From: Ostreococcus lucimarinus
Lineage: Eukaryota
Length of the DNA stretch: 64,000 nt
Direction: 5' to 3' (one strand)
Assembly (NCBI GenBank): GCA_000092065.1
Contig: CP000582.1
Part shown: positions 1 through 64,000 of the stretch, piece after piece
Layout: the number at the start of each line of letters is the position of its first letter
How positions within the stretch are numbered: the stretch's first letter is position 1
Notes under the pieces: model-generated
The model's database searches: none
What the model was told of the DNA's origin: nothing
The model's input: only the letters and a program-made list of their open reading frames with translations
Made by a program: the position numbers and the translations under genes

Positions 1-189
1 CGAAATTGAAATTGCCAAACCTTTGCTGCAACAAAAAGTGCACACGACCGGGACGGCGACCGGGACGGCGACCGGGACGGCGACGAGAACGAAGAATCGA
101 CCGAGGCGCGCGATCGGACGTGTCGTGACGTCGTGAAGTCGTGATTGAACGACGATGAAAGAATGTGATGGTACAACGCGAAGTGGAGC

Positions 190-1305
190 TCACACTTCGG
201 ATCGGTCGTCGGCGTTCGCGGCGGCGGCTAGGAGGGCGTCGGATCGCTTGGCCAAACGCGTGGCCAGCGGCGCGTCCATGAAGAGCTGTGTGATGTGACA
301 CACGATGCATGGGATTGCTATCAGACCGCCTGAGCCAAAGACATCTTCGGGGAGGTAAGATATGATGGTCATGGCCACGGGGAGGGTCTTTTGGCTGGAC
401 ATCATCACGCACGCCACGCGTTCGGGGCCGGAGAGGCCGAGCGCGTGCGTGGCGGCGTAATTGATGGCTAGGAATACGACGTGAACCAGGACGGCGGCGA
501 AAAGCACGGCGAATATCGTGCCTACGTTTGTGTCGATGAGCTCTTTGGCGCTCTTGGAGATGGACATCCAAACGACGATGATGAGACACGAATTATTTGT
601 CAACGTGAGCTCCGCTTTGCGCGCGTTCGCAAACGCCGCCACTGCTGGAATCATCTCTCGCGCAACCTTCCCGAGCACGATCGGAAGCAGAATCGTGAAC
701 AACAACTTAACCAAAAGTTTCACCGCCTGCGTCGACATGTCGTTCGCCGCCCCATTCACCGCGCTCGCCATCTCTCTCGGCCCGCTCGCCACGACGGCGT
801 TGAAGTAAAACGGCACGGTAAACACCCCGATCAGATTCGTGCTCACCGTCAGCATCAGCGCCAGCGCGACGTTCCCTTTCGCGTTTCGCACGAGCGTCAC
901 ACCACTCGTCAGCGTCGTCGGCACGCAGCAAAACAGCGCTAATCCGTATCGAAATTCTATCGGTTTGTACGGCACGCGTACTAGGATAAACCCGAGCAGC
1001 GGCGTCAAGCCTAATATGGCCACCCATCCGTACCCGAGCGCGCCTCGTCCAGCCTTGAGCGCTTGCGTGATTTCCTCCGTCTTCAGCGTGGCGCCGGATA
1101 TGACGAAGATGATCACCACGCACACCGTTTGGATGACGCTCCAGCCGCTCACTGACACCTTGGCGAGCGCCTTGCCGGCGGCCGGGACGGAGAGCCCGAA
1201 TAAAAGCGCGAGGCAGAAGCCGCAGACGAGAAAATTGTCGAGCAAGAAGGCGCGCGCGCGCGCGTGCATCGGTTTGGGCTCAGGCTTCACGACATCAGCG
1301 AGCAT
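190..1305 (-). CDS. Bile acid:Na+ symporter / SBF-like (BASS family) membrane transporter
   Basis: 371-aa ORF with a real ATG at 1305. Multi-pass hydrophobic protein whose pattern (..SSQKTLPVA.., repeated TM helices) matches the BASS/SBF-like transporter family. Confidence 0.5.
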   Translation of the reverse strand: MLADVVKPEPKPMHARARAFLLDNFLVCGFCLALLFGLSVPAAGKALAKVSVSGWSVIQTVCVVIIFVISGATLKTEEITQALKAGRGALGYGWVAILGLTPLLGFILVRVPYKPIEFRYGLALFCCVPTTLTSGVTLVRNAKGNVALALMLTVSTNLIGVFTVPFYFNAVVASGPREMASAVNGAANDMSTQAVKLLVKLLFTILLPIVLGKVAREMIPAVAAFANARKAELTLTNNSCLIIVVWMSISKSAKELIDTNVGTIFAVLFAAVLVHVVFLAINYAATHALGLSGPERVACVMMSSQKTLPVAMTIISYLPEDVFGSGGLIAIPCIVCHITQLFMDAPLATRLAKRSDALLAAAANADDRSEV

Positions 1306-1449
1306 CGCGCGCGAGGCGCGGTGTGAGACGCGGACGAATGGCGAGCTAGTGAAGAAAAAGTGAAACGACGCGCTTTGGCGGCGATGTGTCTACGCGTTGG
1401 TGGTTTCACTACAACCAAACTAAAGCTTTGGTGTCGGTCGGGGTCGCGC

Positions 1450-2789
1450 TCACAGTCGATCATCGCCTCGGTGAGGCTTGACGTTGCTCATGTCTCGCGG
1501 CTCGTTTCGGTAGCTCGCCGTCGAGAGGCCGGTGATGGGCTCTTTGCGAGCTTGAAATCGCGAGAGTTTTTGCGTGACGCTCAAACCGTGCAATCTGTCT
1601 TCCTTGCCGAATGGCGCGCGGTGGATATCGAATCGATCGTCGTACTCGTCGTAATCCAAATCCGTGTAGTAGTACCCGTCGTCCTCCGTCATGCAAGAAA
1701 TGATGGTTAAGATGCCCATGGAGAGCGCGGCGACGAGGACGACGGTGGTGAGGATGACATAGAGCACCCCGTTCACGTCACTCATGTGATGGTGCGGAGC
1801 CCAGTCGATGTAATCATTCATCCCGGCGACGTATGTCGGATCAGTGTACGTCAGGTTGCTGAGTTTCAACGGCGCGACAGCCTCGATGAGCAAACCGCAC
1901 GTCGCGTTGAGCTCGCCGCCTTGCAACGCGATGCGCGCGTAACCATTTTCACCCCACTGCGTGCCCCAAGAGTTCTTTATCACGACGTACTCCATATCCA
2001 GCGTTTTATCGTAGCCGAAACCGACGGCGACGACGGCGTGATTGATCAAGTTTGGATGGTTGGCCCAATCCGGTTGACACTGATCGTACGTGAGGATGCC
2101 GCCAGAGTAGAATCTAAAGTGCTCGCCCATCGCGTTGACGGCGACGGACACCGGTTGCATGTAAATTGCCGATTTCAAGTCGTCCCACGTGTTTTCGAGG
2201 ACGATATAGTCGTCGATCGACGCTGCGTGTTTGCGAGCCGTGTTCGATCTGCAAGGCCCTACTTCGCTCGTCTTGATCGTGTACGGATGCACTGGATAAT
2301 CTTCCGCGGCGCTGATGCCCCCCTTCATCACCGCGTACTGATACCCCGTCACCATGTTACCCCCCGTGCAATCTTGATCGATCGGATCGCACTCTAACAA
2401 CATTTGAGGCGACAGCGTCACCGCCTCTCTTGTCCAAATATAGTGCACGCCCTCCACCGCGGCGGCCGTAGTAAAAGCCCAGCACCCACCGCACGCACCC
2501 TGCTCCCAAACCTTACTCAAGCCACCGAACTTGCGCCAATCCCAACTCGTTGGAAGATTATTGGCGTCGTATAACTCGCCATCCTTCCCGCGCTCGTTGG
2601 CCCAAATATCCGCGTTTCTCCGCAGAAACTCGTCGTGCATCTCGCGCCAGCTATCTTTCTTCGTCCTGCTACGGTCCCGTTCGCCATCGGGTGTCGGTAC
2701 TAACCGTCCCGTGCGCGCTACAAACTCCTCTCGCGTCCTATCGCTCCACAGCGTCGGCCCGAACGTCGCTCGCGAGTCCTCCTCCTCCT

Positions 2790-2825
<36 letters not shown>

Positions 2826-3276
2826 AGCGCTTCGACCGTCGACCCTTCGACCGATGCCCCAGCGCCGCCGAGTCGTCCTCCGCGTCGCGCAGCGCCCGCA
2901 CCACGCGCATATTCTCATAAAAAATAGCCTCCCGCCGTCGACTCTCCTCGCAAGGATACGCGTCGGCGTCGTCGCCGCAGTACTCGCGCGCGCGTCCGCC
3001 CTCGCGCGCGAACGCCTCGAACGCCTCCCGCATCGTCCGCGCGTCTTCCTCCCTCGCCAGCGTCGTCAACAGCGCGGTCTCCATCGCCGTCGCCGTCGTC
3101 GCCGGTCTCCCGTCGCCGTCGCGCGCGTCGTCGCGCGTCGTCGGCGCTTGTTGGGTGTTGCGCGTTCGATCGTCGTCGTCGTCGTCGCCGCGCGCGACGC
3201 CCGCGCGCGTCAGCGCGAGCGCCAGCGCGCACGCGACGAGCGCGACGCGCGTCGTCGACGCGCGCGCGCGCGCCAT
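1450..3276 (-). CDS. Papain-like (C1A) cysteine protease with signal peptide, pro-region and C-terminal transmembrane anchor
   Basis: The catalytic Cys box QGACGGCWAFTT, His box NHAVVAVGFGY and NSWGTQWGENGY are all present. MARARASTTRVALVACALALALTRAG is a likely signal peptide; I set the start at the internal ATG (aa 208 of the 815-aa ORF), because the upstream part of the ORF is GC-rich read-through. The C-terminal hydrophobic helix VLYVILTTVVLVAALSMGILTII is followed by an acidic tail. Confidence 0.8.
2781..2826. repeat. (CCT)3(CGC)~11 trinucleotide microsatellite encoding poly-Glu/poly-Ala inside the protease pro-region
   Basis: cctcctcctc followed by ~11 cgc/gcc repeats; the protein reads EEEED then AAAAAAAAAAA. 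Confidence 0.8.
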
Positions 3277-3511
3277 CGCGCGTCGCCGTGTGCGCGCGCG
3301 CCGGTCGGTCCGCGACGACGGCCGTCGAGTGTTCACGCGTATAACGCGCGCGAAAACGCTATGAAATCGAGTACGTATAAAGCGCACGAAAACACCATGA
3401 AACCGTTTTGACGACCGAGGGGGACGAGGCGCGCGCGACGGCGACGCGCGGCGCGCGACACCGCGACGCGACGCGCGCGCGACGGCGCGACGACGGCGCG
3501 ACGACGCGAGG

Positions 3512-4723
3512 ATGGTTTTTTGGGACAGTCCCGAGAGCGCGGACGAGGACGCGCGACGACCGCGCGCGCGGTGCGACGGCGAGGACATCAACCGACGCGC
3601 GACGGCGACGACGCGCGCGCGCGCGTGGTTGCGAGACGCGCTCGAGCGAGGGACGACGGCGACGGCGCGCGCGACGGCGACGAAGGAGACGTTAGTTCTG
3701 GACGACGCCGCGCGCGAAGCGCGCGAGGGAGCGACGAGCGAGGAGGAATCGAGGCACCTGCGTCGACACGTGGACGCGCTGACGAGGGAGTGCGCGGACG
3801 CCGTCGCCAGGGCGAACGCGAGCGAGATCGCGAGGGAACGATTTGAACAACTGCGGCGCGAAAATGCGGCGTTGAAAAACGCGGACGCGCTGTGCAAGAA
3901 GGCGGAGACGCGAGCGAAGGCGGCGGAGGCGAGGGCGAACGCGGCGCGGGACGCGATGGTGAGCGCGAAGCTTCGTCACGAGGCGGCGCTCAAGAAGGCG
4001 TACGAGGAAAAGGATGGCGTCGTGGAGCGCATGCGGATAGACATCGAGATGTTGCGATCGGAACTCGCGTGCGTGGAGGCCAAGGTGTCGACGCTGGAGG
4101 ATCAAAACGCGGAGATGGAGGAGGATTTGAACGAATACCGCGAAGAAACGGCGCACTTGGACGAAATCATCGCGCAGGCGGAGAGCGAGATGGTGAGAAT
4201 GCTCGAGGAGAAACGCGCGATCGAGCGTGAACTCGCGGCAAAGAGTGCGATGAACATCAAGTCGCTCATCATGAGTCCTTTCTCGCCGTCATCCAGTTCG
4301 CCGCTCGGCACGCCGCGTCTCGCCGCCGCCATGCGTTGGTTCGACACCGCCGTCGTCTCGCCAATGCGTTCGCCGTTCGCGGACATCACGAACGCCGATG
4401 ACGCCGACAACGACACCATGGGTACGAAAACACCGACCGCGCGTAAATCTCGCCTCGGACCGGGGATGAGTCCTTTACCCAAGACGCCCGGCGCCGTCGT
4501 CGAGGATTCGGCGGAGGACGTCGAGCAATACGAGAGCGACGACGAAAGCGTCGGCGTCGAGACTGTTCGAGAACGAACGTGCGAAGTCAAACGTTGGCGA
4601 TTGGTTCTTTCCAAAGTTCCCGAATCGAGACTTTACGGCAGACGTTGGAGCGACGTCGGCGTGCGCTTGCGCGTCGTCGGCGCGGTGTCGCTGTGCAACC
4701 TCGCGTCGGCGGCGTCGACGTAG
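3512..4723 (+). CDS. Coiled-coil protein of unknown function with an S/P-rich C-terminal half
   Basis: ATG at 3512. A long heptad-like region (EIARERFEQLRRENAALKNADAL...LEDQNAEMEEDLNEYREE) precedes multiple SP/TP motifs. I found no diagnostic domain. Confidence 0.4.
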   Translation: MVFWDSPESADEDARRPRARCDGEDINRRATATTRARAWLRDALERGTTATARATATKETLVLDDAAREAREGATSEEESRHLRRHVDALTRECADAVARANASEIARERFEQLRRENAALKNADALCKKAETRAKAAEARANAARDAMVSAKLRHEAALKKAYEEKDGVVERMRIDIEMLRSELACVEAKVSTLEDQNAEMEEDLNEYREETAHLDEIIAQAESEMVRMLEEKRAIERELAAKSAMNIKSLIMSPFSPSSSSPLGTPRLAAAMRWFDTAVVSPMRSPFADITNADDADNDTMGTKTPTARKSRLGPGMSPLPKTPGAVVEDSAEDVEQYESDDESVGVETVRERTCEVKRWRLVLSKVPESRLYGRRWSDVGVRLRVVGAVSLCNLASAAST

Positions 4724-4918
4724 TTTCGCCCGGCGCGCGATCTCGAAAGCTTGTCATCATCATGTATGTTTATACCGTCATGGCATCGCGCCCCGCGAGC
4801 ACCTCGCGCGAGCGCCGCGCGTGAACGTCGTGTCGAAGCGAAGCGAGAGCGCGGCGCGGCGCGTGATTCGAAAATGATTCTCCTCTCATTACCTTCGCTA
4901 GAGTTATGTCTACGACGC

Positions 4919-5740
4919 CTACAAACGACGACCACGGCGACCACCCTTTCTACGAGTAGAATCCGTCGGCGTCGGCGTGACGTCTTCGATTCGGCCAATC
5001 TTCAACCCGGAGCGCGACAACGCGCGAAGCGCGCTTTGCCCGCCCGGACCCGGCGACTTCGTCTTATTACCCCCGGTCGCGCGCATCTTAATGTGCAGCG
5101 CCGTGATACCGAGCTCTTTGCATCGCGCGGCGACGTCTTGCGCCGCGAGCATCGCCGCATACGGCGAGGATTCATCGCGATCAGCCTTCACCTTCATCCC
5201 GCCGGTGCATCGGCTCAGGGTTTCCTTGCCCGACAAATCCGTCACGTGCTGCGTCGTCGAACGCGCGCGTCGGTCAGTCTCTCGCAATCGTCGTTCGGCG
5301 CGTCGCACGGCGCGCGCGAAAACGAAAACGAATGTCATCGCGCACGGCGTCGACGTCCTTCATCGCCGCGTCGCGCGCGCGTCGTCATCGCCATCGTGCG
5401 CGCGACGATCGCACTAGGGCTTTCATCGCGCCATCGCCATCGCCATCGTCATCGCGCGTCCCTCGCGCGCGTCGCGTCGCATCGCTCGTTCGAGCACGCA
5501 CCACGAAAGTATCGTTAAACGACGCGTAGATGTGCGCGACGCCGAAGACGAGCTCGCCCTCGCGCGCGTTGGGACCGACGTACGTAGCCTGCGCGCGGCG
5601 TCGATCGCGGTCGGGTCAGTCGGGCGTTCGCGTCGTCGTCGTCGCGCGCGCGCGCTCGGTCGCGCGCGCTCGGTCGCGCGCGCTCGACGCGATAGGCGCG
5701 CGCGTCGCGGCGTCGCGGCGTCGGTCGAGTCGCGCACCAT
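4919..5740 (-). CDS. RPS14: 40S ribosomal protein S14 (uS11), interrupted by introns
   Basis: The last exon (4919..5248) encodes [62 protein letters not shown], nearly identical to eukaryotic S14. The middle exon (5502..5588) encodes [29 protein letters not shown]. The intron at 5249..5501 has a GTGCGT donor and CAG acceptor. The first exon is inferred to be ATG only (5738..5740) followed directly by GTGCGC, since no in-frame ATG exists upstream of an in-frame TGA. Confidence 0.8.
5249..5501 (-). other. Spliceosomal intron of RPS14 (253 nt, GTGCGT...CAG, phase 0)
   Basis: The S14 homology resumes exactly across this interval (..NDTFV | HVTDLSG..). Confidence 0.75.
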
Positions 5741-5813
5741 GTCGCGGTGCGGCGCGTCGTCGAAAGACGGCGCGCGCGCGCCGCGCGCCCGCGGTCTCGC
5801 GGCGGGCGCGCGG

Positions 5814-7712
5814 ATGGACGGTGTCGTCGATGTTGGCGTTTTCGGGCGTACTCTACGTGCGTTACTGAATACGCATACGGAGCGGTCGGTCGCCGCGGGG
5901 CCCGGCCGTTACACCGACGCGCGCGGCGTCGCGATGACGGCGCGGCGCGAGCGCGCGCGCGCGCGGCGACGGCGCCGCGTCGCCCTCATCGCGTGCGCGT
6001 GCGCGCTCGCGGTGATCTGCGCGCGCGCGGTGACGCCGCGACGCGCGCGCGAGCGGCGCGCGGACGCGCGAACGCCGCGAGAACTCACGCTCGCGTCGCA
6101 CGGTGCGTTTCTGGCGCTGGACGTCGAGTCGAAGGCGGCGCGCGTGATACATCGCGGCCGGGGGGTGTATTACGGCACGTTCGAGGACGGATCGTCGTCG
6201 TCGGACGCGGTGTGGGTGGCGTCGAGGCCGGATAACGCGAAGACGCGGACGCGGACGGCGACGCGCGGGGACGCGTTGCTCAGAATAGACGCGAAGCGGG
6301 GGGAGATTTTAGAGGAAAGGGCGATCGATGCGGCGTTCACGCACGACGTCGTGCGACGAGGTGACTCGGTGTTCGTCGCCGACACTGGGAACGGGCGGAT
6401 TTTGGAGTTGGAGTATCCGTCGATGAGGACGCTTCGGGCGGTGGAGTTGTCGGTGAAGGCGCACGTGAATACGCTCGCGCCGGCGGACGCGAGCGAGTAC
6501 GGCGAGCACGCGGTGTGGGCGGTGCTTCATAATTTAGGTCCGAGCGAGGTGGCGTTGATCGACTTGGAAACTGGGCGCGAGTTGCGACCGAGGTTGACCA
6601 GAGTGGGCACGAAGTCGCACGGGTTGGTCATATACGAAGATCGATTCATCATGCTGAACAGTGGAGAGGGGCAATTGATTTCCGTGGACCCGTCGGGTGT
6701 CGAAGATTACGAGATTTTATGGACCGATGATTCGCGGACGTTCATGAAAGGGTTGTGCGTGATCGATGACGTGGCGTTTTTCGGCGTTTCGGCGTTCGGA
6801 AGAAGAGAAGACCGAGGCGATCCAAACAAGTCGAGCGACGTGGTGGCTTTCGATCTCGTTCGTAAGCGCGAGCTCTGGCGACAGACCGTGATGACGCACG
6901 GATTGCTCAACGTCATCGCCGCGCCGCAAATAGAGTCGAGCACTTGGTCGCACGCACATTGGAATGCAAACTCGCCGTCGTTGTACGCCGAATGGATTCC
7001 TCTGGCGGCGAAGCAAACGAACAATTGTGAAGCGACCGATCGGAATTCCTTGCTGTTGACGTACGACGACGTCGATGTACATCTGCTTCGTGATTACATT
7101 CAAGGCCTCCCTCGCGACGTGTTCAAAGAGTCTGGCAAAAACGGAAACGCTTTGTTGGGTGGGAGAGACGGCAACATGCAAAAGTTCAAGCCAAACGTCG
7201 ATGGCATGCTCTTGTTTTTCTCAGATCGAGGTGGCGAACACGTTTTTGAGTTTCCATTTTGGAAACGTCTCGAGCCGTACGTGCAACCTGTGCTGATTGA
7301 TTTGTTCACCGATCAACTCGGCGTCTCGGATCCGTTACGACACGTGATACGGCTACAGCTGGCGGTGATGAATCCTGGTTCTGAAATTTTGCCACACGTG
7401 GATACGGGCGACTGGGCGAGAAGACACCATCGATTTCACGTTCCAATCATAGTCCCGCAAAACGCTGGAGCGGTGGAATTCGTCATGATGCCAGAATCCG
7501 GTCAGGAAATCGCCGTTCCGCTCATCGAAGGTCGTCCATTTGAGATAAACAACGCGGTGACGCATCGAGTACGGAACAGCGCCTCGTCTTGGCGCATCCA
7601 CTTACTCGTCGACTTTAGCGAGCAACCGACGGCGAAGAGGCACGTGCTCAAGCCTGGGGACGTTTGTGACTACGCCAAAATGGGCAGCGGTCGGTGTGTG
7701 GCTGTCACTTAG
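5814..7712 (+). CDS. Aspartyl/asparaginyl beta-hydroxylase-domain (cupin, 2OG-Fe oxygenase-like) protein with an N-terminal signal-anchor and a central beta-propeller-like region
   Basis: The C-terminal 150 aa (HVDTGDWARRHHRFHVPIIVPQNAGAVEFVMMP..IHLLVDF) matches the Asp/Asn beta-hydroxylase cupin. A type-II anchor (RRRRVALIACACALAVICARA) lies upstream. The start could be at 5739, 5814 or 5934; 5739 would overlap the RPS14 ATG on the other strand. Confidence 0.55.
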   Translation: MDGVVDVGVFGRTLRALLNTHTERSVAAGPGRYTDARGVAMTARRERARARRRRRVALIACACALAVICARAVTPRRARERRADARTPRELTLASHGAFLALDVESKAARVIHRGRGVYYGTFEDGSSSSDAVWVASRPDNAKTRTRTATRGDALLRIDAKRGEILEERAIDAAFTHDVVRRGDSVFVADTGNGRILELEYPSMRTLRAVELSVKAHVNTLAPADASEYGEHAVWAVLHNLGPSEVALIDLETGRELRPRLTRVGTKSHGLVIYEDRFIMLNSGEGQLISVDPSGVEDYEILWTDDSRTFMKGLCVIDDVAFFGVSAFGRREDRGDPNKSSDVVAFDLVRKRELWRQTVMTHGLLNVIAAPQIESSTWSHAHWNANSPSLYAEWIPLAAKQTNNCEATDRNSLLLTYDDVDVHLLRDYIQGLPRDVFKESGKNGNALLGGRDGNMQKFKPNVDGMLLFFSDRGGEHVFEFPFWKRLEPYVQPVLIDLFTDQLGVSDPLRHVIRLQLAVMNPGSEILPHVDTGDWARRHHRFHVPIIVPQNAGAVEFVMMPESGQEIAVPLIEGRPFEINNAVTHRVRNSASSWRIHLLVDFSEQPTAKRHVLKPGDVCDYAKMGSGRCVAVT

Positions 7713-7783
7713 CGTGTGAGTAGGTCATCTTAGTCAACTTTGTATTGGTTTGATTACACATTCTTTCTTTCACATTTGCTTTC

Positions 7784-10700
7784 TCACATGATTTTGATCG
7801 CTCGCTCAAATCCAGCCGGCTTCCCCTGACGGCTAGCCGGCCTTCGCGGACCTCTAACTTCGCGCTCGATCCCCAGCGTCGATTCGCAAAAGCCCTCTTT
7901 GGCGATGCGAACCAATTTACTCGATATAACCAACTCGTCGTCGTCCAAGATTTCATACCGCGGCGGGTGGCCGATGTAGAACTTCCATTTTGCGAAGTCC
8001 TCATCCGTCGCTTCGAGCCTCGTCTTGATCCGAGCCTTCACTTCCCCGAGCGTCTCACCTTCACACGTGCGAAGTAACATCGGTTCATCGTAGGCATAGA
8101 ACTGGTTAGGATTGGACAAGTCTTTGGAAATGTTGTACACACGCAAGAGTCTGTCTTCCTCTGACTCGTCATCGGGAACTTCCTCCGCACGAAGCGTCCA
8201 ATATTGGTCGTTGATATCTGCGATATCCTTTTCCTCCTCGAAAACTTTGTAGATTTGCGAGTAGAAAAGTTCAAGCAGACGTAATTTGCGACCGCCGACT
8301 CGAGTACCGAGCCTAGATCTGACCTCTTCGAGGACATCCTTCACCGCTGCGCTCTTCGACAGACGCAGTTGGAATTCTTCAACGAGCTTTGTGTTCAGTC
8401 CATGGAAGAAAACTTTTAGCGTCTTCAATTCCTGGAGTTCGGGCAGCGGCATGTCTAAGACTTCGTAATAGAGCACGTCGCTTTGCTGGTTTTCCAGCAT
8501 TTTTATCAAAGTATCCGCGCCTCTAAATTGGAAGCTTGCACTCTTTGGACCGTTCGTGTACACGTGATGCGCGGTGAAGCGCAATCGAAGAGGATCGTCC
8601 AAACCGATCGCCGAAGCCAAAACATCAGCGACTTGATCGTAACTCATCATTTTCGTCAACTCCAGAGTCACTTTGTCCACCTTAGGGGCCTCCAGCTCTC
8701 TGAAGTGAACGATTTGATGATTGTGTCTGAAGTCCGCATATTGAACCACGTTGGGGAACTTTAGTGAATCTTCCATGTCTTCAGTGATTTCTGGTTGAAT
8801 AAGCAAGATATCACCGTTACCGAGCTGCAACGTCTTGCTACCGTCATCGGGGTCGCTCAACGGATATGTTTTCACTTGTTTGTCCGATAATTGATCAATT
8901 TGAATCTTACTTTCGCGAACGAACGCAATTTCCTCAAACATGAGCGTTGACGCGGTACTGGCAAACCCTGCCATGGATTTGATCTTCGGCATGTAGGTAC
9001 TGAGCGTCTCCTCGGGACTCGCGTAAAGCGTGCCACAGTAACTCAACCGCGCCTCATGCGGATTGTAAAGCTTGACGTGCAACCAAATGTCTCTTTCTGG
9101 GTCACTGTTCGCGAACGCATCATCGTCAAGCTCTTCCAGGTAGAGTCTGAATTCGCCTGATGAAGCATGCTGTGAGTTAGGCACCGTGTATTTCAGCCGT
9201 GTTTTTTCAACCGTCCAGGTCGGTGGGGTATTTGCGTGGTCTGGAAGCGCGGTGGCTGGCCGAGATGTTTTGTTGCGTCGTGGCGAGTAAGTCCAGTACC
9301 GCTGCCTCTCAGCTGGTATTCCGAGCTTCTCGGAAACGAGCTCCCTAAACTTTGTAAATGTCGACTTTTTATGCAGTCGGAACCTTTGCGCGCTCTCAAA
9401 ATTGCCCAGATCAAAAAACTTCTCCGAAGCGATCTGCCGCTCTAAATCTTGCCTGGTCAAAACCTTGATGATGGTGTACAGATGCGCCTCCTTCTTTTCC
9501 TGCGCCTCTTTCTCCTTTGCCTTCTGCTCCTCAGCGAAGCGGGCCTGGAGGTATTCCGTGAGATGAGACTTATTGGCGACGCACATGATTTGATCCATGT
9601 CATCCTCTCGAATGTACACGAGCATGTAGGCGCTACTCACTTTTTGGAACCGCAAGTTCGGCGCCACGCGGACGTTTGTCGAGTCATCGTCTGCATCCAT
9701 ATCGCTATCGACCGCGGCTGCGCCGCCGCTTCCGTACTGTTCCACCACCGACTTTTCTGCGGTTTCTTTCGTCACGTGTTCGTCATCAAACTTGAACCAC
9801 TGCGCATCTTCCGCCTGCAAATTGGGCTTGACAAACGCGTAATAATGTCCACCATTTATCCCCCCGCTGTGTACTAAGACGCTATGAAGCTTATACTTGT
9901 TGCGAACACTCTTGTCGGACTCGGGAACGAGGTACTTACGATCACCCACGTCGAGATCGAGCTCTTCGGGGAACTCATATCTATCATGGATCTTCACCAT
10001 GGTGTCTCGTTGGTAATCGTACTCAAAACGCTTCAGCTGAATCTGCAACACGGGAGGAAAGTCGTGGAACAGCGTGCCTTTGCGAGCGTCTTGCAATCCG
10101 TGTCCCTCGGCGCGATACTTGTTCTCGCCATCAAGTTTTTCAATCTCAGTGTAACGATCAAAGGACGCATAAATATCTTTGCATCCCTTGACGTCTAACT
10201 GAAGATCGAGAAACTCCTCCTTGCGTTCGCTCTTGTAATCAACGTTGATGCACTCGATGAAGTTCGTCGTGTGCCCTTCGAAGAGCTTCTGAATCGTGCC
10301 CTCGACGCACGTTTGTTTCATGGCCTCTTCAAGCTTATCCTGAAGTACACGGTTGAGTTCCTGTACGTCGTGTTGCATGAAGGAATCGTAAGAGTCCCAT
10401 CCAAACGATCGCGTCAAATCCTCCGTGCTCACGTCGCCTTCTTTGGCGTACTGAAGACAGTAGAACACCGATTGTAACGCTAATGGCATCGATGTGTGCG
10501 CCTCTTCCGTTTCGTTCGTAGGCATGTGATAGACCGCGCGACGAAAGGAGGGAATGTGATAGAGCGTCTGCAAGAGCGAGTTCATGTAACACGTCGCCCC
10601 TTGATTCTTCAGACCGATCAGCCCTGTCTCTTTGCGCGAGTCGTATTCGCTATAAAACGCACTCTGCATCGGTCGGTCGACTTCGTGCTCCTCAATCGGC

Positions 10701-11413
10701 GTCACATGCACTCGGAAATTCACACAGCCTTCGGCGTCAACGTAGCCCTTTTCAAAAACGTCTTCGCGCGTGATGAACGACGCGAACCCCCAATCCGCTT
10801 CGCGTCTGTCGAACGTGTGCGACGTTTCCTTCGATTCTACCACCGACGCATCCGTCGGATGAAGCAGCTGCAATTCGAACTTCGCGTGCCTTCTCCACTC
10901 TCTACTCATGTCGTCCTCGATTCGGCGCGGCTTTGTCGCCCCCGTGTCCAAGAACAAGCTCACCTGCGCCGGCGTCTCCGATTTCGAGTTCAAATTACTC
11001 CCGAACGGATACATCGCCAACCGAAAGAGTGTATCTCCGCACTCAAACGTTTGACTCACCACCTTCGCGTCTCGTTTCTTCCATCGCGAGAACTCGGCGC
11101 GCCACGAGAACGTCGTCGGCTCCGCCGTCGAGAACGCCAACTCGCTATCTTCCGAACCGCTCGACATCGATCGATCGTCGTCTTCCGCGTCCGACGCGTT
11201 GCCGTCGTCGGCATCTAACGACCGCATCTCCACTGCTCGCGCGGGCGTCGTTCGTCCGGACGCGTCGTCGTCAGTCGTCGAGGCGGGTGCGGATTCCAGA
11301 TCGATTGCCGTCGCGATTCTCCGTCGGTTTCGTCGCGCGCGAAGCGCGCGCGCCCGATCGAGCGCCCGCGAGCGATGCGCACCGTCTTGCGAGGCGATAT
11401 CATCGCCTGACAT
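7784..11413 (-). CDS. USP7: Ubiquitin carboxyl-terminal hydrolase 7 family (MATH-USP-UBL; plant UBP12/13-like)
   Basis: An intronless 1209-aa ORF with a real ATG. It has an N-terminal MATH domain, the Cys box GLKNQGATCYMNSLLQTL, the His box GGHYYAFVKP and long C-terminal USP7-type UBL repeats. The catalytic part is about 50% GC, against about 65% for its neighbours. Confidence 0.9.
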   Translation of the reverse strand: MSGDDIASQDGAHRSRALDRARALRARRNRRRIATAIDLESAPASTTDDDASGRTTPARAVEMRSLDADDGNASDAEDDDRSMSSGSEDSELAFSTAEPTTFSWRAEFSRWKKRDAKVVSQTFECGDTLFRLAMYPFGSNLNSKSETPAQVSLFLDTGATKPRRIEDDMSREWRRHAKFELQLLHPTDASVVESKETSHTFDRREADWGFASFITREDVFEKGYVDAEGCVNFRVHVTPIEEHEVDRPMQSAFYSEYDSRKETGLIGLKNQGATCYMNSLLQTLYHIPSFRRAVYHMPTNETEEAHTSMPLALQSVFYCLQYAKEGDVSTEDLTRSFGWDSYDSFMQHDVQELNRVLQDKLEEAMKQTCVEGTIQKLFEGHTTNFIECINVDYKSERKEEFLDLQLDVKGCKDIYASFDRYTEIEKLDGENKYRAEGHGLQDARKGTLFHDFPPVLQIQLKRFEYDYQRDTMVKIHDRYEFPEELDLDVGDRKYLVPESDKSVRNKYKLHSVLVHSGGINGGHYYAFVKPNLQAEDAQWFKFDDEHVTKETAEKSVVEQYGSGGAAAVDSDMDADDDSTNVRVAPNLRFQKVSSAYMLVYIREDDMDQIMCVANKSHLTEYLQARFAEEQKAKEKEAQEKKEAHLYTIIKVLTRQDLERQIASEKFFDLGNFESAQRFRLHKKSTFTKFRELVSEKLGIPAERQRYWTYSPRRNKTSRPATALPDHANTPPTWTVEKTRLKYTVPNSQHASSGEFRLYLEELDDDAFANSDPERDIWLHVKLYNPHEARLSYCGTLYASPEETLSTYMPKIKSMAGFASTASTLMFEEIAFVRESKIQIDQLSDKQVKTYPLSDPDDGSKTLQLGNGDILLIQPEITEDMEDSLKFPNVVQYADFRHNHQIVHFRELEAPKVDKVTLELTKMMSYDQVADVLASAIGLDDPLRLRFTAHHVYTNGPKSASFQFRGADTLIKMLENQQSDVLYYEVLDMPLPELQELKTLKVFFHGLNTKLVEEFQLRLSKSAAVKDVLEEVRSRLGTRVGGRKLRLLELFYSQIYKVFEEEKDIADINDQYWTLRAEEVPDDESEEDRLLRVYNISKDLSNPNQFYAYDEPMLLRTCEGETLGEVKARIKTRLEATDEDFAKWKFYIGHPPRYEILDDDELVISSKLVRIAKEGFCESTLGIEREVRGPRRPASRQGKPAGFERAIKIM

Positions 11414-11621
11414 CAGCGCCGGTGAGGCGCGTCACCGTGTGGGGAGGTGGAGAGAGTGCGAGCGGAGATTAGACAGTTGCACTCGGGACGACGGTTGAAC
11501 CGACGGCGAGCGGCGAGCGGCGGATGTTTCATCATTCATTCATGCCTTTGCGACGACGCGTTTCGACGAGCGGTGAGCTAGATGCTAAAGTTGAGGAATC
11601 GTTCGGTGCGCGCGGAGGGCG

Positions 11622-12581
11622 TCATCGCGCGCGCGCGGCGGCGCCGACGCGAGATTTGACGTGCTGCTGCTGCTGCGCTCGAGCCGTCGGGCGGGTGTCC
11701 TCGGGAACGAACGGGTCGCCGATGGCGCCGTGCACGGATCTTCGGAACGCGGGAAACACGACTGGGTCGCGAATTTTGCTCGCGATGAATTTTTCGAGCT
11801 CTGACTTTTCGGGTGAGGACTTTTCGGCGTCGCGAGCGGCTTTGGCGTACGAATCAGCCTTGCGTTTTTCTCGCTTCTGCTGCGAAAGCAGCGGCCCGAG
11901 ATTTCTACCGCCGCCGCCGCCGCCGCCGCCGGTCGAGGAAGTTCCCGACGATTTTCCCGTTCCCGTCCGTTCGCTCAAGTTGGCCGACGCCTTCCCGGCG
12001 TACGTCGCCGAGCTCGTCGCCGATTTCTCGGGCGATTTCTCCGCCGACGATATCGGACGCGGCACTTTCTGTGACTCCTGCGTCGCACCCTCGGTTTTCT
12101 TCCCCTGCTCCTTCCCGAAGCTCTGCGTCTCGTTCTCACTCGCTCGCTTCGCCCCGTTCCCAGCCTTTCGCTCTCGTTTTCGCTCCTACTTCGACAATCT
12201 ACGATGCGCCGAGAAGAAGGCCGTCTTGGGCGAGTGACGAGAGAGCACCTGCCCAAAATTCGTCCCATCGTCCACGCTCAGCCGCTTCCGCTCGCCTCGA
12301 TCGCCGTCATCGTACACCAAACACACGTGGATCTTCTCCTTCAGCGCGTTGTCCCCCGTCTTGGCCAGTTCTTTGGAGAACGCCGCGTTCGATTTATGCG
12401 CCGCCGCCGCGCGCGCCACGTCTCGCAGAAATTGGTTCAACCGCTGTCCGTTGTGCACTCCCACGCGTCCGACGCGCGCGAGCCCACCGGAACCGGCGCG
12501 CGATTTATCCCCACCGCCCTCGCCGCCGTAGAACGATCGCTCGTCCACGCGCAGGTCGAACGGCGTCTTGTACTTTTCCAT
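11622..12581 (-). CDS. Hypothetical K/E/S-rich protein; two same-frame ORFs separated by a single TAG
   Basis: ATG at 12581 (MEKYKTPFDLRVDE..KIHVCLVYDDGDRGERKRLSVDDGTNFGQ..). A TAG lies at 12186-12188, and the same frame then continues open to 11622 with lysine/glutamate/serine-rich, coding-like composition. See findings. Confidence 0.35.
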
Positions 12582-12634
12582 GTCTCGGCGCGCGGCGTTA
12601 GTTGGCGCGCGCGCGGTCCGCAGACCGCGGCGCG

Positions 12635-13447
12635 ATGTCGCGCGCGCCGTCGATCGCCGCGCGGCGGTGCGCGAGCGTCGCGTCGACCGTCCCGACGCGC
12701 GCGCGACGGACGAATCGCGCGCGCGGCGCGGCGGCGTCGAGGAATGCGGACGCCGAGACGAACGCCGAGACGGACGACCGTCGCGACTCTCGACGCGCGT
12801 TTCTCGCGCGGGCGTGCGCGGGGACGGCGTGCGCGCGCGCGTCGTCGTCTCAAGCGTCGGAAGCGCGCGCGCCGAGCGGATACGACGCGCCGACGGTGGC
12901 GCCGAGCGGGTCGACGACGCGCGCGAACGCGTTCGAGTCGTCGCGCGCCGGCGGCGAATCCATCTCGCCGTACGCGTATCGCCTCCGATGGCCGAGCGGA
13001 TGGTGCGCGCTGCGCGACCTCGCGAGCGCGCGAACCGTGGGCGTCGACGCGTCGTTTAAGGATCCGCTGGACGAGGCGAGCACGCTCGCGGTGTTCGTGA
13101 CGCGCGGCGTTCGCGAACGCGACGTCGCGTCGCGATACGGAACGCTCGATGAAGACGCGAGACGACGCGCGGACGCCGCGCCGAATCAAAAAACCATAGG
13201 CAAGAGGACCGTGCGCGTGTCCGTGCCGCGCGGCGACGGCGCCGGTCGCGTCGTCGTCGAGGCGCACGAGATCGAAACCGAAGTCGGCGGCGGCACCGCC
13301 GGCAGGTTCGGCGCCGCCGTCGAGCTCATCCGCGTCTGGGTAGCGGACGGCTCCGAGTGGTGCGTTCGCGCCACGGCGAGTAAATCCGCGTGGCCGCGCG
13401 TTCGCGGCGAGCTTCGTCGCGCCGTCGATAGCTTTGAGTTCGCGTGA
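12635..13447 (+). CDS. PsbP-domain protein (thylakoid lumen) with a twin-arginine (Tat) signal
   Basis: RRAFLA Tat motif after an S/T/R-rich transit region. PsbP-family landmarks are present: YAYRLRWPSGW, GVDASFKDP..TLAVFV and the C-terminal ..AWPRVRGELRRAVDSFEF. Confidence 0.55.
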   Translation: MSRAPSIAARRCASVASTVPTRARRTNRARGAAASRNADAETNAETDDRRDSRRAFLARACAGTACARASSSQASEARAPSGYDAPTVAPSGSTTRANAFESSRAGGESISPYAYRLRWPSGWCALRDLASARTVGVDASFKDPLDEASTLAVFVTRGVRERDVASRYGTLDEDARRRADAAPNQKTIGKRTVRVSVPRGDGAGRVVVEAHEIETEVGGGTAGRFGAAVELIRVWVADGSEWCVRATASKSAWPRVRGELRRAVDSFEFA

Positions 13448-13677
13448 CCGTCGCGCGGCGTTAGACGTTCGTAGTCGAGAGTCGCGTGACTTTTTGGGGT
13501 GGGTTGAATGACTTGGGCACGCGATTCAACGACGGGTAGGGTCGTTTGCGTTTCTTAGTTTTTATAGTAAAAGTGGTGACTTGGGCGTCGGTAGATCCAA
13601 ATCCGCGCGCGCGCGGAGACGCCGCGGAGACGCCGCGGGGACGCTCGAATTCCGCAATCATCACACCCCGACGCGCG

Positions 13678-14238
13678 ATGCCGACGTCGGCGACGCCCTA
13701 CCCCGACCCTCCCGCGTTCTTCACGCTTTACGGCGCGCCCGACGTCGTCCCTCCGGCGCCGCCGACGCCTCCCACGAACGCGGCGTACGCATCTTTCGGC
13801 GCCAATCATCACACCGCGCCCTGGCACGACCCCGACCACGGGTACGCCGCGTCCGGTGGGTTCGTCTACCCGATCTGCGTCGACGAGCGCGGGAAAACGG
13901 ACGCGCGAGAGGAGATGTGCGCGCTGACGCGACACGCGACGGCGAGGTTCGTGGAGGCGATGGAGAGGTGCGTGGACGCGCCGACGCGCGCGGAGGAGGC
14001 GACGGGGGCGCTGCACGCGCTGTTCAACAACGCGCATAAATTGATCAACGAAACGATACGACCGAGTCAAGCGATGACGGATTTTGAGTATCAGATAGAA
14101 CGGATGATTGAGGAGAAACGAACGAGCGTGGAGGCGCTGGAACGGGCGCTGGAACGGGCGAAAGCGGTCAAGGCGAACGCGGCCGAGGCGAGCGAGGATT
14201 TGGGAGTCGAGGCGCTGAAGAGAGCGCTGGAGGGGTAG
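13678..14238 (+). CDS. MED7: Mediator complex subunit 7
   Basis: The conserved MED7 motif LHALFNNAHKLINETIRPSQA (cf. LLFxxxHHLINEYRPHQAR) and a Pro-rich N-terminus (YPDPPAFFTLYGAPD) are present. Confidence 0.7.
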   Translation: MPTSATPYPDPPAFFTLYGAPDVVPPAPPTPPTNAAYASFGANHHTAPWHDPDHGYAASGGFVYPICVDERGKTDAREEMCALTRHATARFVEAMERCVDAPTRAEEATGALHALFNNAHKLINETIRPSQAMTDFEYQIERMIEEKRTSVEALERALERAKAVKANAAEASEDLGVEALKRALEG

Positions 14239-14303
14239 ATGCATAGATAGATAGAATTACAACGCAATGCGCGAGTGATGATGATACATCGTGTCGGTGA
14301 CGA

Positions 14304-15611
14304 TCACGTCCACGGGTAGAAATTGGCGAAGAGCGCGGCGCCGACGAGGGCGTAGGAGACGTGGTACGTCGCGATGAAGCGTCTCCACGCTTTGCTGTGG
14401 CGACCGAGGTGGGCCAGACCCCAATACATCGCCGGCGAGGTGCTCAAAAATCGCGTGGCGACTTGCACGTGCATGTACGTCGCCGCTATGACGGTCATCA
14501 CCCCGAGTTTGACGAAGTACGCGCCGACGAAGAAGCGCTGCTCCTCCTTGACGAAGACGCGCGCGTCTCGCGACCAAGCAAAGCGCTTCGTGAGGTAAAA
14601 CCCGAGCGCGATGGCGGGCGCGCCGAGCAAGACGTTCCCGAGGTTTCGCGCGCGATAGGACGACATGAAGCCTAGATTCCAGTAATGCCTCTGAATGAAA
14701 GAATACATCCCGCTCGGAACGTATCCGTACAGGTTGCGCCACGACTTTGGGCGACAATACGGTCGCTCCGCGCCGTCGAATACGGCGCCGTTGCAATATC
14801 GCATGTCCCCGAACTGAGCGAACGCGTAGTGCGGCGCGACGGTCAGCGCGATCGCGATCATCGCTCGCTTCAAGTGTCGCGCCGCGCGACGATGGCGCGT
14901 CTCGTCGTTCGCGTCGCGCAGTAAACGAAACATCTCTCGCCCGGCGTGTCCGAGCAACAAGACGACGCACAGCACCCCGTTCGAGCGGAACATCGTCGCG
15001 ACGCCGAACAACACGCCGCTGTGCAGCACCTTATTTTCTTGCAACAGCGACCCCGCGGCGAACTGCGCGTACGCGAATCCCGCCTCGGCGTACGCGCTTC
15101 CGTAAAACACATTCGCCGGATTCATCGCGTACAGCGTCGCCGCGGCTTCCGCCAGCGCCTCATCCCTCAGCAACTGCGTCGACAGCGCGTACATCGCCTC
15201 CACGCTCCGCGCGAACGCGTACGCGTTAATCGCCACCGCCGCCGCGCCCGCCGCGCACTCCTCCCGCGCGTCGTCCCGCGTCGTCCTCGCCCCCGCCAGC
15301 CTCGCCGCGCGTCCCACCGCGGCCGTCGTCGCCCGCGTCGCCATCGCGAGCCCCGGATAAAACGCGTGCTGATGCTCGAACTCGTACCCTCGCACCGCGA
15401 TCCCGACGTGATGTTCGCCGTCCCACGACGTCGCCGCGCGCACGCCCTCGCACGCGACGTCCGCGAGTCCGCCTCGCCGCGTCGCGTCGCGTCGCGTCGT
15501 CGACGCGCGCGCGAGCCCTCGCGAGGCGTCGTACGCCGGCATCGCGAGCCGCGTCGCGAGCACGACGCACAGCGCGACCGCGCGCGTCCGCGCGCCGCGT
15601 CGAAACATCAT
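14304..15611 (-). CDS. PIGV: GPI mannosyltransferase 2 (PIG-V/Gpi18)
   Basis: Collinear with human PIG-V: WDGEHH, AFYPGLA, ANVFYGSAY, FRSNGVLCVVLL, YSFIQRHYWNLGFMSSY, YMHVQVATRFLSTSPAMYW, and ending ..FYPWT like PIG-V's ..FLPWT. Confidence 0.8.
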   Translation of the reverse strand: MMFRRGARTRAVALCVVLATRLAMPAYDASRGLARASTTRRDATRRGGLADVACEGVRAATSWDGEHHVGIAVRGYEFEHQHAFYPGLAMATRATTAAVGRAARLAGARTTRDDAREECAAGAAAVAINAYAFARSVEAMYALSTQLLRDEALAEAAATLYAMNPANVFYGSAYAEAGFAYAQFAAGSLLQENKVLHSGVLFGVATMFRSNGVLCVVLLLGHAGREMFRLLRDANDETRHRRAARHLKRAMIAIALTVAPHYAFAQFGDMRYCNGAVFDGAERPYCRPKSWRNLYGYVPSGMYSFIQRHYWNLGFMSSYRARNLGNVLLGAPAIALGFYLTKRFAWSRDARVFVKEEQRFFVGAYFVKLGVMTVIAATYMHVQVATRFLSTSPAMYWGLAHLGRHSKAWRRFIATYHVSYALVGAALFANFYPWT

Positions 15612-15776
15612 CGCCCGCGTCGTCGTCGTCGTCGCGCCGCCGTCGCGCCGTCGCGAGGCGTCGCGCAGGAACGTCCCGAACGCCGCGCGCGTCGCGCGCC
15701 CGTCGGTCGCGCCGTCGCCGTCGCGCGGCATCGCGGCGCGCCCGCGCGTCACTCTGCGGCGACGCATCGACCGACG
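15612..15776. promoter_or_regulatory. Bidirectional promoter region between the divergent PIG-V and GYF-like genes
   Basis: About 165 bp of GC-rich spacer separates two divergent ATGs. Confidence 0.35.
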
Positions 15777-17480
15777 ATGTCTCGACGCGCCGACGCGCGC
15801 GCCGACGCCGCGCTCGGCGCGTACGCGTACGTCGACCTCGCGGGCGCGACGCAGGGGCCGTTCGCCGCGCGCGCGCTCGCGCGGTGGCACGAGGACGGGT
15901 TTCTCGAGCGCGCGCTCGCGCTGCGGCGCGACGGCGACGGACGCGAGACGACGGTCGGCGACGTCGTCGACGCGCTGCGCGCGCGCGATCGCGCGCGCGA
16001 CGAAGAGGACGACGACGCCGACGACGCGCGCGCGCGCGAGGGCGAGGGCGCGAGCGACGGCGTCGCCGATGACGATCGCGACGACGGCGGCGCGCGCGGC
16101 GACGACGCGAGGGCGAGCGCGTTGGACGATCGACTGTCGCGGTTGCTCGCGATCGGCGGCGGCGAGCTCCCGCGCGCGCGCGCGGTGACGCCGGACGTCG
16201 CGGAGGAGGGCGGGTGCGAGGACGCGGCGGCGCGGGATGCGATGGGATCGGAGACGGCGGGCGACGACGCGCGCGCGAGGGCGTACAGACGGCCGAGAGG
16301 GTGGCGGGACATCCTGCGCGCGACGCGGGAGAGGGTGCGGCGAGGACGGGCGGCGATGGGGGAACCGCTGGGCGAGGAGGACGAGACGGGGACGTGGAGC
16401 GCGGCGGTGAACGCGCGGTTGCGGGATCCGCGGCCGGACGGGCGCGCGCGGGGGACGGAACCGGACGAGGAGGGCGCGCTGCCGGAGGAACCCGCGCCGA
16501 TCGATCTTCGCGAGCCGTTTTGGGTGATTGAAGATCGCGCGCGAATGGACGGTGAGCTCGACGCCGAGCGTTTGAACGCCGCGGTGGCGGAGCAGTTGCG
16601 AAATACGTCAAAGCCGCCGGCGAGCGGCGACGCGAGGAGCGACGATTCAGACGTGAGTTGGAGCGGGAAGCCGGGAGGCTTGGAACGACAGGCTGCGCGC
16701 GCGGCGGAGCGCGCGGCGCTCGAAGCGGCGCAGCGCAACGCGCGCGAGGCTGCGGCGAGGACGGAGCGGGCGGAAGACGCCGCGGCGGTCGAAGAAGACG
16801 AAGCCGCGCGCGCGCGAGCGGCGACGGAGGAAGCGCGACGAAGACGACACGAAATGGAGCAATACTTTGCCGCAAATCCTTACGCCGGCGAGTGGTGGTT
16901 GACGGAACAAGAAAACGACGGAAAGTTTACGCTCGGACCGTTTGCGTACCACGAGCTGCTGGAAAGGCTTCCTCACGTCGCGGTGGCGCATCGCAGGGAC
17001 GACGACGCGTGGCGCGTGGTGGGTCCGTACGCGGCGCGCGAACGCGTCGAGGGTTACGGACGCAACATGGACGGCGCGGTGCTTTCGTTCGACCGTGATG
17101 AGGCTGATGCGGACGCGGCGGCGTCGCGCGATATGGAGACGGAAGCGTGGTTCGACGTCGTCACGTCTGTCATTGACGTAGAGGGCGAAGTACAAAATGC
17201 GCTCTCGCGAAACGTCGGCGACGAAAAGGATGTAAACGCGTGGTTCGATAGAGAAATGTCGAAAGTGAAACTTCCACCGGGAATCGCACCGATGAAATCG
17301 GTGAAGTCGACGCAACGAAAGCGTCGTCGCGGCTTTGAAACGCGCGTCGTCGCCAACGAAACTCAAAACCTTGCGTCGGCTCGCGTACTCGGCGATCTGT
17401 ACCAAGCGGTGACGAGGAATCGAAAACGACTTTTCGCGGCGATCATCGAGCCCGTGTTGGACGAGTGGGAACGCGAATAG
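15777..17480 (+). CDS. GYF-like domain protein (two GPF/W..GxF modules) with an acidic, E/R-rich middle region
   Basis: YVDLAGATQGPFAARALARWHEDGFL and WWLTEQENDGKFTLGPFAYHELLERL resemble GYF cores. The first 277 aa of the listed ORF are antisense read-through of PIG-V and are discarded. Confidence 0.4.
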   Translation: MSRRADARADAALGAYAYVDLAGATQGPFAARALARWHEDGFLERALALRRDGDGRETTVGDVVDALRARDRARDEEDDDADDARAREGEGASDGVADDDRDDGGARGDDARASALDDRLSRLLAIGGGELPRARAVTPDVAEEGGCEDAAARDAMGSETAGDDARARAYRRPRGWRDILRATRERVRRGRAAMGEPLGEEDETGTWSAAVNARLRDPRPDGRARGTEPDEEGALPEEPAPIDLREPFWVIEDRARMDGELDAERLNAAVAEQLRNTSKPPASGDARSDDSDVSWSGKPGGLERQAARAAERAALEAAQRNAREAAARTERAEDAAAVEEDEAARARAATEEARRRRHEMEQYFAANPYAGEWWLTEQENDGKFTLGPFAYHELLERLPHVAVAHRRDDDAWRVVGPYAARERVEGYGRNMDGAVLSFDRDEADADAAASRDMETEAWFDVVTSVIDVEGEVQNALSRNVGDEKDVNAWFDREMSKVKLPPGIAPMKSVKSTQRKRRRGFETRVVANETQNLASARVLGDLYQAVTRNRKRLFAAIIEPVLDEWERE

Positions 17481-17533
17481 CTCATCTAGTATACTGTAGA
17501 TTTCAACTCAATGCTCTAAATGTCTGCTATAAG

Positions 17534-20098
17534 TTACTCGGGGTCGGATGGCGTCGTCGCCTTCGCCTTCACCGTGAAACGCGGCGTTTCGCGTCCAGGT
17601 GGACGGGGACGAGGTAACAGCGCTTTTCGACTCCATTTGATGCTTCCACGCGCGTCCTTCTTGACGCACTTCACCTCGACTTGATCGCCCACCGAATAAA
17701 CGTCGGATACATTTTCGGTGTGCTCGTGCGCAATTTCGCTCACGTGCAACAGCCCATCGTCGCCGGAAGCGGTAGTGAGCACGCAACCGAAAGGTAGCAC
17801 TTCTTTCACCGTGGTGGCGTACGTCTTGCCGACTTCTACGATGGAATTCTTCAAGTTTTCGATGTGCGCGATGGCGGCGTCGTACGACGCTTTATTTTGT
17901 CCAAACACAGCCAAGTCACCATCGTCGTTAACGACGGAAACCTTTGCCCCGGTTTCTTTTTCTAAAGCCTTAATATTCGAACCTTGAGGGCCGATAAGTT
18001 TCCCGATCAACGCCGGCGGCAGCGTCGCTCTGCCATAGCGAGGCGCGGAGTCCTTCATCACAGATTTTGGCTCGCTCACGGCGCGCTCCATTACGTCGAT
18101 GACTTTCTGCCTCGCCGCTGACGCGCGATCGAGCGCTTCGATGAGAATATCCAACGGAATGCCCGCAGGCTTACAATCGAGTTGAATGCCAGTGACGCCC
18201 GAACGTGTGCCCGCAATTTTAAAATCCATATCCCCTAAAACATCTTCGAGACCCATGATGTCGTCCATGAGCGCGTACCGCTTGACCTCGCCCGTTTCCT
18301 CGTCTTCGTCCATGACGAGACCGATCGAAATTGCGCCGACGTGCTCGGTGAGCGGCACGCCTGCATCCATGAGCGCCATGGATCCCGAGCACACGGCAGC
18401 CATAGAAGACGAACCGTTGCTCTCGAGAGTCTCGGTGTTCACGCGCACCGCAAATGGGAAAGCGTCCTCATCCGGAAAGACTCCCAAAAGCGACTTCTCC
18501 GCGAGTGCGCCGTGTCCAACCTCGCGCCGTGAAAGCCCCCTCGCACCGGTTTCGTTCACAGAAAACGAAGGGAACGAGTAGTGCAACATCAGACGCTTGG
18601 ACGTTGGACCCGTTAAATTGTCCAACCGCTGCGAGTCTTCGAGCGAGCCCAAGGTGACGGTGGCCAGCGCCTGCGTGTTCCCGCGCTCAAATAGTGCGCT
18701 GCCGTGCACGATGGGCATCGTTCCAGTGACACCGTCGAGATTGCGAAGTTCGTACACACCGCGTCCGTCGACGCGCACGCCCTCGTCGAGAACTCGTTCG
18801 CGAAGCACGCGACCGCACACGGCGAAGTACGCCGAACCCAACATGGCTTCGCTCACCTCACCACTCTCCATCCACTCCGGATGGCTATCCATGAGTTCGC
18901 GCACGACTTCGCTTTGTAGCTCCGCCATTTTACGCCCACGCTCGTGTTTATCCTGAATGTGCTCTTCGTAGAGCGCGACTAATCGCGCCTTGGCGACGTC
19001 GTAGCACGCGCGTTTCATCTCCGCCGTCACGGGAGCCGCCGCGAGCTCTTGCTTGGGCTTACCTATCTCGTTTGCGAGCGCGATTTGAGGAGGTATCAAC
19101 TCACGCACGGCTTCGTGCGCTTTTCGCAGCGCATCGGCGACTAAAGTTTCCTCCAAGCCCCCAGATTTATTACTCTGCGCCTCGATCATCAACGCTCGCG
19201 CTTCGTTCCCGGCGTAAAACAGAGTGAAATCTGAACTCTCCACCACCTCATCCGACGGCGAAACTATGATTGCTTTATTCACCACCGCCACTCGGACCGC
19301 GCCGATGGGTCCATTCCATGGAATGCTCGACGCCGTCAACGCCGCGCTCGCTCCGTTCACCGCCAACACCGCCGGATCCTCCACGCCGTCGCTCGCCATG
19401 ACGACGCACTGCAACATCACCTCCTTGGCGAAATTCTTCTCAAAAAGCGGCCGAGTCGCCCTATCGATCACCCGCATCGCCAGTATCTCCCTCTCTTTCG
19501 GCGCGCCCTCGCGTCGCGTGAACGTCGACGGAATCTTCCCCTTCGCGTACGACCGCTCGCGATAATCCACCATCAACGGCGCGAACCCTTTAATCAACGA
19601 CCCGTGATCGAGCTCTCGACTCGCCGTCGCCGCGCACAGCGCCACCGTTTCCCCACTGTACGCCAGCACCGCCCCATCCGTCAGCCGCGCGAGTCGTCCG
19701 CTTTCAAACGTGACTCGTCTCGGCGTCGCCGCGTTCGCGTCGCCGTCCTCGCGGCTCGTCGTCGCGCGCGCCGTCGCGCCCGGAAACTTTCCCTCCGTCG
19801 ACGACGACGCGCTCGCCGCGAACGCGCGCGTTCGTCCGCGCGTCTCCGTCTTCGCCGCGGCCGCGCCGTGCGTTCTTCCGCGCGTCGTCGTCGTCGATCG
19901 CGTCGCGCCGTCCGCCGCCACCGCGACGAGCGTCTTCGTCGCGTCCGCGCGCGCGCGAAGCGTCGCGTCGCGGCCGAACGCGCGCGCGAGCGCTCGCAGG
20001 GCGTTCGCGCGCGGCATCGGACGGCGCGTCGAGGTGTGCGGACGCGTCGCGCGCGTCGTCGTCACTCGTCGACGCGTTCGCATCGCATCGCGACGCAT
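17534..20098 (-). CDS. PNP: Polyribonucleotide nucleotidyltransferase (PNPase), organelle-targeted
   Basis: Two RNase PH domains, KH and a C-terminal S1 domain (VVEVGKTYATTVKEVLPFGCVLT..GLLHVSEI) are present. An R/T/A-rich N-terminal presequence suggests organelle targeting. Start candidates lie at 20098, 20083 and 20017. Confidence 0.9.
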   Translation of the reverse strand: MRRDAMRTRRRVTTTRATRPHTSTRRPMPRANALRALARAFGRDATLRARADATKTLVAVAADGATRSTTTTRGRTHGAAAAKTETRGRTRAFAASASSSTEGKFPGATARATTSREDGDANAATPRRVTFESGRLARLTDGAVLAYSGETVALCAATASRELDHGSLIKGFAPLMVDYRERSYAKGKIPSTFTRREGAPKEREILAMRVIDRATRPLFEKNFAKEVMLQCVVMASDGVEDPAVLAVNGASAALTASSIPWNGPIGAVRVAVVNKAIIVSPSDEVVESSDFTLFYAGNEARALMIEAQSNKSGGLEETLVADALRKAHEAVRELIPPQIALANEIGKPKQELAAAPVTAEMKRACYDVAKARLVALYEEHIQDKHERGRKMAELQSEVVRELMDSHPEWMESGEVSEAMLGSAYFAVCGRVLRERVLDEGVRVDGRGVYELRNLDGVTGTMPIVHGSALFERGNTQALATVTLGSLEDSQRLDNLTGPTSKRLMLHYSFPSFSVNETGARGLSRREVGHGALAEKSLLGVFPDEDAFPFAVRVNTETLESNGSSSMAAVCSGSMALMDAGVPLTEHVGAISIGLVMDEDEETGEVKRYALMDDIMGLEDVLGDMDFKIAGTRSGVTGIQLDCKPAGIPLDILIEALDRASAARQKVIDVMERAVSEPKSVMKDSAPRYGRATLPPALIGKLIGPQGSNIKALEKETGAKVSVVNDDGDLAVFGQNKASYDAAIAHIENLKNSIVEVGKTYATTVKEVLPFGCVLTTASGDDGLLHVSEIAHEHTENVSDVYSVGDQVEVKCVKKDARGSIKWSRKALLPRPRPPGRETPRFTVKAKATTPSDPE

Positions 20099-20101
20099 CG
20101 G

Positions 20102-21142
20102 ATGGCGCGACGCGCGCGCCTGCGCACGCGGCTCACCGATCTCGTTCCCGGACTCGAGCATCCCGTGACGCAGGGCGGCATGCACCACGTCGCGTACGCC
20201 GCGCTCGTCGCCGCGGTGTCGAACGCCGGCGCGCTCGGCACGCTCACGGCGCTGACGCAGCCGACGCCCGAGGATCTGCGACGAGAGATCGCGCGAACGC
20301 GCGCGATGATCACGCGGAGGAGCGAAAAGAGTAAGAGCGGATACGCGCCGTTCGCGGTGAACTTCACGCTGCTGCCGGCGCTGCGACCGCCGGATTACGA
20401 ATCGTACGCGAGGGTGATTTGCGAGAGCGACGTCGAGGTGGTGGAGACGGCGGGAGCGAATCCGGGGAAATTCATCGAGATGTTCAAGAAAAAGGGGATA
20501 ATAGTGATACATAAGTGCACGACGCTGCGACACGCGCTGGCGGCGGAGCGGTTGGGGGTGGACGCGGTGAGCGTGGACGGGTTCGAGTGCGCGGGACATC
20601 CGGGGACGAACGACGTGGGGGCGATGGTTTTGTTGGCCAAGGCGCGAGACGTGCTGACGGTACCGTTTCTAGCGTGCGGGGGGATAGGAACTGGGAGGCA
20701 ACTCGCGGCGGCGCTGGCTTTGGGCGCGGATGGGGTGTGCATGGGGACGAGATTTATGGCGACGCGCGAGGCGCCGATTAAGGATGGCATCAAACGCGCG
20801 TTAATCGCCGCCGACGAGAACCAAACCACGCTCGTCATGACGACGGTGAAGAATCACGAGCGGGTGTATAAGAATAAAGTCGCCGAAGAAGTGCGCGCGA
20901 TCGAGGCGGTGAAGCCCGGAGACTTTGGCGCGATTCACCATTTAGTGCGCGGGGAAAACTATCGCGTATCGTTTCAGGAAACCGGCGACGCCGAATCGAG
21001 CGTCTGGAGCGCCGGATGCGTCATGGGTCTCATCGACGACGCCCCATCGTGCGACGAACTCCTCACGCGCATCATCGACGAGGCTGTGGACGTGATGACG
21101 ACGCGACTACATCGCATGATTGTCGTAGACGCCGCGCTCTGA
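20102..21142 (+). CDS. Nitronate monooxygenase / 2-nitropropane dioxygenase family (FabK-like) FMN oxidoreductase
   Basis: PVTQGGMHHVAYAALVAAVSNAGALGTL, the His loop VDGFECAGHPG and the glycine-rich FMN loop LACGGIGTGRQLAAALALGADGVCMGTRF are present. The N-terminal 166 aa of the listed ORF are antisense to PNPase and are discarded. Confidence 0.8.
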   Translation: MARRARLRTRLTDLVPGLEHPVTQGGMHHVAYAALVAAVSNAGALGTLTALTQPTPEDLRREIARTRAMITRRSEKSKSGYAPFAVNFTLLPALRPPDYESYARVICESDVEVVETAGANPGKFIEMFKKKGIIVIHKCTTLRHALAAERLGVDAVSVDGFECAGHPGTNDVGAMVLLAKARDVLTVPFLACGGIGTGRQLAAALALGADGVCMGTRFMATREAPIKDGIKRALIAADENQTTLVMTTVKNHERVYKNKVAEEVRAIEAVKPGDFGAIHHLVRGENYRVSFQETGDAESSVWSAGCVMGLIDDAPSCDELLTRIIDEAVDVMTTRLHRMIVVDAAL

Positions 21143-21242
21143 GCCGCGTTTCGCCGTAGAAGCTCCTTCTTCTCTCCTTCTCTTGTAGTTGACTTCATTT
21201 TCCCGCGCTCGGTCCTCGTCGTTCGCGCGCGCGCGCGCGAGC

Positions 21243-22379
21243 ATGTCGACCAAACCTTTCGACTACTCCAAATGGGACGCCATCGAGCTCAGCGACGACG
21301 AAGACAGCCATCCCGGGGCGCAATTCATCGAAGCTCAAACGCTGCGAAGGATCAAACGCGAGGCGCACGAGCACAAGGAGCGCGAGCGCATCGCGCGCGT
21401 GGACGCGCTGAAGACGAAAAAGAAGGCGCTGAAGCGCGAGATTAAAAGCGAGGAAGAGACGCTGGTGAGGACGGTGGAAACGCTGACGCCCGAAGCGGAC
21501 GGGAACGGGGACGGGGACGCGGCGAGACGCGCCGCGGAGACGGCGCGAGCGACGATCGAAGCGAAACGGACGGAACTCGCCGACGTTGAGCGTCAAATAG
21601 AGGCGTTGGAGCATCAAAAGAAGTTCAACGCGGAGGAGATGTGTTACGTGGCGAGTGAGAAGACATTGGTCGGCGCGGCGTGCAAGCCGGAGGAAGTGGC
21701 TCGAGCGCAAACGATGTCGTACGAAGAGTACGTGAAGACATACGGGGAGGATTTGGATGAAATTGCGAGCGGTAACGCGTCGATGTCGTACGGTGAGCTC
21801 GGAGAATGGTTCGCGAACGGCAAGTTGCACCTATTTTGTGAACACTCCACGGGATACTTGCTCTTGAAATCGCTTTACTTGGAGATGGAGAAGAAGACGC
21901 GCGAGGCGAGGACGTGCGCTCGGGTCGCTTTCGCTTGCAAATCCATCGGCGAATTCGCCGAGGCTGGTAAAAAGAGCGAGCGAGACGCGGCGGAACCATT
22001 TTTTAGACGACTAGACACCAACCCGGACGTCGCTCGCGAGTACGAAAAGTCCTTCGACGAGTACTTTGAAAAGCTCCGCGAGCGCGCCGAGGTCAAGCTT
22101 CGCGAGGAAGCCGCGTCGGCGTCCGCCGCCGAGCCCACGTCGCTCGAAGAAGTCCCTTTAGAAGACCGTCTCGGTCCCGGCGGTCTCGACCCGGTCGCCG
22201 TGTACGACGCCCTCCCTCGCGAGATGCGCGAAGCCTTCGATTCCGGCTCCGTCGACGCGTTGAAAAAATTTGTCAACTCCCTCCCCATGGACGAGGCTCG
22301 CGCGCACATGCGCGCGATGGTGGACAGCGGTCTTTGGGTTCCGACCCCGGGCGAGGATCCAGGCGAGGCTCTGCGCTGA
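21243..22379 (+). CDS. CDC37: Hsp90 co-chaperone Cdc37
   Basis: The N-terminus FDYSKWDAIELSDDEDSHPG..LRRIKREAHEHKERER matches the Cdc37 N-domain (VDYSVWDHIEVSDDED), followed by middle and C-terminal helical domains. Confidence 0.85.
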   Translation: MSTKPFDYSKWDAIELSDDEDSHPGAQFIEAQTLRRIKREAHEHKERERIARVDALKTKKKALKREIKSEEETLVRTVETLTPEADGNGDGDAARRAAETARATIEAKRTELADVERQIEALEHQKKFNAEEMCYVASEKTLVGAACKPEEVARAQTMSYEEYVKTYGEDLDEIASGNASMSYGELGEWFANGKLHLFCEHSTGYLLLKSLYLEMEKKTREARTCARVAFACKSIGEFAEAGKKSERDAAEPFFRRLDTNPDVAREYEKSFDEYFEKLRERAEVKLREEAASASAAEPTSLEEVPLEDRLGPGGLDPVAVYDALPREMREAFDSGSVDALKKFVNSLPMDEARAHMRAMVDSGLWVPTPGEDPGEALR

Positions 22380-22494
22380 GCTCGGTCGTGTCGTCGCGAT
22401 TCCCTCGACGCGCGCGCGACCGCCTGATTTTTCAACTGTAACATCTGACCCTTCGTTTCCTCTTTCCCCTCACGCGCTCCCGCACACGCCGACG

Positions 22495-25400
22495 ATGCCC
22501 GCCGCCGACGCGGACGCGCCCGCGCGCGACGACGACGCGGGATTCGTCGTGCGCACCATCTCGAGGCGTCCGTGCGTGACCTGCGTCGCGACGCTCTTGT
22601 TCGCCGCGATAATTTCCGCCGTCGGTTTGGTGACGGGGACGCTCGAGGTGCAGACCGAAGGCTGGGAAACGCGCGGCACGCCGATCGCGAATCGCCAGGT
22701 GCCGTACAGCCTGTACAGCGAGAGCACGTTCGACGACGGCACGACGAACAACGCGTACCTGAGCGAACCGAACGCGCGACGAAAGTTGTTGTCTGGGACG
22801 CCCGACTGCGGAACGGGGGGGCAGTACGACTCGGAGAGCAACAGTAACATGGAGGACGACAACAATTTTCACTTGATATTCGAATCGACGGGGGGGGATT
22901 TGTTCACGCCGGAAGCGTTCGCGGATATGTGCAAGGCGACGGAGTCTTTCATGGATCACGCCAACGGGGGCGGCGACGGCGACGACTTTGGAAGCCTGTG
23001 CGAGCGACAGAGCGTATGCTCGAGCGCCAGCGATCCGCCGGGGACGACGTCGTCGGATTGGTCGTCGGGTGGGACGTATAAAGGAACGTGGCAGAACTGG
23101 CAGATCGAAACTTCGGGCTCGCCTTCGACGTACAGGCGATGCTCGCGGGCCTTTTCGTACCCCACGTATCTGTACATGAACACCGCCGGGGCCTCGAGCT
23201 GCGACGACTACTTAACAAACTCTGCGTTGCAAACGGCTCTGACGAATTTGAAGACATACTTACTCGCCTGCGCCCCCGTGAAGGCTGCTGATTCTGAGGC
23301 GGCTTGTTCGGGAACTTCGCCTGTGCCTTGGAAGTCGGCGGCGCTCGGTGAAGCTTTCGGCTTAAATGGCGTCACCGATTTATCGCTCACCCGCTCCATC
23401 ATCCCAACGACTGGCAACAGCGATATGATCGCAACATGGGGTTTGAACACGTGGGAAGGCGGTTGGACGTACTCGAGTTCGTATTTCAACGTGTACTATG
23501 ACACCGCTAGTTCGGACGTAAAAGACGCGTATGTCGACGAACAGCTGTTCAAAGACTTGGCGCTCGCCGTCAGCGCCATCTCCATCATTATCATCTTGAT
23601 GTGGGTGCACATGGGTTCGGTGCTATTGACCGTGGGTGGAATCGTACAAGTGCTACTGGCGTTCCCGTCGGCCATTTTCTTCACCAAGACGCTCTGTCAA
23701 CTCGACTTCTTTCCGTTTCTCAACTTCATCGGTCTTTTTGTGATCGCCGGCATCGGCGCCGACGATTGCTTCGTGATGTACGACAAGTTCCAACAGTCCA
23801 AGTGTCGGTGCGTCCCCGGGGCGAACGCTACGGAAGTCATGAAACGCGCGTATTGGGATTCCGCGTGGGCCATGTTTTTGACGTCGATGACTACGGCTGC
23901 AGCGTTCTACTCGAACGCAATCATACCCATCGCTCCCATTCGCGTCTTCGCAATTTTCATGGGCACGATGGTCATATTTGACTATCTGTATGATATCACG
24001 ATATTTGCCGCTTTGCTGGCATGGCAGCACGACGTCATCGTTGGGTACGAAAACACTGGCAAGAACACGTTTGGGTCGTGGTTTCTGGATTTTTATGGCT
24101 CAATCGCACGCTTTCGAGCCAACTGCAAGAAAGGACCACCAAAAACCCGCGACGCTGACGATGTCATCGATTCCAACCGCGAACGAAGATCGGTGGCTGA
24201 AGCTATGCTCGCAGACAAAGTGTTCCCCATCATTCACACACTCCGGTGGTTCCTCGTGGTGGCTCTCATCGGTGCTTTTGCGGGCGGCATGGTCGGCACT
24301 TTGAAGCTGTCGACTCCGCGTGACTCGGAAGTCCAATTGCTCCCTGACGACCACATGTTCACGAAATTTTCGTTCCTCAGGCGTTCAGGCTTCAAGAGCT
24401 CAACGGAGTCTCAGGTGTGGACGAAAGTTCTGTGGGGGGTTACTCCGTCGGACAATGGCGATCACTTCAACCCCGCGAGCCGAGCTTCGATTGAATGGGA
24501 CACGTCGTTCGATCTTTCACCCACTGCGAATCAAAACTGGTTGAAGACTTTTTGCAGTGACACAAAGTCGAACATGGCGAACGATAACGCAGCGTATTGT
24601 TGGTTCGAATACTTTGAAACTTGGCTCGGCTCGGCGGGTGGCCCGACCGAGTGTGGCGGCTACAAATTCATTCCAGTCCCTCAGGCCAACTTTTACAGTT
24701 GCGTCAAGTATTACGCCGATCAGAATCCAAGTGTACAGATGATGTCTCGCCCACTCTCGAACGCGTTCTACACTAGTAATGGCCAAACAAGGATGAAAAT
24801 CATGTCGGTGCAGTTCGCCACAAACGTATTGTGGACCGCGCCTACGGAAGACCTTGAAAAAGTCTGGCAAACTTGGGAGAACTATTTCGCGGCCAAGATG
24901 GCGACAGCACCAGCTGGACTTAAGAACGGGTTTCAAACGTCTGACGCATGGGCTTGGATGGATACCGTCGCTCAGATGCGAGACGGTGCGTACATCGCGG
25001 CCGGGACGACGCTCGCAATCGCTGCGGTGACGACGATGATCTCCACGCAAAACGTCATCATCACCTTGTACTCACTGTTGTGCATCTTGACGATTCTCGT
25101 CGTCACGGTCGCCGGGGTCGTTTCCATGGGCTGGAATCTCGGGTTCCTCGAAGGGATCTGTCTCGTCATCTTAATCGGGCTTTCGGTTGATTACGTCGTT
25201 CACATCGGGCACGCGTACGCGCACGCTGCTCGCCACGAAGGCGTCAGTCGTCGGGAATGCGCTCGCTCGGCGCTCAGTGTCATGGGTTTCCCCGTCCTCG
25301 GTGCGGCGTTCACAACTCTGTGCGCTGCGCTTGCGTTACTTCAAGCCGTGATCGTCTTTTTCACAAAGTTCGGCACCATCGTCGTGCTCTCCGCCGTCTT

Positions 25401-25530
25401 CTCGTCCATCGTCTCCGTCGTGTTGTTCATCGGCCTGCTCGCGGCGGCGGGTCCGGTCAACGGTATGGGCGACGTCACGCGCCTCTGTGGACGAAAAGCG
25501 TTGTCCAAGAGCAAGAGCATTGCGTACTAA
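22495..25530 (+). CDS. Sterol-sensing-domain RND-superfamily transporter (Patched/Dispatched/NPC1-like)
   Basis: Two TM bundles each follow a large loop. The SSD hallmark GIGADDCFVMYDKF is present, with the repeat GLSVDYVVHIGHAY in the second bundle. Confidence 0.75.
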   Translation: MPAADADAPARDDDAGFVVRTISRRPCVTCVATLLFAAIISAVGLVTGTLEVQTEGWETRGTPIANRQVPYSLYSESTFDDGTTNNAYLSEPNARRKLLSGTPDCGTGGQYDSESNSNMEDDNNFHLIFESTGGDLFTPEAFADMCKATESFMDHANGGGDGDDFGSLCERQSVCSSASDPPGTTSSDWSSGGTYKGTWQNWQIETSGSPSTYRRCSRAFSYPTYLYMNTAGASSCDDYLTNSALQTALTNLKTYLLACAPVKAADSEAACSGTSPVPWKSAALGEAFGLNGVTDLSLTRSIIPTTGNSDMIATWGLNTWEGGWTYSSSYFNVYYDTASSDVKDAYVDEQLFKDLALAVSAISIIIILMWVHMGSVLLTVGGIVQVLLAFPSAIFFTKTLCQLDFFPFLNFIGLFVIAGIGADDCFVMYDKFQQSKCRCVPGANATEVMKRAYWDSAWAMFLTSMTTAAAFYSNAIIPIAPIRVFAIFMGTMVIFDYLYDITIFAALLAWQHDVIVGYENTGKNTFGSWFLDFYGSIARFRANCKKGPPKTRDADDVIDSNRERRSVAEAMLADKVFPIIHTLRWFLVVALIGAFAGGMVGTLKLSTPRDSEVQLLPDDHMFTKFSFLRRSGFKSSTESQVWTKVLWGVTPSDNGDHFNPASRASIEWDTSFDLSPTANQNWLKTFCSDTKSNMANDNAAYCWFEYFETWLGSAGGPTECGGYKFIPVPQANFYSCVKYYADQNPSVQMMSRPLSNAFYTSNGQTRMKIMSVQFATNVLWTAPTEDLEKVWQTWENYFAAKMATAPAGLKNGFQTSDAWAWMDTVAQMRDGAYIAAGTTLAIAAVTTMISTQNVIITLYSLLCILTILVVTVAGVVSMGWNLGFLEGICLVILIGLSVDYVVHIGHAYAHAARHEGVSRRECARSALSVMGFPVLGAAFTTLCAALALLQAVIVFFTKFGTIVVLSAVFSSIVSVVLFIGLLAAAGPVNGMGDVTRLCGRKALSKSKSIAY

Positions 25531-25593
25531 TCGGTGCAACTTGTACGGCTTTTTACAAATTTTTCACTTTACTGTAATTTATTACAACACTCT

Positions 25594-26610
25594 TCACACG
25601 CCGGCCTGCGCGACGCGTTGAAGAAACATCTCAAACGAATCCACGTACGCCCGCTTCCCCTCTCCCACGCGCGCCTCCTGGTAAAGCGCGCACGACGTCT
25701 CCTGGTAAAGCGCGCACGACGTCTCGACCGCATCGCCTGAATATCCTCGCAATGTCGCGCGGGCGAATACTAAACTCGGCCGCGACGCGCCTTCGTGGTC
25801 GAACACATCCGTCGCGCGCACGGCGTCGTCGCCGAATGCCGCCACCATCGCCGCCAACAACCGCGCGCGGCCAAGACTGGGGTAGACGACAAAAAATTCT
25901 CCATCCTCTCTCAGCGCCTCCTTTGCGAACCCGATAAAGTCGTGAATCGTCGCCGCGCCTCCATCCTCCAGTATGCCAAACCGAGCGCCTTTTTTCTCTT
26001 TATTCTTCGGCGGCGTCCCGCGCGTCGCCTCGAAAAACGGTGGGTTCGTCAGCACCACATCGAACGCCCGCCGCATTTTACGATCGTCCAGCAGCGCCCG
26101 CGCGTCTTCCACGACATCCCCCGGCACGACGTCGAACGCATCGCTCGCTCGCGCGTTCGTCTCGACGCTTCGTCGAAGCCTCTCGCAGCTGTCCCGCTGC
26201 GCCTCGACGAACGTCGCGCGCGCGGGCCGCGCTCCCGACAGCGCGTACGCGAGCCCGACCGCCCCGCTCGAGCCCGCCCCGAGGTCGCACGCGCGATCGG
26301 CGAAACTCTCGACGTCGCCGCGGCTTCGTCTCGCGAACCACGCGAGGGCGAGGGCGTCGACGCCCGTGCGGTAGCCGACTTTGCTTTGCACCACGCGAAG
26401 CTTCGAGGCGCCGAGCACGTCGAGAGTTTCGCCGTCGGCGACGCGCGGCGCGCGCGGAGCGGTCGAAAGCGCGCGGACGATCGTCGTCGCGGGACGAGCG
26501 GCGCGAGGGGACGCGAGCGCGGCGCGCATGGGTGGGGAGTCGCGCGCGCGAGGCGGCGACTGCCGTCGCGCGCGTCTTCGGTAGCCGCGTCGTCGTCGTC
26601 GTTGGGTCAC
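25594..26610 (-). CDS. N6-adenine methyltransferase (small-domain MTase with NPPF motif; TrmN6/YfiC-like)
   Basis: The SAM motif DLGAGSSGAVGLAYAL and the catalytic VVLTNPPFFE are present. The start is uncertain; an internal candidate lies at 26529. It contains a 24-nt in-frame tandem duplication (see findings). Confidence 0.55.
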   Translation of the reverse strand: MTQRRRRRGYRRRARRQSPPRARDSPPMRAALASPRAARPATTIVRALSTAPRAPRVADGETLDVLGASKLRVVQSKVGYRTGVDALALAWFARRSRGDVESFADRACDLGAGSSGAVGLAYALSGARPARATFVEAQRDSCERLRRSVETNARASDAFDVVPGDVVEDARALLDDRKMRRAFDVVLTNPPFFEATRGTPPKNKEKKGARFGILEDGGAATIHDFIGFAKEALREDGEFFVVYPSLGRARLLAAMVAAFGDDAVRATDVFDHEGASRPSLVFARATLRGYSGDAVETSCALYQETSCALYQEARVGEGKRAYVDSFEMFLQRVAQAGV

Positions 26611-26737
26611 AAACGTCTACGTGGGCGCGCGTCGCCAGTTCTTCTAATTAATCGTTGATCACGTACACACAATACACTCTCACGCCTCCCGCCTATCGTT
26701 GTCGAATAAAGAATTGTATTCTTCTCGCCGAGCGCGT

Positions 26738-27459
26738 TTACGCCGTCAAGAGACCCTTGTCCCGTCGCAACTCTTGCTTGTACTTGGACATGCGCGCCTT
26801 GCGTCGAGCGCCGGTGTTCTTGTGCAAGATCCCCCGCGCCACGGCCTTATCCACGGACTTTGTCGCTTCCGAGATCAACGTTTCCAAACCGCTAATATCC
26901 GCCTCCGTGCACGCGTCCGCCGCCATGAGTTCGCTCGCGTTGACGAAAACCTTCTTCATTCGCGTCGTGATTTCAGACTTTCGCGCCTTGTTATACAAGC
27001 GTTCCTTTTGCGACAATCGCGTGCGCGCAACCTTGTTTTGCGCCGCGCGCACGATGAAAGCCCCTCGAGCCGGCGACGCCGTCGTCGAGCCTGCGCGCGC
27101 GCGACCCCGCGTTTAGGGTTCCAGGTCAGTCACCGCCCCGTCCGCGCGCTTCTTATCTCCCCCTTCCTCCCGCGCGCGCGACGCGCGTTCGCCCGTCGCG
27201 CGCCGTCGAGCGATCGTCGAGAAACGCATCGTCCTCTTCCCGCGATCGCGCGACGCGTCGCGCCGCGCGCGCGCGCCCGCGACCCCTCATCGCCGCGCGC
27301 GCGCCTCCCACCGCGTCGCGCGCCGTCGCGCGCGCGTCGTCGCGCGTCGCGCGTCGCGCGTCGCGCGTCGCCCGGAGCGCGTCCGATTCGACGATTCGTA
27401 CCTCGAGCGAGCGCGGTCTTGGACGCGACGGCGTTGGAGAACGTGAGCGCGGCGTGCAT
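26738..27459 (-). CDS. Organelle-targeted bacterial-type ribosomal protein bS20, nuclear-encoded, two exons
   Basis: Exon 2 (26738..27090) is collinear with bacterial S20 (RAAQNKVARTRLSQKERLYNKARKSEITTRMKKV..GILHKNTGARRKAR). It has no in-frame ATG: a TAA lies upstream and the listed ORF starts at GTG. Exon 1 (27402..27459) encodes MHAALTFSNAVASKTALAR-G, ends at a GTACGA donor, and joins in phase 1 to a CGCGCAG acceptor at 27091. Confidence 0.75.
27091..27401 (-). other. Spliceosomal intron of the bS20 gene (311 nt, phase 1)
   Basis: Donor GTACGA and acceptor ..CGCGCAG|GC restore the frame between the presequence exon and the S20 body. Confidence 0.6.
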
Positions 27460-27651
27460 GGCGCGTCGATGTGTGCGGCGTCGCGCGCGCGGCGACGTCG
27501 CCGCGCCGGCGCGCGCGAAAAGAGCCTTAAATATGAGATTTGATGGCGCGACGGCGGTGTCGTTCGTACGTTCGTGTGTTTATCACTGTTTACACATACA
27601 CAGATTGCGCGGTCGGTCGCGCCCGTCGGTCGCGCGCGCGCGCGCGTCCGC
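27460..27651. promoter_or_regulatory. Bidirectional promoter region (bS20 / NUDIX) containing a (CGCGTCG)n heptamer array
   Basis: Divergent ATGs lie at 27459 (-) and 27652 (+); gtcgcgcgtcgcgcgtcgcgcgtcgc tandem heptamers at ~27340-27375 lie just 5' within the bS20 intron. Confidence 0.35.
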
Positions 27652-28368
27652 ATGGCGCCGCGCGCGCTCGCCGCGCGCGCGCGTCCGGCGCCGATTCGCG
27701 CGCGCGCTCGAAGAGAACGTCGTCGCGCTCTCGCGTCGTCGTCGAGCGCGAGCGACGAGCTGTGCGCGCGCGTGGACGAGCTGAATGCATTCGTCGGCTG
27801 CGAGACGCGCGCGGTGACGGTGCGCGAGCGCGCGCTCGGCCGCGGCGCGTTCGGCGTCGTCCTGCGCGCGTCTCGCGACGGCGGCGTCGGCGCGCTCGAC
27901 GCGCTGGTGACGCGGCGGAGCGAGACGAAGGACGTGTGGCCGGGCGGGACGGACGCGGCGACGAGCGGCGTGGTGCGCGCGACGCGAGGGCGCGACGGCG
28001 AGGCGGCGGCGGCGGAGACGTACGAGGAAACGATGCGACGGGAGCTGGAGGAAGAGCTCGGGAGCGATGCGGCGAGAGGCGCGAGCGTGCGGGAGTTGTT
28101 CACGTTTCCGTACGAGGACGCGTACATGCGAGTGTTCGGCGCGTGCTTTGAAATCGTGCTCAGGGACGACGCCGAAATCGAATTCGCGGACGGCGAAGTG
28201 GCGGCGGCGAGATTCGTGAGTCTGGATGAGTTGGCGAGGAGCCTGAGAGAGGGGCGGGAGAATTTCACGCCGATCGGGAAGTACGTGCTGGAGTCGTACT
28301 TGGCCTTCGTCGAGACGGGCGCGCGGCCGCCCTCGGCGTGGGCCGAGCGGCGCGTCGAACCTTCGTGA
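27652..28368 (+). CDS. NUDIX hydrolase
   Basis: The Nudix box GRDGEAAAAETYEETMRRELEEELG fits GX5EX7REUXEEXGU. Confidence 0.7.
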   Translation: MAPRALAARARPAPIRARARRERRRALASSSSASDELCARVDELNAFVGCETRAVTVRERALGRGAFGVVLRASRDGGVGALDALVTRRSETKDVWPGGTDAATSGVVRATRGRDGEAAAAETYEETMRRELEEELGSDAARGASVRELFTFPYEDAYMRVFGACFEIVLRDDAEIEFADGEVAAARFVSLDELARSLREGRENFTPIGKYVLESYLAFVETGARPPSAWAERRVEPS

Positions 28369-28437
28369 GAGACGAGTGCTTTGCATTTAAAAATAATCGC
28401 GCTAGTGTAGAGTGTAGTATAATTCGTTTGGATGTAG

Positions 28438-29472
28438 TCAGTTCTCTAAGCCGTCCGTGCGGGTGGCCGGTCCCACGGCTTTTTCCATGCGCTCGTACCA
28501 GGGGCGGATCGAAGTGTTCGCCATGACGTCCGCGAACGTCTCAAACGTCTTCACGGCGCGCAAGACACCGAACACGCACAAATCTGCGTTATTCGGCGCA
28601 TCGCCGCCGCAGAATTTACGAGAGCCGACCGCTTCGTCGACGAACTTGTCGCACTCGGCGTATAAATCGGCGCGCTCGTCCTCGATTCCGTGTCGCTTCT
28701 TCAGCACGCGATGGGCGATGACGTACATGGACGCCGCCCCCACCCATCTCGCGCTCTCGCGCTCAAAGTACCCAAAATTCCCTCTCTTTGTGATGTAATC
28801 GAAAGATTTCACCGCTTCCGCCCACGTGCGGTAGATGTTCGGCGTCAAAACGTGCACGAAGCGTTCGTCGACCCACTTCGTCCACGTCGCCTCGCGTTCG
28901 AGGTACGCCTTCGTCTTCTTCGCCCCGAACCACGCCCCCGCGTTCGCGCTCGACCCGCTCGCGTCGAACCGCTTCGTGAGCTCGGCGATGATCGCGCTCG
29001 AATCGTTCAACTTTTCGTCCCCCACGGTGACGATCGGGACCTTTTTCCATCCATCCTCGACCCATCCCAGTTCGCCCTTCGTCATCGGGTTCACCTCCAC
29101 GACGTCGTACGGCGTCCCGTGATAATCCAAAAACGCCTTCACCTTGTTACAGAACGGGCACACGTCGTACTGATACAGCGTCACGCGCGCGCCTCCGAGC
29201 GCCGCGTCCGCCGGGCTCGTCCTCGGCGCCTCCGCGCTCGCCTCGCGTCCCGCCGTCGTCGCCGCGAGCGCCGCCGCCGCCGCCGCCGCCGCCGTCGCCG
29301 TCGCCGCCGTCCCCGCGCGCGTCCTCGTCGACGCGCGCGCCGTCGTCGCCGCCGTCGACGCGCGATGCGTCATCGCGCGCGTCGTCGTCGCGCGCATCGG
29401 CGTCGCGCGCGTCACCGCGTCGCGCATCAGCGACATCGCCCGTCGACGCGCCGACGCCGTCGTCGTCATCAT
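28438..29472 (-). CDS. PTGES2: Prostaglandin E synthase 2-like GST/glutaredoxin-fold protein
   Basis: VTLYQYDVCPFCNKVKAFLDYHGTPYDVVEVNP..KKVPIVTVGDEKLNDSSAIIAEL matches the PGES2 N-terminal Grx-like CPFC domain, followed by a GST-C-like region; there is an N-terminal presequence. Confidence 0.75.
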   Translation of the reverse strand: MMTTTASARRRAMSLMRDAVTRATPMRATTTRAMTHRASTAATTARASTRTRAGTAATATAAAAAAAALAATTAGREASAEAPRTSPADAALGGARVTLYQYDVCPFCNKVKAFLDYHGTPYDVVEVNPMTKGELGWVEDGWKKVPIVTVGDEKLNDSSAIIAELTKRFDASGSSANAGAWFGAKKTKAYLEREATWTKWVDERFVHVLTPNIYRTWAEAVKSFDYITKRGNFGYFERESARWVGAASMYVIAHRVLKKRHGIEDERADLYAECDKFVDEAVGSRKFCGGDAPNNADLCVFGVLRAVKTFETFADVMANTSIRPWYERMEKAVGPATRTDGLEN

Positions 29473-29687
29473 TCCGAATCGATCGTCCGCGCGTTCGCGC
29501 GCGCGTCGGCGATGCCTCGGCGCGAGACCGCGGCGTCGACGATGCCCTCGCGCGCCGTCGTCGAGCCCGCGCGCGCGTCGTCGTCGCGTCGCGAAGTCTC
29601 GTCGACGCGCCGTCGATGCGCGCGCGACGTCACGTCGCGACGCGCGACGACGACGGCGCGCGACGTCGCGCGCGCCGCGCGAGCGGG

Positions 29688-30770
29688 ATGTCGAGCGACG
29701 ACGCGCCGACGTTCGACGCGCTCGAGACGCGCCGCGCGTGCCGCGCGCTGCTGCCGACGCTCGATTTAGAGCGCGCGACCGAACGCTCGGTGCGCGAGGC
29801 CGTGCGCGACGCCCTGCGCGCGGCGCGCGGCGACGACGGGCGAGACGTCGATCGAATCGTCGTGCAAAACGAGATCGACGCGTTCCTGGGGCGCGCGGAC
29901 GCGGCGGTGGCGGCGAACGAGGACGGCGAGCGCGGGGCGACGACGACGGCGACGACGAAGCGCGAACGCGTCGACGACGAGGGGTCGCCGACGACCGGAG
30001 GGAATAAGAGGGCGAGCGCGACGGCGGAAGAGAGCGCGCTGGATGAAACGCGAGTGTTGGCGGCGCTGGAGGCGATCGGAGAGGACGGGACGGAGGCGAA
30101 GGCGTTGGCGAGCTTTTTGAAGCGCGACAAGACGGCGGTGAACAAGGCGCTGTACGCGATGGCGGCGCGCGGATCGGCGAGGAGAGAAGACGGCGAGGGC
30201 GGGGCGCCGAGGTGGTTCGTGGCGAACGCGAGGGTCGGTGCGAGCGAGGCGGCGACGACGCAGAGCGCGCGGCCGGCGAGCTCGACGGCGGACGCGGCGA
30301 CGACGGACGCGGCGACGAGCGCGGGCGGCGACGACGCGGTGGAGAACGAAGTCGTGGCGCTGTCGAAGACGAAGCGCGTGACGGTGCGAAAGTGGAAGGA
30401 AACGACGCTCGTTGACATTCGCGAGTACTATCAAGCCGGTGGCGAGGGACCGTACAAGCCGGGGAAGAAAGGGATTTCGTTGTCTTCGGCGCAGTGGCGG
30501 GTGCTCGACGCGAACATCGATAAAGTGGCGAGCGCCATCGAGGCGTGCGAGGCGTCGAGCCAAGAGCAGCTGGTGTGCGAGATGTCGAACACGCGACGGT
30601 GCACGGTGAGCAAGTACAAAGGGAAAGTTTTGGTCAACATTCGCGAGTACTACGAAAAAGATGGCGAGATGCGACCGGGAATGAAAGGAGCGTCTCTCGC
30701 GGTCGAAGCAGCGCGACGTCTCGTCGCGCACGCGTCGCAAATTTCTGCGCGCGTGGCTAGCCTCGAGTAG
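29688..30770 (+). CDS. PC4/Sub1-family transcriptional coactivator with two PC4 ssDNA-binding domains and an N-terminal DEK-C-like module (KELP-like)
   Basis: Two copies of the PC4 core are present: RWKETTLVDIREYYQAGGEGPYKPGKKGISLSSAQW and KYKGKVLVNIREYYEKDGEMRPGMKGASLAVEAARRL. Confidence 0.7.
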   Translation: MSSDDAPTFDALETRRACRALLPTLDLERATERSVREAVRDALRAARGDDGRDVDRIVVQNEIDAFLGRADAAVAANEDGERGATTTATTKRERVDDEGSPTTGGNKRASATAEESALDETRVLAALEAIGEDGTEAKALASFLKRDKTAVNKALYAMAARGSARREDGEGGAPRWFVANARVGASEAATTQSARPASSTADAATTDAATSAGGDDAVENEVVALSKTKRVTVRKWKETTLVDIREYYQAGGEGPYKPGKKGISLSSAQWRVLDANIDKVASAIEACEASSQEQLVCEMSNTRRCTVSKYKGKVLVNIREYYEKDGEMRPGMKGASLAVEAARRLVAHASQISARVASLE

Positions 30771-30844
30771 ATTTGGAAGAAGATGTGGAACACCGACGAA
30801 ATGTAAAACGATGAACGAAATGCTTACCAAGGCGCTCGCGATGC

Positions 30845-32608
30845 TCACTCCTCGAACGGTTGTTCGAGTAACTCTTTTCGAATCCACACCGCGTAATCGT
30901 CGCCGTGCGTTGCGAGCTCGAACTCTGCGATTTGAGCGAGTATTTCACCCGGAACGTCGTATCTCGGCCCTAGCTTGACGATGATTTTGTCATCGATGAC
31001 CGCGACGTATAAATCGCTCTCGGCGATTTTGATGTCAACTCTGCTCTCGCAGCACACGTTGGCGAGCTTACGGCAGCTCAACAAAGCTCGAATTTCTGAT
31101 GTTAGCGATTAGGACCAACCCAAGTTTTCGTCGCAGCACCAAATGTGCGGGCCAAACACGCAGGGAATGCCGGGATGCAGAAGCGTGTACGCGTAACCCA
31201 AACCGAGACGATCGAGTGGAAACGGCCAGTGATTCTGCGGGTATCCGGTATCGTGGTTGTCGAGAAATGTCACAGCACTTTGCGGTACCCAGCCGGCAAG
31301 CCCAGGCATGCCGCCTTGCTGGTCTCGTAGCCGCCAAAACTCTACTCGCTTGACTGCTTCTTGTAGAATTCCCTTGGTCACGAAGTCGAACAACGCCGCG
31401 CATTCGTCTGCGGCGTTCAACCAATCCACGAGCACGCGTCTCGGCTTGTCTTGATTGTACTCGAGAAAGCTTCCCGACCACGTCATCCCGACCCAGTTCT
31501 CGCCGACGCAGAATTGCTCAAATCCAACCGTTTTCTCCACATACTCTCTCACGAAATTCGGAGCGTAGCCTTGGACGAAATCGAACCTCCATCCGCTGAA
31601 ACCGATGTCATCTTTCAACCAGTTCAACCACTCGATGATCGCTTCGCGAATCTCGGCGTTTGTGTGGTCGAGATCAGGGGCGATTTCGATCGAGTCGCCA
31701 CTATCGTTGGCTCCTTGACCTTCGCGAAAAAATGGATCGTCGCCGACGATGGCGTAAGCTCCCCAATTTATTCGTCTCCCGCTCGGCGTTACTTCGTCCG
31801 CAAACGAGATGAAGCGGCCATCCGAAGCGTACTCAGCGCAACGATGGTTGATGACGATGTCGCACACGGCTACTATTCCGGCTTTTTTCAGAGCCTGTAC
31901 CAACGATTTAAGCTCCGCTTCATCGCCGTACTCGCTACCGTCCAAGTTGTAAATTTCCGATGGCATGTAACCGTGCTCGTCTACCGATAACGACGGTGGA
32001 GGCAACCAAACGTGCGTAAACCCGAAATCCGCTATCATCGGCACTCGATCCTCAATTCTGCGATAGTAAGACTTGTCGCTGTGTAACGAACGCTTCGTCG
32101 ACAACCAATCGAATGCTTGTAAAAGCACGACGTCACTGTAACCAGTTTTACACGTCGAGCATTTGGCCTCCTTCACCGTGCACGCGCTCACCGCGACTTC
32201 TACCTCATCCATCTCGCGCTCGATAAACCGCTCGAGTAAGTCGGAGCTCTTTCCCGGCTCAAACAGCTCAGTCGACCCGCGGTCCCGGAAGACGGCGCGC
32301 GCGTGCTCGATCGCCGGCATCCGCACCGCCGCCGATAACGCGTCGAAGGCGACGTCGGACGCCGACGCCGCAACCTCGTCCTCCTCCTCCTGGACCTCTA
32401 CGTCTCCCTCGCGCGCGCGCTCGACGCGCGCGTCTTTCACCACCCGTCTCATCGCGTCGTCATCACCGCCGCGCGCTCGCGCGCGTCGCATCCGCCGCGA
32501 ATCATCGCCGCCGCGCGTTCGCACCGGCCGAGAAAGTCGATTCGTGTCGCGTCCGGCGCGCGCCGCGCGCGGCGTCGCGAACGCCCGCGCGCGCGAAACC
32601 GCGCGCAT
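30845..32608 (-). CDS. AMY: Alpha-amylase (GH13, plant AMY-type) with transit-like presequence; the C-terminal beta-sandwich domain is separated from the catalytic domain by an in-frame TAA
   Basis: The catalytic domain has LLQAFDW, DIVINHR, GWRFDFVQGY, FLDNHDTG and HPGIPCVF. Downstream of the TAA at 31109-31111, the same frame encodes DLYVAVIDDKIIVKLGPRYDVPGEI..THGDDYAVW, which is the plant alpha-amylase C-terminal domain. See findings. Confidence 0.8.
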
Positions 32609-32752
32609 GGATGCGCTTCCGAGCCGTCGCGCGCGCTCTCCCGTCGCGGGCGCGCGGCGTCGCGTTCGTCGTCGGCCCTCGCCTCGCGCGTCGATGTGCG
32701 TCCGGGCTCGGCCGCGCCCGCACACCGCGACGACGCGCGCCGACGACCGACC

Positions 32753-34390
32753 ATGCCGGTATCGCGCGTGACGGTGTTCCACGAGGGCTCGTGCGCGCGC
32801 GCGAGGAAGGCGCTCGCGGCGCTGCGCGACGAGGGCGTGCAAGAGTCTGAATTTCACAAAATTAATCTCGACGCGTTGACGCCCGACGCGCGGTCGACGC
32901 GATTGGAAGGCTTGAAAGCGCTCGCGGGACACCGTTACACCCCCGCCGTGTTCTTTAACGCCGAGTACGTCGGATCGGAGGTTGAGATCACGCACTTGGC
33001 GCGGACGGGAAAGCTGGCGCGCGAGCTGTTGAGGGACGGCGACTGCGACGTCGACGCGTTGCCGCGGGCGCTACGAGACGTGGAGGACGACGAAAGGGAC
33101 GATCCGGGTGGAAAGTCGATCTATGGAAGGTCTAAATCGATAAAGCTGGAGACGCGCGAGGGAGAGGAGAGCGAGGGGAAGAAGGCGAATAAGAAGACGA
33201 GGACGCGAGCGACGACGTACGCTCGAATGACGGAGACGATGAAGCATGCGATGCGGTATCGACGCGCGGAGGCGACGATGATGGCGTCGTCGTCGGGTGG
33301 GTGTTCGTGTTTTGGTGGTGCGGAGCGAGCGAACGAGCCGCCGACGATGTCAAAGGATGAAATCGTCGACGCGCTCGCGCTGGCTGACATGACGGCGCGC
33401 ACGGGCGAGGGCGAGTTCGAGTTCGATGTGGATGATTTTCACACGCTCGAGGCGTACGTGAAGGAGGGAGCGTTGATTCCTAGGGGTAGTCCTGTGCGAT
33501 ACGCGCTGCCTATGGACTTGGATCGCAGGGTCTTGAATTCCTACAGGACCGCGTGGAAAGATCGCGTGAGCTCCAAGCCCGTGGACGCGGCCGCATACTT
33601 GAGAAAAATGTTCTCCATCATCGAGTCGTATCACGTCTCGGCGGAGACTGGGATGGTGGATTACGAAGGCATCGCTCTGGACGATCAGTACGGCGCGTTT
33701 GAGGAGGCGACATGCGAATTGCGAGCGATTCGATTGAATCAAGGCGAGTTGGCAAACGAAGACGCTCGCAAGGCGTTCCTTTTGAACGTGTACAACGTCG
33801 GGGTGAAACACGCGTTCGTAAACGTGGGCGTTCCAAGAAACGCGCGCGAGCGGCTAGCGTTTTACGGAAGCGTCGGGTACAATATTGGGGGTAAATTTTA
33901 TTCCTTGGACGATATCGAGCACGGACTGCTTCGCGCCAACGCGCCGCATCCGACTAAGAAGTTTGCGACAAAATATTTCAAGGATGACGGCGCGGCGAAA
34001 TACGCGCTCTCCAAGCGTGACGCCAGGATTCACTTCGCGTTGAACTGCGGAGCGAACGCGTGTCCGCCCATCAGAGCGTATTCAGCGAATAAAATCGACG
34101 CGCAACTCGATGTAGCAGCCGAAGCCTTTCTCAACGGCACCGTCGCCGTGGACGCTCGCAAGAATGAAGTGCGCCTGTCGAAAATCATGCAGTGGTACGC
34201 GCGAGATTTCGGCGCGGGCGCGACAGAGGTGTTGAGATTCATTGCGCCGAGACTGAAAGATGAATCCAAGGTGGCGCTGGAGACCGCGCTGACGAGCGGT
34301 AAAATACCGCGAATCTCGTACGCGGAGTACGACTGGTCGACGGATGCCTCGGCGCCTCGGCCATTTTCGCTCGCGCGGTACGCGTCGTAG
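32753..34390 (+). CDS. Glutaredoxin-like N-terminal domain plus DUF547 protein
   Basis: The Grx-like start reads VTVFHEGSCARARKALAALRDEGV. DUF547 hallmarks are present: FLLNVYNVGVKHAF and HFALNCGANACPPIRAY. Confidence 0.8.
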   Translation: MPVSRVTVFHEGSCARARKALAALRDEGVQESEFHKINLDALTPDARSTRLEGLKALAGHRYTPAVFFNAEYVGSEVEITHLARTGKLARELLRDGDCDVDALPRALRDVEDDERDDPGGKSIYGRSKSIKLETREGEESEGKKANKKTRTRATTYARMTETMKHAMRYRRAEATMMASSSGGCSCFGGAERANEPPTMSKDEIVDALALADMTARTGEGEFEFDVDDFHTLEAYVKEGALIPRGSPVRYALPMDLDRRVLNSYRTAWKDRVSSKPVDAAAYLRKMFSIIESYHVSAETGMVDYEGIALDDQYGAFEEATCELRAIRLNQGELANEDARKAFLLNVYNVGVKHAFVNVGVPRNARERLAFYGSVGYNIGGKFYSLDDIEHGLLRANAPHPTKKFATKYFKDDGAAKYALSKRDARIHFALNCGANACPPIRAYSANKIDAQLDVAAEAFLNGTVAVDARKNEVRLSKIMQWYARDFGAGATEVLRFIAPRLKDESKVALETALTSGKIPRISYAEYDWSTDASAPRPFSLARYAS

Positions 34391-34394
34391 CACA

Positions 34395-34450
34395 CGTTTA
34401 CATTTCGTTTACATTCGTTTACATTCGTTTCTGCGTTTCTGCGTTTCGTT
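34395..34450. repeat. Minisatellite in the 3' region (cgtttacatt x3, cgtttctg x2)
   Basis: Direct tandem repeats lie immediately after the DUF547 stop codon. Confidence 0.7.
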
Positions 34451-34720
34451 TACCGACTCATTCACGTCGTTTCTTTTCGTCGCCCGTTCGTTTCGCTTCA
34501 GTAGTCGGAAGAGTCCGAGTCGTACGCGATCCGCGGCGCGAACGTCCTCGCCGACTCGTAGCGACACATCACGCGCATCTCCTGATGTTGCATCAACCGT
34601 TTCGACCAACCGTCGCGCGTCACCGTCATCGGAGGGTCGCGTCGCGGATTCGCGGCGCGGTTTACAATTCTACGACTCGTGCGCGACGGCGGGGCGTCGG
34701 CGAACGCGGCGATCGGTCGA

Positions 34721-35857
34721 TCAATCGTCGTCCATGCCCGTGAAATCGATGCCTCGTCCGCGAACGGCGCCTCGAAATCGCTCGGCGGATCGAAACAAAG
34801 CTTCGTCGGACGGCGACGGCGCGTGCGTCATCGATTTCGCGCGCTGCGCGACGAACCAGACCTCTCGGCTTTGCGACGTGAACTCGCGACACGCGTCGGT
34901 GTAGCGCGTGTCCGACATGCTCACGAAACCGCCCTCGCAACACTCTGGAAAGGATTCGTAAAAGTGCTTGTAGCCGCCCTGCAAGACGTACGTGTGCGGA
35001 AACGAGAGCGCCGGATACGTAGCCATGTGATCTCTTCGATCCAAGTTCCGCACGTGTCGCCACATGCGCGGTGCGCGTTCGCTACTGAACTCGCAGTAAA
35101 ACACGTACACTACGTTTGCGCTCGTCGTCGCGCGAGACGCGAGAAATTTCTGCACGTCCGTCGGCGAATACAGATTCAACGCCGAGCGCACGCGGCCGCC
35201 CGCGTACTCGAACGGAAATCGACAATCGATGGCGACGACTTCCGGCCCACCGGCGCCACCGGACTCGTGATTCGCTAATAACGCGCGAAGCGCGGCGCCG
35301 TCGATCATGGGCAACCCAAGCGCGGCGTCCAACGCGCTCGGAATCATCGCGCACGGTCCCGCGAGCGCCGGCGTCGCCGGCTCCTCGCAATCGACCCGCT
35401 CGCTCGCATCGTATCGCGTGTCCCCTCGCGAAGGCGTGTATCCGTACGACATCCCGTACGATAGCGCCTGCTTTCGCGGCGGCGCCGGCGGCGACGTCGA
35501 CGCCTTCATCGGCGGCGGCGACGCCAACGGTCGCCCGCCGCGGCACGGAGTCGCCGCCCGCGCGTCCTCCGCGCGCGCCCAATCCGCCCCATTCGCGTTC
35601 GACGCGTCTCTCAGCGCCCGCGCGAACGTCGGCATCGCCGCAAAAACCATCCCTTCCCCCGTTTCGCCCGCGCGCGCTTTCCTCTTTGTCGGCAGCGGCG
35701 TCGCCGTCGACGCCCCGCTCGCGCCGCCGTCCCGCGCCTCCCCATCCGTCTTCCCGCGCGCCGGCGTTTCAAACGCCCCCGCGGGCGCGCGCACCGTCGG
35801 CGGCGACGCCAACGACGCCTCCGCCGTCACTCGCCGTCGCTTCGCCTCGGCGTCCAT
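34721..35857 (-). CDS. CDC25: CDC25-type dual-specificity phosphatase (rhodanese fold)
   Basis: The catalytic CX5R loop YCEFSSERAP is preceded by VVAIDCRFPFEYAGGRVRSALNL and followed by YPALSFPHTYVLQGGYKHFYESF. The ATG lies at aa 9 of the listed ORF, which itself starts at TTG. Confidence 0.8.
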   Translation of the reverse strand: MDAEAKRRRVTAEASLASPPTVRAPAGAFETPARGKTDGEARDGGASGASTATPLPTKRKARAGETGEGMVFAAMPTFARALRDASNANGADWARAEDARAATPCRGGRPLASPPPMKASTSPPAPPRKQALSYGMSYGYTPSRGDTRYDASERVDCEEPATPALAGPCAMIPSALDAALGLPMIDGAALRALLANHESGGAGGPEVVAIDCRFPFEYAGGRVRSALNLYSPTDVQKFLASRATTSANVVYVFYCEFSSERAPRMWRHVRNLDRRDHMATYPALSFPHTYVLQGGYKHFYESFPECCEGGFVSMSDTRYTDACREFTSQSREVWFVAQRAKSMTHAPSPSDEALFRSAERFRGAVRGRGIDFTGMDDD

Positions 35858-36468
35858 CCTTCGTCGGCGGCGTCGTTTCAAATTTTCAAATTTCGCCGCG
35901 TCGATTCAAGTCGACGCGCGCGACGTCGAGTCGACGCGCGGTCGACCCGGACGGCGGTGCGCGTTCGAGACCGTCGGGTTCGGCGCGGTCTCGGAACCTC
36001 GCCGCGATCGTCGCGATCGTCGCGTCGTCGGCGGCGTCGTCGCGTCGCGCGACGCGCGATGTGCCGCGCCGCGAGATGTGAAACATCAACCTCACTGTGT
36101 CTATTATACCCGCGTGTCCGAACACATCCCGATATATCGGCAGCGCGCGCTCTCTCATGCGCATTCGAGACGCCGCGAGACCATTGTTTGATGCGCGCGG
36201 CGATCGATAAATCACGACCGCGATCGCGCCGTGACGTCGCGCGCGCGTCGTCGACGTCGGCACACGCGCGCGCGCGTCGCCGAGACGCCGACGCGCTCGA
36301 CGAACGACGCGCGAACGGTCGGCGCCCCGCGCCGCGGCGCGAGACGACGCGCGCGAGCGACGCGAGCGACGCGACGCGATCGATCGACCATCGTGCGGCG
36401 ATCGAACGGAACGAACGGACGCGCGACGCGCGAGGGGCGAACGCGCGGGCGCGCGGGCGCGGACGAAG
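35858..36468. promoter_or_regulatory. Bidirectional GC-rich promoter region (CDC25 / MIPS)
   Basis: 611 bp separate divergent ATGs; the region contains GCGAGCGACGCGAGCGACGCGA-type direct repeats. Confidence 0.3.
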
Positions 36469-38058
36469 ATGTTGATCGATAAGTTCACGGTGGAGAGCGC
36501 GACGGTGCGGACGATCGAGGACGGGGCGACGGGGATCGAGTACGTGGAGAGCGAGCACGCGTACGCGAGCACGAGGGTGGAGCGAAGGACGTCGACGAGC
36601 GTTGAGGGGAAGGAATGCTTCGCGCTCGTGCCGGAGACGAAGAATTTTACGATTCGGACGCGGACGAGCGTGCCGAAGGTTGGGATCATGCTCGTTGGGT
36701 GGGGCGGGAATAACGGATCGACGCTCACGGCGGGTATGCTGGCGAATAAGCACGACGTGACGTGGAATACGAAGGATGGGGTGCGGAAGCCTAATTATTA
36801 CGGCTCACTCACGCAGAGTGGGACGTGCCGAGTTGGACATCTCGAAGGCGAGGAGGTTTACGTGCCGTTTAAGTCGTTGATGCCGCTAGCGAATCCGAAC
36901 GACGTCATCGTCGACGGATGGGACATCAACGACGCGAATTTGGCGGACGCGATGGAGCGAGCCAAAGTTTTAGACTTCGATTTACAAAGGCAGCTCCGAC
37001 CCCGTATGGAGGGGATGAGGCCGCGAGCGAGTGTCTTTGATCCGAAATTCGTCGCGAGGAATCAGTTGTCTCGCGCAAACAATGTCATCGGCGGGTCAAA
37101 GACGGAGCAGATGGCGCAGATTCGCGCTGACATTCGCGATTTCAAGGAAAAGAATGGAATCGATAGTGTAGTCGTGTTGTGGACGGCGAACACGGAGCGT
37201 TACTCGGAAACGCGCGAGGGCGTGCACGACACAGAAGAAAACTTGCGAAACGCCATCAAAACGGGCGAGGAAGAGATTTCGCCAAGTACCTTGTTCGCCT
37301 TGGCGTGCATAGACGAGCACACACCGTTCATTAACGGAAGTCCACAGAACACGTTCGTGCCAGGCGTCGTGCAAGCGGCGGTTCGCCTGAACTCGATCAT
37401 CGGTGGAGATGATTTCAAGACTGGTCAAACGAAGATGAAGTCGGTGTTGGTCGACTACCTCATCGGCGCTGGCTTAAAGCCGACATCCATCGTGAGCTAC
37501 AATCACTTAGGTAACAACGATGGTTTGAACCTGAGTGCGCCGCAGACTTTCCGATCCAAGGAAATCTCTAAGGCGAACGTGGTTTCAGACATGGTGGCGA
37601 GTAATCCGCTGCTTTACGACGAGGGCGAGGAGCCCGATCACACCGTCGTGATCAAGTACGTCCCGAATGTCGGCGATAGCAAGCGAGCGATGGATGAGTA
37701 CACCAGCGCAATTTTCATGAACGGCGAAAACACGATCGTCATGCACAACACGTGCGAGGACTCCTTGCTCGCGGCGCCGCTCATCCTTGACTTGTGTCTT
37801 GTGGCCGAACTCTTGACGCGCGTCGAAGTCAAGTGCGAAGGCGAACAGTTTCACAGCATTCACCCCATCGCGGTGTTGCTCTCGTATTGGAGCAAGGCCC
37901 CGCTCGTGCCAAACGGTATGCCCATCGTGAACGCTCTCGCGAAGCAACGCGCCATGCTGGAAAATTTCTTCCGCGCCGCCGTCGGTCTCGCGCCCGAGAA
38001 CAACATGTTGCTCGAGTATTTCGCGGTGACGGGTCAACAGTCCCCCGCATCCGCGTAG
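36469..38058 (+). CDS. INO1: Myo-inositol-1-phosphate synthase
   Basis: A full-length 529-aa [27 protein letters not shown] and the NAD-binding and catalytic regions are collinear with eukaryotic MIPS. Confidence 0.92.
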
Positions 38059-38837
38059 TACCAGGTTCCCAATAGCCTGCAGTGGTAGATTCTTTTATCA
38101 TTATTCACGGCCGCTCGCGTCGGTGATCAATACTTTTCGACGCGTTCGGCGCGTCGACTCCGCACTCGTCGCCCGGTCGCGGCGTCTCGATGTCCCCCGA
38201 GGGCGACGGCCACGCCCGCGCGCTCGCGCGCGCGCGCGAATACTCACGAAGCGTCGAGTCGAGCGACGCATCGCGCGCGCGCGCGAGCGCGCCCGTGCGC
38301 GCGTCCTGGGCCGGCGGCGCGCCGACAACCGTTCCGACACCCGAAGTCGCGCGCGCGACGAGCGACGCGCGCGCGTCGCCGGTGAAACCGCGTCCCAACT
38401 TGAAGTTCTTCGGTAACACCGTGCGCGCCATCGCGAGCGCCAACGCGAGGATCGACGATAAGCGCCGAGCCGAGGGCGAGAGAGAGAGAGAGACGCCGCG
38501 GCGAGACGCCGCGGGCGAGACGAGGCGAAGAAAAAGCGATGGACGGGACAGGAGACGTTCGAAAAAGCGACGCGAAGGTGGGAACGGCGTCGACGCCGAA
38601 CGTTGGGATCACGTTCCACAAAGGGAAGAGAAAAGAGAAAAGGTGCGGGTACCGGTGGTGAAACCGAAGCCGGCGGCGGTAGAACGCGAAGAAGGCGAGT
38701 GGTCGAGCGGGAGCGACGCGTAGCATGTACAGTACAGTGTTTTTGTATTCAAAAGTTGTGGAAAATTAGGCAAAAAAATGGGTAGAAAAGTTGTCGTTCA
38801 ATGTCATCAATGTGATAGTACAGATGTCAGGGGGCGG

Positions 38838-40008
38838 TCACATGCCGAGACTCTCCCGCATGGACGCCCACGCTTGGAAACCGTGCGCGTCGATGGGGAC
38901 GCGCTTTCCCGTCGTAGGTTCGACGATTGTGTCCATGACGTGTTTGAACATGCAGTCTCGAACGTACGTACCCGAAGCCGAGGCCAGGGTCCAAAATCCC
39001 GCGTCGATTTCGGATTGAAGTTGCCCTGGAGACCATCCCGAGTAGCCGACAAAGAGGCTCAAATCCTCTGGCCGAAGCGTACCCGGCCCAGAGAGTTTGG
39101 CGTTCAATTTCGCCAACTGATCTAGGTTGATGACGCGATATATCCCCGGTATCACCTCTTCAGTCATGCCTGGCTGCTCTTTCGTCGTCAAGGCGATGAC
39201 GGAACGATCGAGCGAGTGGTCCAACCCCACCGGTCCGCCGACGCCGACGACTTCTTCAGACAACAGCGACCAGTACAAATTATCGTGTTTAACCTCTGGG
39301 CAATGCTTGGCGAGCGTCCACGATTGCGTGCGATTCAAAATTATCCCAGTAGATCCGTACGGTGTGTGATCTGCATCGACGTGAGCGAGCGTAAAAGTCA
39401 GTCGACGAGATTCGCGTCGGCGCCTCCGTCTCGGCTTCCGCCCCCCCCTCTTTCTTCTCGAGCGCGCGTCGTCCGAACCACTCACCGAGCATGAAAATCA
39501 CCACGTGCGACCAAAACGAGCTCGCGTCTTCTTCTACCGCCACTAAAAGCGCGCCTTTCTCCAGGTTTTCCAATCCATGCGCCCACGTCGGCGGTGATCC
39601 GTCTCGCGAAGCCGCGTCTATGCTCGCCCCGAGCGCGGCGTTTTCAGAGTATTGCGCCACCATGCGCGCGCGAAACTCGCGCCAGTCCACCGCATGCGCG
39701 CGATCATCGCCTTCGTTTTGCGTTTGTTCGTTTCGTTCGTTCACGTCGTCGTTTTCGCGTCCTGCGCGCGCCCAAACGGAGGTTTCACGCCGTCGTCCCG
39801 GAAGGTGTCGGCGTAACCGTCCCGAATTCAACTCGAGCGCGACGGAGCGCGCGCGCGTGCGCGCGTTCTCGCATCGCGACGGCGGCGCGTGCGCGCGGTA
39901 GGCTATGTGCGCGCCGTGCGCGAGCGAGCTGAGCATGGCGCGCGACGTCGAGGGCGTGCGACGCGCGATTGTGCGCGTCGAGGGCGTGCTGGCGTGGCAC
40001 TTGCTCAT
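38838..40008 (-). CDS. YqgE/AlgH-family (DUF179/UPF0301) protein, organelle-targeted, two exons
   Basis: Exon 1 (39486..40008) ends ..SFWSHVVIFML. Exon 2 (38838..39370) begins DHTPYGSTGIILNRTQ and carries GGPVGLDH and GYSGWSPGQLQSEIDAGFW, collinear with E. coli YqgE ([23 protein letters not shown]..). The two listed ORFs are in different frames, and a 115-nt phase-1 intron joins them. Confidence 0.75.
39371..39485 (-). other. Spliceosomal intron (115 nt) with GTGAGT donor, CTGAC branch-like motif and CAG acceptor
   Basis: The frame and the homology to YqgE are restored exactly across this interval. Confidence 0.7.
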
Positions 40009-40099
40009 AAAGTGTACTTTATGAGCAACTTTTTCGTACGGCGACAATAATCTATGAATAAATGCGTGTGCTAAGGCGCCGACGGCGCGAAGACGCGAA

Positions 40100-41179
40100 T
40101 TAATGCCGCTCAATCTCGCCGAGGATGATTTGCGTGGACGGGGAGATCTTCCGAAGCTTGTTGAAGACCCAGTACTTGAAACCGATGTCGAGCGTCACGG
40201 GGACGACGGCGACAAAGATGCGAACCGCCATCTCAAACTTGTGGAAATCGAGACCGTAGTGGGTGATGATGCACGCTAAGAAGGCTTGCCAGCCGTCGGA
40301 GGAATGGTAGCCGACGACCATGTCGGCGCCGAGCATGAGAATGAAGGCTTGAGTGGCGGCGTCGAGGCCGATGAATTCGTCGCTGATGTCCCCGAGTAGG
40401 CGAGAAATGTTGGACTTTTGAAGCGTGACGATGGTAACCGTCATGGTGATGAAGATGAGTGATCCTATGACGTTTCCGGTGGCTAAGAAAGACTTTTTCT
40501 TTTCGATGTCTTCCAATCGTCGCGCTTCTTCGAGCAACAATCCCCGTTCGACGTCGGCGTGCAAACGCGGCGCCCCGCTGATGATTCTGTCGTAGTACAA
40601 ACGTTCCTCAAACTTTTGTATCCCTTGCGCCACGTTTTGCCTCTGCTGCAAATTCAACGACGCATTAAACGCTCCCCAATGCGCCCCCAACCAAGGGGTG
40701 ACGATCGCGCTCTTCACGCTCTGCGCGCACACGAACGGCGTGACGAAGAGCACTAAAAACGCCCGCCACATGCTATTCATCAAACGCCACCACCGCAGTC
40801 GTTCTTCCTCCACCGCGTCCTCGTCGTTATCGTCGAATATATTCTTAAGCGCCAACTCGAGCGCAGATTTTTTCTGCGCAGACTTTCCGTTCGCCGTCCC
40901 GTTCGCTTTCAGGCGCGGCTTTCGCGGCGCGCCGTCGCCGTCCGCTTTGCTTCGAGAAGCTCGCGCGCTCGCGCCGACGCCGTCGTCGGACGCGCGCGTG
41001 ACCGTGAACGTCGCGCGGTCGCACCGCGCGCGTCGCGTGAGCGCGGCGCAGTTAGCGCGTGGACCGACATCTTTCGTCGCGAGCGGTGGTGTCGTCACCG
41101 AAACGCGCGACGACGACGACGGCGCCACGGTGCGCGCCACGCGCGCGGCGCGCGGTGGAAGCGCGGGCGCGAATGACAT
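40100..41179 (-). CDS. CemA/PxcA-like envelope membrane protein (nuclear-encoded Ycf10 homolog, DLDG1/FLAP1-like)
   Basis: The C-terminus VVPVTLDIGFKYWVFNKLRKISPSTQIILGEIERH matches the CemA C-terminus (..[30 protein letters not shown]..). It is a multi-TM protein with an S/T/R-rich presequence. Confidence 0.55.
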   Translation of the reverse strand: MSFAPALPPRAARVARTVAPSSSSRVSVTTPPLATKDVGPRANCAALTRRARCDRATFTVTRASDDGVGASARASRSKADGDGAPRKPRLKANGTANGKSAQKKSALELALKNIFDDNDEDAVEEERLRWWRLMNSMWRAFLVLFVTPFVCAQSVKSAIVTPWLGAHWGAFNASLNLQQRQNVAQGIQKFEERLYYDRIISGAPRLHADVERGLLLEEARRLEDIEKKKSFLATGNVIGSLIFITMTVTIVTLQKSNISRLLGDISDEFIGLDAATQAFILMLGADMVVGYHSSDGWQAFLACIITHYGLDFHKFEMAVRIFVAVVPVTLDIGFKYWVFNKLRKISPSTQIILGEIERH

Positions 41180-41395
41180 CGCGCGCGCTCGCCCGCGTGC
41201 GCGCGAACGCGCGCGCGAGCGCGGTCGGAACGCGCGTGGCAGTGCGGCGCGTGGGGGCCCGGCGCCGAGGACCACGGCGCGGGCCGCGGCGGAAACGCTT
41301 TGGAATGTGTTCTCGATTTACAACGATAGCGGTGCGACTGATAGCGGTGCGTGGTGACTGTACAAATATTCTAGTAGACATCGTCGGGACGTTGC

Positions 41396-42634
41396 TCACG
41401 CGTCCGTCTTATCGGCGAGGCGAGACGCAAACGTCTCGAAATCTTCCGGTGGGTCGCGGCTGAAATCCAACGCCTCGCCCGATTGCGGATGAGTGAATCC
41501 AAGCGTGCGAGCGTGCAACATCGGTCGATCGATGGTGGACATCAACGCCTTGGCTTCTTTGACGTCGAAGACGCCGTAACGCGAGAGAGCGCTCACCGCG
41601 GCGCCGCCGCCGCCGCCGTACGTATCGTCACCGAGTATTGGATGCCCGATGTGCTTCGCGTGCACGCGTATTTGGTGTGTTCGACCGGTTTCTAAGCGCC
41701 ATTCCACTAATGACGCGTTTCCGTTCGCTAAAGTGGCGATCACTTCGTAGTTGCTCGCCGCGAAACGGCCGCCGCCCTGCGTCACCGCCATGCGAAGTCT
41801 ATCGCGAGGATCTCGCCCGATCGGTGCCTCTATTCGACCTTTACTCGGACTCGGTACCCCACTTAAAATAGCCACGTACTTCCGACGCACCACTCTCGCC
41901 GCGAATTGCTCGCATAACGAATTATGCGCCGACGCGTCCTTCGCCACGACCATCACGCCGCTCGTGCCCTTGTCCAATCTGTGCACGATTCCCGGTCGAA
42001 TCATCCCATCTCTCGCCCCCTCATCCTCATCGACGGCGTCTTCATCGTCTTCATCGTCATCGCTCAGCGCCTGATTCCCGGTCGGAACGACGAGTTCGGG
42101 TAAATCGCAGTGCCCCAACACTGCGTTTACGAGCGTTCCGCTCTCGTGCCCCGCGCTCGGATGCGTCACCATTCCCGCCGCTTTATTCACCACCAGCACG
42201 CTCTCGTCCTCGTGTACGATATCTAATTTCACCCAAGGCTCTGGTTTCGCCTCACTCGCGCGTTCACGCTCGAGTTCGCCCTCGATGACGTCTCCCGGCT
42301 TGAGCGCGCGCGACGGTTTCGACGCCGTCTTCCCATTCAGCGTCACCATTCGCGCCTTGATCGCCGCCGCGACCCGCCCTCGCGACGCGCTCGCGTCTGG
42401 CACGTTCGCCGCGACGTACGCGTCCAAACGAGACGGCTCGACGACCGCTCGATCGCGCGCCACCGTCAGCGCAAACTTGACGCCGCCGCCGCGCGCACCG
42501 TCGTCGTCGCTCGTCGCCGCGCCGCGCGTCCGCGACGGCGCGCGCGCGCCGCGACGCGACGCGCGAGACTTGACTCCGTCCCGGTGCGCGCGCGCGCCCG
42601 CGCGCGCGAGCGCGCGCGCGACGACGCGCTGCAT
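41396..42634 (-). CDS. RluA-family pseudouridine synthase (RluD-like) with S4 domain
   Basis: The catalytic HRLDKGTSGVMVVAKD is present, with an S4-like region and an N-terminal presequence. Confidence 0.85.
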   Translation of the reverse strand: MQRVVARALARAGARAHRDGVKSRASRRGARAPSRTRGAATSDDDGARGGGVKFALTVARDRAVVEPSRLDAYVAANVPDASASRGRVAAAIKARMVTLNGKTASKPSRALKPGDVIEGELERERASEAKPEPWVKLDIVHEDESVLVVNKAAGMVTHPSAGHESGTLVNAVLGHCDLPELVVPTGNQALSDDDEDDEDAVDEDEGARDGMIRPGIVHRLDKGTSGVMVVAKDASAHNSLCEQFAARVVRRKYVAILSGVPSPSKGRIEAPIGRDPRDRLRMAVTQGGGRFAASNYEVIATLANGNASLVEWRLETGRTHQIRVHAKHIGHPILGDDTYGGGGGAAVSALSRYGVFDVKEAKALMSTIDRPMLHARTLGFTHPQSGEALDFSRDPPEDFETFASRLADKTDA

Positions 42635-42719
42635 CGACGACGACGACGACGACGACGACGGGTGCCGAAGTGCCGACCGCACTCACCGCCGCGCGCGACG
42701 CCTCCGAGCGCGACCGAGG

Positions 42720-43739
42720 ATGTCCGCCGAGGACGCGATCGAAAAGACCCCGGTGACGATCGTCACCGGTTTCCTCGGCGCCGGGAAGACGACGCTCGTC
42801 AATCACATCTTGCGCGGACAGCACGGGTTGCAGATCGCCGTCATCGAGAATGAATTCGGCGCCGTGTCCATCGATGACGCGCTGGTCTCCGAAAATATCA
42901 AGGAGAAAGAGGATATCATAAGCATGGATAACGGATGCGTGTGCTGCACGGTGCGCGGGGACTTGGTGCGCGCGCTGTTGACGCTGAAGGATCGGGAAAA
43001 GAAGTTTGACGCCGTAATCATCGAGACGACCGGGCTCGCCGATCCGGCGCCGGTGGCGTTCACGTTCTTCATTAATCCGGAGATCGCGGAACATTATCGC
43101 ATCGATAGCATTCTGTGCCTGGCGGACGCGAAGCACGTGGCGATGCACATGGAGGAGGAGAAGCCGGATGGGGCGGTGAACGAGGCGGTGCAGCAGGTGG
43201 CGTTCGCGGATCGAATCTTGTTGAATAAGATTGATTTAGTGAACGAGGAAGAGATCGCGACGCTGGAGAAGACGATACGATCGGTGAACGCGAGCGCGGA
43301 CGTGATCAAGACGCAGAATTCGGTGGTCGATTTGGGCGTCGTGTTGGGCGTGAACTCGTTTAGCCTGGAAAAGACGCTCGAGACCGATCCGAGCTTTTTG
43401 GACGAGAACAAGGAGAACAAACACAACCTCACGGGGGTGTCGTCGGTCGGGATCGCGGTCGAAGGCGAGCTCGACTTCGCGGCGATGAACGAGTTTATGA
43501 TGAACTTGTTGCAAGCTAACGCGACGAACATGTACCGATCGAAGGGCGTGTTGTGCTTCGAGGGTCAAGGCGACGCCAAGTTTGTGTTTCAAGGCGTTCA
43601 CGAACAGATCAACTTCGGTCCGTCCGCGTCGACGTGGGCCGAGGGCGAACCACGCGTGAACCGCATGGTGTTCATCGGGCGCAACCTGGACCGCAAGGCT
43701 CTCGAAGCTGGTTTCCGAGGATGTTTGGCGACCAAGTAG
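42720..43739 (+). CDS. CobW/COG0523-family GTPase (zinc metallochaperone-like)
   Basis: P-loop VTIVTGFLGAGKTTLVNHIL, the CxCC metal motif GCVCCTVRGD and a C-terminal CobW_C domain are present. It is divergent from the RluD gene, with an 85-bp spacer. Confidence 0.85.
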   Translation: MSAEDAIEKTPVTIVTGFLGAGKTTLVNHILRGQHGLQIAVIENEFGAVSIDDALVSENIKEKEDIISMDNGCVCCTVRGDLVRALLTLKDREKKFDAVIIETTGLADPAPVAFTFFINPEIAEHYRIDSILCLADAKHVAMHMEEEKPDGAVNEAVQQVAFADRILLNKIDLVNEEEIATLEKTIRSVNASADVIKTQNSVVDLGVVLGVNSFSLEKTLETDPSFLDENKENKHNLTGVSSVGIAVEGELDFAAMNEFMMNLLQANATNMYRSKGVLCFEGQGDAKFVFQGVHEQINFGPSASTWAEGEPRVNRMVFIGRNLDRKALEAGFRGCLATK

Positions 43740-44096
43740 AGCGACGACACACATTTCGCATATTTTTCAAAGTCTCCGAACGCGGGTCGAAGGGCGCGAT
43801 GAATCAGGAGGTGAATCTAACTTTCATAAATGCACGACATCATAAGGATCGAACGAACGAACGAACGACGAAAGGAAATTTTAATACATTACAACCGTTG
43901 CTTAGCGCGCGCTCGATCTCGGCTCGTCTCGGCGCCGCGCCGCGGGAAAGCACGTCACTTCGCACCTCGTGAGACGCCGTCGTCGATCGACGCGCGCATC
44001 TTGAAACGCATACTCCGGCGTATTTAGTCGCGCTCGAAACGCCCCGTTCGCTCGTTCGTCCGGTCTTATTCTACCTTCTCGTCGCGCGCTCAAACC

Positions 44097-45824
44097 ATGC
44101 CCCGGCGCCGAGTTGGCTTTCTCGCCGTGGCGTTGGCTTTCTCGGCGAGCATCGCATCCCGCGCGCATGCGCGCGCGCTCGAGGCGTTGGCTTCGTCAAC
44201 TTGCGTGTCCTGCGCTTGGTCATCGGCGCTCGAGAGCATGGACGTCGCTGCGCCGAGAGATGTGCTGGACGCGGTGAAACGCGCCGAACGAGAATTGGCG
44301 GCGTGCGGCCTCGGCGGCTTTCTTGACCGCCTCTTTGAGCTCGGAGGTGCGAACGTGTCGATGGATGTAGCCCATGCGTACACTGCGAGTCAGGAGTTCT
44401 GCTCTGGGACATCCGAAATCCAAAAGGAGATGCGCACGAGGGCGTTGGTGGCGGCGAAACGGGCTAGAATTCTCATCGACTTTATAGCCCTGCATGCGCG
44501 GGCCTGTTCCGCACCCATCTTCAAGCTTTCGAGAGAGGACGACGCGAGTGCGGTTGAGTTATTGCGTGAGATGATGAGTGAGTCATATCGCGTTATTTCT
44601 TCCGGGCTGTGCTACGAGGACACAACGAGGTTAACGTCGTCGATCCAGGGCGTGATCGACACGAGACGCCTCGCGCAAAGCGCCAGACGGTCGCTTCTAG
44701 AAGATCTCGATCGCTCGGGGTTGAGGTACATGGAGGACGCGTTCTACAACGAAACAGTCGCGCGAGATATGATATCGGCTTTTGCGGCGTACGATATCTG
44801 CCGGAGCACTGGGAGATGGAAGTCGACGGTGTCGGACAGCATGTTTGACGCGATGCGAGCGCATTACACGAGCCTAGATTTCATATTGACAGGCTTGAGC
44901 GGTGTGGAGTCGAACAACACCAGTGGCGCTCGCACTTTTGCGTTTCTGGTCAACGCAGCGTACGATGTGTTGAGAAGTGCCGAGGCTTGTCGAGAAGCGA
45001 AAAACATACTACCTGGGCGGTACTTCGTTTCGAATGTATTCGATGCCATCATGGCGGAGCTCTCGCTCGAATGCGGCTTGCTCTCGACTGGATTACACTT
45101 TCTCGATGTGTACAGTCGCGGACACGGAAGTTTACTTCTATCTTTGGAGATTAATGAGATATCTCGTCACATCGCGCTCTGCGAAGCCGGAAACACGACG
45201 GCAAAGACTTCGATGTTTGGCCTGAACGAGCGCGCGCTGGTGGAGCTGATCGGCGGGTTGGAAATCATCGACGCGTCCATGGTGGGATGCCGTCGAGGCC
45301 GCGACGATAGCACGGCGGCCAGCAGGCTCGCGCAATCGTTGCTACACGCGCTTAGGACATTTCGCGAACGACGTTGTTTCTTCACCGCCACCACTGGAGA
45401 AGCGTCCGTCGCGGCGGCGGTGTCCATTCCAGAGTATTCCGCGTTTTATTCGGCAACGCCGACGAACGAGGTCATCAAGGTACACGCCAAGCCCACGCTC
45501 GCGTCGGCGATTCTTTCCGCCACGATGACGACTGTTTTTGTCTTCTTGGTGGCATTTCTGCTGGCGATCGCCTACTGGACGTTCCCACGCGCGAAACTCA
45601 GACGGAATTCCAGCAGACGATACGAGCATTTTACATTCGCCGCCGTCGACGAGAACAAGGCGGCCCGCCAATCCACGAGCGACCGCCACCCCCCGGGATC
45701 TCTCGAGCGCTTACAACGAACGACGACGACTCCAACGCGAACGCGCAGAAGATCGTTCTGCGCCAGCGAAACGTCCACCGTCGCACGGACGAAATCGCTC
45801 GATCCGTATCTTCACTTTTCGTGA
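44097..45824 (+). CDS. Hypothetical type-I membrane glycoprotein with signal peptide, Cys-rich ectodomain and C-terminal TM
   Basis: A real ATG; MPRRRVGFLAVALAFSASIASRA is a signal peptide. Many Cys and N-x-S/T sites follow, then the TM helix TMTTVFVFLVAFLLAIAYW and a basic tail. There is no recognizable domain, and GC is lower (~52%) than in its neighbours. Confidence 0.45.
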   Translation: MPRRRVGFLAVALAFSASIASRAHARALEALASSTCVSCAWSSALESMDVAAPRDVLDAVKRAERELAACGLGGFLDRLFELGGANVSMDVAHAYTASQEFCSGTSEIQKEMRTRALVAAKRARILIDFIALHARACSAPIFKLSREDDASAVELLREMMSESYRVISSGLCYEDTTRLTSSIQGVIDTRRLAQSARRSLLEDLDRSGLRYMEDAFYNETVARDMISAFAAYDICRSTGRWKSTVSDSMFDAMRAHYTSLDFILTGLSGVESNNTSGARTFAFLVNAAYDVLRSAEACREAKNILPGRYFVSNVFDAIMAELSLECGLLSTGLHFLDVYSRGHGSLLLSLEINEISRHIALCEAGNTTAKTSMFGLNERALVELIGGLEIIDASMVGCRRGRDDSTAASRLAQSLLHALRTFRERRCFFTATTGEASVAAAVSIPEYSAFYSATPTNEVIKVHAKPTLASAILSATMTTVFVFLVAFLLAIAYWTFPRAKLRRNSSRRYEHFTFAAVDENKAARQSTSDRHPPGSLERLQRTTTTPTRTRRRSFCASETSTVARTKSLDPYLHFS

Positions 45825-46189
45825 CGGCCCGACGCCGCCAACCTCGACTCGTCTTTACCGCACGCCTCAAGATTCAATCGACGCATCTCTATCGCACGCC
45901 TCAAGATTCAATCGATCGTTCACCACTTTTCAACGCCTCCAATCGCTCTTTATTCCTCTTCGCCAGTCTTCGCAGCGCCGTCTCGCGTTCGCGTTCGCTC
46001 AGCGCGGTCCAGTTGCTGATTCTACTCATCGTCCCATCCACGCCGACGACGATCGGTCCTAAACCATCGAGCGCGACGCGCGCGCCCGTTTGCACGTCCA
46101 GCTTCGTCGCATCGGCGTCGTTCGCGCTCGGAGCCGCGAGCGCCGGTGGCGCGTCGTCGGCGCCAGCCATCGTCAGAGCGCGTCGCGCA

Positions 46190-48940
46190 ATGGACGGTCG
46201 ACCGTCCTCGTTCGACGCTCTCGCGGCGCGACGGCGCGACGCGATCGACGCGGCGTCGTCGTCGAGCGCGCGCGCGGGCGCGGCGGCGCCGAGCGCGGGC
46301 GAGGACGACGCGGCGACCGCGCGAACGTCGACGCTCGGTGATGTCTTGCGGTTGCCGCGCGCGAGCGACGACGCGGACGCGCGCGTCGTCGAGCGCGCGT
46401 TCGGGGGAGCGTCGAGACGACAGAGGGAGGAGATGAGCGCGCGCGCGCGCGCGCGAGCGCCGATGCGGTTCAGGGTGGGGACGACGATGGGACGCGCGGA
46501 CGCGACGTTTGAGTGCGCGCGCGCGGACGCCTGGGAATGCGCGACGGTCGCGCGCGATGGCGACGGACGGATGGATGATGGCTATGATGGATGGATTAAA
46601 GGCGATGGGATCGGTCCGAGGGTCGGGCGCGCGCTGTGGGCGCGGCGAGCGGACGCGAACGCGTTCGCCGCGGCGTTGTGCTTGCAAGTGGCGTTTCCAG
46701 AGACCATGACGAAAGTCAATGGATTCGGCGCGGCGTTGGGCTTGGTGAGAATGACGTTGAAGAACACCGAGCAGGCGCCAAGTCTGGGACCGTTGGACGC
46801 GCCCGTGGTCGCGAGAGCGACGCGGGTGGCGTTGGCGACGAGAGCGTTGACGACGAGCGCGAGGATGTTGTGTCCAACGCTACACGCTCACGCCACCGCC
46901 GCGTCGGCGTTAATGAGCGTCAAGGTGTTGTTTAAGCAGCCTCCTTTGCGTGCGGGCATCGCACGGGCGATCAAAGGGACGAAAGGTGAGATGAGCGAGG
47001 CGGAGCGAATAGCGCTGTGGCACACGCGATATCGCTGGGCGGCGCTTCGATTGGTGAAACACATCCCGAGTGACCCCGTGCGCGCGATCGACACGGCTCC
47101 GCTCATGGGATTGATGGCTTTCGTGCAAGGCGTGTCAATGCGTGTTGGAAGCATGAACCTCTCGGAGGGTGGCCCAAACGGCTCGTTCTCGATGAGCTTC
47201 CCGGCGTCTTGGAATCAAGCCAAACGAGCGAAAAGGAAGAGTGCGTTTGGCTCGAAGCGCGCGATTGCGGCTGAAGCGAAAATCCATCCCATTGATATCC
47301 TCAATATCGCGCAGATATCCATGCGTGGTGCGCGAGGACAACGTCGCATCGCGGCGCCGGAACGAGAGGCAGATGCTTTGGAGCACTCGCCGCCAGCCGC
47401 GGAGGAAGGCGCCGGTAGCTCTTCCGATGTCTATACCGGCGGTGACGTCTCAGAGGATCGAAACGTCGACATCGTGGACGACGATGCGAACATTTGGCAG
47501 GACAGGCAACTCGCCACCGCGTCTTGGGCTACTCAAGGTTTTTCCATCGCTCTTTTAATTCGCGCGACGTACCTGTTTGTCACGTGGCTCCCCGTGCTCA
47601 CGTTTGCCGTACCTTTGTTACTTCTGAGCCAGGGTGCACCTGGACCGTTGAGCGCGAGCATGCGAAAGCGCGCGTGGGCCACCATGCACAGCGCGATTGC
47701 ACTGTGCGGTGCGGCGTTCATCAAGTGGGCGCAGTGGGCGAGCACGCGTGAGGACGTCTTCCCGAAGGACCTGTGTCATCAGCTCGAACAACTTCATGAC
47801 GATGCCCCACAGCACTCGTACGGGCAAACGTTACGTATTTTGGCGAACGAGTTTGGTTTTGATCCGAGATTGGTTTTTGCGCAGTTTCCACGGAAGCCCA
47901 TGGCGTCGGGTTCGGTTGCTCAAGTGTACAAGGCGCGTTTGCGCAAGGAAGTCGCCGCGGTGTGCTCGGCGCTCGCTCAACCTCGCAAGCTCGATTTGAA
48001 CGAGGATGGCACCATGGACGTCGCGGTGAAAGTGCGGCATCCCAACGTGGCGAAACGAATTTTTCTGGATTTTCAAATCTTGCGCGCGATAGCGGGGATT
48101 GCAGACGCGTTACCCGCGCTGAAGGGTATGCAGCTGAAGAATACGCTCGGACAGTTCAGTCACACCATGACGGCGCAGACAGACTTACGCAACGAGGCCG
48201 ATCACTTGTTGAAATTTACGCACAACATGAAGAGTGAGGTGCAGATACGAGCACCCCGCCCTGTGCCAGGTTTCGTCACGGAGGCAGTGCTGGTGGAGAC
48301 CTTTGTCAAGGGCGACGGGTTGGGCAGCGCCATCAAACATAAAACTTCTCGAAACTCTGAGCTTTGCTCACTTGGCGTTCACGCATACTTGCTCATGCTT
48401 CTACGCGACAACTTCATCCACCAAGATTTACATCCAGGAAATATTCTGTACAGCGTCGAGAACGGCCAGTCGAGTGTCGACTCAGAAACAGCGGGGATCG
48501 TGAAACTTGAGTTGATTGATTTCGGCATCGCAGACGAACTCCCGAAAGCCGTGAGGAATAAGTTTCTCGGATTTTTGTGCTTCTTACTGCGAGGCGAGGG
48601 AGAAAAGGCGGCCGACGTCGCACTGACGTGGGATGCCAAACAAACGTGCACCGATCGCGTGGCGCTTCGGCGTGACATGGCGCGACTCGTTTCGAGCCAA
48701 GGAGACGTGTACACGCAGCGCGTCGATTTGGATGGACTGTTGAAGGAGATCATGCAGCTTTTCCGCAAGCACGGCGTGAGCATCGACGGCATATATGCCT
48801 CGCTCGTCGTATCTCTCTGCGTTTTGGTGGGATTCGCGACGAGCCTCGACCCAGAAATCAATTTGTTCGAAGTCGCCGCGCCATCCGTCATGGCGTTCGC
48901 GCTCACCGGAGACGTCGTCGGGCGTTTGTTCAAAGGCTGA
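46190..48940 (+). CDS. ABC1/ADCK (UbiB-family) atypical protein kinase with long N-terminal extension
   Basis: ASGSVAQVYKARL, VAVKVRHPNV, DLRNEADHL, HQDLHPGNILY and LIDFGIADELP are present. The start is uncertain; the first 272 aa of the listed ORF are GC-rich read-through. Confidence 0.8.
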   Translation: MDGRPSSFDALAARRRDAIDAASSSSARAGAAAPSAGEDDAATARTSTLGDVLRLPRASDDADARVVERAFGGASRRQREEMSARARARAPMRFRVGTTMGRADATFECARADAWECATVARDGDGRMDDGYDGWIKGDGIGPRVGRALWARRADANAFAAALCLQVAFPETMTKVNGFGAALGLVRMTLKNTEQAPSLGPLDAPVVARATRVALATRALTTSARMLCPTLHAHATAASALMSVKVLFKQPPLRAGIARAIKGTKGEMSEAERIALWHTRYRWAALRLVKHIPSDPVRAIDTAPLMGLMAFVQGVSMRVGSMNLSEGGPNGSFSMSFPASWNQAKRAKRKSAFGSKRAIAAEAKIHPIDILNIAQISMRGARGQRRIAAPEREADALEHSPPAAEEGAGSSSDVYTGGDVSEDRNVDIVDDDANIWQDRQLATASWATQGFSIALLIRATYLFVTWLPVLTFAVPLLLLSQGAPGPLSASMRKRAWATMHSAIALCGAAFIKWAQWASTREDVFPKDLCHQLEQLHDDAPQHSYGQTLRILANEFGFDPRLVFAQFPRKPMASGSVAQVYKARLRKEVAAVCSALAQPRKLDLNEDGTMDVAVKVRHPNVAKRIFLDFQILRAIAGIADALPALKGMQLKNTLGQFSHTMTAQTDLRNEADHLLKFTHNMKSEVQIRAPRPVPGFVTEAVLVETFVKGDGLGSAIKHKTSRNSELCSLGVHAYLLMLLRDNFIHQDLHPGNILYSVENGQSSVDSETAGIVKLELIDFGIADELPKAVRNKFLGFLCFLLRGEGEKAADVALTWDAKQTCTDRVALRRDMARLVSSQGDVYTQRVDLDGLLKEIMQLFRKHGVSIDGIYASLVVSLCVLVGFATSLDPEINLFEVAAPSVMAFALTGDVVGRLFKG

Positions 48941-49027
48941 CGATTAGATTAGTTTTAGAATAGCGCAGATTTTAATGTAGAACTTAGTAGTAGTTTGGTT
49001 TATTCGAGGACAACGTGCTGCTACGAA

Positions 49028-50557
49028 TTAAACTTCGAGCATCATTCTACGCGGGTCTTCAACAGACTCCTTAATCGACTTCAAAAATGTCACGGCTTCG
49101 CGACCGTCGACGAGGCGATGATCGTACGTCAACGCCACGTTCATCATCGGGCGCGCGACGATGGCGCGGTCGGCACCGACGCACACCGGACGCCAGACGA
49201 TTGAATGCATGCCCAAAATGGCGCTTTGCGGCGGGTTGATGATGGGAGTGCCCGTCAACGATCCAAACACGCCGCCGTTTGAAATCGTAAAAGTACCGCC
49301 CGCCATTTCGTCGATGGACAGCGTTCCATCGCGAGCCTTCTTACCGTACGACGCGATGGAGCTTTCCACGTCGGCGAAATTCATGCCTTCGCAGCTTCTC
49401 AACACCGGTACCACCAAACCCTTGGGCGCGCTCACCGCGACGGATATGTCAACGTAGTTTCTATACACGATTTCGTCGCCGTCGATGATGGCGTTCACCG
49501 AGGGCTCTTCCTGAAGCGCCTTCGCCGCCGCCTTGACAAAGGTACTCATGAAACCTAGCTTGACGCCGTGTTTTTCTAAGAATGCATCCTTGTACTCCGC
49601 GCGCATTTGCATCACGTTCGTCATGTCGATTTCGTTGAACGTGGTGAGCATCGCGTACGTGTTTTGCGAGCTCTTCAACCGCTCCGCGACGCGCAAGCGC
49701 AAGCGCGACATGGGCACGCGCGTCTCGGCGCGAGCGCCCGACGTGACTTTCGGCGCCGCCGGCGCGGGCGATGGCGCAGCGGTCGCTTTCGGCGCTTCCT
49801 TGGCCGGCGTCGCCGCGGCCATCGCCGCGGCCGCTGGCGCGGCCGAAGCTTGTTTCTCCGGCCCCGCCCCCGGAGCGAGCGTCGCCACCTTTTGACCGAC
49901 GGAGACGGTGTCGCCCTCCTTCGCGAGCACGTCCGTCACCGTCCCGCTCGTCGACGCGCGAACGTCTATGGTGACTTTATCCGTTTCAATTTGCGCGATC
50001 ACTTCGTCCATCGCCACCTTTTGACCCGGTTTCACGAGCAAAGCCGCGACGCTCCCCTCCGTGATGGAGTCGCCCATCGAAGGCACCTCAACGCTCACCG
50101 GCGCGCCGCTCGCCGCCTCCGCCTTGGGCGCCGCCGCGCCGCCCTTCCCCCCCTTTTTCCCGCCGACGCCCGGCGCGAACGCCATCACCGCTTGCCCCAC
50201 GTTCACCGTATCCCCCACCTTCGCGTCCACGCGCGTCACCGTCCCCCCGCTCGGCGCCCGCACGTCGATCGTCACCTTGTCCGTCTCGATTTGCGCCACC
50301 GTCTCATCCGTCGCCACCTCGTCCCCGACCGCCTTCGTCACGCTCGCCACCGCGCCCTCCGAGATCGAATCCCCCATCGACGGCACCGCGATCGTCTCCT
50401 CTCGCGTCGCCGTCCCGCCCTTGTGCCTTCGAATCATCGTCATCGCGTCGAATCCTCCGTCGCCGATCATCGCGCGCGCGCGCGCCCTCGTCGTCGCGTT
50501 CGCCGTCTCCGTCTCGTTCGCGCCGTCGCGCGTCGTTCCCGTCGTCGCGCGTCCCAT
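49028..50557 (-). CDS. Dihydrolipoyllysine-residue succinyltransferase (2-oxoglutarate dehydrogenase E2) with two lipoyl domains
   Basis: Two [11 protein letters not shown] lipoyl-lysine motifs are followed by a catalytic domain ending [32 protein letters not shown], which is SucB-like. The ATG is real and there is an N-terminal presequence. Confidence 0.85.
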
Positions 50558-51053
50558 CGTTCGCGTCGCGTAGTGCGAGCGCTGGATACACTGGCGTCAT
50601 TCGCGCGTCGTCGATTCGTCAGTCCTCGTCGCGTCGTCGTCCGCTCGTTCGCCGAATCGCGTCGCGCGCGATCGCATCGCATTTAATCCAATCCGAATTC
50701 GAATCGAATCGCGCGCTCGAATCGCGTCGCGCGCGACGTCGCGCGTCGTCGCGCGTCGATCGTTCGCGCCCTCGCGTCGCGTCGCGCGCGCACCGTTCGA
50801 CGCGCGATCGCGTCGCGCGCGATCGCGCCGAGTCGTCGTCGCATCGCGTCGCGCTTTGGCAACGGTCGAGTCGCGGACCGACGGACGGCCGGGGACGGTC
50901 CGTGTGTCGCCTTCGCGGCGCCGCGTTCGGCGACGGCGCGTCGGCAAAACGCGCGGGACTCGACGACGACACAGGGCGTCGACTCGAGTCGCACCGCAAA
51001 GGCGCGCAGTGGTGCGACTCGTAACGCGACGGCGCCGCGAAGGCGCGAGAGAG

Positions 51054-53447
51054 ATGCGCGACGCCCGCGCGGAGGCACCGCGTCGTGGGAAAGATTTGAA
51101 ATTCGAATCGGCGTCGCGTCGAACGAGGGCGAGGGCGTCGCGCGAAGCGTTCTCGCCCGGGTCGAGCGCGTGCGCGTCCGAGCGTGGAAGTTTCGCGACG
51201 ACGACGACGGTCGAGAGCGCGTCGCGACGCGATGCGCGGGAATACACGCCGCCGCCGTTGACGGCGGAGGAGATCGCAGAGATGAACGAAGCCGTATCTG
51301 AGCTCGTCGTCGAGAGCTCCATCCCGTTCGCGTGGACGAGCTCGCCGGCGTTCTTCCGGTTCATGCACGCGCTTAGGCCTGAACTCTTCAGCGCCGCGGA
51401 GCGCGCGCGCATCGAAAGCGGCGCGGAGCTCGTCGACCAGCCCGAGAACCTTCGATGTCGCCGTTGGCACTCGACAGCCGGCGTCGACGGGTTGTACGAG
51501 AAACGTATGAAACGCGCCCTCCGTGCGCTTGAAGACTGGGAGGAGTTGGCGTTATCGGCGGATGGTTGGCAATCTGAAGATGGCGTGAAAGTACTAAACT
51601 TGTCCATAACGGTGAGAGAAACTGGTCGCGAGTACTACTGGAAGAGCGTCGAAATAGAAACGGAGTCAGAAAGCGCAGTGTTCATGCAACAGACCGCCGC
51701 GCAAGTGATGAAAGACCTCCCACTGAAGAAGTTCAAATGCATCATTGGGGACAACACCTCGCATGTCGTCAGCTTCTTGGAAGCTATCGCGGCTACTCCA
51801 GAGACATCTCACATTACTCCGATTGGTTGCTATGCACATCGTTTCAACTTGCTGGCTGGAGACGTCCACGAGACGTTCAAATTCTTATTTCTGGATCTAG
51901 AGCGGGCCATCAACAAGCTCCGTGTTCAGTCTCGAATGCGCGCGCTTTTCGACGCGGCGCGTAAAGAGAAGAATAGTAAGAAACAACTTGAGACGTACTG
52001 CCCAACGCGATGGGCGTCCGCGCATGCATGTCTACACAGCTACGTACTGAATATCGACGTGTTCAGATTTTTGGACGAAGACGACGGTGTGATCGCAAAA
52101 AATTTCCGTAAAATGTGTGAAAAAGACTCGGAATCAATCTTTAAAGTATTCTTTGACCGGGATTCGCAGATGGCAGTCCGTAGGTTAGAGCCCTTGTTCC
52201 GAGGTTTGGCGGCGGCAAACAAGTTTATGGAAGCTACTGGCGCTCATCTTGCGGAAGTCTTCCCGCTGTGCTGGGCACTAGAAAAAGACTTGAGACAGTG
52301 GCTCGCGAACGTGAAAACGAGTGCTCAACAGTCATGGATTGAACGTGCGACGCGCCAGTCATGGATTGAACGTGCGACGCGCCAGCCGACACGCGATGGA
52401 CTCACGACGCCTGAGCAATTATCAGACGTACTTCACCGAGTTTACAAAGTGCGATTCGAAGGACTGGAGGCACAGCCAGGTAACCCAAGCACGAAGCGCA
52501 CGCCGTTGCGAGACGAACCCCTCGTACATCTTGCATCATATTTGAGTTACATGATGCATGCGAGAATGCGTATCAAACATCAGTTCGTCGTGCCGGAAGT
52601 ATATGAAGCGAAAAAAGGTATCGGAAAGATTCATTTCCACTTGGAGGAAAAGAAAGCAGACGTGGAAGCAGCCAAAACGGCATTAGAAAAACTGAACGCG
52701 GTCACCTGTCCGAAAGCGGCACGACCCTACCGCGACGACTATCGCGTTCGCTTCATCGAGAATGACGCGTACATCCAAGCTTGCGCCGACAAAACGTTTG
52801 TGGACGTTACACTGGAGCAGCTTGAGTACATCAGGGCACACAACTGGTGGCGCAACTTCTTGGAGCCAGAATGCGTGCAAACCTGGCCTGCATGGAAAGA
52901 TCTAATTCCTTTCGCACGTCGTATAAACGCGATTGTTCCACATAGTGCGTCTGTTGAACGCATGAACTCGTCTCAGAAACTTGTGCACAACAAGAGGCTC
53001 AGCTTGAGCCACGCGAATGTCCAGAAGTTGTCTTTCATTTACTTCAATGCTAGGCATGAGCGCCGGTTATTCGCGAGTCCCTTTCATCGTTTGGTATCAG
53101 AGACATACGACGCAGCAGAAAGTCAAGTAGCCGCGAGTCCTGTGGTAGTTGTGGACAGCGACAGTGATGATGGAGTTGGTGAAGATGAAATCCTCTCGTC
53201 AGATGACGACGACTTAGACGAGTACTTAAAAGAGGTAGACGAGCTCGTCATGTCGCCACACGCAAACGTTTCGAATGGAACGGAAATGACAAGTTTAGGC
53301 AACCTCGATGAAACCGTGCCGGTACAGGATGATGTCTCGCATCCCACTCGGAACAAGGCAAAGGAAACTTTTGCACAGAAGACAGCTCGCAAGGCATTAG
53401 AGCGTCAAGAGAAGAAGAGACGTAGTAAGAGTAGAAGATTGCAATAG
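51054..53447 (+). mobile_element. hAT-family transposase-like gene (hAT dimerization domain at C-terminus)
   Basis: The C-terminal ..WWRNFLEPECVQTWPAWKDLIPFARRINAIVPHSASVERMNSSQKLVHNKRLSL.. is the hAT dimerization signature. The central region is transposase-like. The coding region is ~48% GC, but the 5' ~200 bp are GC-rich. It contains an internal 27-nt in-frame tandem duplication. Confidence 0.65.
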
Positions 53448-53510
53448 ATAGACTAGCGCGCGACGTGAGTCGGTTTTCGCGCGGTTCTCGTCGATTCGCC
53501 ACCGTCGTGC

Positions 53511-53580
53511 CAGCTCGTACCAGCTCGTATCAGTTCGTATCATCTCGTATCAGCTGCGATGACGACGACGACGACGACGA
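53511..53580. repeat. Five tandem 10-mers (cagctcgtaY-like) followed by (GAC)7, 64 bp downstream of the hAT ORF
   Basis: cagctcgtac cagctcgtat cagttcgtat catctcgtat cagctgcgat, then gacgacgacgacgacgacgac. They might be subterminal repeats of the element. Confidence 0.5.
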
Positions 53581-53639
53581 ATGCGTACGGGTCGCGCGCG
53601 CGCGAAAGCTGCTCGATCGATCGCTCGATTATTACGATA

Positions 53640-54701
53640 TCACTCGTCGGGATGCGGGACGATGAAAGCGGCGGCGTCGGTGCGAACGTCGGCGTCGCGC
53701 GAACCGCGGCGACGGGACTCGGCGGCGGCGCGCGAGGGCGACGGCGAGGGCGAAGACGCGGGCGAAGCGACGAGCTCGCCGACGATGACGTCTCGCGGAG
53801 AATCGCCGAGGGCGTCGGGGTGAGGGTCGGTGGAGGCGGTGGTGACGGCGCGGGAGGGTCGCTTGCGACGGGCGTCGCGGCGCGCGCGTCTGAGAGCCGT
53901 CGCGAGGGACTCGCCGAGCGGCGCGCGCGAGTTTTCGGCGTCGGCGACGACGACGGGTAATCTCGGTAAACCTCGCGCCTCGATCGCGCTCACGATGACG
54001 GCGACTTCGCCGAGATCTAAACCGCTGAAAATTACCGCGCGCTGACTGCCGTACTCACCGCCGCGAGCGAGAGCCGCGTCGCGCGGCGATTCCCAGTCCG
54101 GTTCTCGCGTTCGAGCCACCTCTTCTAAAGTCATCCACGCGTGCTCGCTCCGCGCGGGGATCACGGGTACGTCGTAACCACCGAGTTCGTCCACCAGCAC
54201 GCGCACTCGAGGCCACTCTTCGGCGCGGAAACCGACGAGGATGACCGCCGGCGGTCCGCTCGGCGTCGACGCGGCCGCGTCGGCGACCGTCTTCGCCGTC
54301 GCGCGCGCGGTGATGCCCAATATCTCAGCCTCTCTCTCCTCGCTTAAATCACCGTGCGACGTTTCAGGTTCGTACTCCCACTCGTCGTCTTTTTTTGCGA
54401 CCGACGCCGCGTTCGTCGTCGCCGCGTCCCGCTCGGGCGCCGCGGCGTCTTCGACCCCTTGCGCGTCTCGCGCCTCACCCGCGCGCCGTTCGTCCTCCAT
54501 CGCCGCGTCCATCATCTTTTGCAACCACGGGTCATCGCCGCCGTCACCGTCGCGCGTCTCGCTCGCACCGCGCCGCGTCCTTTCGCGTCGTCGTCGTCCA
54601 CTCGCGACGCTGACGCGGCGGCGGCGAAAAGCAACCGCCGAAGACGCCGACGTCGACGTCGTCGCGCGACAGCGCGCCGCCGCGCCCGTCGCGGGCGCCA
54701 T
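53640..54701 (-). CDS. Hypothetical organelle-targeted protein
   Basis: A real ATG; MAPATGAAARCRATTSTSASS.. looks like a transit peptide. A conserved-looking core (VILVGFRAEEWPRVRVLVDELGGYDVPVIP..AVIFSGLDLGEVAVIVSAIEARGLP) has no family assignment. Confidence 0.35.
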   Translation of the reverse strand: MAPATGAAARCRATTSTSASSAVAFRRRRVSVASGRRRRERTRRGASETRDGDGGDDPWLQKMMDAAMEDERRAGEARDAQGVEDAAAPERDAATTNAASVAKKDDEWEYEPETSHGDLSEEREAEILGITARATAKTVADAAASTPSGPPAVILVGFRAEEWPRVRVLVDELGGYDVPVIPARSEHAWMTLEEVARTREPDWESPRDAALARGGEYGSQRAVIFSGLDLGEVAVIVSAIEARGLPRLPVVVADAENSRAPLGESLATALRRARRDARRKRPSRAVTTASTDPHPDALGDSPRDVIVGELVASPASSPSPSPSRAAAESRRRGSRDADVRTDAAAFIVPHPDE

Positions 54702-54958
54702 CGGTTTTGTTTCGTTTCGTTCGCTTTCGTTTCGTTTGACTCGGTGATGCGACGCGCGAGGAGTGAAGTGAAGCGAAGGGCGGTTGAATTCTGGTTTGTT
54801 TTGGTTCGTCGCGCCGCGCCGCGACGCTTGGGCGCCGTTGGTAATGTATTCGTTCGTAAAATACGCACCGTAGGCGTCGTCTAGGTGTGGATTCGTCGGT
54901 GATGTCGAGCGCGTGCCGCCGTCATCGCGCTAAAGCGTTTATTCAATCGCCGGTTCGC

Positions 54959-56038
54959 TCACGCGCGCCCGCCGTCGCGCATCGTGCCCACGCACACGCG
55001 AAGGGCAAACTCTAACATGCGGATCGGGATGAGAAAGACGCTGATCGGAAACGGAAGCTTGAAGCCGTACATGATTTGCGACCAAAATCCCGTCATCGCG
55101 AGGACGAAGATGGCGAAATTGAAAACCGTTCCTTTTTCATCGATGACGTTTGGTCCGAGGTACTTGTGGCGGACGAGATACGTCAACAGCCCACGAGCAA
55201 AGAGTTGTGCGCCACGCGTTGCAGAGTGATACGCGGTGATGGCCTGCTGAACTAACCACGCCGCGATGACACCTATGACTTTACAGGCATATCTCACGCC
55301 AGGTCCAACCCATTTCTGATACTCCTTGGGCGTGCTCATCATCAACACGGGGGTGAGATTTTCATCGACGATGTTGTGCACGATGTCACCAACAGCGACA
55401 CCAAGAGAGACACACGCCGCGAAATGCACGCGTAATGTAGCCACGACGGCCACGAACCCCATGTAGATCGCACCCAGAGCATCTCCAACCTGTTCAGGAT
55501 CCATACTCTTGGCGACGACGCCAATCTTTCGAACCACCAACGCCTTCTTCGTAATCTCTTGCGTATCCGGAATGCCGTTGTGGTCTTCATCTAGCTCATC
55601 GTCCTTCAAGCTCGCGCGCTGCGCAGCTTCGATATTGCGCCATATTATCACCAAAGCGTCTCGAGTGTTCGCGTAGCCGGTGATTCTGTACGCCTCCACC
55701 GCCGCCGTGATCGTGGCAAAGTATCCGCCAAAGAAGCACAGGATGAATCCAACGATCGCCGGTCCAAACTCTTGCGGGTGGTACGGTTGCAGCGCGAGCC
55801 AGGTTTTCCGACAAAACTCAAACGTGGCCACGGCGTAGGGTTCAGATTGCGCCGCCAAACGGCTCGCGGCGACGAGGGCGGGGCCGGCTTTATCTAATAC
55901 CGTTGGGAGCGTCGTCAAGCCCGCGGTGACGACGGACGGCGACGGCGCCGACTGGGCGACGACGTGTTTCACCGGCGGCGCCGAAGGCGGTGATTTCGTC
56001 GCCTTGTTGGATTTCAATTTACGCGAAAACACGGACAT
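54959..56038 (-). CDS. Hypothetical multi-pass membrane protein
   Basis: A real ATG. An S/P-rich presequence is followed by 6-8 hydrophobic helices (IVGFILCFFGGYFATITAAV.., FNFAIFVLAMTGFWSQIMYGF). No assignable domain. Confidence 0.35.
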   Translation of the reverse strand: MSVFSRKLKSNKATKSPPSAPPVKHVVAQSAPSPSVVTAGLTTLPTVLDKAGPALVAASRLAAQSEPYAVATFEFCRKTWLALQPYHPQEFGPAIVGFILCFFGGYFATITAAVEAYRITGYANTRDALVIIWRNIEAAQRASLKDDELDEDHNGIPDTQEITKKALVVRKIGVVAKSMDPEQVGDALGAIYMGFVAVVATLRVHFAACVSLGVAVGDIVHNIVDENLTPVLMMSTPKEYQKWVGPGVRYACKVIGVIAAWLVQQAITAYHSATRGAQLFARGLLTYLVRHKYLGPNVIDEKGTVFNFAIFVLAMTGFWSQIMYGFKLPFPISVFLIPIRMLEFALRVCVGTMRDGGRA

Positions 56039-56206
56039 CGGTCGCGCGCTCGAGGGCGCAGGCGAGAAGTGCGGAGTGCCTTTCGAGGCGCGCGACGGAT
56101 GTTGCGACTAGAATTACAATACTACAACATGCGCACATGCTTTCGCTACGCGACACGTGCACGGCGGGCTAAAGGACAGTGACTCGAGTCAGGCGCTTCT
56201 TTCGCT

Positions 56207-57142
56207 TCATAGTTTCTCTCCGATCAACTTTTTAAGCAAAACGCGTCTTGCTCCGAGTACCCCGCCGAGTCCGTACCACCACGGATCTTCGCCACAGGCG
56301 ACGTATCCCCGGCGCTCATACATCTCGCGTGCGCGCTGATTATCGACATCAACATGAAGCCAAAGATGGGTGTATCCCCAAAGCCGCGACGCACGTTCGC
56401 ACTTCACCAACATCGAGCTCGCGACGCCTCGTCCGCGCGCGTCGGCTTTGACGGCGACGTTACTGACGTACGGAACACGTGGTTTTGTCGTCGGAAATGG
56501 CTCCGGAAATAAAGCTTCTGGTGAACACACGCGAAGGCTTGCGCTTCCTACCCAACGAGACTCATCATCGGCGACGGCTTCGTCCAGGCGCGAGATCAGC
56601 GTCAAGCACTGCGCCTTTTGTCTCGCGCGAAGCGCTCGCGCGTCGTTTTTCGCGTATTCATCGCCGAGTTTCTTCATTTCACGAATTTCACGACTCGCCT
56701 TCTTCCGTTCTTCAATCTGGTGCGTCGTCATGTGCTTCAACTCCTTCGCGATCGAGCGCGCGTACGCGTCGTCCAACATTTTCTTCACCGCCTCCGCCGC
56801 GTCGTCCAGCGCGTCGCCGCGACGCTCGGACTTTTCCTCGACTCGCGTTTCGTACGCGAACGCGTCCCCGCAGACTTTCGCCGCCGCCGCCGCGTGCGCC
56901 GCCGTCGTCGCCACGCGCACGTGCACGCGCGCGCCGCGCGCCGCGCTACCGCCCGCGTCGTCGGCGGCGCGCGTGGACGTCGGCGAAGCGTCGTCGACGT
57001 CCGGCGCGGACCGCGTCAGCACGCGCGCGCGCGTCACCGAGGACGACGCGCGGGGAGTCGAGCGGCGCGACGGCAACGACGACGACGCGCGCGCGGTGGG
57101 ACAGGACGCACGCGCGCGCAGAGCGATTACAGCGGGCGTCAT
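56207..57142 (-). CDS. GNAT-family N-acetyltransferase with transit-like presequence
   Basis: Acetyl-CoA motif VAVKADARGRGVASSML and ..THLWLHVDVDNQRAREMYERRGYV are present. Confidence 0.7.
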   Translation of the reverse strand: MTPAVIALRARASCPTARASSSLPSRRSTPRASSSVTRARVLTRSAPDVDDASPTSTRAADDAGGSAARGARVHVRVATTAAHAAAAAKVCGDAFAYETRVEEKSERRGDALDDAAEAVKKMLDDAYARSIAKELKHMTTHQIEERKKASREIREMKKLGDEYAKNDARALRARQKAQCLTLISRLDEAVADDESRWVGSASLRVCSPEALFPEPFPTTKPRVPYVSNVAVKADARGRGVASSMLVKCERASRLWGYTHLWLHVDVDNQRAREMYERRGYVACGEDPWWYGLGGVLGARRVLLKKLIGEKL

Positions 57143-57357
57143 AGCTTCTCGCAGGCCGCGGACGAGTGGCGCTGGAATGATCGCATCAACCCCGCTTGAG
57201 GCAAACAAACAAGGACTGAAGGAGACAAGACTTCGCTCAGCTCAGGAGGACGTTGTAAATAAGCTCTGTGCTTGCTCTTTTTCTAATGAACGGTGAATTC
57301 GACGATGATTTCAAAGACGGTTTAACTTGAATATTTCAAGGGTGTCGTACGTGATAC

Positions 57358-59324
57358 TTAAAATCGCTCACCGAATCGAACATATGTGGAGGCCGTGCCG
57401 CTGTTGTTATCAATGCACCACTCCGCTCGCACCGGCCCCAGTTTGATACCAACACCGTGAGTTGATCCTTTACCAGCTCTTCGATAAAACTCCGTTGGGT
57501 TACCTGATAACGCTGAACTTGACGATAAGTCGGAGCATTGCTCCCAAAATAAGAAGCCGTGTGTTTTCAATACAGGAACAGGGAGGCGTATCTCAACTGC
57601 AGTCTCGAGAAGAGAGCGTGCGGCGCCAAGTTCACCCACGGTGTATCCTCTACAAGAGTGCGGGCCACCCAAAGCAAAAGCATCGTAAGCTGCGCAATTC
57701 CCAAGAATGTGACCTGCTCGAGTGTGCAAGACAACAACAGGAGGAGGAAGAGAATTTTTCTTGTTTTCTGGCAGCAACTGAACAAATCGTGTTAATTCGA
57801 CTTTGGAACGGTTGAATATCGGTCGTTTTGGCCAAAACGGAATCGACTGATCGATCTGAAATATATCTCGGGCGCCGACTTGCGTACCGTTTACAAACGT
57901 CGTCGTGTCTCTGGTGACATTACCCTGAAGGAACATGACTCGATCTGTACCTGTGTCAGATAACGTAGTTCGAGGACCATCAAGCGACAGAGAACCATTT
58001 GGGAGTTGTTTTGCGCCAGACGCACATACCGCTCCCGAATCATCACGCGTTGTCACTTCTTCTAATACCATACCAAGTGAGCACTTCGACTGCTTTGTAA
58101 AGTTCTGGCAAACCGTCGCCTTGATACCTGCTCTATCGACCCAAATGCCGGGAACATCTTGAATCAGAGGCCCTCCGGTGAAGACCGGGGACAGTTTCCG
58201 CGAATTGAAAGCCGCAGCTTTGAAAGATGTCTTATCGCTATCAGCGTCGCCTTTGCAGTACGGGTGGTTGTACTCCAGTTTGAACCCCAGATCTTCCTGT
58301 GGTTCAAGGAAGTTGGCTGTTGAAATCGACCCAAAAAGTTGACGTCCCCAGCTATCCAGATTCCTGTGTTCAAAGAACACAGAACCACCTGGACGCGCCG
58401 AAACAAGATCTGGACGACCATTTTCACCTGGTGCGATACTCCATTCAAGTTCAGTCTCCGCTGTCTTCGTTGGTCTTTCGCGAAGTAGTATATCAACTTC
58501 AATTTTGGATGGATCGCGCTCATCAGGTCTCGGTACAACTTGGACGTTGTCAAACAACTGCAGTAGGAAAATATCACGCAATGCCGTCTTCGCGTCTTCG
58601 ACGTTATAGAGTTTTCCAACTTTAAAATTATGTTCCCTCTGAATCACACGCGGATGAGTCACTCCCTTGTTGCCAGGCATTGGCTGGAGATTCTCGTCTA
58701 CAAAGACCGCTTGGACTCGTGTGATTTCTCCCTCGACGACGTGTGCTATGACCTCACCATTTTCCATTCCATCGAAGTGTGATATCGTACCGAATGTGAG
58801 GCCCTTGCTGGTGTAGTAACCCTCTACGATATTTTTTGCTGTCGCCAACACGCGGACTGTACAGTTTTGACTTTTCCGAGCAGCTTTCAAAACCTCTTGT
58901 TCGACATCTTTTGGAAGTGCAGTCGACCCAGCAACTCTAAACGATTGTACCTGCGGCCAGATCTTTTCTCGAAAAACAAACTCAACTGCGTAACCATCCT
59001 GTTTGGGCGTGACATTGGCGTCAACGTTTGCGAAGAGACCTGTGTTAAGAAGCTGTTCAAGATCATCAGAGAGATCTTTCTTCGAAAGTTCCGCGCCCTT
59101 CCGCGCATTGAGACCCTGAAATAATTCGGACTGTATTGAAAGGAGTTAGTAATAAGTTAAATATTCATGCCGCCTTCCTTACCTTCGTCGGAATACCTGG
59201 ACCGGTCGGAAGATTCGTCGCGAGGACTGATTCACAAATGAAATTATCCCTGTTCTTGGGCTTGTTTGCGGCACGGGCAGTATTTGTGGAGGATTCGTCG
59301 TCGCTGTCGTCGTCGTCATCATCT

Positions 59325-59362
<38 letters not shown>

Positions 59363-59812
59363 GTATTCAACATCGTCGTCGTCAACACTGAGCTCGCCTT
59401 CTCCACCGGAAGCTCGAGCGTCAGCGATAGGAATCGCGGTCAGAAGGTAAATGTTGCTACCACTGTGGCCACTCGAATCGTCAGAGTCCCAACCGTCACC
59501 ACTACCGTCGTTGCCATTCCCGATGCCGGAGCCATGATTTCCACTACCTCCACTTCCAACCTCTGGTTCCTCAGTCACAGAGCTGCAAGCTGTTCCTTGT
59601 TTATGTTTGCTCCTGAGGGTTACACGAAACAAAGAGCGCGACGGTGTGTTGCGCGTGGGCGAAAAAGACCAGTTGGTGCCGGAAGCTCGACGGCTAAATT
59701 TTCCACCCGATGATGCTACGCTCGACGACGCTTTATGTTTATTGTATCGGTGACTGGGCGCGGCGGACTTGATGAAAGCGGCGCGGGAAGAGACCTCCGC
59801 AAGGACGGACAT
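57358..59812 (-). CDS. TOC75: Toc75/OEP80-family (Omp85) chloroplast outer-envelope beta-barrel protein, two exons
   Basis: Exon 2 (57358..59130) encodes POTRA-like repeats and a barrel ending ..GVGIKLGPVRAEWCIDNNSGTASTYVRFGERF, with the GYTVGELG motif. Exon 1 (59183..59812) encodes a transit-like, Gly/Ser-rich stretch and a poly-Asp run. A 52-nt phase-0 intron joins ..PTK | SELFQGLNARKGAEL.. Confidence 0.75.
59131..59182 (-). other. Short spliceosomal intron (52 nt) with GTAAGG donor, TACTAAC branch motif and TACAG acceptor
   Basis: The frame is continuous only if this segment is removed; its stop codon otherwise splits the Toc75 ORF. Confidence 0.7.
59296..59390. repeat. (GTC/GAC)n trinucleotide array encoding poly-Asp in Toc75 exon 1
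   Basis: About 18 consecutive gtc units lie on the + strand, giving DDDDDDDDDDDEDDDDDD in the protein. Confidence 0.8.
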
Positions 59813-60250
59813 GTTCTATCGAAGGCCGCTGTTCTCTATCAAGCGCCAGGGTGTACTTGAATTTTTCGAGAGACTCAAAATGAACCTACTATAAGTGGCG
59901 GCAGCGGACTCAGCCGGTTGAGCACGGCGCGCGAATGACGCCGTGCGCCCTCAAGGGCGAAAGGCTTGAAGCGGAAAGGGTGTCATAATCGACATCGCGC
60001 TTTTCGTATTTAATACGCTTTGAAGACCATACTGGTACCCAAAATAAAAAACTATCATGTAGGTCTCCCCCGAAGGAATAATTTATATCAGACAGATAGA
60101 CTTTAGGCGAATGAAGACAAATTATATGCATTCTTAATCAGTTCATGTTTCGAGTTTACACATAAACTGAGGCGCGCAGCGGCACGGAGCCGTCGACAAC
60201 CGTGCGGCCGCCACTCGCGCGAGGATATCCCATGCACCACAGCTTTCTGA
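59813..60250. promoter_or_regulatory. AT-rich bidirectional promoter region (Toc75 / LTV1)
   Basis: It is ~45% GC with TATAAG and TATAAA-like elements, in contrast to the GC-rich divergent spacers elsewhere in the window. Confidence 0.4.
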
Positions 60251-61624
60251 ATGGGAGGTCGCAAGAAGACGTCGTTTGTGGATAAAAAGAGCGCGGTGAC
60301 GTACGCGTTGCTCCCTAACCACGACCGACAAGCGCACAGCCTCGGCCTTCCTAACACATGGGTCCGGACGGACAATAACCAGGGTGCGGACCCCTTCGAT
60401 GACGGCGATCACGTTGGGCGGGAACTCGAACGTGAGCTCCGAGAAAGCCATTCACAACACGTGTCCGCGGGCGATCTTTCAAATGAAAAGGACACAAACA
60501 ATAAATTGACGGCATCAGAGAAGTTGGAACTAGGACTTCCAGACGACGGCTATGATTACACTAAACACTTAAGAGAGTGCGACCCAGATAAAGTACGTAC
60601 CGTAGAAAGTGATTATGCAAATCCACGCAGTGAGATATTTACGAAAAGCATTGACCACGCAAGAACCGAGTATGCGGGCGGGGCAATGAACCAAGGCGAG
60701 TGTGATTTTCACACCTTGCACGAACAAGATAACATTGCCGACGTGTTACAACTTCTTGACGACATAAGCCAAGGCGGATCAATGGAAACCTGCGCTTACG
60801 AGGAGTTACAAGACGATATAATTTTCTTGGCTAGTCAGCGTAAAAGTGAAGAGCGGTGCTCATCGCCTTTCTTGCCCCGAAAAGTAGAGCCGTTGAGTCC
60901 GCAAACCCATCGTGCAGCCACGAAAGTATTAGTAAGAAGTTCAAGTGATGCGGTAGGGAACGAACGTTCAGACGATAGCCATTTTCTGCGTATGATCCAT
61001 AACTACGATGACGACGATCTTGGCGCTACGCCGATGAAAGATGAGAGCAATATTAGATCTGAGAACACAAAATGGCAGACTCTTGAGCAGTTGAACTTCA
61101 ACGATGGAAATTTACAAAAGCATAACGTGGATGCACGCACAGTGAAAAGTTATGCGCTCAATCATAGTGAGGAACAAACTCCACGAAATGCCTACTTAGA
61201 AGAAAGCATTCTGGACAAAAGAACTCAAGCGACCCACATGTATGACTGCGAAAGCATTTTGAGTTTGCACAGTAACTCAAACCATCATCCAAAACTTCTT
61301 GAAGGGAGACTTCTGAGTGAAGAACGTAAATTGAAAACGCCAGATCAACAGAGTGCAAGCATTCCGGGCATTCATACTTGTTTTCCTCTCGGTATGAAAG
61401 CATCATCAGAAGCTGAATTCGATTGGCGCAGCTGCACAGCTCGTAAAGGAGAAAGTGCTCAACAGAAAAAGGAGCGCAAAAATGCCGTCAAAATGGGCCG
61501 TCGACAAGCTCGAAGTACGAAAAAGGGGTTGAAAGAAAGTTTTCAATATTTCAAGCAAGCAGGAGCTGGGGGCGGTAGCTCTGGGGATGTAAGAGCAAAG
61601 ATATCTGTGACAAAAATGCAGTAG
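60251..61624 (+). CDS. LTV1: LTV1 pre-40S ribosome biogenesis factor
   Basis: The N-terminus MGGRKKTSFVDKKSAVTYALL matches LTV1 (MGKKKxFIDKKxAxTF). The basic C-terminus (KKERKNAVKMGRRQARSTKKGLKESFQ) is also LTV1-like. Confidence 0.7.
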   Translation: MGGRKKTSFVDKKSAVTYALLPNHDRQAHSLGLPNTWVRTDNNQGADPFDDGDHVGRELERELRESHSQHVSAGDLSNEKDTNNKLTASEKLELGLPDDGYDYTKHLRECDPDKVRTVESDYANPRSEIFTKSIDHARTEYAGGAMNQGECDFHTLHEQDNIADVLQLLDDISQGGSMETCAYEELQDDIIFLASQRKSEERCSSPFLPRKVEPLSPQTHRAATKVLVRSSSDAVGNERSDDSHFLRMIHNYDDDDLGATPMKDESNIRSENTKWQTLEQLNFNDGNLQKHNVDARTVKSYALNHSEEQTPRNAYLEESILDKRTQATHMYDCESILSLHSNSNHHPKLLEGRLLSEERKLKTPDQQSASIPGIHTCFPLGMKASSEAEFDWRSCTARKGESAQQKKERKNAVKMGRRQARSTKKGLKESFQYFKQAGAGGGSSGDVRAKISVTKMQ

Positions 61625-61675
61625 CATATCCATGTGGTTGCTCAGTTCTGAAGCATTTCTAGCGTAGGCGCTGTA

Positions 61676-64000
61676 TTATTTAGGTGTCATTTTCGACAAC
61701 AAATTGATCGCATCTGATAGCGCAGATTCATCAATTTTTTCTTCTATTCGCAGATCCAAGTACTTGTGTTCGATACCGAAGCATAAAGACAGCTCGTTGG
61801 AAATCCCTTCAAGCTCACTGATGACACAAATAGGAATATCAGACATGAAGTCAGGATTGACACGGAATAATGGATCACGCGATGAGTAGAGGAGCTGAGT
61901 GCAGCATAGAATACTCAATGTCTCGTTCGGGCATTCATTGACACTATTTGGATTGCTCTCTATAAATACTCTGCGCAAACTTGCGTTGACAGATGCGGAT
62001 TCGTTCTTGACTTCAGGATAAGAGGATGCAAGCAATGCCGCATAACTGAGAATTTTTCCTACATCCGAATTATTCTGTTGCGAGACGAGGACTTCATACT
62101 CTTTTGTGAATAAAGTAACCAAGCCAAGTATTTTTGGGTTCGACTGTATTGCATCACTGGCTTGCTCGCGCCAAGATGGGTCTGCGCATACATGTTGCTT
62201 TGTTTCACACAGTCTCACGAATTCTCGAGCGATATACACTCCTAAACCACGCGTGACTAGTATCACTTCATCGCCGTTGTTAATGTCTAAATAAGCGCGT
62301 ATGCGTTGCACATACATTGCGGCAAGCTCTGAGACGCTTGCTGCGGTGGAGGATTGCCAGTCCGTAGTAACGACGAAAGCTGCTGATTTTATCGACGAAG
62401 CTAGGCTGGAATAAAAACTAGTTCCACAGTCTACGTCATTGAGAAAGACGACTATGGGAGTTGTTGTATTACCATTCAATCGCGTAATAAAGCTTCGACT
62501 CACAGGTGAATTTCTATGCTTCCATTGCGGGAGTCGGTATCTCAAAGTAGCTGCAATGCGCTGAGATTGCTCAGATAGGTTACCTGGAGAAGCTGCATCT
62601 TTCCAGGCATTGGCCAGAGTCGGATTTATGAAACAATGCGACAGAATATTAGGGTCTGCGGCACCTTTTCCTCCCGGTTCGATGGGCTCAAACATTTTCG
62701 CATTATTATAAGAATAAGGATTTGTCATGTTCGTGCAAGAGGGCAATTTTAGAAAGTCGCATATTTTGTCGATATGCGACGTAGGATCAGAAACTAGGTC
62801 TTCGTAACAAATTTCCAATTGTCGAGTACTTTCTACATTGCGCAGAAAATCAATGATGTTGGAATTTCCTCGTGCCCATAATTTATCCATATGGCTCCAG
62901 ATCTGCTCGATGGTGGATGCAGATAGAAGCTCCAAACGTTTGCGGCCATTTAATTGTAGCAACTTCTCATTTTCAAGGATATCATGCCTTGATTTGAAAG
63001 TTTCTTTTGACATGGAGTGGATCGTTGCGTACGGATGCCTGTGTATGAATATATAGTACACATCTTCAAATATTGATTCGGCTCGTTCCAAAGTGTCCAA
63101 AGACCACGAATAAGGTGGCGACTTGTCCACTAGAATCCGATCGCCACACCAATTTTGAAGGACTTCATAGACATTCTTTGTTGACATGGAATGCATGTCG
63201 TGCATTATTTTATCAGCTTCATCGGCGAAACAGCCGCGAAGTTCTACAATAGCTTTACGCAAACCTTCAAACGCCCACGAGTGTCCACGAGATATTGACT
63301 CAAACCTTTGGTACATCGTCTCAAAATTTAGCAAGTAAAGTTCTTGAGGTGCAAAAATTGATGGATGAGAGTTTAGTATCATCTGCAAAAGAGTTGAACC
63401 AGACCTCGGCGACGACAACACGAATAGTATCTTTCCCTTCACCTTTGGCTCGTGGAGCCGTAATCGGGGCATCCATGAATTCGAATCTGTTAGTGGCGTA
63501 TACTTTTTAACTTGCGACTCTATCCACAAACAAATGCGCTCACCGGCACTTAATCCTACTGAGAATGTTTCGCGTGTGACCACTTTGATTGCGGCGTCAA
63601 CACTCGCTGCGATCCCTTTGATAGTATTCTCTCTGAATTCGCCAGACCCACAGTGGCTGAATCCAATATCTCGCAGTACATTGTGCAAAGGCTCTGACAT
63701 TGACAGTGGATGTCGGCGTCGACATGGCTCGTTTCTGCTAAGTGAGCTGTGTAACTCGTTCCAAATACATTTTTGTAGTTGGAAGGTCAACCGATTTGCG
63801 TCAACATGAGTATTCTGGTTAGCGGCGTTGCATCTGGTAAGTAGAACGTTTTGTCTGTGGCGAGGTTCTTGAAAAGCCCGGCAATCGCGGCGCACATTTG
63901 TGAGCACGTGTGCCATACTACCGCCATAACCAAAAGAGCTCGTGCCGATTATACCTCCGCTAGTGGGCCCTTTTAGCATAGGAAAGTGTGATCGCTTGTC
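61676..64000 (-). CDS. 3' end of a type I polyketide-synthase-like gene: KS C-terminus, a CurM/OLS-type sulfotransferase (ST) and a thioesterase-like alpha/beta hydrolase; truncated at the window edge
   Basis: The reading frame is open to nt 64000. GIIGTSSFGYGGSMAHVL resembles the KS C-terminal motif (SSFGFGGTNAHV). KILFVLSSPRSGSTLLQMILNSHPSIFAPQELYLLNFETM matches the PAPS-binding start of CurM-type activating sulfotransferases. The C-terminal ~250 aa (PIVVFLNDVDCGT..EVILVTRGLGVYIAREF..) is collinear with offloading thioesterases. Confidence 0.65.
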   Translation of the reverse strand, partial: DKRSHFPMLKGPTSGGIIGTSSFGYGGSMAHVLTNVRRDCRAFQEPRHRQNVLLTRCNAANQNTHVDANRLTFQLQKCIWNELHSSLSRNEPCRRRHPLSMSEPLHNVLRDIGFSHCGSGEFRENTIKGIAASVDAAIKVVTRETFSVGLSAGERICLWIESQVKKYTPLTDSNSWMPRLRLHEPKVKGKILFVLSSPRSGSTLLQMILNSHPSIFAPQELYLLNFETMYQRFESISRGHSWAFEGLRKAIVELRGCFADEADKIMHDMHSMSTKNVYEVLQNWCGDRILVDKSPPYSWSLDTLERAESIFEDVYYIFIHRHPYATIHSMSKETFKSRHDILENEKLLQLNGRKRLELLSASTIEQIWSHMDKLWARGNSNIIDFLRNVESTRQLEICYEDLVSDPTSHIDKICDFLKLPSCTNMTNPYSYNNAKMFEPIEPGGKGAADPNILSHCFINPTLANAWKDAASPGNLSEQSQRIAATLRYRLPQWKHRNSPVSRSFITRLNGNTTTPIVVFLNDVDCGTSFYSSLASSIKSAAFVVTTDWQSSTAASVSELAAMYVQRIRAYLDINNGDEVILVTRGLGVYIAREFVRLCETKQHVCADPSWREQASDAIQSNPKILGLVTLFTKEYEVLVSQQNNSDVGKILSYAALLASSYPEVKNESASVNASLRRVFIESNPNSVNECPNETLSILCCTQLLYSSRDPLFRVNPDFMSDIPICVISELEGISNELSLCFGIEHKYLDLRIEEKIDESALSDAINLLSKMTPK

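What the first reader, a model, noticed from the sequence alone, without database searches (positions are those of the whole stretch)
59131..59182. 52-nt intron with TACTAAC branch site in Toc75, contrasting with longer GC-rich introns elsewhere in the window
The intron sequence (reverse strand) is GTAAGGAAGGCGGCATGAATATTTAACTTATTACTAACTCCTTTCAATACAG: 52 nt, AT-rich, with a perfect yeast-consensus branch point 16 nt upstream of the AG. Removing it joins ..GIPTK to SELFQGLNARKGAELSKKDL.. in frame and yields an ~800-aa Toc75-like protein. The other four introns I could define (RPS14, bS20, YqgE-like) are GC-rich, 115-311 nt long and lack TACTAAC. Two intron populations in one locus argue for separate evolutionary histories or constraints in the two compositional compartments.
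Basis: seen in the sequence. Interest (0 to 1): 0.5.

Follow-up and report, generated by a model that had tools for sequence, protein, structure and literature searches.

The report
Spliced mini-intron in algal Toc75 gene
The 52-base intron in the chloroplast import-channel gene Toc75 is real and is removed from the mRNA, but it is an ordinary member of the short, AT-rich intron class already described for the low-GC (candidate mating-type) region of Micromonas-like marine green algae.

Summary
Observation confirmed. Window 59182..59131 (minus strand) is a 52-nt, 35% GC, phase-0 GT-AG intron (aag|GTAAGG...TACTAAC...CAG). Six environmental transcript-like contigs (~99.8% identical) carry the exact exon-exon junction. 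Three genomic copies (window, L025, L026) keep the intron. Splicing gives an 800-aa Toc75 (POTRA + Omp85). The four comparison introns are as described: 115-311 nt, GC 0.64-0.80, no TACTAAC.

Short AT-rich "BOC1"/mating-type-region introns versus uniform GC-rich canonical introns were published for Mamiellophyceae between 2008 and 2026. Two corrections apply. First, the GC-rich introns do not lack a strong branch site: all four carry GACTGAC. The short class is the one with weak signals: exact CTAAC in 1 of 15 independent short introns (this one), a degenerate YTNAY near the acceptor in 14 of 15. Second, this intron has no separate origin. Its position is shared by relatives with 49-54-nt AT-rich introns in low-GC DNA and 192-228-nt GC-rich introns in high-GC DNA. 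An M. commoda-like gene has lost it.

In passing: window 57142/57143 is the exact edge of a low-GC region that has two unrelated haplotypes in one species.

The parts
59131..59182 (-). 52-nt U2-type GT-AG intron, phase 0, GC 0.35 (BOC1-class mini-intron) in Toc75
   Evidence: Sequence read. Exact excision in six transcript-like contigs. Retained in genomic contigs L025 and L026.
59177..59185 (-). 5' splice site aag|GTAAGG
   Evidence: The junction position is fixed by the spliced contigs. GT is invariant in four orthologues.
59145..59151 (-). Branch-site motif TACTAAC (branch A at 59146, 15 nt from the intron's 3' end)
   Evidence: ACT.AC is the only invariant interior block in four otherwise unalignable orthologous introns. 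Actual use as the branch point is inferred, not mapped.
59131..59144 (-). Pyrimidine-rich stretch and 3' splice site TCCTTTCAATACAG
   Evidence: TC and AG are invariant in the alignment.
59165..59167 (-). In-frame TGA met if the intron is retained (truncates the product at 215 aa)
   Evidence: ORF 59165..59812.
59183..59812 (-). Toc75 exon 1 coding part (210 codons: transit-peptide-like N-terminus, Gly-rich stretch, poly-Asp tract)
   Evidence: Identical to P0001.
57358..59130 (-). Toc75 exon 2 coding part (590 codons + stop: POTRA domains and Omp85 barrel)
59813..59926 (-). 5' UTR; five transcript contigs start at 59916-59926
57160..57357 (-). 3' UTR (transcript contigs end between 57336 and 57160)
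57142..57143 (.). Edge of the low-GC region. Similarity to nine contigs of the same species stops exactly here, at the ATG of the acetyltransferase gene.
   Evidence: The window-type junction is confirmed in L025/L026 and in a sister species, L030.
5589..5737 (-). RPS14 (uS11) intron 1, canonical class: 149 nt, GC 0.80, atg|GTGCGC, GACTGAC 27 nt from the 3' end
   Evidence: Spliced model gives Pfam Ribosomal_S11 1-110/110.
5249..5501 (-). RPS14 intron 2, canonical class: 253 nt, GC 0.68, GTGCGT, GACTGAC 25 nt from the 3' end
27091..27401 (-). bS20 intron, canonical class: 311 nt, GC 0.77, GTACGA, GACTGAC 35 nt from the 3' end
   Evidence: Pfam Ribosomal_S20p.
39371..39485 (-). YqgE/AlgH-like (DUF179) intron, canonical class: 115 nt, GC 0.64, GTGAGT, GACTGAC 27 nt from the 3' end
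   Evidence: Pfam DUF179 continuous across the junction.

Best explanation
This is an ordinary U2-type spliceosomal intron of the 'BOC1' class. These are the short (<75 nt), AT-rich introns found in the low-GC region of the big outlier chromosome (the candidate mating-type locus) of Mamiellophyceae. Here it interrupts the essential chloroplast outer-envelope channel gene Toc75 of a Micromonas-like alga.

Shown: the 52 nt are removed precisely from the mRNA, restoring an 800-aa reading frame. If retained, the frame stops after five codons.

Inferred: recognition is by intron definition through three elements. One is a near-consensus donor (AAG|GUAAGG, pairing with U1/U6). One is a UACUAAC branch site pairing with U2, 15 nt from the junction. 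The last is a short pyrimidine run plus CAG.

The intron is ancestral. Its position pre-dates the split from green algae only 60-63% identical in Toc75. Its size and composition follow the local mutational and selective regime: 49-54 nt and 0.33-0.41 GC in low-GC DNA, 192-228 nt and ~0.66 GC in high-GC DNA. It is absent from the M. commoda-like copy, which sits in high-GC DNA.

Within its class it is unusually well equipped. Most sister introns have only a degenerate YTNAY near the acceptor, while this one keeps ACT(A/C)AC at a fixed distance in four lineages. That implies purifying selection on efficient splicing of an essential gene.
For: Exact junction in six independent contigs, five of them with clustered 5' ends. 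Intron retained in three genomic copies. Premature TGA if unspliced. Pfam Toc75 architecture of the spliced product. Meets the published BOC1 criteria of length <75 nt and GC <43% (PMC3879977) and lies in a 0.43-0.53 GC block with a sharp edge. Same intron position in L020/L030, L021/L022 and L031 (54, 49, 51 nt), and in L027 and L029 (192, 228 nt). No intron in L023/L024, whose ORF clusters at >=90% identity with M. commoda XP_002504526.1. Only GT, ACT.AC, TC and AG are invariant in the intron alignment. Survey of 15 independent short introns: CTAAC 1/15, CTRAY 4/15 (1.2 expected), YTRAY 7/15 (2.7 expected), YTNAY 14/15 (5.6 expected). The literature describes the class and its weak signals.
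Against: I could not verify that the six intron-less contigs are cDNA-derived; this is inferred. The grounds are their size, their common 5' ends, the absence of neighbouring genes, and the intron's presence in all genomic copies. The source organism and chromosome were not identified, so location in the BOC1/mating-type region rests on composition, gene content, the two-haplotype edge and synteny with relatives. Branch-point use is not mapped. The short-intron survey is small. Fourteen of its 15 introns come from one relative (L021), and their boundaries come from homology-guided models, not transcripts. The introns in L027 and L029 are inferred from homology alone.
Confidence: 0.93

Rival explanations
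1. The intron belongs to a distinct population of 'TACTAAC mini-introns' with its own origin (for example an invasion of short mobile introns into low-GC DNA), separate in history from the GC-rich introns.
For: Sharp contrast in length, GC, donor and branch motif with the four canonical introns of the window. Micromonas is known to host mobile introner elements (PMC3879977, PMC4815162).
Against: The position is shared with high-GC relatives that carry long GC-rich introns there, so it is ancestral. The orthologous mini-introns share no sequence beyond the splice signals. No repeated copies occur in the window. CTAAC is absent from the other 14 independent short introns examined. Introner elements are reported to be virtually absent from low-GC regions.
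Confidence: 0.03
2. The intron is a typical splicing-deficient mating-type-region intron: often retained, giving a truncated, NMD-targeted transcript. Splicing would then be leaky rather than efficient, and might even regulate Toc75.
For: Condon et al. 2026 report mean intron retention of 0.33 in the M. pusilla mating-type region, higher for short, low-GC introns and for highly expressed genes. Branch-point presence had little predictive power. A retained intron here gives a TGA after five codons.
Against: All six assembled transcript contigs are spliced and none retains the intron. The donor and branch site are near-consensus and conserved. Assemblies report only the dominant isoform, however, so partial retention is not excluded. 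This reading is compatible with the best explanation.
Confidence: 0.2
3. It is not an intron. The locus is a frameshifted pseudogene or an assembly error, or translation starts inside the downstream ORF.
For: None beyond the bare fact that the two ORFs are in different frames.
Against: The same 52 nt are present in three independent genomic sequences and precisely absent from six transcript-like contigs. The first Met in the exon-2 frame lies about 115 residues in, which would remove POTRA1 and any targeting peptide. Four orthologues have the same structure.
Confidence: 0.01
4. It is a U12-type (minor spliceosome) intron.
For: A TCCTTTCAA stretch near the 3' end faintly resembles the U12 branch consensus TCCTTAAC (the consensus is from my own knowledge).
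Against: The donor is GTAAGG, not [AG]TATCCTT. The conserved block is ACTAAC, the U2-type branch consensus.
Confidence: 0.01

Closest known systems
BOC1 introns of Mamiellophyceae (Derelle 2006, from memory; Moreau 2012 PMC3491373; Verhelst 2013 PMC3879977), also called mating-type-region introns (Condon 2026 PMC13298755)
   Same: Length 52 nt (<75). GC 0.35 (<0.43). GT-AG. Lies in a low-GC block of an otherwise 0.55-0.75 GC genome. Host gene is a housekeeping protein-transport gene. The position is conserved between species.
   Different: Carries a perfect, conserved branch consensus, whereas the class is described as having 'no discernible branch-point motif' or depleted branch points. All six assembled transcripts are spliced, whereas the class is reported to show frequent retention.
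Canonical Mamiellales introns (donor AG|GTGCGT, branch GACTGAC/NCTGAC; Irimia & Roy 2008 PMC2483917; Verhelst 2013)
   Same: U2-type, GT-AG, with a strong branch motif of the same register (nACTrAC).
   Different: Canonical introns in this window are 115-311 nt, GC 0.64-0.80, as GC-rich as their exons or richer, with the branch A 25-35 nt from the acceptor. The Toc75 intron is 52 nt, GC 0.35, 15 points below its exons, with the branch A at 15 nt and donor GTAAGG.
Saccharomyces cerevisiae and hemiascomycete introns (invariant UACUAAC branch site)
   Same: Identical 7-mer branch sequence and a GTAnGn donor.
   Different: In yeast the motif is near-universal (for example 99% ACTAAC in K. lactis). 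Here it is an exception within its class (1 of 15). There is no phylogenetic link; the match is what an AT-shifted version of GACTGAC looks like.
Introner elements of Micromonas (IE-A to IE-D, D-IE, ABC-IE)
   Same: Spliceosomal introns in the same group of algae. The ABC-IE type is also short (64 +/- 7 nt).
   Different: Introner elements are repeated sequences, GC-rich and virtually absent from low-GC regions. This intron is a singleton with no copies in the window and no similarity to its own orthologues.

Membership tests
BOC1 intron (definition of Verhelst et al. 2013) | Length below 75 nt | tested here: met
   52 nt
BOC1 intron (definition of Verhelst et al. 2013) | GC below 43% | tested here: met
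   GC 0.35, against ~0.50-0.52 in the flanking exons
BOC1 intron (definition of Verhelst et al. 2013) | Located in the low-GC (BOC1) sub-region of the big outlier chromosome | tested here: inconclusive
   The intron lies in a 0.43-0.53 GC block that begins sharply at 57143. The block has two unrelated haplotypes in one species and a trans-specific arrangement, as expected of the mating-type locus. In relative L021 Toc75 sits beside ClpP and eIF2alpha genes full of mini-introns. The chromosome and the organism were not identified.
BOC1 intron (definition of Verhelst et al. 2013) | Singleton: no similarity to other introns | tested here: met
   No repeat family includes it. Orthologous introns align only at the splice signals.
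U2-type spliceosomal intron | Precise removal from the transcript at GT...AG | tested here: met
   Exact 60-mer junction in L001-L006
U2-type spliceosomal intron | Branch site of the yNCTrAy type upstream of the acceptor, used for lariat formation | not testable with these tools
   The motif TACTAAC is present and conserved. Lariat mapping is needed to show use.
Canonical Mamiellales intron | Donor GTGCGT-like and branch (G)ACTGAC, GC-rich, >100 nt | tested here: not met
   Donor GTAAGG, branch TACTAAC, 52 nt, GC 0.35
Introner element | High sequence identity to many other introns of the genome | tested here: not met
   No copies in the 64-kb window. Only the window could be searched, not the whole genome.
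U12-type intron | Donor [AG]TATCCTT and branch TCCTTAAC | tested here: not met
   Donor is GTAAGGAA
Toc75 / Omp85 family (host gene) | N-terminal POTRA domains followed by an Omp85 beta-barrel | tested here: met
   Pfam PF25282, PF25280, PF07244 and PF01103 on the spliced product. 72% identical to the cluster holding the M. commoda 'chloroplast envelope protein translocase'.

The most novel reading that the evidence does not exclude
Introns of the low-GC mating-type region are described as lacking branch-point signals and as splicing-deficient. The reading not excluded here is that they do use a branch site, but a degenerate YTNAY placed only 8-22 nt from the acceptor (14 of 15 short introns, 5.6 expected). 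That differs from the GACTGAC at 25-50 nt used for canonical introns, so motif searches built on the genome-wide consensus would miss it. Within this class, selection is uneven: an essential single-copy gene such as Toc75 keeps a yeast-grade ACT(A/C)AC at a fixed 12-15 nt in four lineages whose intron sequences are otherwise scrambled. The same ancestral intron is long and GC-rich where the gene lies in high-GC DNA, which gives a natural experiment on how recombination-linked composition reshapes one intron.
Probability: 0.4. Interest if true: 0.4.

Novelty: already known. Interest (0 to 1): 0.2.

Why it matters
As a discovery it matters little. [quoted passage not shown]

The case is still a clean worked example. 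One ancestral intron in an essential gene is seen in three states: mini and AT-rich, long and GC-rich, and lost. The state depends on the compartment the gene sits in. This intron also shows that at least some introns of the 'signal-poor' class keep a strong, selected branch site.

The window also captures, to the base, the edge of a low-GC region that exists as two unrelated haplotypes in one natural population. That could be used to genotype candidate mating types in metagenomes.

Tried and rejected
1. Ab initio detection of short introns from open-frame geometry and splice-site scores. It gave hundreds of candidates and picked the wrong acceptor even for the verified Toc75 intron. I abandoned it for homology-guided models.

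2. Exact look-up of my spliced RPS14 protein to obtain transcript support for the canonical introns. The tool turned it away. I relied on Pfam continuity instead.

3. A composite 1,733-aa query (E2 plus the two other low-GC ORFs) to name the organism and find transcripts. It returned only long, distant E2 fusion proteins. That label rests on Toc75 being 72% identical to M. commoda, on GTGCGT/GACTGAC introns, and on the 0.45 versus 0.65 GC compartments.

4. tblastn with E. coli S20 failed. A consensus-like S20 sequence found the gene.

5. Introner-element repeats in the window: none, only low-complexity GC-rich matches.

6. Rfam scan of the window: no match. tRNA scan of the window: none.

7. 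Hypothesis that the Toc75 hits at 85-88% identity are the copy on the opposite haplotype of the same species. Rejected for L020/L030: its high-GC flank is also only ~76% identical to the window, and it shares the window-type gene order. It is therefore a sister species. Where the alternative haplotype keeps its Toc75 remains unknown.

8. The second TACTAAC in the window (plus strand, 2698-2704) has no AG within 40 nt downstream and lies inside a long minus-strand ORF. I treat it as a chance match.

Full report
**1. The observation**

The minus strand of window 59182..59131 reads GTAAGGAAGGCGGCATGAATATTTAACTTATTACTAACTCCTTTCAATACAG.

Upstream lies an ATG-initiated open frame (59812..59183) ending ...GIPTK. 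Read through the intron, this frame stops at a TGA five codons in; it is the ORF 59165..59812. The downstream frame runs from 59130 to the stop codon at 57360..57358, and opens only after the TAA inside TACTAAC. Because 52 is not a multiple of three, the two frames differ.

Removing the 52 nt gives a 2,403-nt coding sequence and an 800-aa protein. Its Pfam architecture is POTRA1_3_Toc75, POTRA2_Toc75, POTRA and Omp85.

**2. Is it spliced?**

A protein search returned three full-length, essentially identical proteins (P0001-P0003, 799-800 aa) called on contigs of only 2.4-2.9 kb. The six contigs behind them (L001-L006, six different JGI samples) align to the window from about 59926 to 57160-57336 with 3-6 mismatches. 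Each has one 52-nt gap.

Each contig contains the exact 60-mer made of the last 30 nt of exon 1 and the first 30 nt of exon 2. None contains the donor or the intron core. Five of the six start within 10 nt of each other (59916-59926), and none reaches a neighbouring gene. L002 carries an inverted internal duplication that I take to be an assembly artefact.

By contrast, two independent genomic contigs retain the intron unchanged: L025 covers window 53550-60055 at 99.1% and L026 covers 57016-64000 at 99.94%.

I therefore treat L001-L006 as assembled transcripts, and splicing as shown. The sample type itself could not be checked with these tools. The 799/800-aa difference is one Asp in the poly-Asp tract.

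**3. The comparison introns**

| Intron | Coordinates | Length (nt) | GC | Donor | Branch motif | Branch A to 3' end (nt) |
|---|---|---|---|---|---|---|
| RPS14 intron 1 | 5737..5589 | 149 | 0.80 | atg\|GTGCGC | GACTGAC | 27 |
| RPS14 intron 2 | 5501..5249 | 253 | 0.68 | GTGCGT | GACTGAC | 25 |
| bS20 | 27401..27091 | 311 | 0.77 | GTACGA | GACTGAC | 35 |
| YqgE/AlgH-like | 39485..39371 | 115 | 0.64 | GTGAGT | GACTGAC | 27 |
| Toc75 (the finding) | 59182..59131 | 52 | 0.35 | aag\|GTAAGG | TACTAAC | 15 |

The spliced models give single continuous Pfam matches: Ribosomal_S11 1-110/110, Ribosomal_S20p and DUF179.

These introns do not lack a strong branch signal, however. All four contain the identical 7-mer GACTGAC, 25-35 nt from the acceptor. 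They are as GC-rich as their exons or richer, whereas the Toc75 intron is about 15 points poorer than its exons.

**4. What is already known**

Irimia & Roy 2008 (PMC2483917) described the same pattern in Ostreococcus. Most of that genome has uniform GTGCGTG donors and GACTGACG branch points. The intron-dense half of chromosome 2 has variable, weak signals.

Moreau et al. 2012 (PMC3491373) generalised the low-GC 'BOC1' region to all Mamiellales, with small introns, shuffled gene order and housekeeping genes including protein transport.

Verhelst et al. 2013 (PMC3879977) defined Micromonas BOC1 introns as <75 nt, <43% GC and located in that region. They report GT-AG ends but 'no discernible branch-point motif', with 73% of positions shared between two species. 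Their canonical introns have AG|GTGCGT donors and an NCTGAC branch.

Condon et al. 2026 (PMC13298755) showed that introns of this region, now regarded as a UV mating-type region, are shorter, GC-poorer, depleted in branch-point motifs and frequently retained.

The Toc75 intron meets the length and GC criteria and sits in a 0.43-0.53 GC block. The 'two intron populations in two compartments' idea is therefore correct but published.

**5. Is TACTAAC a property of the class?**

TACTAAC alone is not enriched in the window: 2 matches against 1.34 expected.

To sample the class, I used a low-GC locus of a relative (L021, Toc75 77% identical). There, the genes for eIF2alpha, ClpP and proteasome alpha-6 are chopped into many pieces. 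I defined junctions by enumerating GT/GC...AG pairs between anchored exon peptides and keeping the pair that best reproduces a guide protein. The branch motif was never used in this step. The guides were P0108 and P0139 for eIF2alpha, P0109 for ClpP, and human PSMA1 from memory for alpha-6. The alpha-6 model was then checked with Pfam: Proteasome_A_N 1-23/23 and Proteasome 1-175/189 in one stretch.

This gave 14 introns of 45-61 nt. Together with the window's intron (15 independent introns, mean GC 0.41), the counts for a motif with its branch A 8-22 nt from the 3' end are as follows.

| Motif | Observed | Expected from shuffles | P |
|---|---|---|---|
| CTAAC | 1/15 (Toc75) | 0.35 | 0.29 |
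| CTRAY | 4/15 | 1.2 | ~0.02 |
| YTRAY | 7/15 | 2.7 | ~0.01 |
| YTNAY | 14/15 | 5.6 | <0.0002 |

So the class has at most a degenerate branch-like element close to the acceptor, consistent with the literature. The perfect TACTAAC is an exception, not a signature.

**6. History of this intron**

| Locus | Toc75 identity to window | Local GC | Intron at the same phase-0 site | Branch-like motif |
|---|---|---|---|---|
| Window | - | 0.43-0.53 | 52 nt | TACTAAC |
| L020/L030 | 88% | low | 54 nt | AACTAAC |
| L031 | 88% | low | 51 nt | TACTCAC |
| L021/L022 | 77% | low | 49 nt | AACTAAC |
| L027 | 63% | 0.63-0.78 | 192 nt, GC 0.67 | no CTRAY; pyrimidine-rich 3' end |
| L029 | 60% | 0.62-0.67 | 228 nt, GC 0.65 | none near acceptor; pyrimidine-rich 3' end |
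| L023/L024 | 72% cluster | 0.57-0.69 | none | - |

The shared site lies after the AAG codon of ...GIP(T/S)K and before (S/A)ELF.... In an alignment of the four mini-introns, only GT, ACT.AC, TC and AG are invariant.

The ORF of L023/L024 clusters at >=90% identity with M. commoda XP_002504526.1. This locus reads ...GIPTKAELFGG... without interruption. That fits Moreau's remark that RCC299 has a high-GC cluster of BOC1 orthologues lacking the intron enrichment.

The intron is thus ancestral. Its form follows the compartment. 'Separate evolutionary histories' is not supported for it; 'different constraints' is. The L027 and L029 introns are inferred from homology only.

**7. Mechanism**

*Shown:* precise excision, frame restoration, and a premature stop if the intron is retained.

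*Inferred from established spliceosome biology:* AAG|GUAAGG pairs with U1 and then U6. UACUAAC pairs with U2, bulging A59146. The short pyrimidine stretch TCCTTTC and CAG define the acceptor 15 nt downstream. At 52 nt the intron must be recognised by intron definition.

Compared with GUGCGU and GACUGAC, the Toc75 signals are the AT-shifted versions of the same pairing sites.

Conservation of ACT(A/C)AC at 12-15 nt in four lineages argues for selection on splicing efficiency in an essential single-copy gene. Partial retention cannot be excluded from assemblies alone.

**8. Context found in passing**

Nine genomic contigs from Tara and other metagenomes (L011-L019, up to 532 kb) match window 44914-57142 at 99-99.9%. 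They then diverge completely at 57142, the ATG of an acetyltransferase gene.

Beyond that point they are also low-GC (0.44-0.50), but carry a 2OG-Fe(II) oxygenase, a kinase, RPE65, a cyclin, TIMELESS and two tRNA genes instead of Toc75.

The window-type junction is nevertheless real: L025 and L026 contain it. It is also shared by a different species, L020/L030, whose coding DNA is only 70-77% identical on both sides.

So there are two unrelated low-GC haplotypes abutting identical flanks within one species, and one of the arrangements is trans-specific. That is what is expected at the border of the candidate MT+/MT- locus of Mamiellales (Benites 2021, PMC8557840).

**9. Verdict**

This is a real, spliced intron and an ordinary member of a known class. 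Its emphasis on TACTAAC as a class marker, and on the GC-rich introns lacking a branch consensus, is wrong.

Two things are modestly new: the three-state history of one ancestral intron, and the hint that the 'signal-poor' class uses a degenerate, acceptor-proximal branch site.

Noticed in passing
window 57142/57143; L011-L019 (for example L013 1-8896), L025, L026, L030: This is the exact edge of the low-GC region. Nine contigs of the same species (flank 99-99.9% identical) switch at this base to a completely different low-GC sequence carrying 2OG oxygenase, kinase, RPE65, cyclin and TIMELESS. Two contigs of the same species, and a sister species only ~76% identical, share the window's arrangement (Toc75 next to the acetyltransferase). 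It looks like the border of a two-haplotype, trans-specific mating-type locus.
   Followed up: yes
L013 8544-8623 and 8712-8787: In the alternative haplotype, tRNA-Leu(CAG) and tRNA-Arg(CCT) lie 110-350 nt inside the low-GC side of the boundary. The window has no tRNA gene at all.
   Followed up: partly
L023 10016-10519 (and L024): The M. commoda-like Toc75 lies in ordinary high-GC DNA (0.57-0.69) on a 1.2-Mb contig and has no intron at this site. The gene seems to have left the low-GC region, or never entered it, and lost the intron.
   Followed up: yes
L027 5700-5891; L029 2991-3218: Two unidentified, more distant green algae keep the same Toc75 intron position, but with 192-nt and 228-nt GC-rich introns that end in long pyrimidine tracts and have no CTRAY motif near the acceptor.
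   Followed up: partly
L021 2300-3800 (-), 4100-5300 (+), 16300-17700 (+): There are very dense mini-introns in housekeeping genes next to Toc75 in a relative: at least 5 in eIF2alpha, 3 in ClpP and 6 in proteasome alpha-6. All are 45-61 nt. Several have weak donors (GTGCCA, GTTCGA, GTATCT) and AAG or GAG acceptors.
   Followed up: yes
window 59299-59368 (-), Toc75 exon 1: A long poly-Asp/Glu tract (IDDDDDDDDDDDEDDDDDDSDDE) follows a Gly-rich stretch in the Toc75 N-terminal extension. Environmental transcripts differ by one Asp codon (800 versus 799 aa) and by K653E.
   Followed up: partly
window 61676-63979 (-): The 767-aa ORF at the window's end has a sulfotransferase domain preceded by a ketoacyl-synthase C-terminal extension. 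It is therefore the tail of a polyketide synthase that continues beyond the window. The sister species L020 has a PKS (PP-binding, ketoacyl-synt) in the same position relative to Toc75.
   Followed up: partly
window 60251-61624 (+): This 457-aa ORF in the low-GC block has no Pfam match and no informative homologue found. Its function is unknown.
   Followed up: partly
window 7784-11413 (-): A USP7-type ubiquitin protease gene (MATH, UCH and USP7 C-terminal domains) forms a ~0.48-0.52 GC island inside the high-GC part. A canonical-type GC-rich intron candidate (11382..11233, 150 nt, GTGCGC...GACTGAC) lies near its 5' end but is in frame and unverified.
   Followed up: no
window 5738-5740 / 5737 (-): In RPS14 the first intron appears to begin immediately after the start codon (ATG|GTGCGC), so exon 1 would contribute only the initiator Met to the protein.
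   Followed up: partly
window 57160-57357 (-): The Toc75 3' UTR in transcript contig L003 runs to within 18 nt of the ATG of the next gene on the same strand (acetyltransferase, 57142). There is essentially no intergenic spacer at the compartment boundary.
   Followed up: no
L002 2536-2908: This transcript contig ends with an inverted copy of window 57548-57920. It is probably an assembly chimera, not biology.
   Followed up: no

What the first reader, a model, noticed from the sequence alone, without database searches (positions are those of the whole stretch)
61676..64000. Truncated PKS offloading module (KS end, CurM/OLS-type sulfotransferase, TE-like hydrolase) in a green-algal nuclear genome
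The last gene on the minus strand reads, N to C: a motif resembling the C-terminal end of a beta-ketoacyl synthase (..GTSSFGYGGSMAHVL), about 180 aa of linker, a sulfotransferase domain whose PAPS-binding region (ILFVLSSPRSGSTLLQMILNSHP..FAPQELYLL.F.TM) closely matches the activating sulfotransferases of CurM/OLS terminal-alkene-forming modules, and a C-terminal alpha/beta-hydrolase segment collinear with offloading thioesterases. The ST-TE pair is the decarboxylative, sulfate-elimination offloading pathway known from cyanobacterial curacin and olefin synthases, so it predicts a terminal-olefin or sulfated polyketide or fatty-acid-derived product. Two things are unusual. I cannot see an ACP between the KS-like end and the ST. 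At the TE nucleophile position the sequence reads TRGLG where GxSxG is expected, so there is no Ser; the TE may be non-canonical or inactive. The gene continues beyond the window, so the upstream KS and other domains are unseen. Such ST-TE termination is, to my knowledge, not a described feature of prasinophyte PKS genes.
Basis: partly seen in the sequence, partly recalled or inferred. Interest (0 to 1): 0.85.

Follow-up and report, generated by a model that had tools for sequence, protein, structure and literature searches.

The report
Sulfotransferase tail of Ostreococcus giant PKS
The end of this window encodes the tail of an already catalogued giant polyketide synthase of the green picoalga Ostreococcus lucimarinus, where a well-preserved curacin-type sulfotransferase sits between worn-out copies of a carrier domain and a thioesterase, so the enzyme probably sulfates its product but cannot release it the textbook way.

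Summary
Window 61676-64000 (-) is an open frame that runs off the window. It holds a KS C-terminal end, a 157-aa linker, a sulfotransferase (E 1e-52 to CurM ST, PDB 4GBM) and a thioesterase-like end with TRGLG in place of GxSxG.

The window is Ostreococcus lucimarinus CCE9901, chromosome-scale record, at the edge of a low-GC stretch. The gene is OluPKS3, a trans-AT PKS described in 2015. That paper reported its terminal non-elongating KS0 and a following "hydrolase-like domain (IPR027417)", but not a sulfotransferase.

A 99.99 % identical Tara contig extends the gene upstream: ...KS-DH-KR-ACP / KS-KR-ACP-KS0-X-ST-TE°.

The tail is not a canonical CurM/OLS offloading module:
- The KS lacks the condensing His and has Ser at the canonical Cys position.
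- X is at best a carrier-protein remnant without the Ser.
- The TE-like domain is FAS/PF00975-type, not CurM-type, and lacks the nucleophile Ser in every relative examined.
- Only the ST keeps its conserved motifs, and together with KS0 it is the best-conserved part.

Most likely the ST sulfonates the β-hydroxyl made by the last KR while the chain sits on the last real ACP. How the chain is released is unknown.

This is a degenerate variant of a known termination system in a known gene. Interest is moderate.

The parts
63902..64000 (-). Last 33 aa of the terminal, non-elongating ketosynthase (KS0) of OluPKS3, with the motif GTSSFGYGGSMAHVL at aa 19-33. The rest of the KS lies beyond the window.
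   Evidence: Searches give the sequence and coordinates. On the 99.99 % identical contig L001, PF00109 and PF02801 lie directly upstream. Its motifs are SIDCASASGLV, EASGLGEPLGD and NLGHLDG, matching the 'DCASASG in OluPKS3' of PMC4661987.
63431..63901 (-). Region X, aa 34-190: post-KS linker followed by a strongly degenerate stretch. It is the positional counterpart of a Ser-less carrier-protein (ACP) remnant in relatives. In the window it reads DIGFSHCG where GxDS is expected.
   Evidence: KAsynt_C_assoc scores E 2e-4, below its cut-off, and there is no Pfam hit for the window's X. X of relatives hits PP-binding: P0007 E 1.7e-6 and P0262 E 8.8e-6. The family X profile hits carrier protein 5mti at E 1.5e-4. 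A local ACP HMM gives P0262 1.6e-8 with 'LGLDQ' and P0007 2e-4 with 'GLTP', and does not detect the window. The AF2 model is all-helical but of low confidence, pLDDT 54.
62522..63430 (-). CurM/OLS-family PAPS-dependent sulfotransferase domain, aa 191-493. The conserved ST motifs are intact.
   Evidence: PF13469 scores E 2e-29. CurM ST 4gbm scores E 1.4e-52 and OLS ST 4gox E 2.8e-48. Retained motifs are SSPRSGSTLL (nt 63386-63415), PQELYLL (63329-63349), VDKSPPY (63110-63130), RHPY and YEDLV. Identity to Mamiellales-type relatives is 49-57 %.
61679..62521 (-). Thioesterase-derived domain (TE°) of the FAS/PF00975 type without a catalytic triad, aa 494-774. TRGLG at nt 62240-62254 occupies the GxSxG elbow.
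   Evidence: The family profile hits human FAS TE (3tjm, 1xkt, 2px6) at E 4e-9. hhalign gives 94.9 % against ST-linked bacterial PF00975 TEs and 0.8 % against CurM-type TEs. Foldseek on the AF2 model puts hFAS TE on top at E 3e-4, but only aa 1-110 of the model are confident. The nucleophile column is Ser-less in all ST-linked algal relatives examined, and no Asp or His aligns.
61676..61678 (-). Stop codon of the PKS. It lies 51 bp from the stop of the convergent neighbour gene at 60251-61624 (+).
   Evidence: The same convergent arrangement is seen in the related contig L005.

Best explanation
This is the C-terminal tail of OluPKS3, a giant trans-AT type I polyketide synthase. It lies at the edge of the low-GC region of the Ostreococcus lucimarinus chromosome-scale record.

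**Shown.** The last stretch of the protein reads KS13 - KR - ACP - KS0 - X - ST - TE°.
- KS0 cannot condense.
- X is at best a remnant of a carrier domain without an attachment serine.
- TE° is a FAS-type thioesterase remnant without a catalytic triad.
- The ST is a full-length member of the CurM/OLS sulfotransferase family with its conserved motifs intact.

**Inferred mechanism.**
- The last elongating module has a B-type-looking KR and no dehydratase motif. It should leave a (3R)-3-hydroxyacyl chain on the last real ACP.
- The ST uses PAPS to sulfonate that β-hydroxyl, while the highly conserved KS0 serves as the docking or dimerisation platform that presents this ACP.
- TE° and X are structural pseudo-domains.
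- Chain release therefore needs a separate hydrolase or another route.
- The product would be a sulfate ester, or an alkene only if some other enzyme hydrolyses the sulfated thioester.
For: **Identity.**
- The window's ORFs are exact O. lucimarinus CCE9901 proteins.
- The KS0 motif equals the published OluPKS3 motif.
- The upstream architecture comes from the 99.99 % identical contig L001, and L003 shows the preceding KS end.

**ST.**
- E 1e-52 to CurM ST.
- PRSGS[TS]L, the Glu of ELxLL, DK[ST]P, RHP and YE[DE]L are kept in all 13 algal members aligned.
- The ST is 49-57 % identical between Mamiellales-type relatives, against 31 % for the neighbouring gene.

**Substrate.**
- The last module has KR motifs GAGEIG, SPKLIG, YSSISV, NYVAAN and 'LRD'.
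- It has no HxxxGxxxxP and no Pfam DH, whereas the module before it has both.
- The same KR-ACP-KS0-X-ST-TE° order is found in P0282.

**Pseudo-domains.**
- KS0 has His->Ser and Cys->Ser (PMC4661987).
- The Ser position in X is Gln, Pro, Glu, Asp or His.
- The TE° nucleophile column is G, P, A, D or E, never Ser, in all ST-linked algal relatives examined.

**The tail is real and expressed in a relative.** P0282 is aa 5041-7015 of a 7015-aa complete ORF from an MMETSP transcript.

**Mechanism of the family.** ST sulfonates β-hydroxyacyl-ACP with PAPS ahead of TE hydrolysis (PMC3903477; PKZILLA preprint).
Against: - No biochemical data exist.
- The ST's substrate is inferred only from family membership and the upstream KR.
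- The real ACP is about 500 residues and one whole KS0 away from the ST, an arrangement with no characterised precedent that I could find.
- The His two residues after the catalytic Glu in CurM ST (His62, from my memory of the CurM ST structure paper, which I could not read) is Tyr in 12 of 13 algal STs. Activity or specificity may therefore differ.
- KS0 is the most conserved domain (62 %), which hints at a role beyond scaffolding that this model does not explain.
- No release activity is identified.
- AF2 models of X and TE° are of low confidence.
Confidence: 0.5

Rival explanations
1. This is a canonical CurM/OLS-type offloading module. The ST sulfonates the β-hydroxyl, and the C-terminal hydrolase, despite its odd elbow, hydrolyses the thioester. 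Decarboxylative sulfate elimination then gives a terminal alkene.
For: The domain order ST then TE-like matches CurM/OLS, and the ST is a clear family member. Bacterial proteins with ST followed by a PF00975-type TE exist: P0060, P0067, P0092, P0101 and P0115. The algal TE° aligns with them.
Against: TE° has Gly at the nucleophile position and no alignable Asp or His. The Ser is absent in every ST-linked algal relative examined, with no conserved substitute. TE° is not of the CurM TE type (hhalign 0.8 %). No holo-ACP lies next to the ST.
Confidence: 0.1
2. The tail is a hand-over or docking device. KS0, using the Cys shifted by two positions, takes the chain and passes it to another PKS subunit or acceptor. 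This is one of the two options raised by Shelest et al. 2015. The ST would be a tailoring enzyme acting on another hydroxyl or on the free product.
For: KS0 is the best-conserved domain (62 % against P0276). The shifted Cys is kept in the Mamiellales-type sequences: window, P0276, P0282 and P0003. O. lucimarinus has two further type I PKSs (PMC4661987). Bacterial CurM-like STs also occur without any TE, for example A-PCP-ST and ACP-ST architectures.
Against: The shifted Cys is absent in P0007 and P0261 (DTASAS), so it is not a family-wide requirement. The tail sits at the very C-terminus with no recognisable docking element. No acceptor is known.
Confidence: 0.15
3. The tail is an evolutionary relic. 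The whole former KS-ACP-ST-TE module is decaying and contributes nothing, and the chain leaves from the last real ACP by other means.
For: Three of the four domains have lost their catalytic residues. X and the C-terminal half of TE° are barely alignable even between Mamiellales-type relatives. The gene lies in a fast-evolving, structurally variable region (bioRxiv 10.1101/2025.04.21.649811).
Against: The frame is open over 1986 codons and essentially identical in four environmental contigs. ST and KS0 are far better conserved than the neighbouring gene (57-62 % against 31 %). All conserved ST motifs are kept in 13 lineages. The four-part tail recurs in a dozen or so sequences, most of them distinct 50 %-identity clusters. 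It is present in a complete transcript of a relative.
Confidence: 0.08

Closest known systems
OluPKS3 / OtaPKS1 / MicPKS2 'clade 6' terminal KS0 of Mamiellales trans-AT PKSs (Shelest et al. 2015, BMC Genomics, PMC4661987)
   Same: It is the same gene. The organism is the same, the KS0 motif DCASASG is identical, and the HGTGT His is replaced by Ser. [quoted passage not shown]
   Different: The paper never uses the word sulfotransferase (0 occurrences). It does not describe the carrier remnant or the Ser-less thioesterase remnant. Here the domain is placed in the CurM/OLS ST family at E 1e-52, and the two remnants are identified.
CurM (curacin A) and OLS (Synechococcus PCC 7002 olefin synthase) KS-AT-KR-ACP-ST-TE offloading modules
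   Same: The ST is homologous over its full length and keeps the conserved ST motifs. A KR-derived β-hydroxyl should be available. ST is followed by an α/β-hydrolase-derived domain (mechanism as summarised in PMC3903477).
   Different: A KS0 and a dead carrier remnant lie between the real ACP and the ST. The TE is of another family (FAS/PF00975-type) and has no catalytic triad. CurM His62 is Tyr. There is no cis-AT. The algal STs form their own clade (100/100 NJ bootstrap).
PKZILLA-2 terminal module M56 of the haptophyte Prymnesium parvum (bioRxiv 10.1101/2024.01.29.577497)
   Same: It is a eukaryotic algal giant trans-AT-like PKS that ends in ST and TE.
   Different: It is reported there as a conventional curacin-like ST-TE module giving a terminal alkene. 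No KS0, dead ACP or dead TE is described. I could not obtain its sequence to compare.
Type I thioesterase domains (Pfam PF00975), e.g. human fatty acid synthase TE (PDB 1XKT, 2PX6, 3TJM)
   Same: The N-terminal 100 residues are collinear: RLN, strand, helix, P.FGLQ, helix, strand-elbow-helix. Profile E is 4e-9, with a Foldseek top hit.
   Different: The GYSYG nucleophile elbow is TRGLG. No Asp or His is alignable. The C-terminal half is diverged and modelled with low confidence.
Non-elongating KS0 modules of bacterial trans-AT PKSs
   Same: The fold is a KS, the condensing His is lost, and the position is near the end of the assembly line (PMC4661987).
   Different: From my general knowledge, typical KS0 domains keep the canonical Cys and are followed by a functional ACP. 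Here the canonical position is Ser and the following carrier has no attachment Ser.

Membership tests
CurM/OLS-family PKS sulfotransferase domain (Pfam PF13469 subgroup; PDB 4GBM, 4GOX) | Full-length sequence homology to CurM/OLS ST rather than to carbohydrate or cytosolic STs | tested here: met
   E is 1.4e-52 (4gbm) and 2.8e-48 (4gox) over aa 186-493. The next PDB hits, HS 3-OSTs, score E 1e-3.
CurM/OLS-family PKS sulfotransferase domain (Pfam PF13469 subgroup; PDB 4GBM, 4GOX) | PAPS-binding loops (5'-PSB PRSGST; 3'-PB RHPY...S) and the Glu/Lys of PPELH and DKSP. The residue roles are from my memory of the CurM ST structure paper, which I could not read. | tested here: met
   SSPRSGSTLL, QELYLL, VDKSPPY and RHPYATIHS are conserved in the window and in all 13 algal members aligned.
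CurM/OLS-family PKS sulfotransferase domain (Pfam PF13469 subgroup; PDB 4GBM, 4GOX) | His two residues after the catalytic Glu (CurM His62; present in about 70 % of the bacterial homologues aligned) | tested here: not met
   It is Tyr in the window and in 12 of 13 algal STs, and Asn in P0001.
CurM/OLS-family PKS sulfotransferase domain (Pfam PF13469 subgroup; PDB 4GBM, 4GOX) | PAPS-dependent sulfonation of a β-hydroxyacyl-ACP | not testable with these tools
   This needs an enzyme assay. Only the upstream KR, without a DH motif, supports availability of a β-hydroxyl.
CurM/OLS-type ST-TE decarboxylative offloading module | A holo-ACP immediately upstream of the ST | tested here: not met
   There is no PP-binding hit in the window's X, and His sits at the expected Ser position. 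The real ACP ('AGLDSM') lies upstream of KS0.
CurM/OLS-type ST-TE decarboxylative offloading module | A CurM-type α/β-hydrolase TE downstream of the ST | tested here: not met
   hhalign of the algal C-terminal profile gives probability 0.8 % against CurM-type TEs of bacterial ST-TE proteins, and 94.9 % against PF00975-type TEs. CurM TE is absent from the PDB profile hits.
CurM/OLS-type ST-TE decarboxylative offloading module | A catalytic Ser/His/acid triad in the TE | tested here: not met
   The Ser column is Gly585 (TRGLG). No Asp or His aligns. The Ser is absent in all ST-linked algal relatives examined.
Type I thioesterase (Pfam PF00975, FAS-TE-like) | Sequence and fold homology of the α/β-hydrolase core | tested here: met
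   The profile gives E 4e-9 to hFAS TE over about 100 residues including the elbow. Foldseek puts hFAS TE on top at E 3e-4. Only the N-terminal half is confidently modelled. The window sequence alone gives no Pfam hit.
Type I thioesterase (Pfam PF00975, FAS-TE-like) | The GxSxG nucleophile elbow | tested here: not met
   TRGLG in the window. Relatives read GLDDTG, GGSGFG, AADAFG, GAGPLG, VTRDSG and VTTGFG, against GG[WYH]SxG in canonical TEs.
Acyl carrier protein (Pfam PF00550) | A four-helix carrier fold with the GxDS phosphopantetheine site | tested here: not met
   The window's X is not detected by Pfam or by a local ACP HMM. Relatives' X regions are detected (P0007, P0262), but with Pro or Gln at the Ser position. 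AF2 of X is of low confidence.
Non-elongating ketosynthase (KS0) of trans-AT PKS | A KS fold in which the HGTGT histidine is lost | tested here: met
   PF00109 and PF02801 hit on L001. The motif reads EASGLGEPLGD. The same is reported for OluPKS3 in PMC4661987. Only the last 33 aa lie inside the window.
Non-elongating ketosynthase (KS0) of trans-AT PKS | The canonical active-site Cys retained for transacylation | tested here: not met
   DCASAS has Ser at the canonical position and a Cys two residues earlier. P0007 and P0261 have DTASAS with no Cys.

The most novel reading that the evidence does not exclude
KS0-X-ST-TE° may be an ancient, conserved termination cassette of green-algal trans-AT PKSs that works by a logic not yet described. 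The two well-conserved parts, the Ser-for-Cys KS0 and the His-to-Tyr ST, would cooperate to sulfonate and release the chain without any carrier or serine thioesterase of their own. For example, KS0 could hold or accept the sulfated chain while hydrolysis or elimination occurs. The Ser-less TE would be retained as a binding module. Ser-less TE copies next to active ones in other PKS proteins retrieved by the same profile would then be part of the same theme.
Probability: 0.12. Interest if true: 0.75.

Novelty: new variant of a known kind. Interest (0 to 1): 0.45.

Why it matters
The products of the giant PKS genes that mark the low-GC outlier regions of Mamiellales are still unknown, although these are among the most abundant marine picoeukaryotes.

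- **A chemical handle.** Recognising the 'hydrolase-like' tail domain as an intact CurM-family sulfotransferase predicts a sulfated intermediate or product. That can be searched for by negative-mode MS with sulfate-specific losses, and compared with natural PKS-null O. tauri strains (PMC5498103).
- **A limit on the olefin prediction.** The textbook ST-TE olefin prediction should not be transferred to these genes, because the flanking ACP and TE are pseudo-domains.
- **A case of partial decay.** A termination module has partly decayed while one catalytic domain stays under constraint.

None of this overturns current understanding. The gene, its KS0 and ST-TE chemistry were all known.

Tried and rejected
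- **Pfam and NCBIfam on the window protein.** These found only the ST and a sub-threshold KS-linker hit. X and the C-terminus gave nothing on their own, so family profiles were needed.
- **First homologue search.** It did not return the source protein. All listed hits were shorter than about 1350 aa. The gene was reached instead through the neighbouring ORF.
- **AF2 of the C-terminal domain.** Seven sequences, mean pLDDT 47. Only residues 1-110 are usable, and the Foldseek result is used only as support for the sequence evidence.
- **AF2 of X.** pLDDT 54, not used for any claim.
- **Reading the CurM ST, CurM TE and curacin sulfonation papers.** This failed because they are not held. The residue roles Glu60, His62 and Lys133 rest on my memory.
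- **Naming the organisms behind the GC-rich homologues P0002-P0009 and P0261-P0265.** This failed. The neighbouring ORFs have no Pfam hits and no named cluster members. I therefore do not claim how far the tail extends beyond Mamiellales-like sequences.
- **P0001 'GLISL'.** I considered that it marks a functional ACP. This was rejected as a family feature because no other member has Ser there and the local ACP HMM does not detect P0001 X.
- **P0002 'GGSGFG'.** I considered that it keeps the TE Ser. In HMM register the Ser falls one column before the nucleophile.
- **Introns or frameshifts inside the tail.** I looked for these and rejected them. The frame is continuous over 1986 codons with collinear domains. 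The only break upstream is a 100-N scaffold gap in L001.
- **Pfam on the 7015-aa MMETSP protein.** Motif scanning was used instead.
Full report
**What is in the sequence.**
Window 61676-64000 on the minus strand is one open frame of 774 codons. It enters from beyond the window edge and stops at 61676-61678. From N to C it contains four parts:
- the last 33 residues of a ketosynthase, with ..GTSSFGYGGSMAHVL at aa 19-33;
- a 157-residue stretch (X) with no significant Pfam hit, apart from a sub-threshold match to the KS C-terminal extension at E 2e-4;
- a sulfotransferase (PF13469 E 2e-29, aa 192-420);
- 281 further residues with no Pfam hit.

Against PDB sequences, the ST matches the CurM sulfotransferase (4gbm, E 1.4e-52) and the olefin-synthase sulfotransferase (4gox, E 2.8e-48) over aa 186-493. 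Carbohydrate sulfotransferases follow only at E 1e-3. The pentapeptide TRGLG is at aa 583-587 (nt 62240-62254).

**Where it comes from, and what lies beyond the window.**
Six ORFs of the window are exact matches to Ostreococcus lucimarinus CCE9901 proteins (XP_001416136.1, XP_001416131.1 and others) on an 895,087-bp record. GC content falls from about 0.6 to 0.43-0.5 from roughly 57 kb onward. This fits entry into the low-GC outlier region (BOC1), where giant type I PKS genes are a known conserved feature of Mamiellales (bioRxiv 10.1101/2025.04.21.649811). That the record is chromosome 2 is my inference from its size and from this context.

Looking up the neighbouring 457-aa ORF retrieved four environmental contigs.
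- Tara contig L001 is 99.99 % identical to window 57020-64000 and extends 7.5 kb further.
- On it the frame stays open for 1986 codons and reads KR (partial hit), ACP (PP-binding), KS (PF00109 + PF02801), linker, ST.
- After a 100-N scaffold gap comes another KS-DH-KR-ACP module.
- Contig L003 shows the end of the preceding KS (..GVSAFAFQGTNAHV) directly before the KR-containing stretch.
- No AT domain is present.

The gene does not stop upstream, the N-terminal motif is a KS, and the ST is of the CurM/OLS kind.

**It is a published gene.**
Shelest et al. 2015 (PMC4661987) catalogued O. lucimarinus OluPKS3, a 14-KS trans-AT PKS. They placed its terminal KS, with those of OtaPKS1 and MicPKS2, in a small 'clade 6' of KS0 domains. 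[quoted passage not shown] (e.g., to DCASASG in OluPKS3)'. [quoted passage not shown]

The extended protein here reads SIDCASASGLV, EASGLGEPLGD and NLGHLDG, which is exactly that KS0. The paper contains no occurrence of 'sulfotransferase'. To my knowledge IPR027417 is the P-loop NTPase superfamily, which also covers sulfotransferase folds, so their 'hydrolase-like' domain is this ST.

ST-TE termination itself is already described in a eukaryotic alga, for the last module of PKZILLA-2. ST domains are also listed in Emiliania and Tisochrysis PKSs. I found no searchable paper that describes an ST in a Mamiellales PKS.

**The sulfotransferase is intact and forms its own clade.**
I aligned 126 ST domains: the window, 12 algal relatives, CurM, OLS and about 110 bacterial homologues.
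- The algal STs keep the PRSGS[TS]L loop, the Glu of ELxLL, the Lys of DK[ST]P, RHP and YE[DE]L without exception.
- The His two residues after the Glu (CurM His62 by my recollection; about 70 % conserved in the bacterial set) is Tyr in 12 of 13 algal sequences and Asn in one.
- The algal STs are monophyletic in 100 of 100 neighbour-joining bootstraps, with no particular bacterial sister.

**The thioesterase-like end is a FAS-type TE without a catalytic triad.**
- A profile of the C-terminal region of seven family members matches the human fatty-acid-synthase thioesterase (3tjm, 1xkt, 2px6) at E 4e-9. The match covers about 100 residues, including the nucleophile elbow.
- hhalign gives 94.9 % probability (E 4.6e-8) against the PF00975-type TEs that follow the ST in some bacterial homologues. 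It gives only 0.8 % against the CurM-type hydrolases that follow it in others.
- An AF2 model has usable confidence only for residues 1-110 (strand-helix-strand-helix-strand-elbow-helix). Its best Foldseek hits are again hFAS TE, then the NocB, EntF and Pks13 TEs.
- In HMM register the nucleophile Ser of GG[WYH]SxG aligns with Gly585 of TRGLG. The same column is G, P, A, D or E in every ST-linked algal relative examined (GLDDTG, GGSGFG, AADAFG, TMDGCG, GAGPLG, ATDEFG, VTRDSG, VTTGFG ...). The Asp and His positions have no counterpart.

**The 'linker' is at best a dead carrier domain.**
- In relatives, region X is recognisably ACP-derived. P0007 hits PP-binding at E 1.7e-6, P0262 at E 8.8e-6, and the family profile hits carrier protein 5mti at E 1.5e-4.
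- The phosphopantetheine serine is replaced in them: LGLDQ in P0262, GLTP in P0007, and E or D in others.
- In the Mamiellales-type sequences, including the window, X is shorter. It is not detected by Pfam or by an ACP HMM that scores the gene's own upstream ACP at E 5e-30.
- The window has DIGFSHCG where GxDS would be. The AF2 model of X is helical but of low confidence.

For the window itself, the ACP ancestry of X rests on position and on weak family alignment only.

**Conservation pattern.**

| Region | Identity to P0276 | Identity to P0001 |
|---|---|---|
| KS0 | 62 % | not available (P0001 starts at the KS end) |
| X | 28 % | barely alignable |
| ST | 57 % | 49 % |
| TE° N-terminal half | 37 % | 29 % |
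| TE° C-terminal half | 36 % over 55 residues only | no hit |
| Convergent neighbour gene | - | 31 % |

P0276 is the closest complete relative. P0001 comes from a syntenic contig, L005. KS0 and ST are therefore under clear constraint, and X and TE° much less.

The four-part tail recurs in a dozen or so sequences, most of them distinct 50 %-identity clusters: P0002, P0003, P0006, P0007, P0261, P0262, P0265, P0276, P0282 and fragments. P0282 is residues 5041-7015 of a 7015-aa complete ORF from an MMETSP transcript. That ORF has four canonical KS (DTACSS), then DCASAS, ST and the Ser-less TE at the very end. In a cultured relative, therefore, the tail is transcribed in one mRNA with the modules.

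**How it most likely works.**
Shown:
- The last elongating module has KR motifs (GAGEIG, SPKLIG, YSSISV, NYVAAN, and an 'LRD' at the position of the B-type LDD motif).
- It has a normal ACP (AGLDSM).
- It has no HxxxGxxxxP and no Pfam DH. The module before it has both.

Inferred: this ACP carries a (3R)-3-hydroxyacyl chain, the substrate type of CurM and OLS STs (family mechanism as summarised in PMC3903477). The ST sulfonates it with PAPS, and KS0 acts as the dimeric platform that docks the ACP. X and TE° cannot carry or hydrolyse the chain, so release must use something else. The product would be a sulfate ester, or an alkene only if another hydrolase acts.

I hold the domain identities with high confidence and this mechanism with about 0.5.

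Three rivals remain:
- a canonical olefin-forming ST-TE (about 0.1; contradicted by the missing triad, the wrong TE family and the missing ACP);
- a hand-over device using the shifted Cys of KS0, with the ST as a tailoring enzyme (about 0.15; that Cys is absent in the DTASAS members);
- a functionless relic (about 0.08; contradicted by the conservation of ST and KS0 and by the open frame).

**Unexplained.**
- I cannot say why KS0 is the best-conserved part.
- I cannot say how the chain leaves the enzyme.

**Verdict.**
The finding is a degenerate variant (KS0 - dead carrier - ST - dead FAS-type TE) of the known ST-TE termination logic. It sits in a gene whose existence and terminal KS0 were already published.

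The useful new points are three:
- the 'hydrolase-like' domain is named as an intact CurM-family sulfotransferase;
- the flanking ACP and TE are shown to be pseudo-domains across the family;
- a sulfated rather than olefinic product follows as the prediction.

Interest is moderate, at 0.45.

Noticed in passing
window 57000-64000: GC content drops from about 0.6 to 0.43-0.5. This fits the boundary of the low-GC outlier region (BOC1) of the O. lucimarinus record, where giant PKS genes are known to reside.
   Followed up: partly
window 50856-53447 (+): An 863-aa ORF has a sub-threshold DUF659 match (E 8e-7, 29 bits against a cut-off of 34.7). To my knowledge this domain is common in hAT-type transposase-derived proteins. 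The ORF sits in a local GC dip just before the low-GC region.
   Followed up: no
window 60251-61624 (+): The convergent neighbour of the PKS has its stop codon 51 bp away. It is XP_001416136.1 'predicted protein', which JGI labels 'protein LTV1', and it has no Pfam hit. The same convergent pairing occurs in the related contig L005, where the orthologue is only 31 % identical.
   Followed up: partly
proteins P0267, P0268, P0269, P0270, P0273, P0275, P0284, P0287, P0289, P0299: The C-terminal profile also retrieves PKS-like proteins with two thioesterase-like domains in tandem. The first has G[VAM]GFG and no Ser. The second has a normal GxSxG (P0267 Pfam). Ser-less TE copies may be a wider feature of such PKS tails. 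Their source organisms are unknown.
   Followed up: partly
P0412 (MMETSP transcript; aa 5041-7015 = P0282): This is a 7015-aa 'complete' transcript ORF of a cultured marine protist. It carries four canonical KS, then DCASAS KS0, ST and a Ser-less TE at the C-terminus. It is a full-length relative of the window's gene that could serve as a model. The species is not given.
   Followed up: partly
L001 10554-10653, and the ends of L002, L003, L004: L001 has a 100-N scaffold gap. Three independent contigs all end within about 30 codons of the same point, at the end of the penultimate KS. Short-read assemblies evidently break at the near-identical repeated PKS modules described for OluPKS3.
   Followed up: partly
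window 59165-59812 (-): A 215-aa ORF between the Toc75/Omp85-like gene (57358-58890) and the LTV1-like gene is called as a gene on contig L002. It has no Pfam hit.
   Followed up: no
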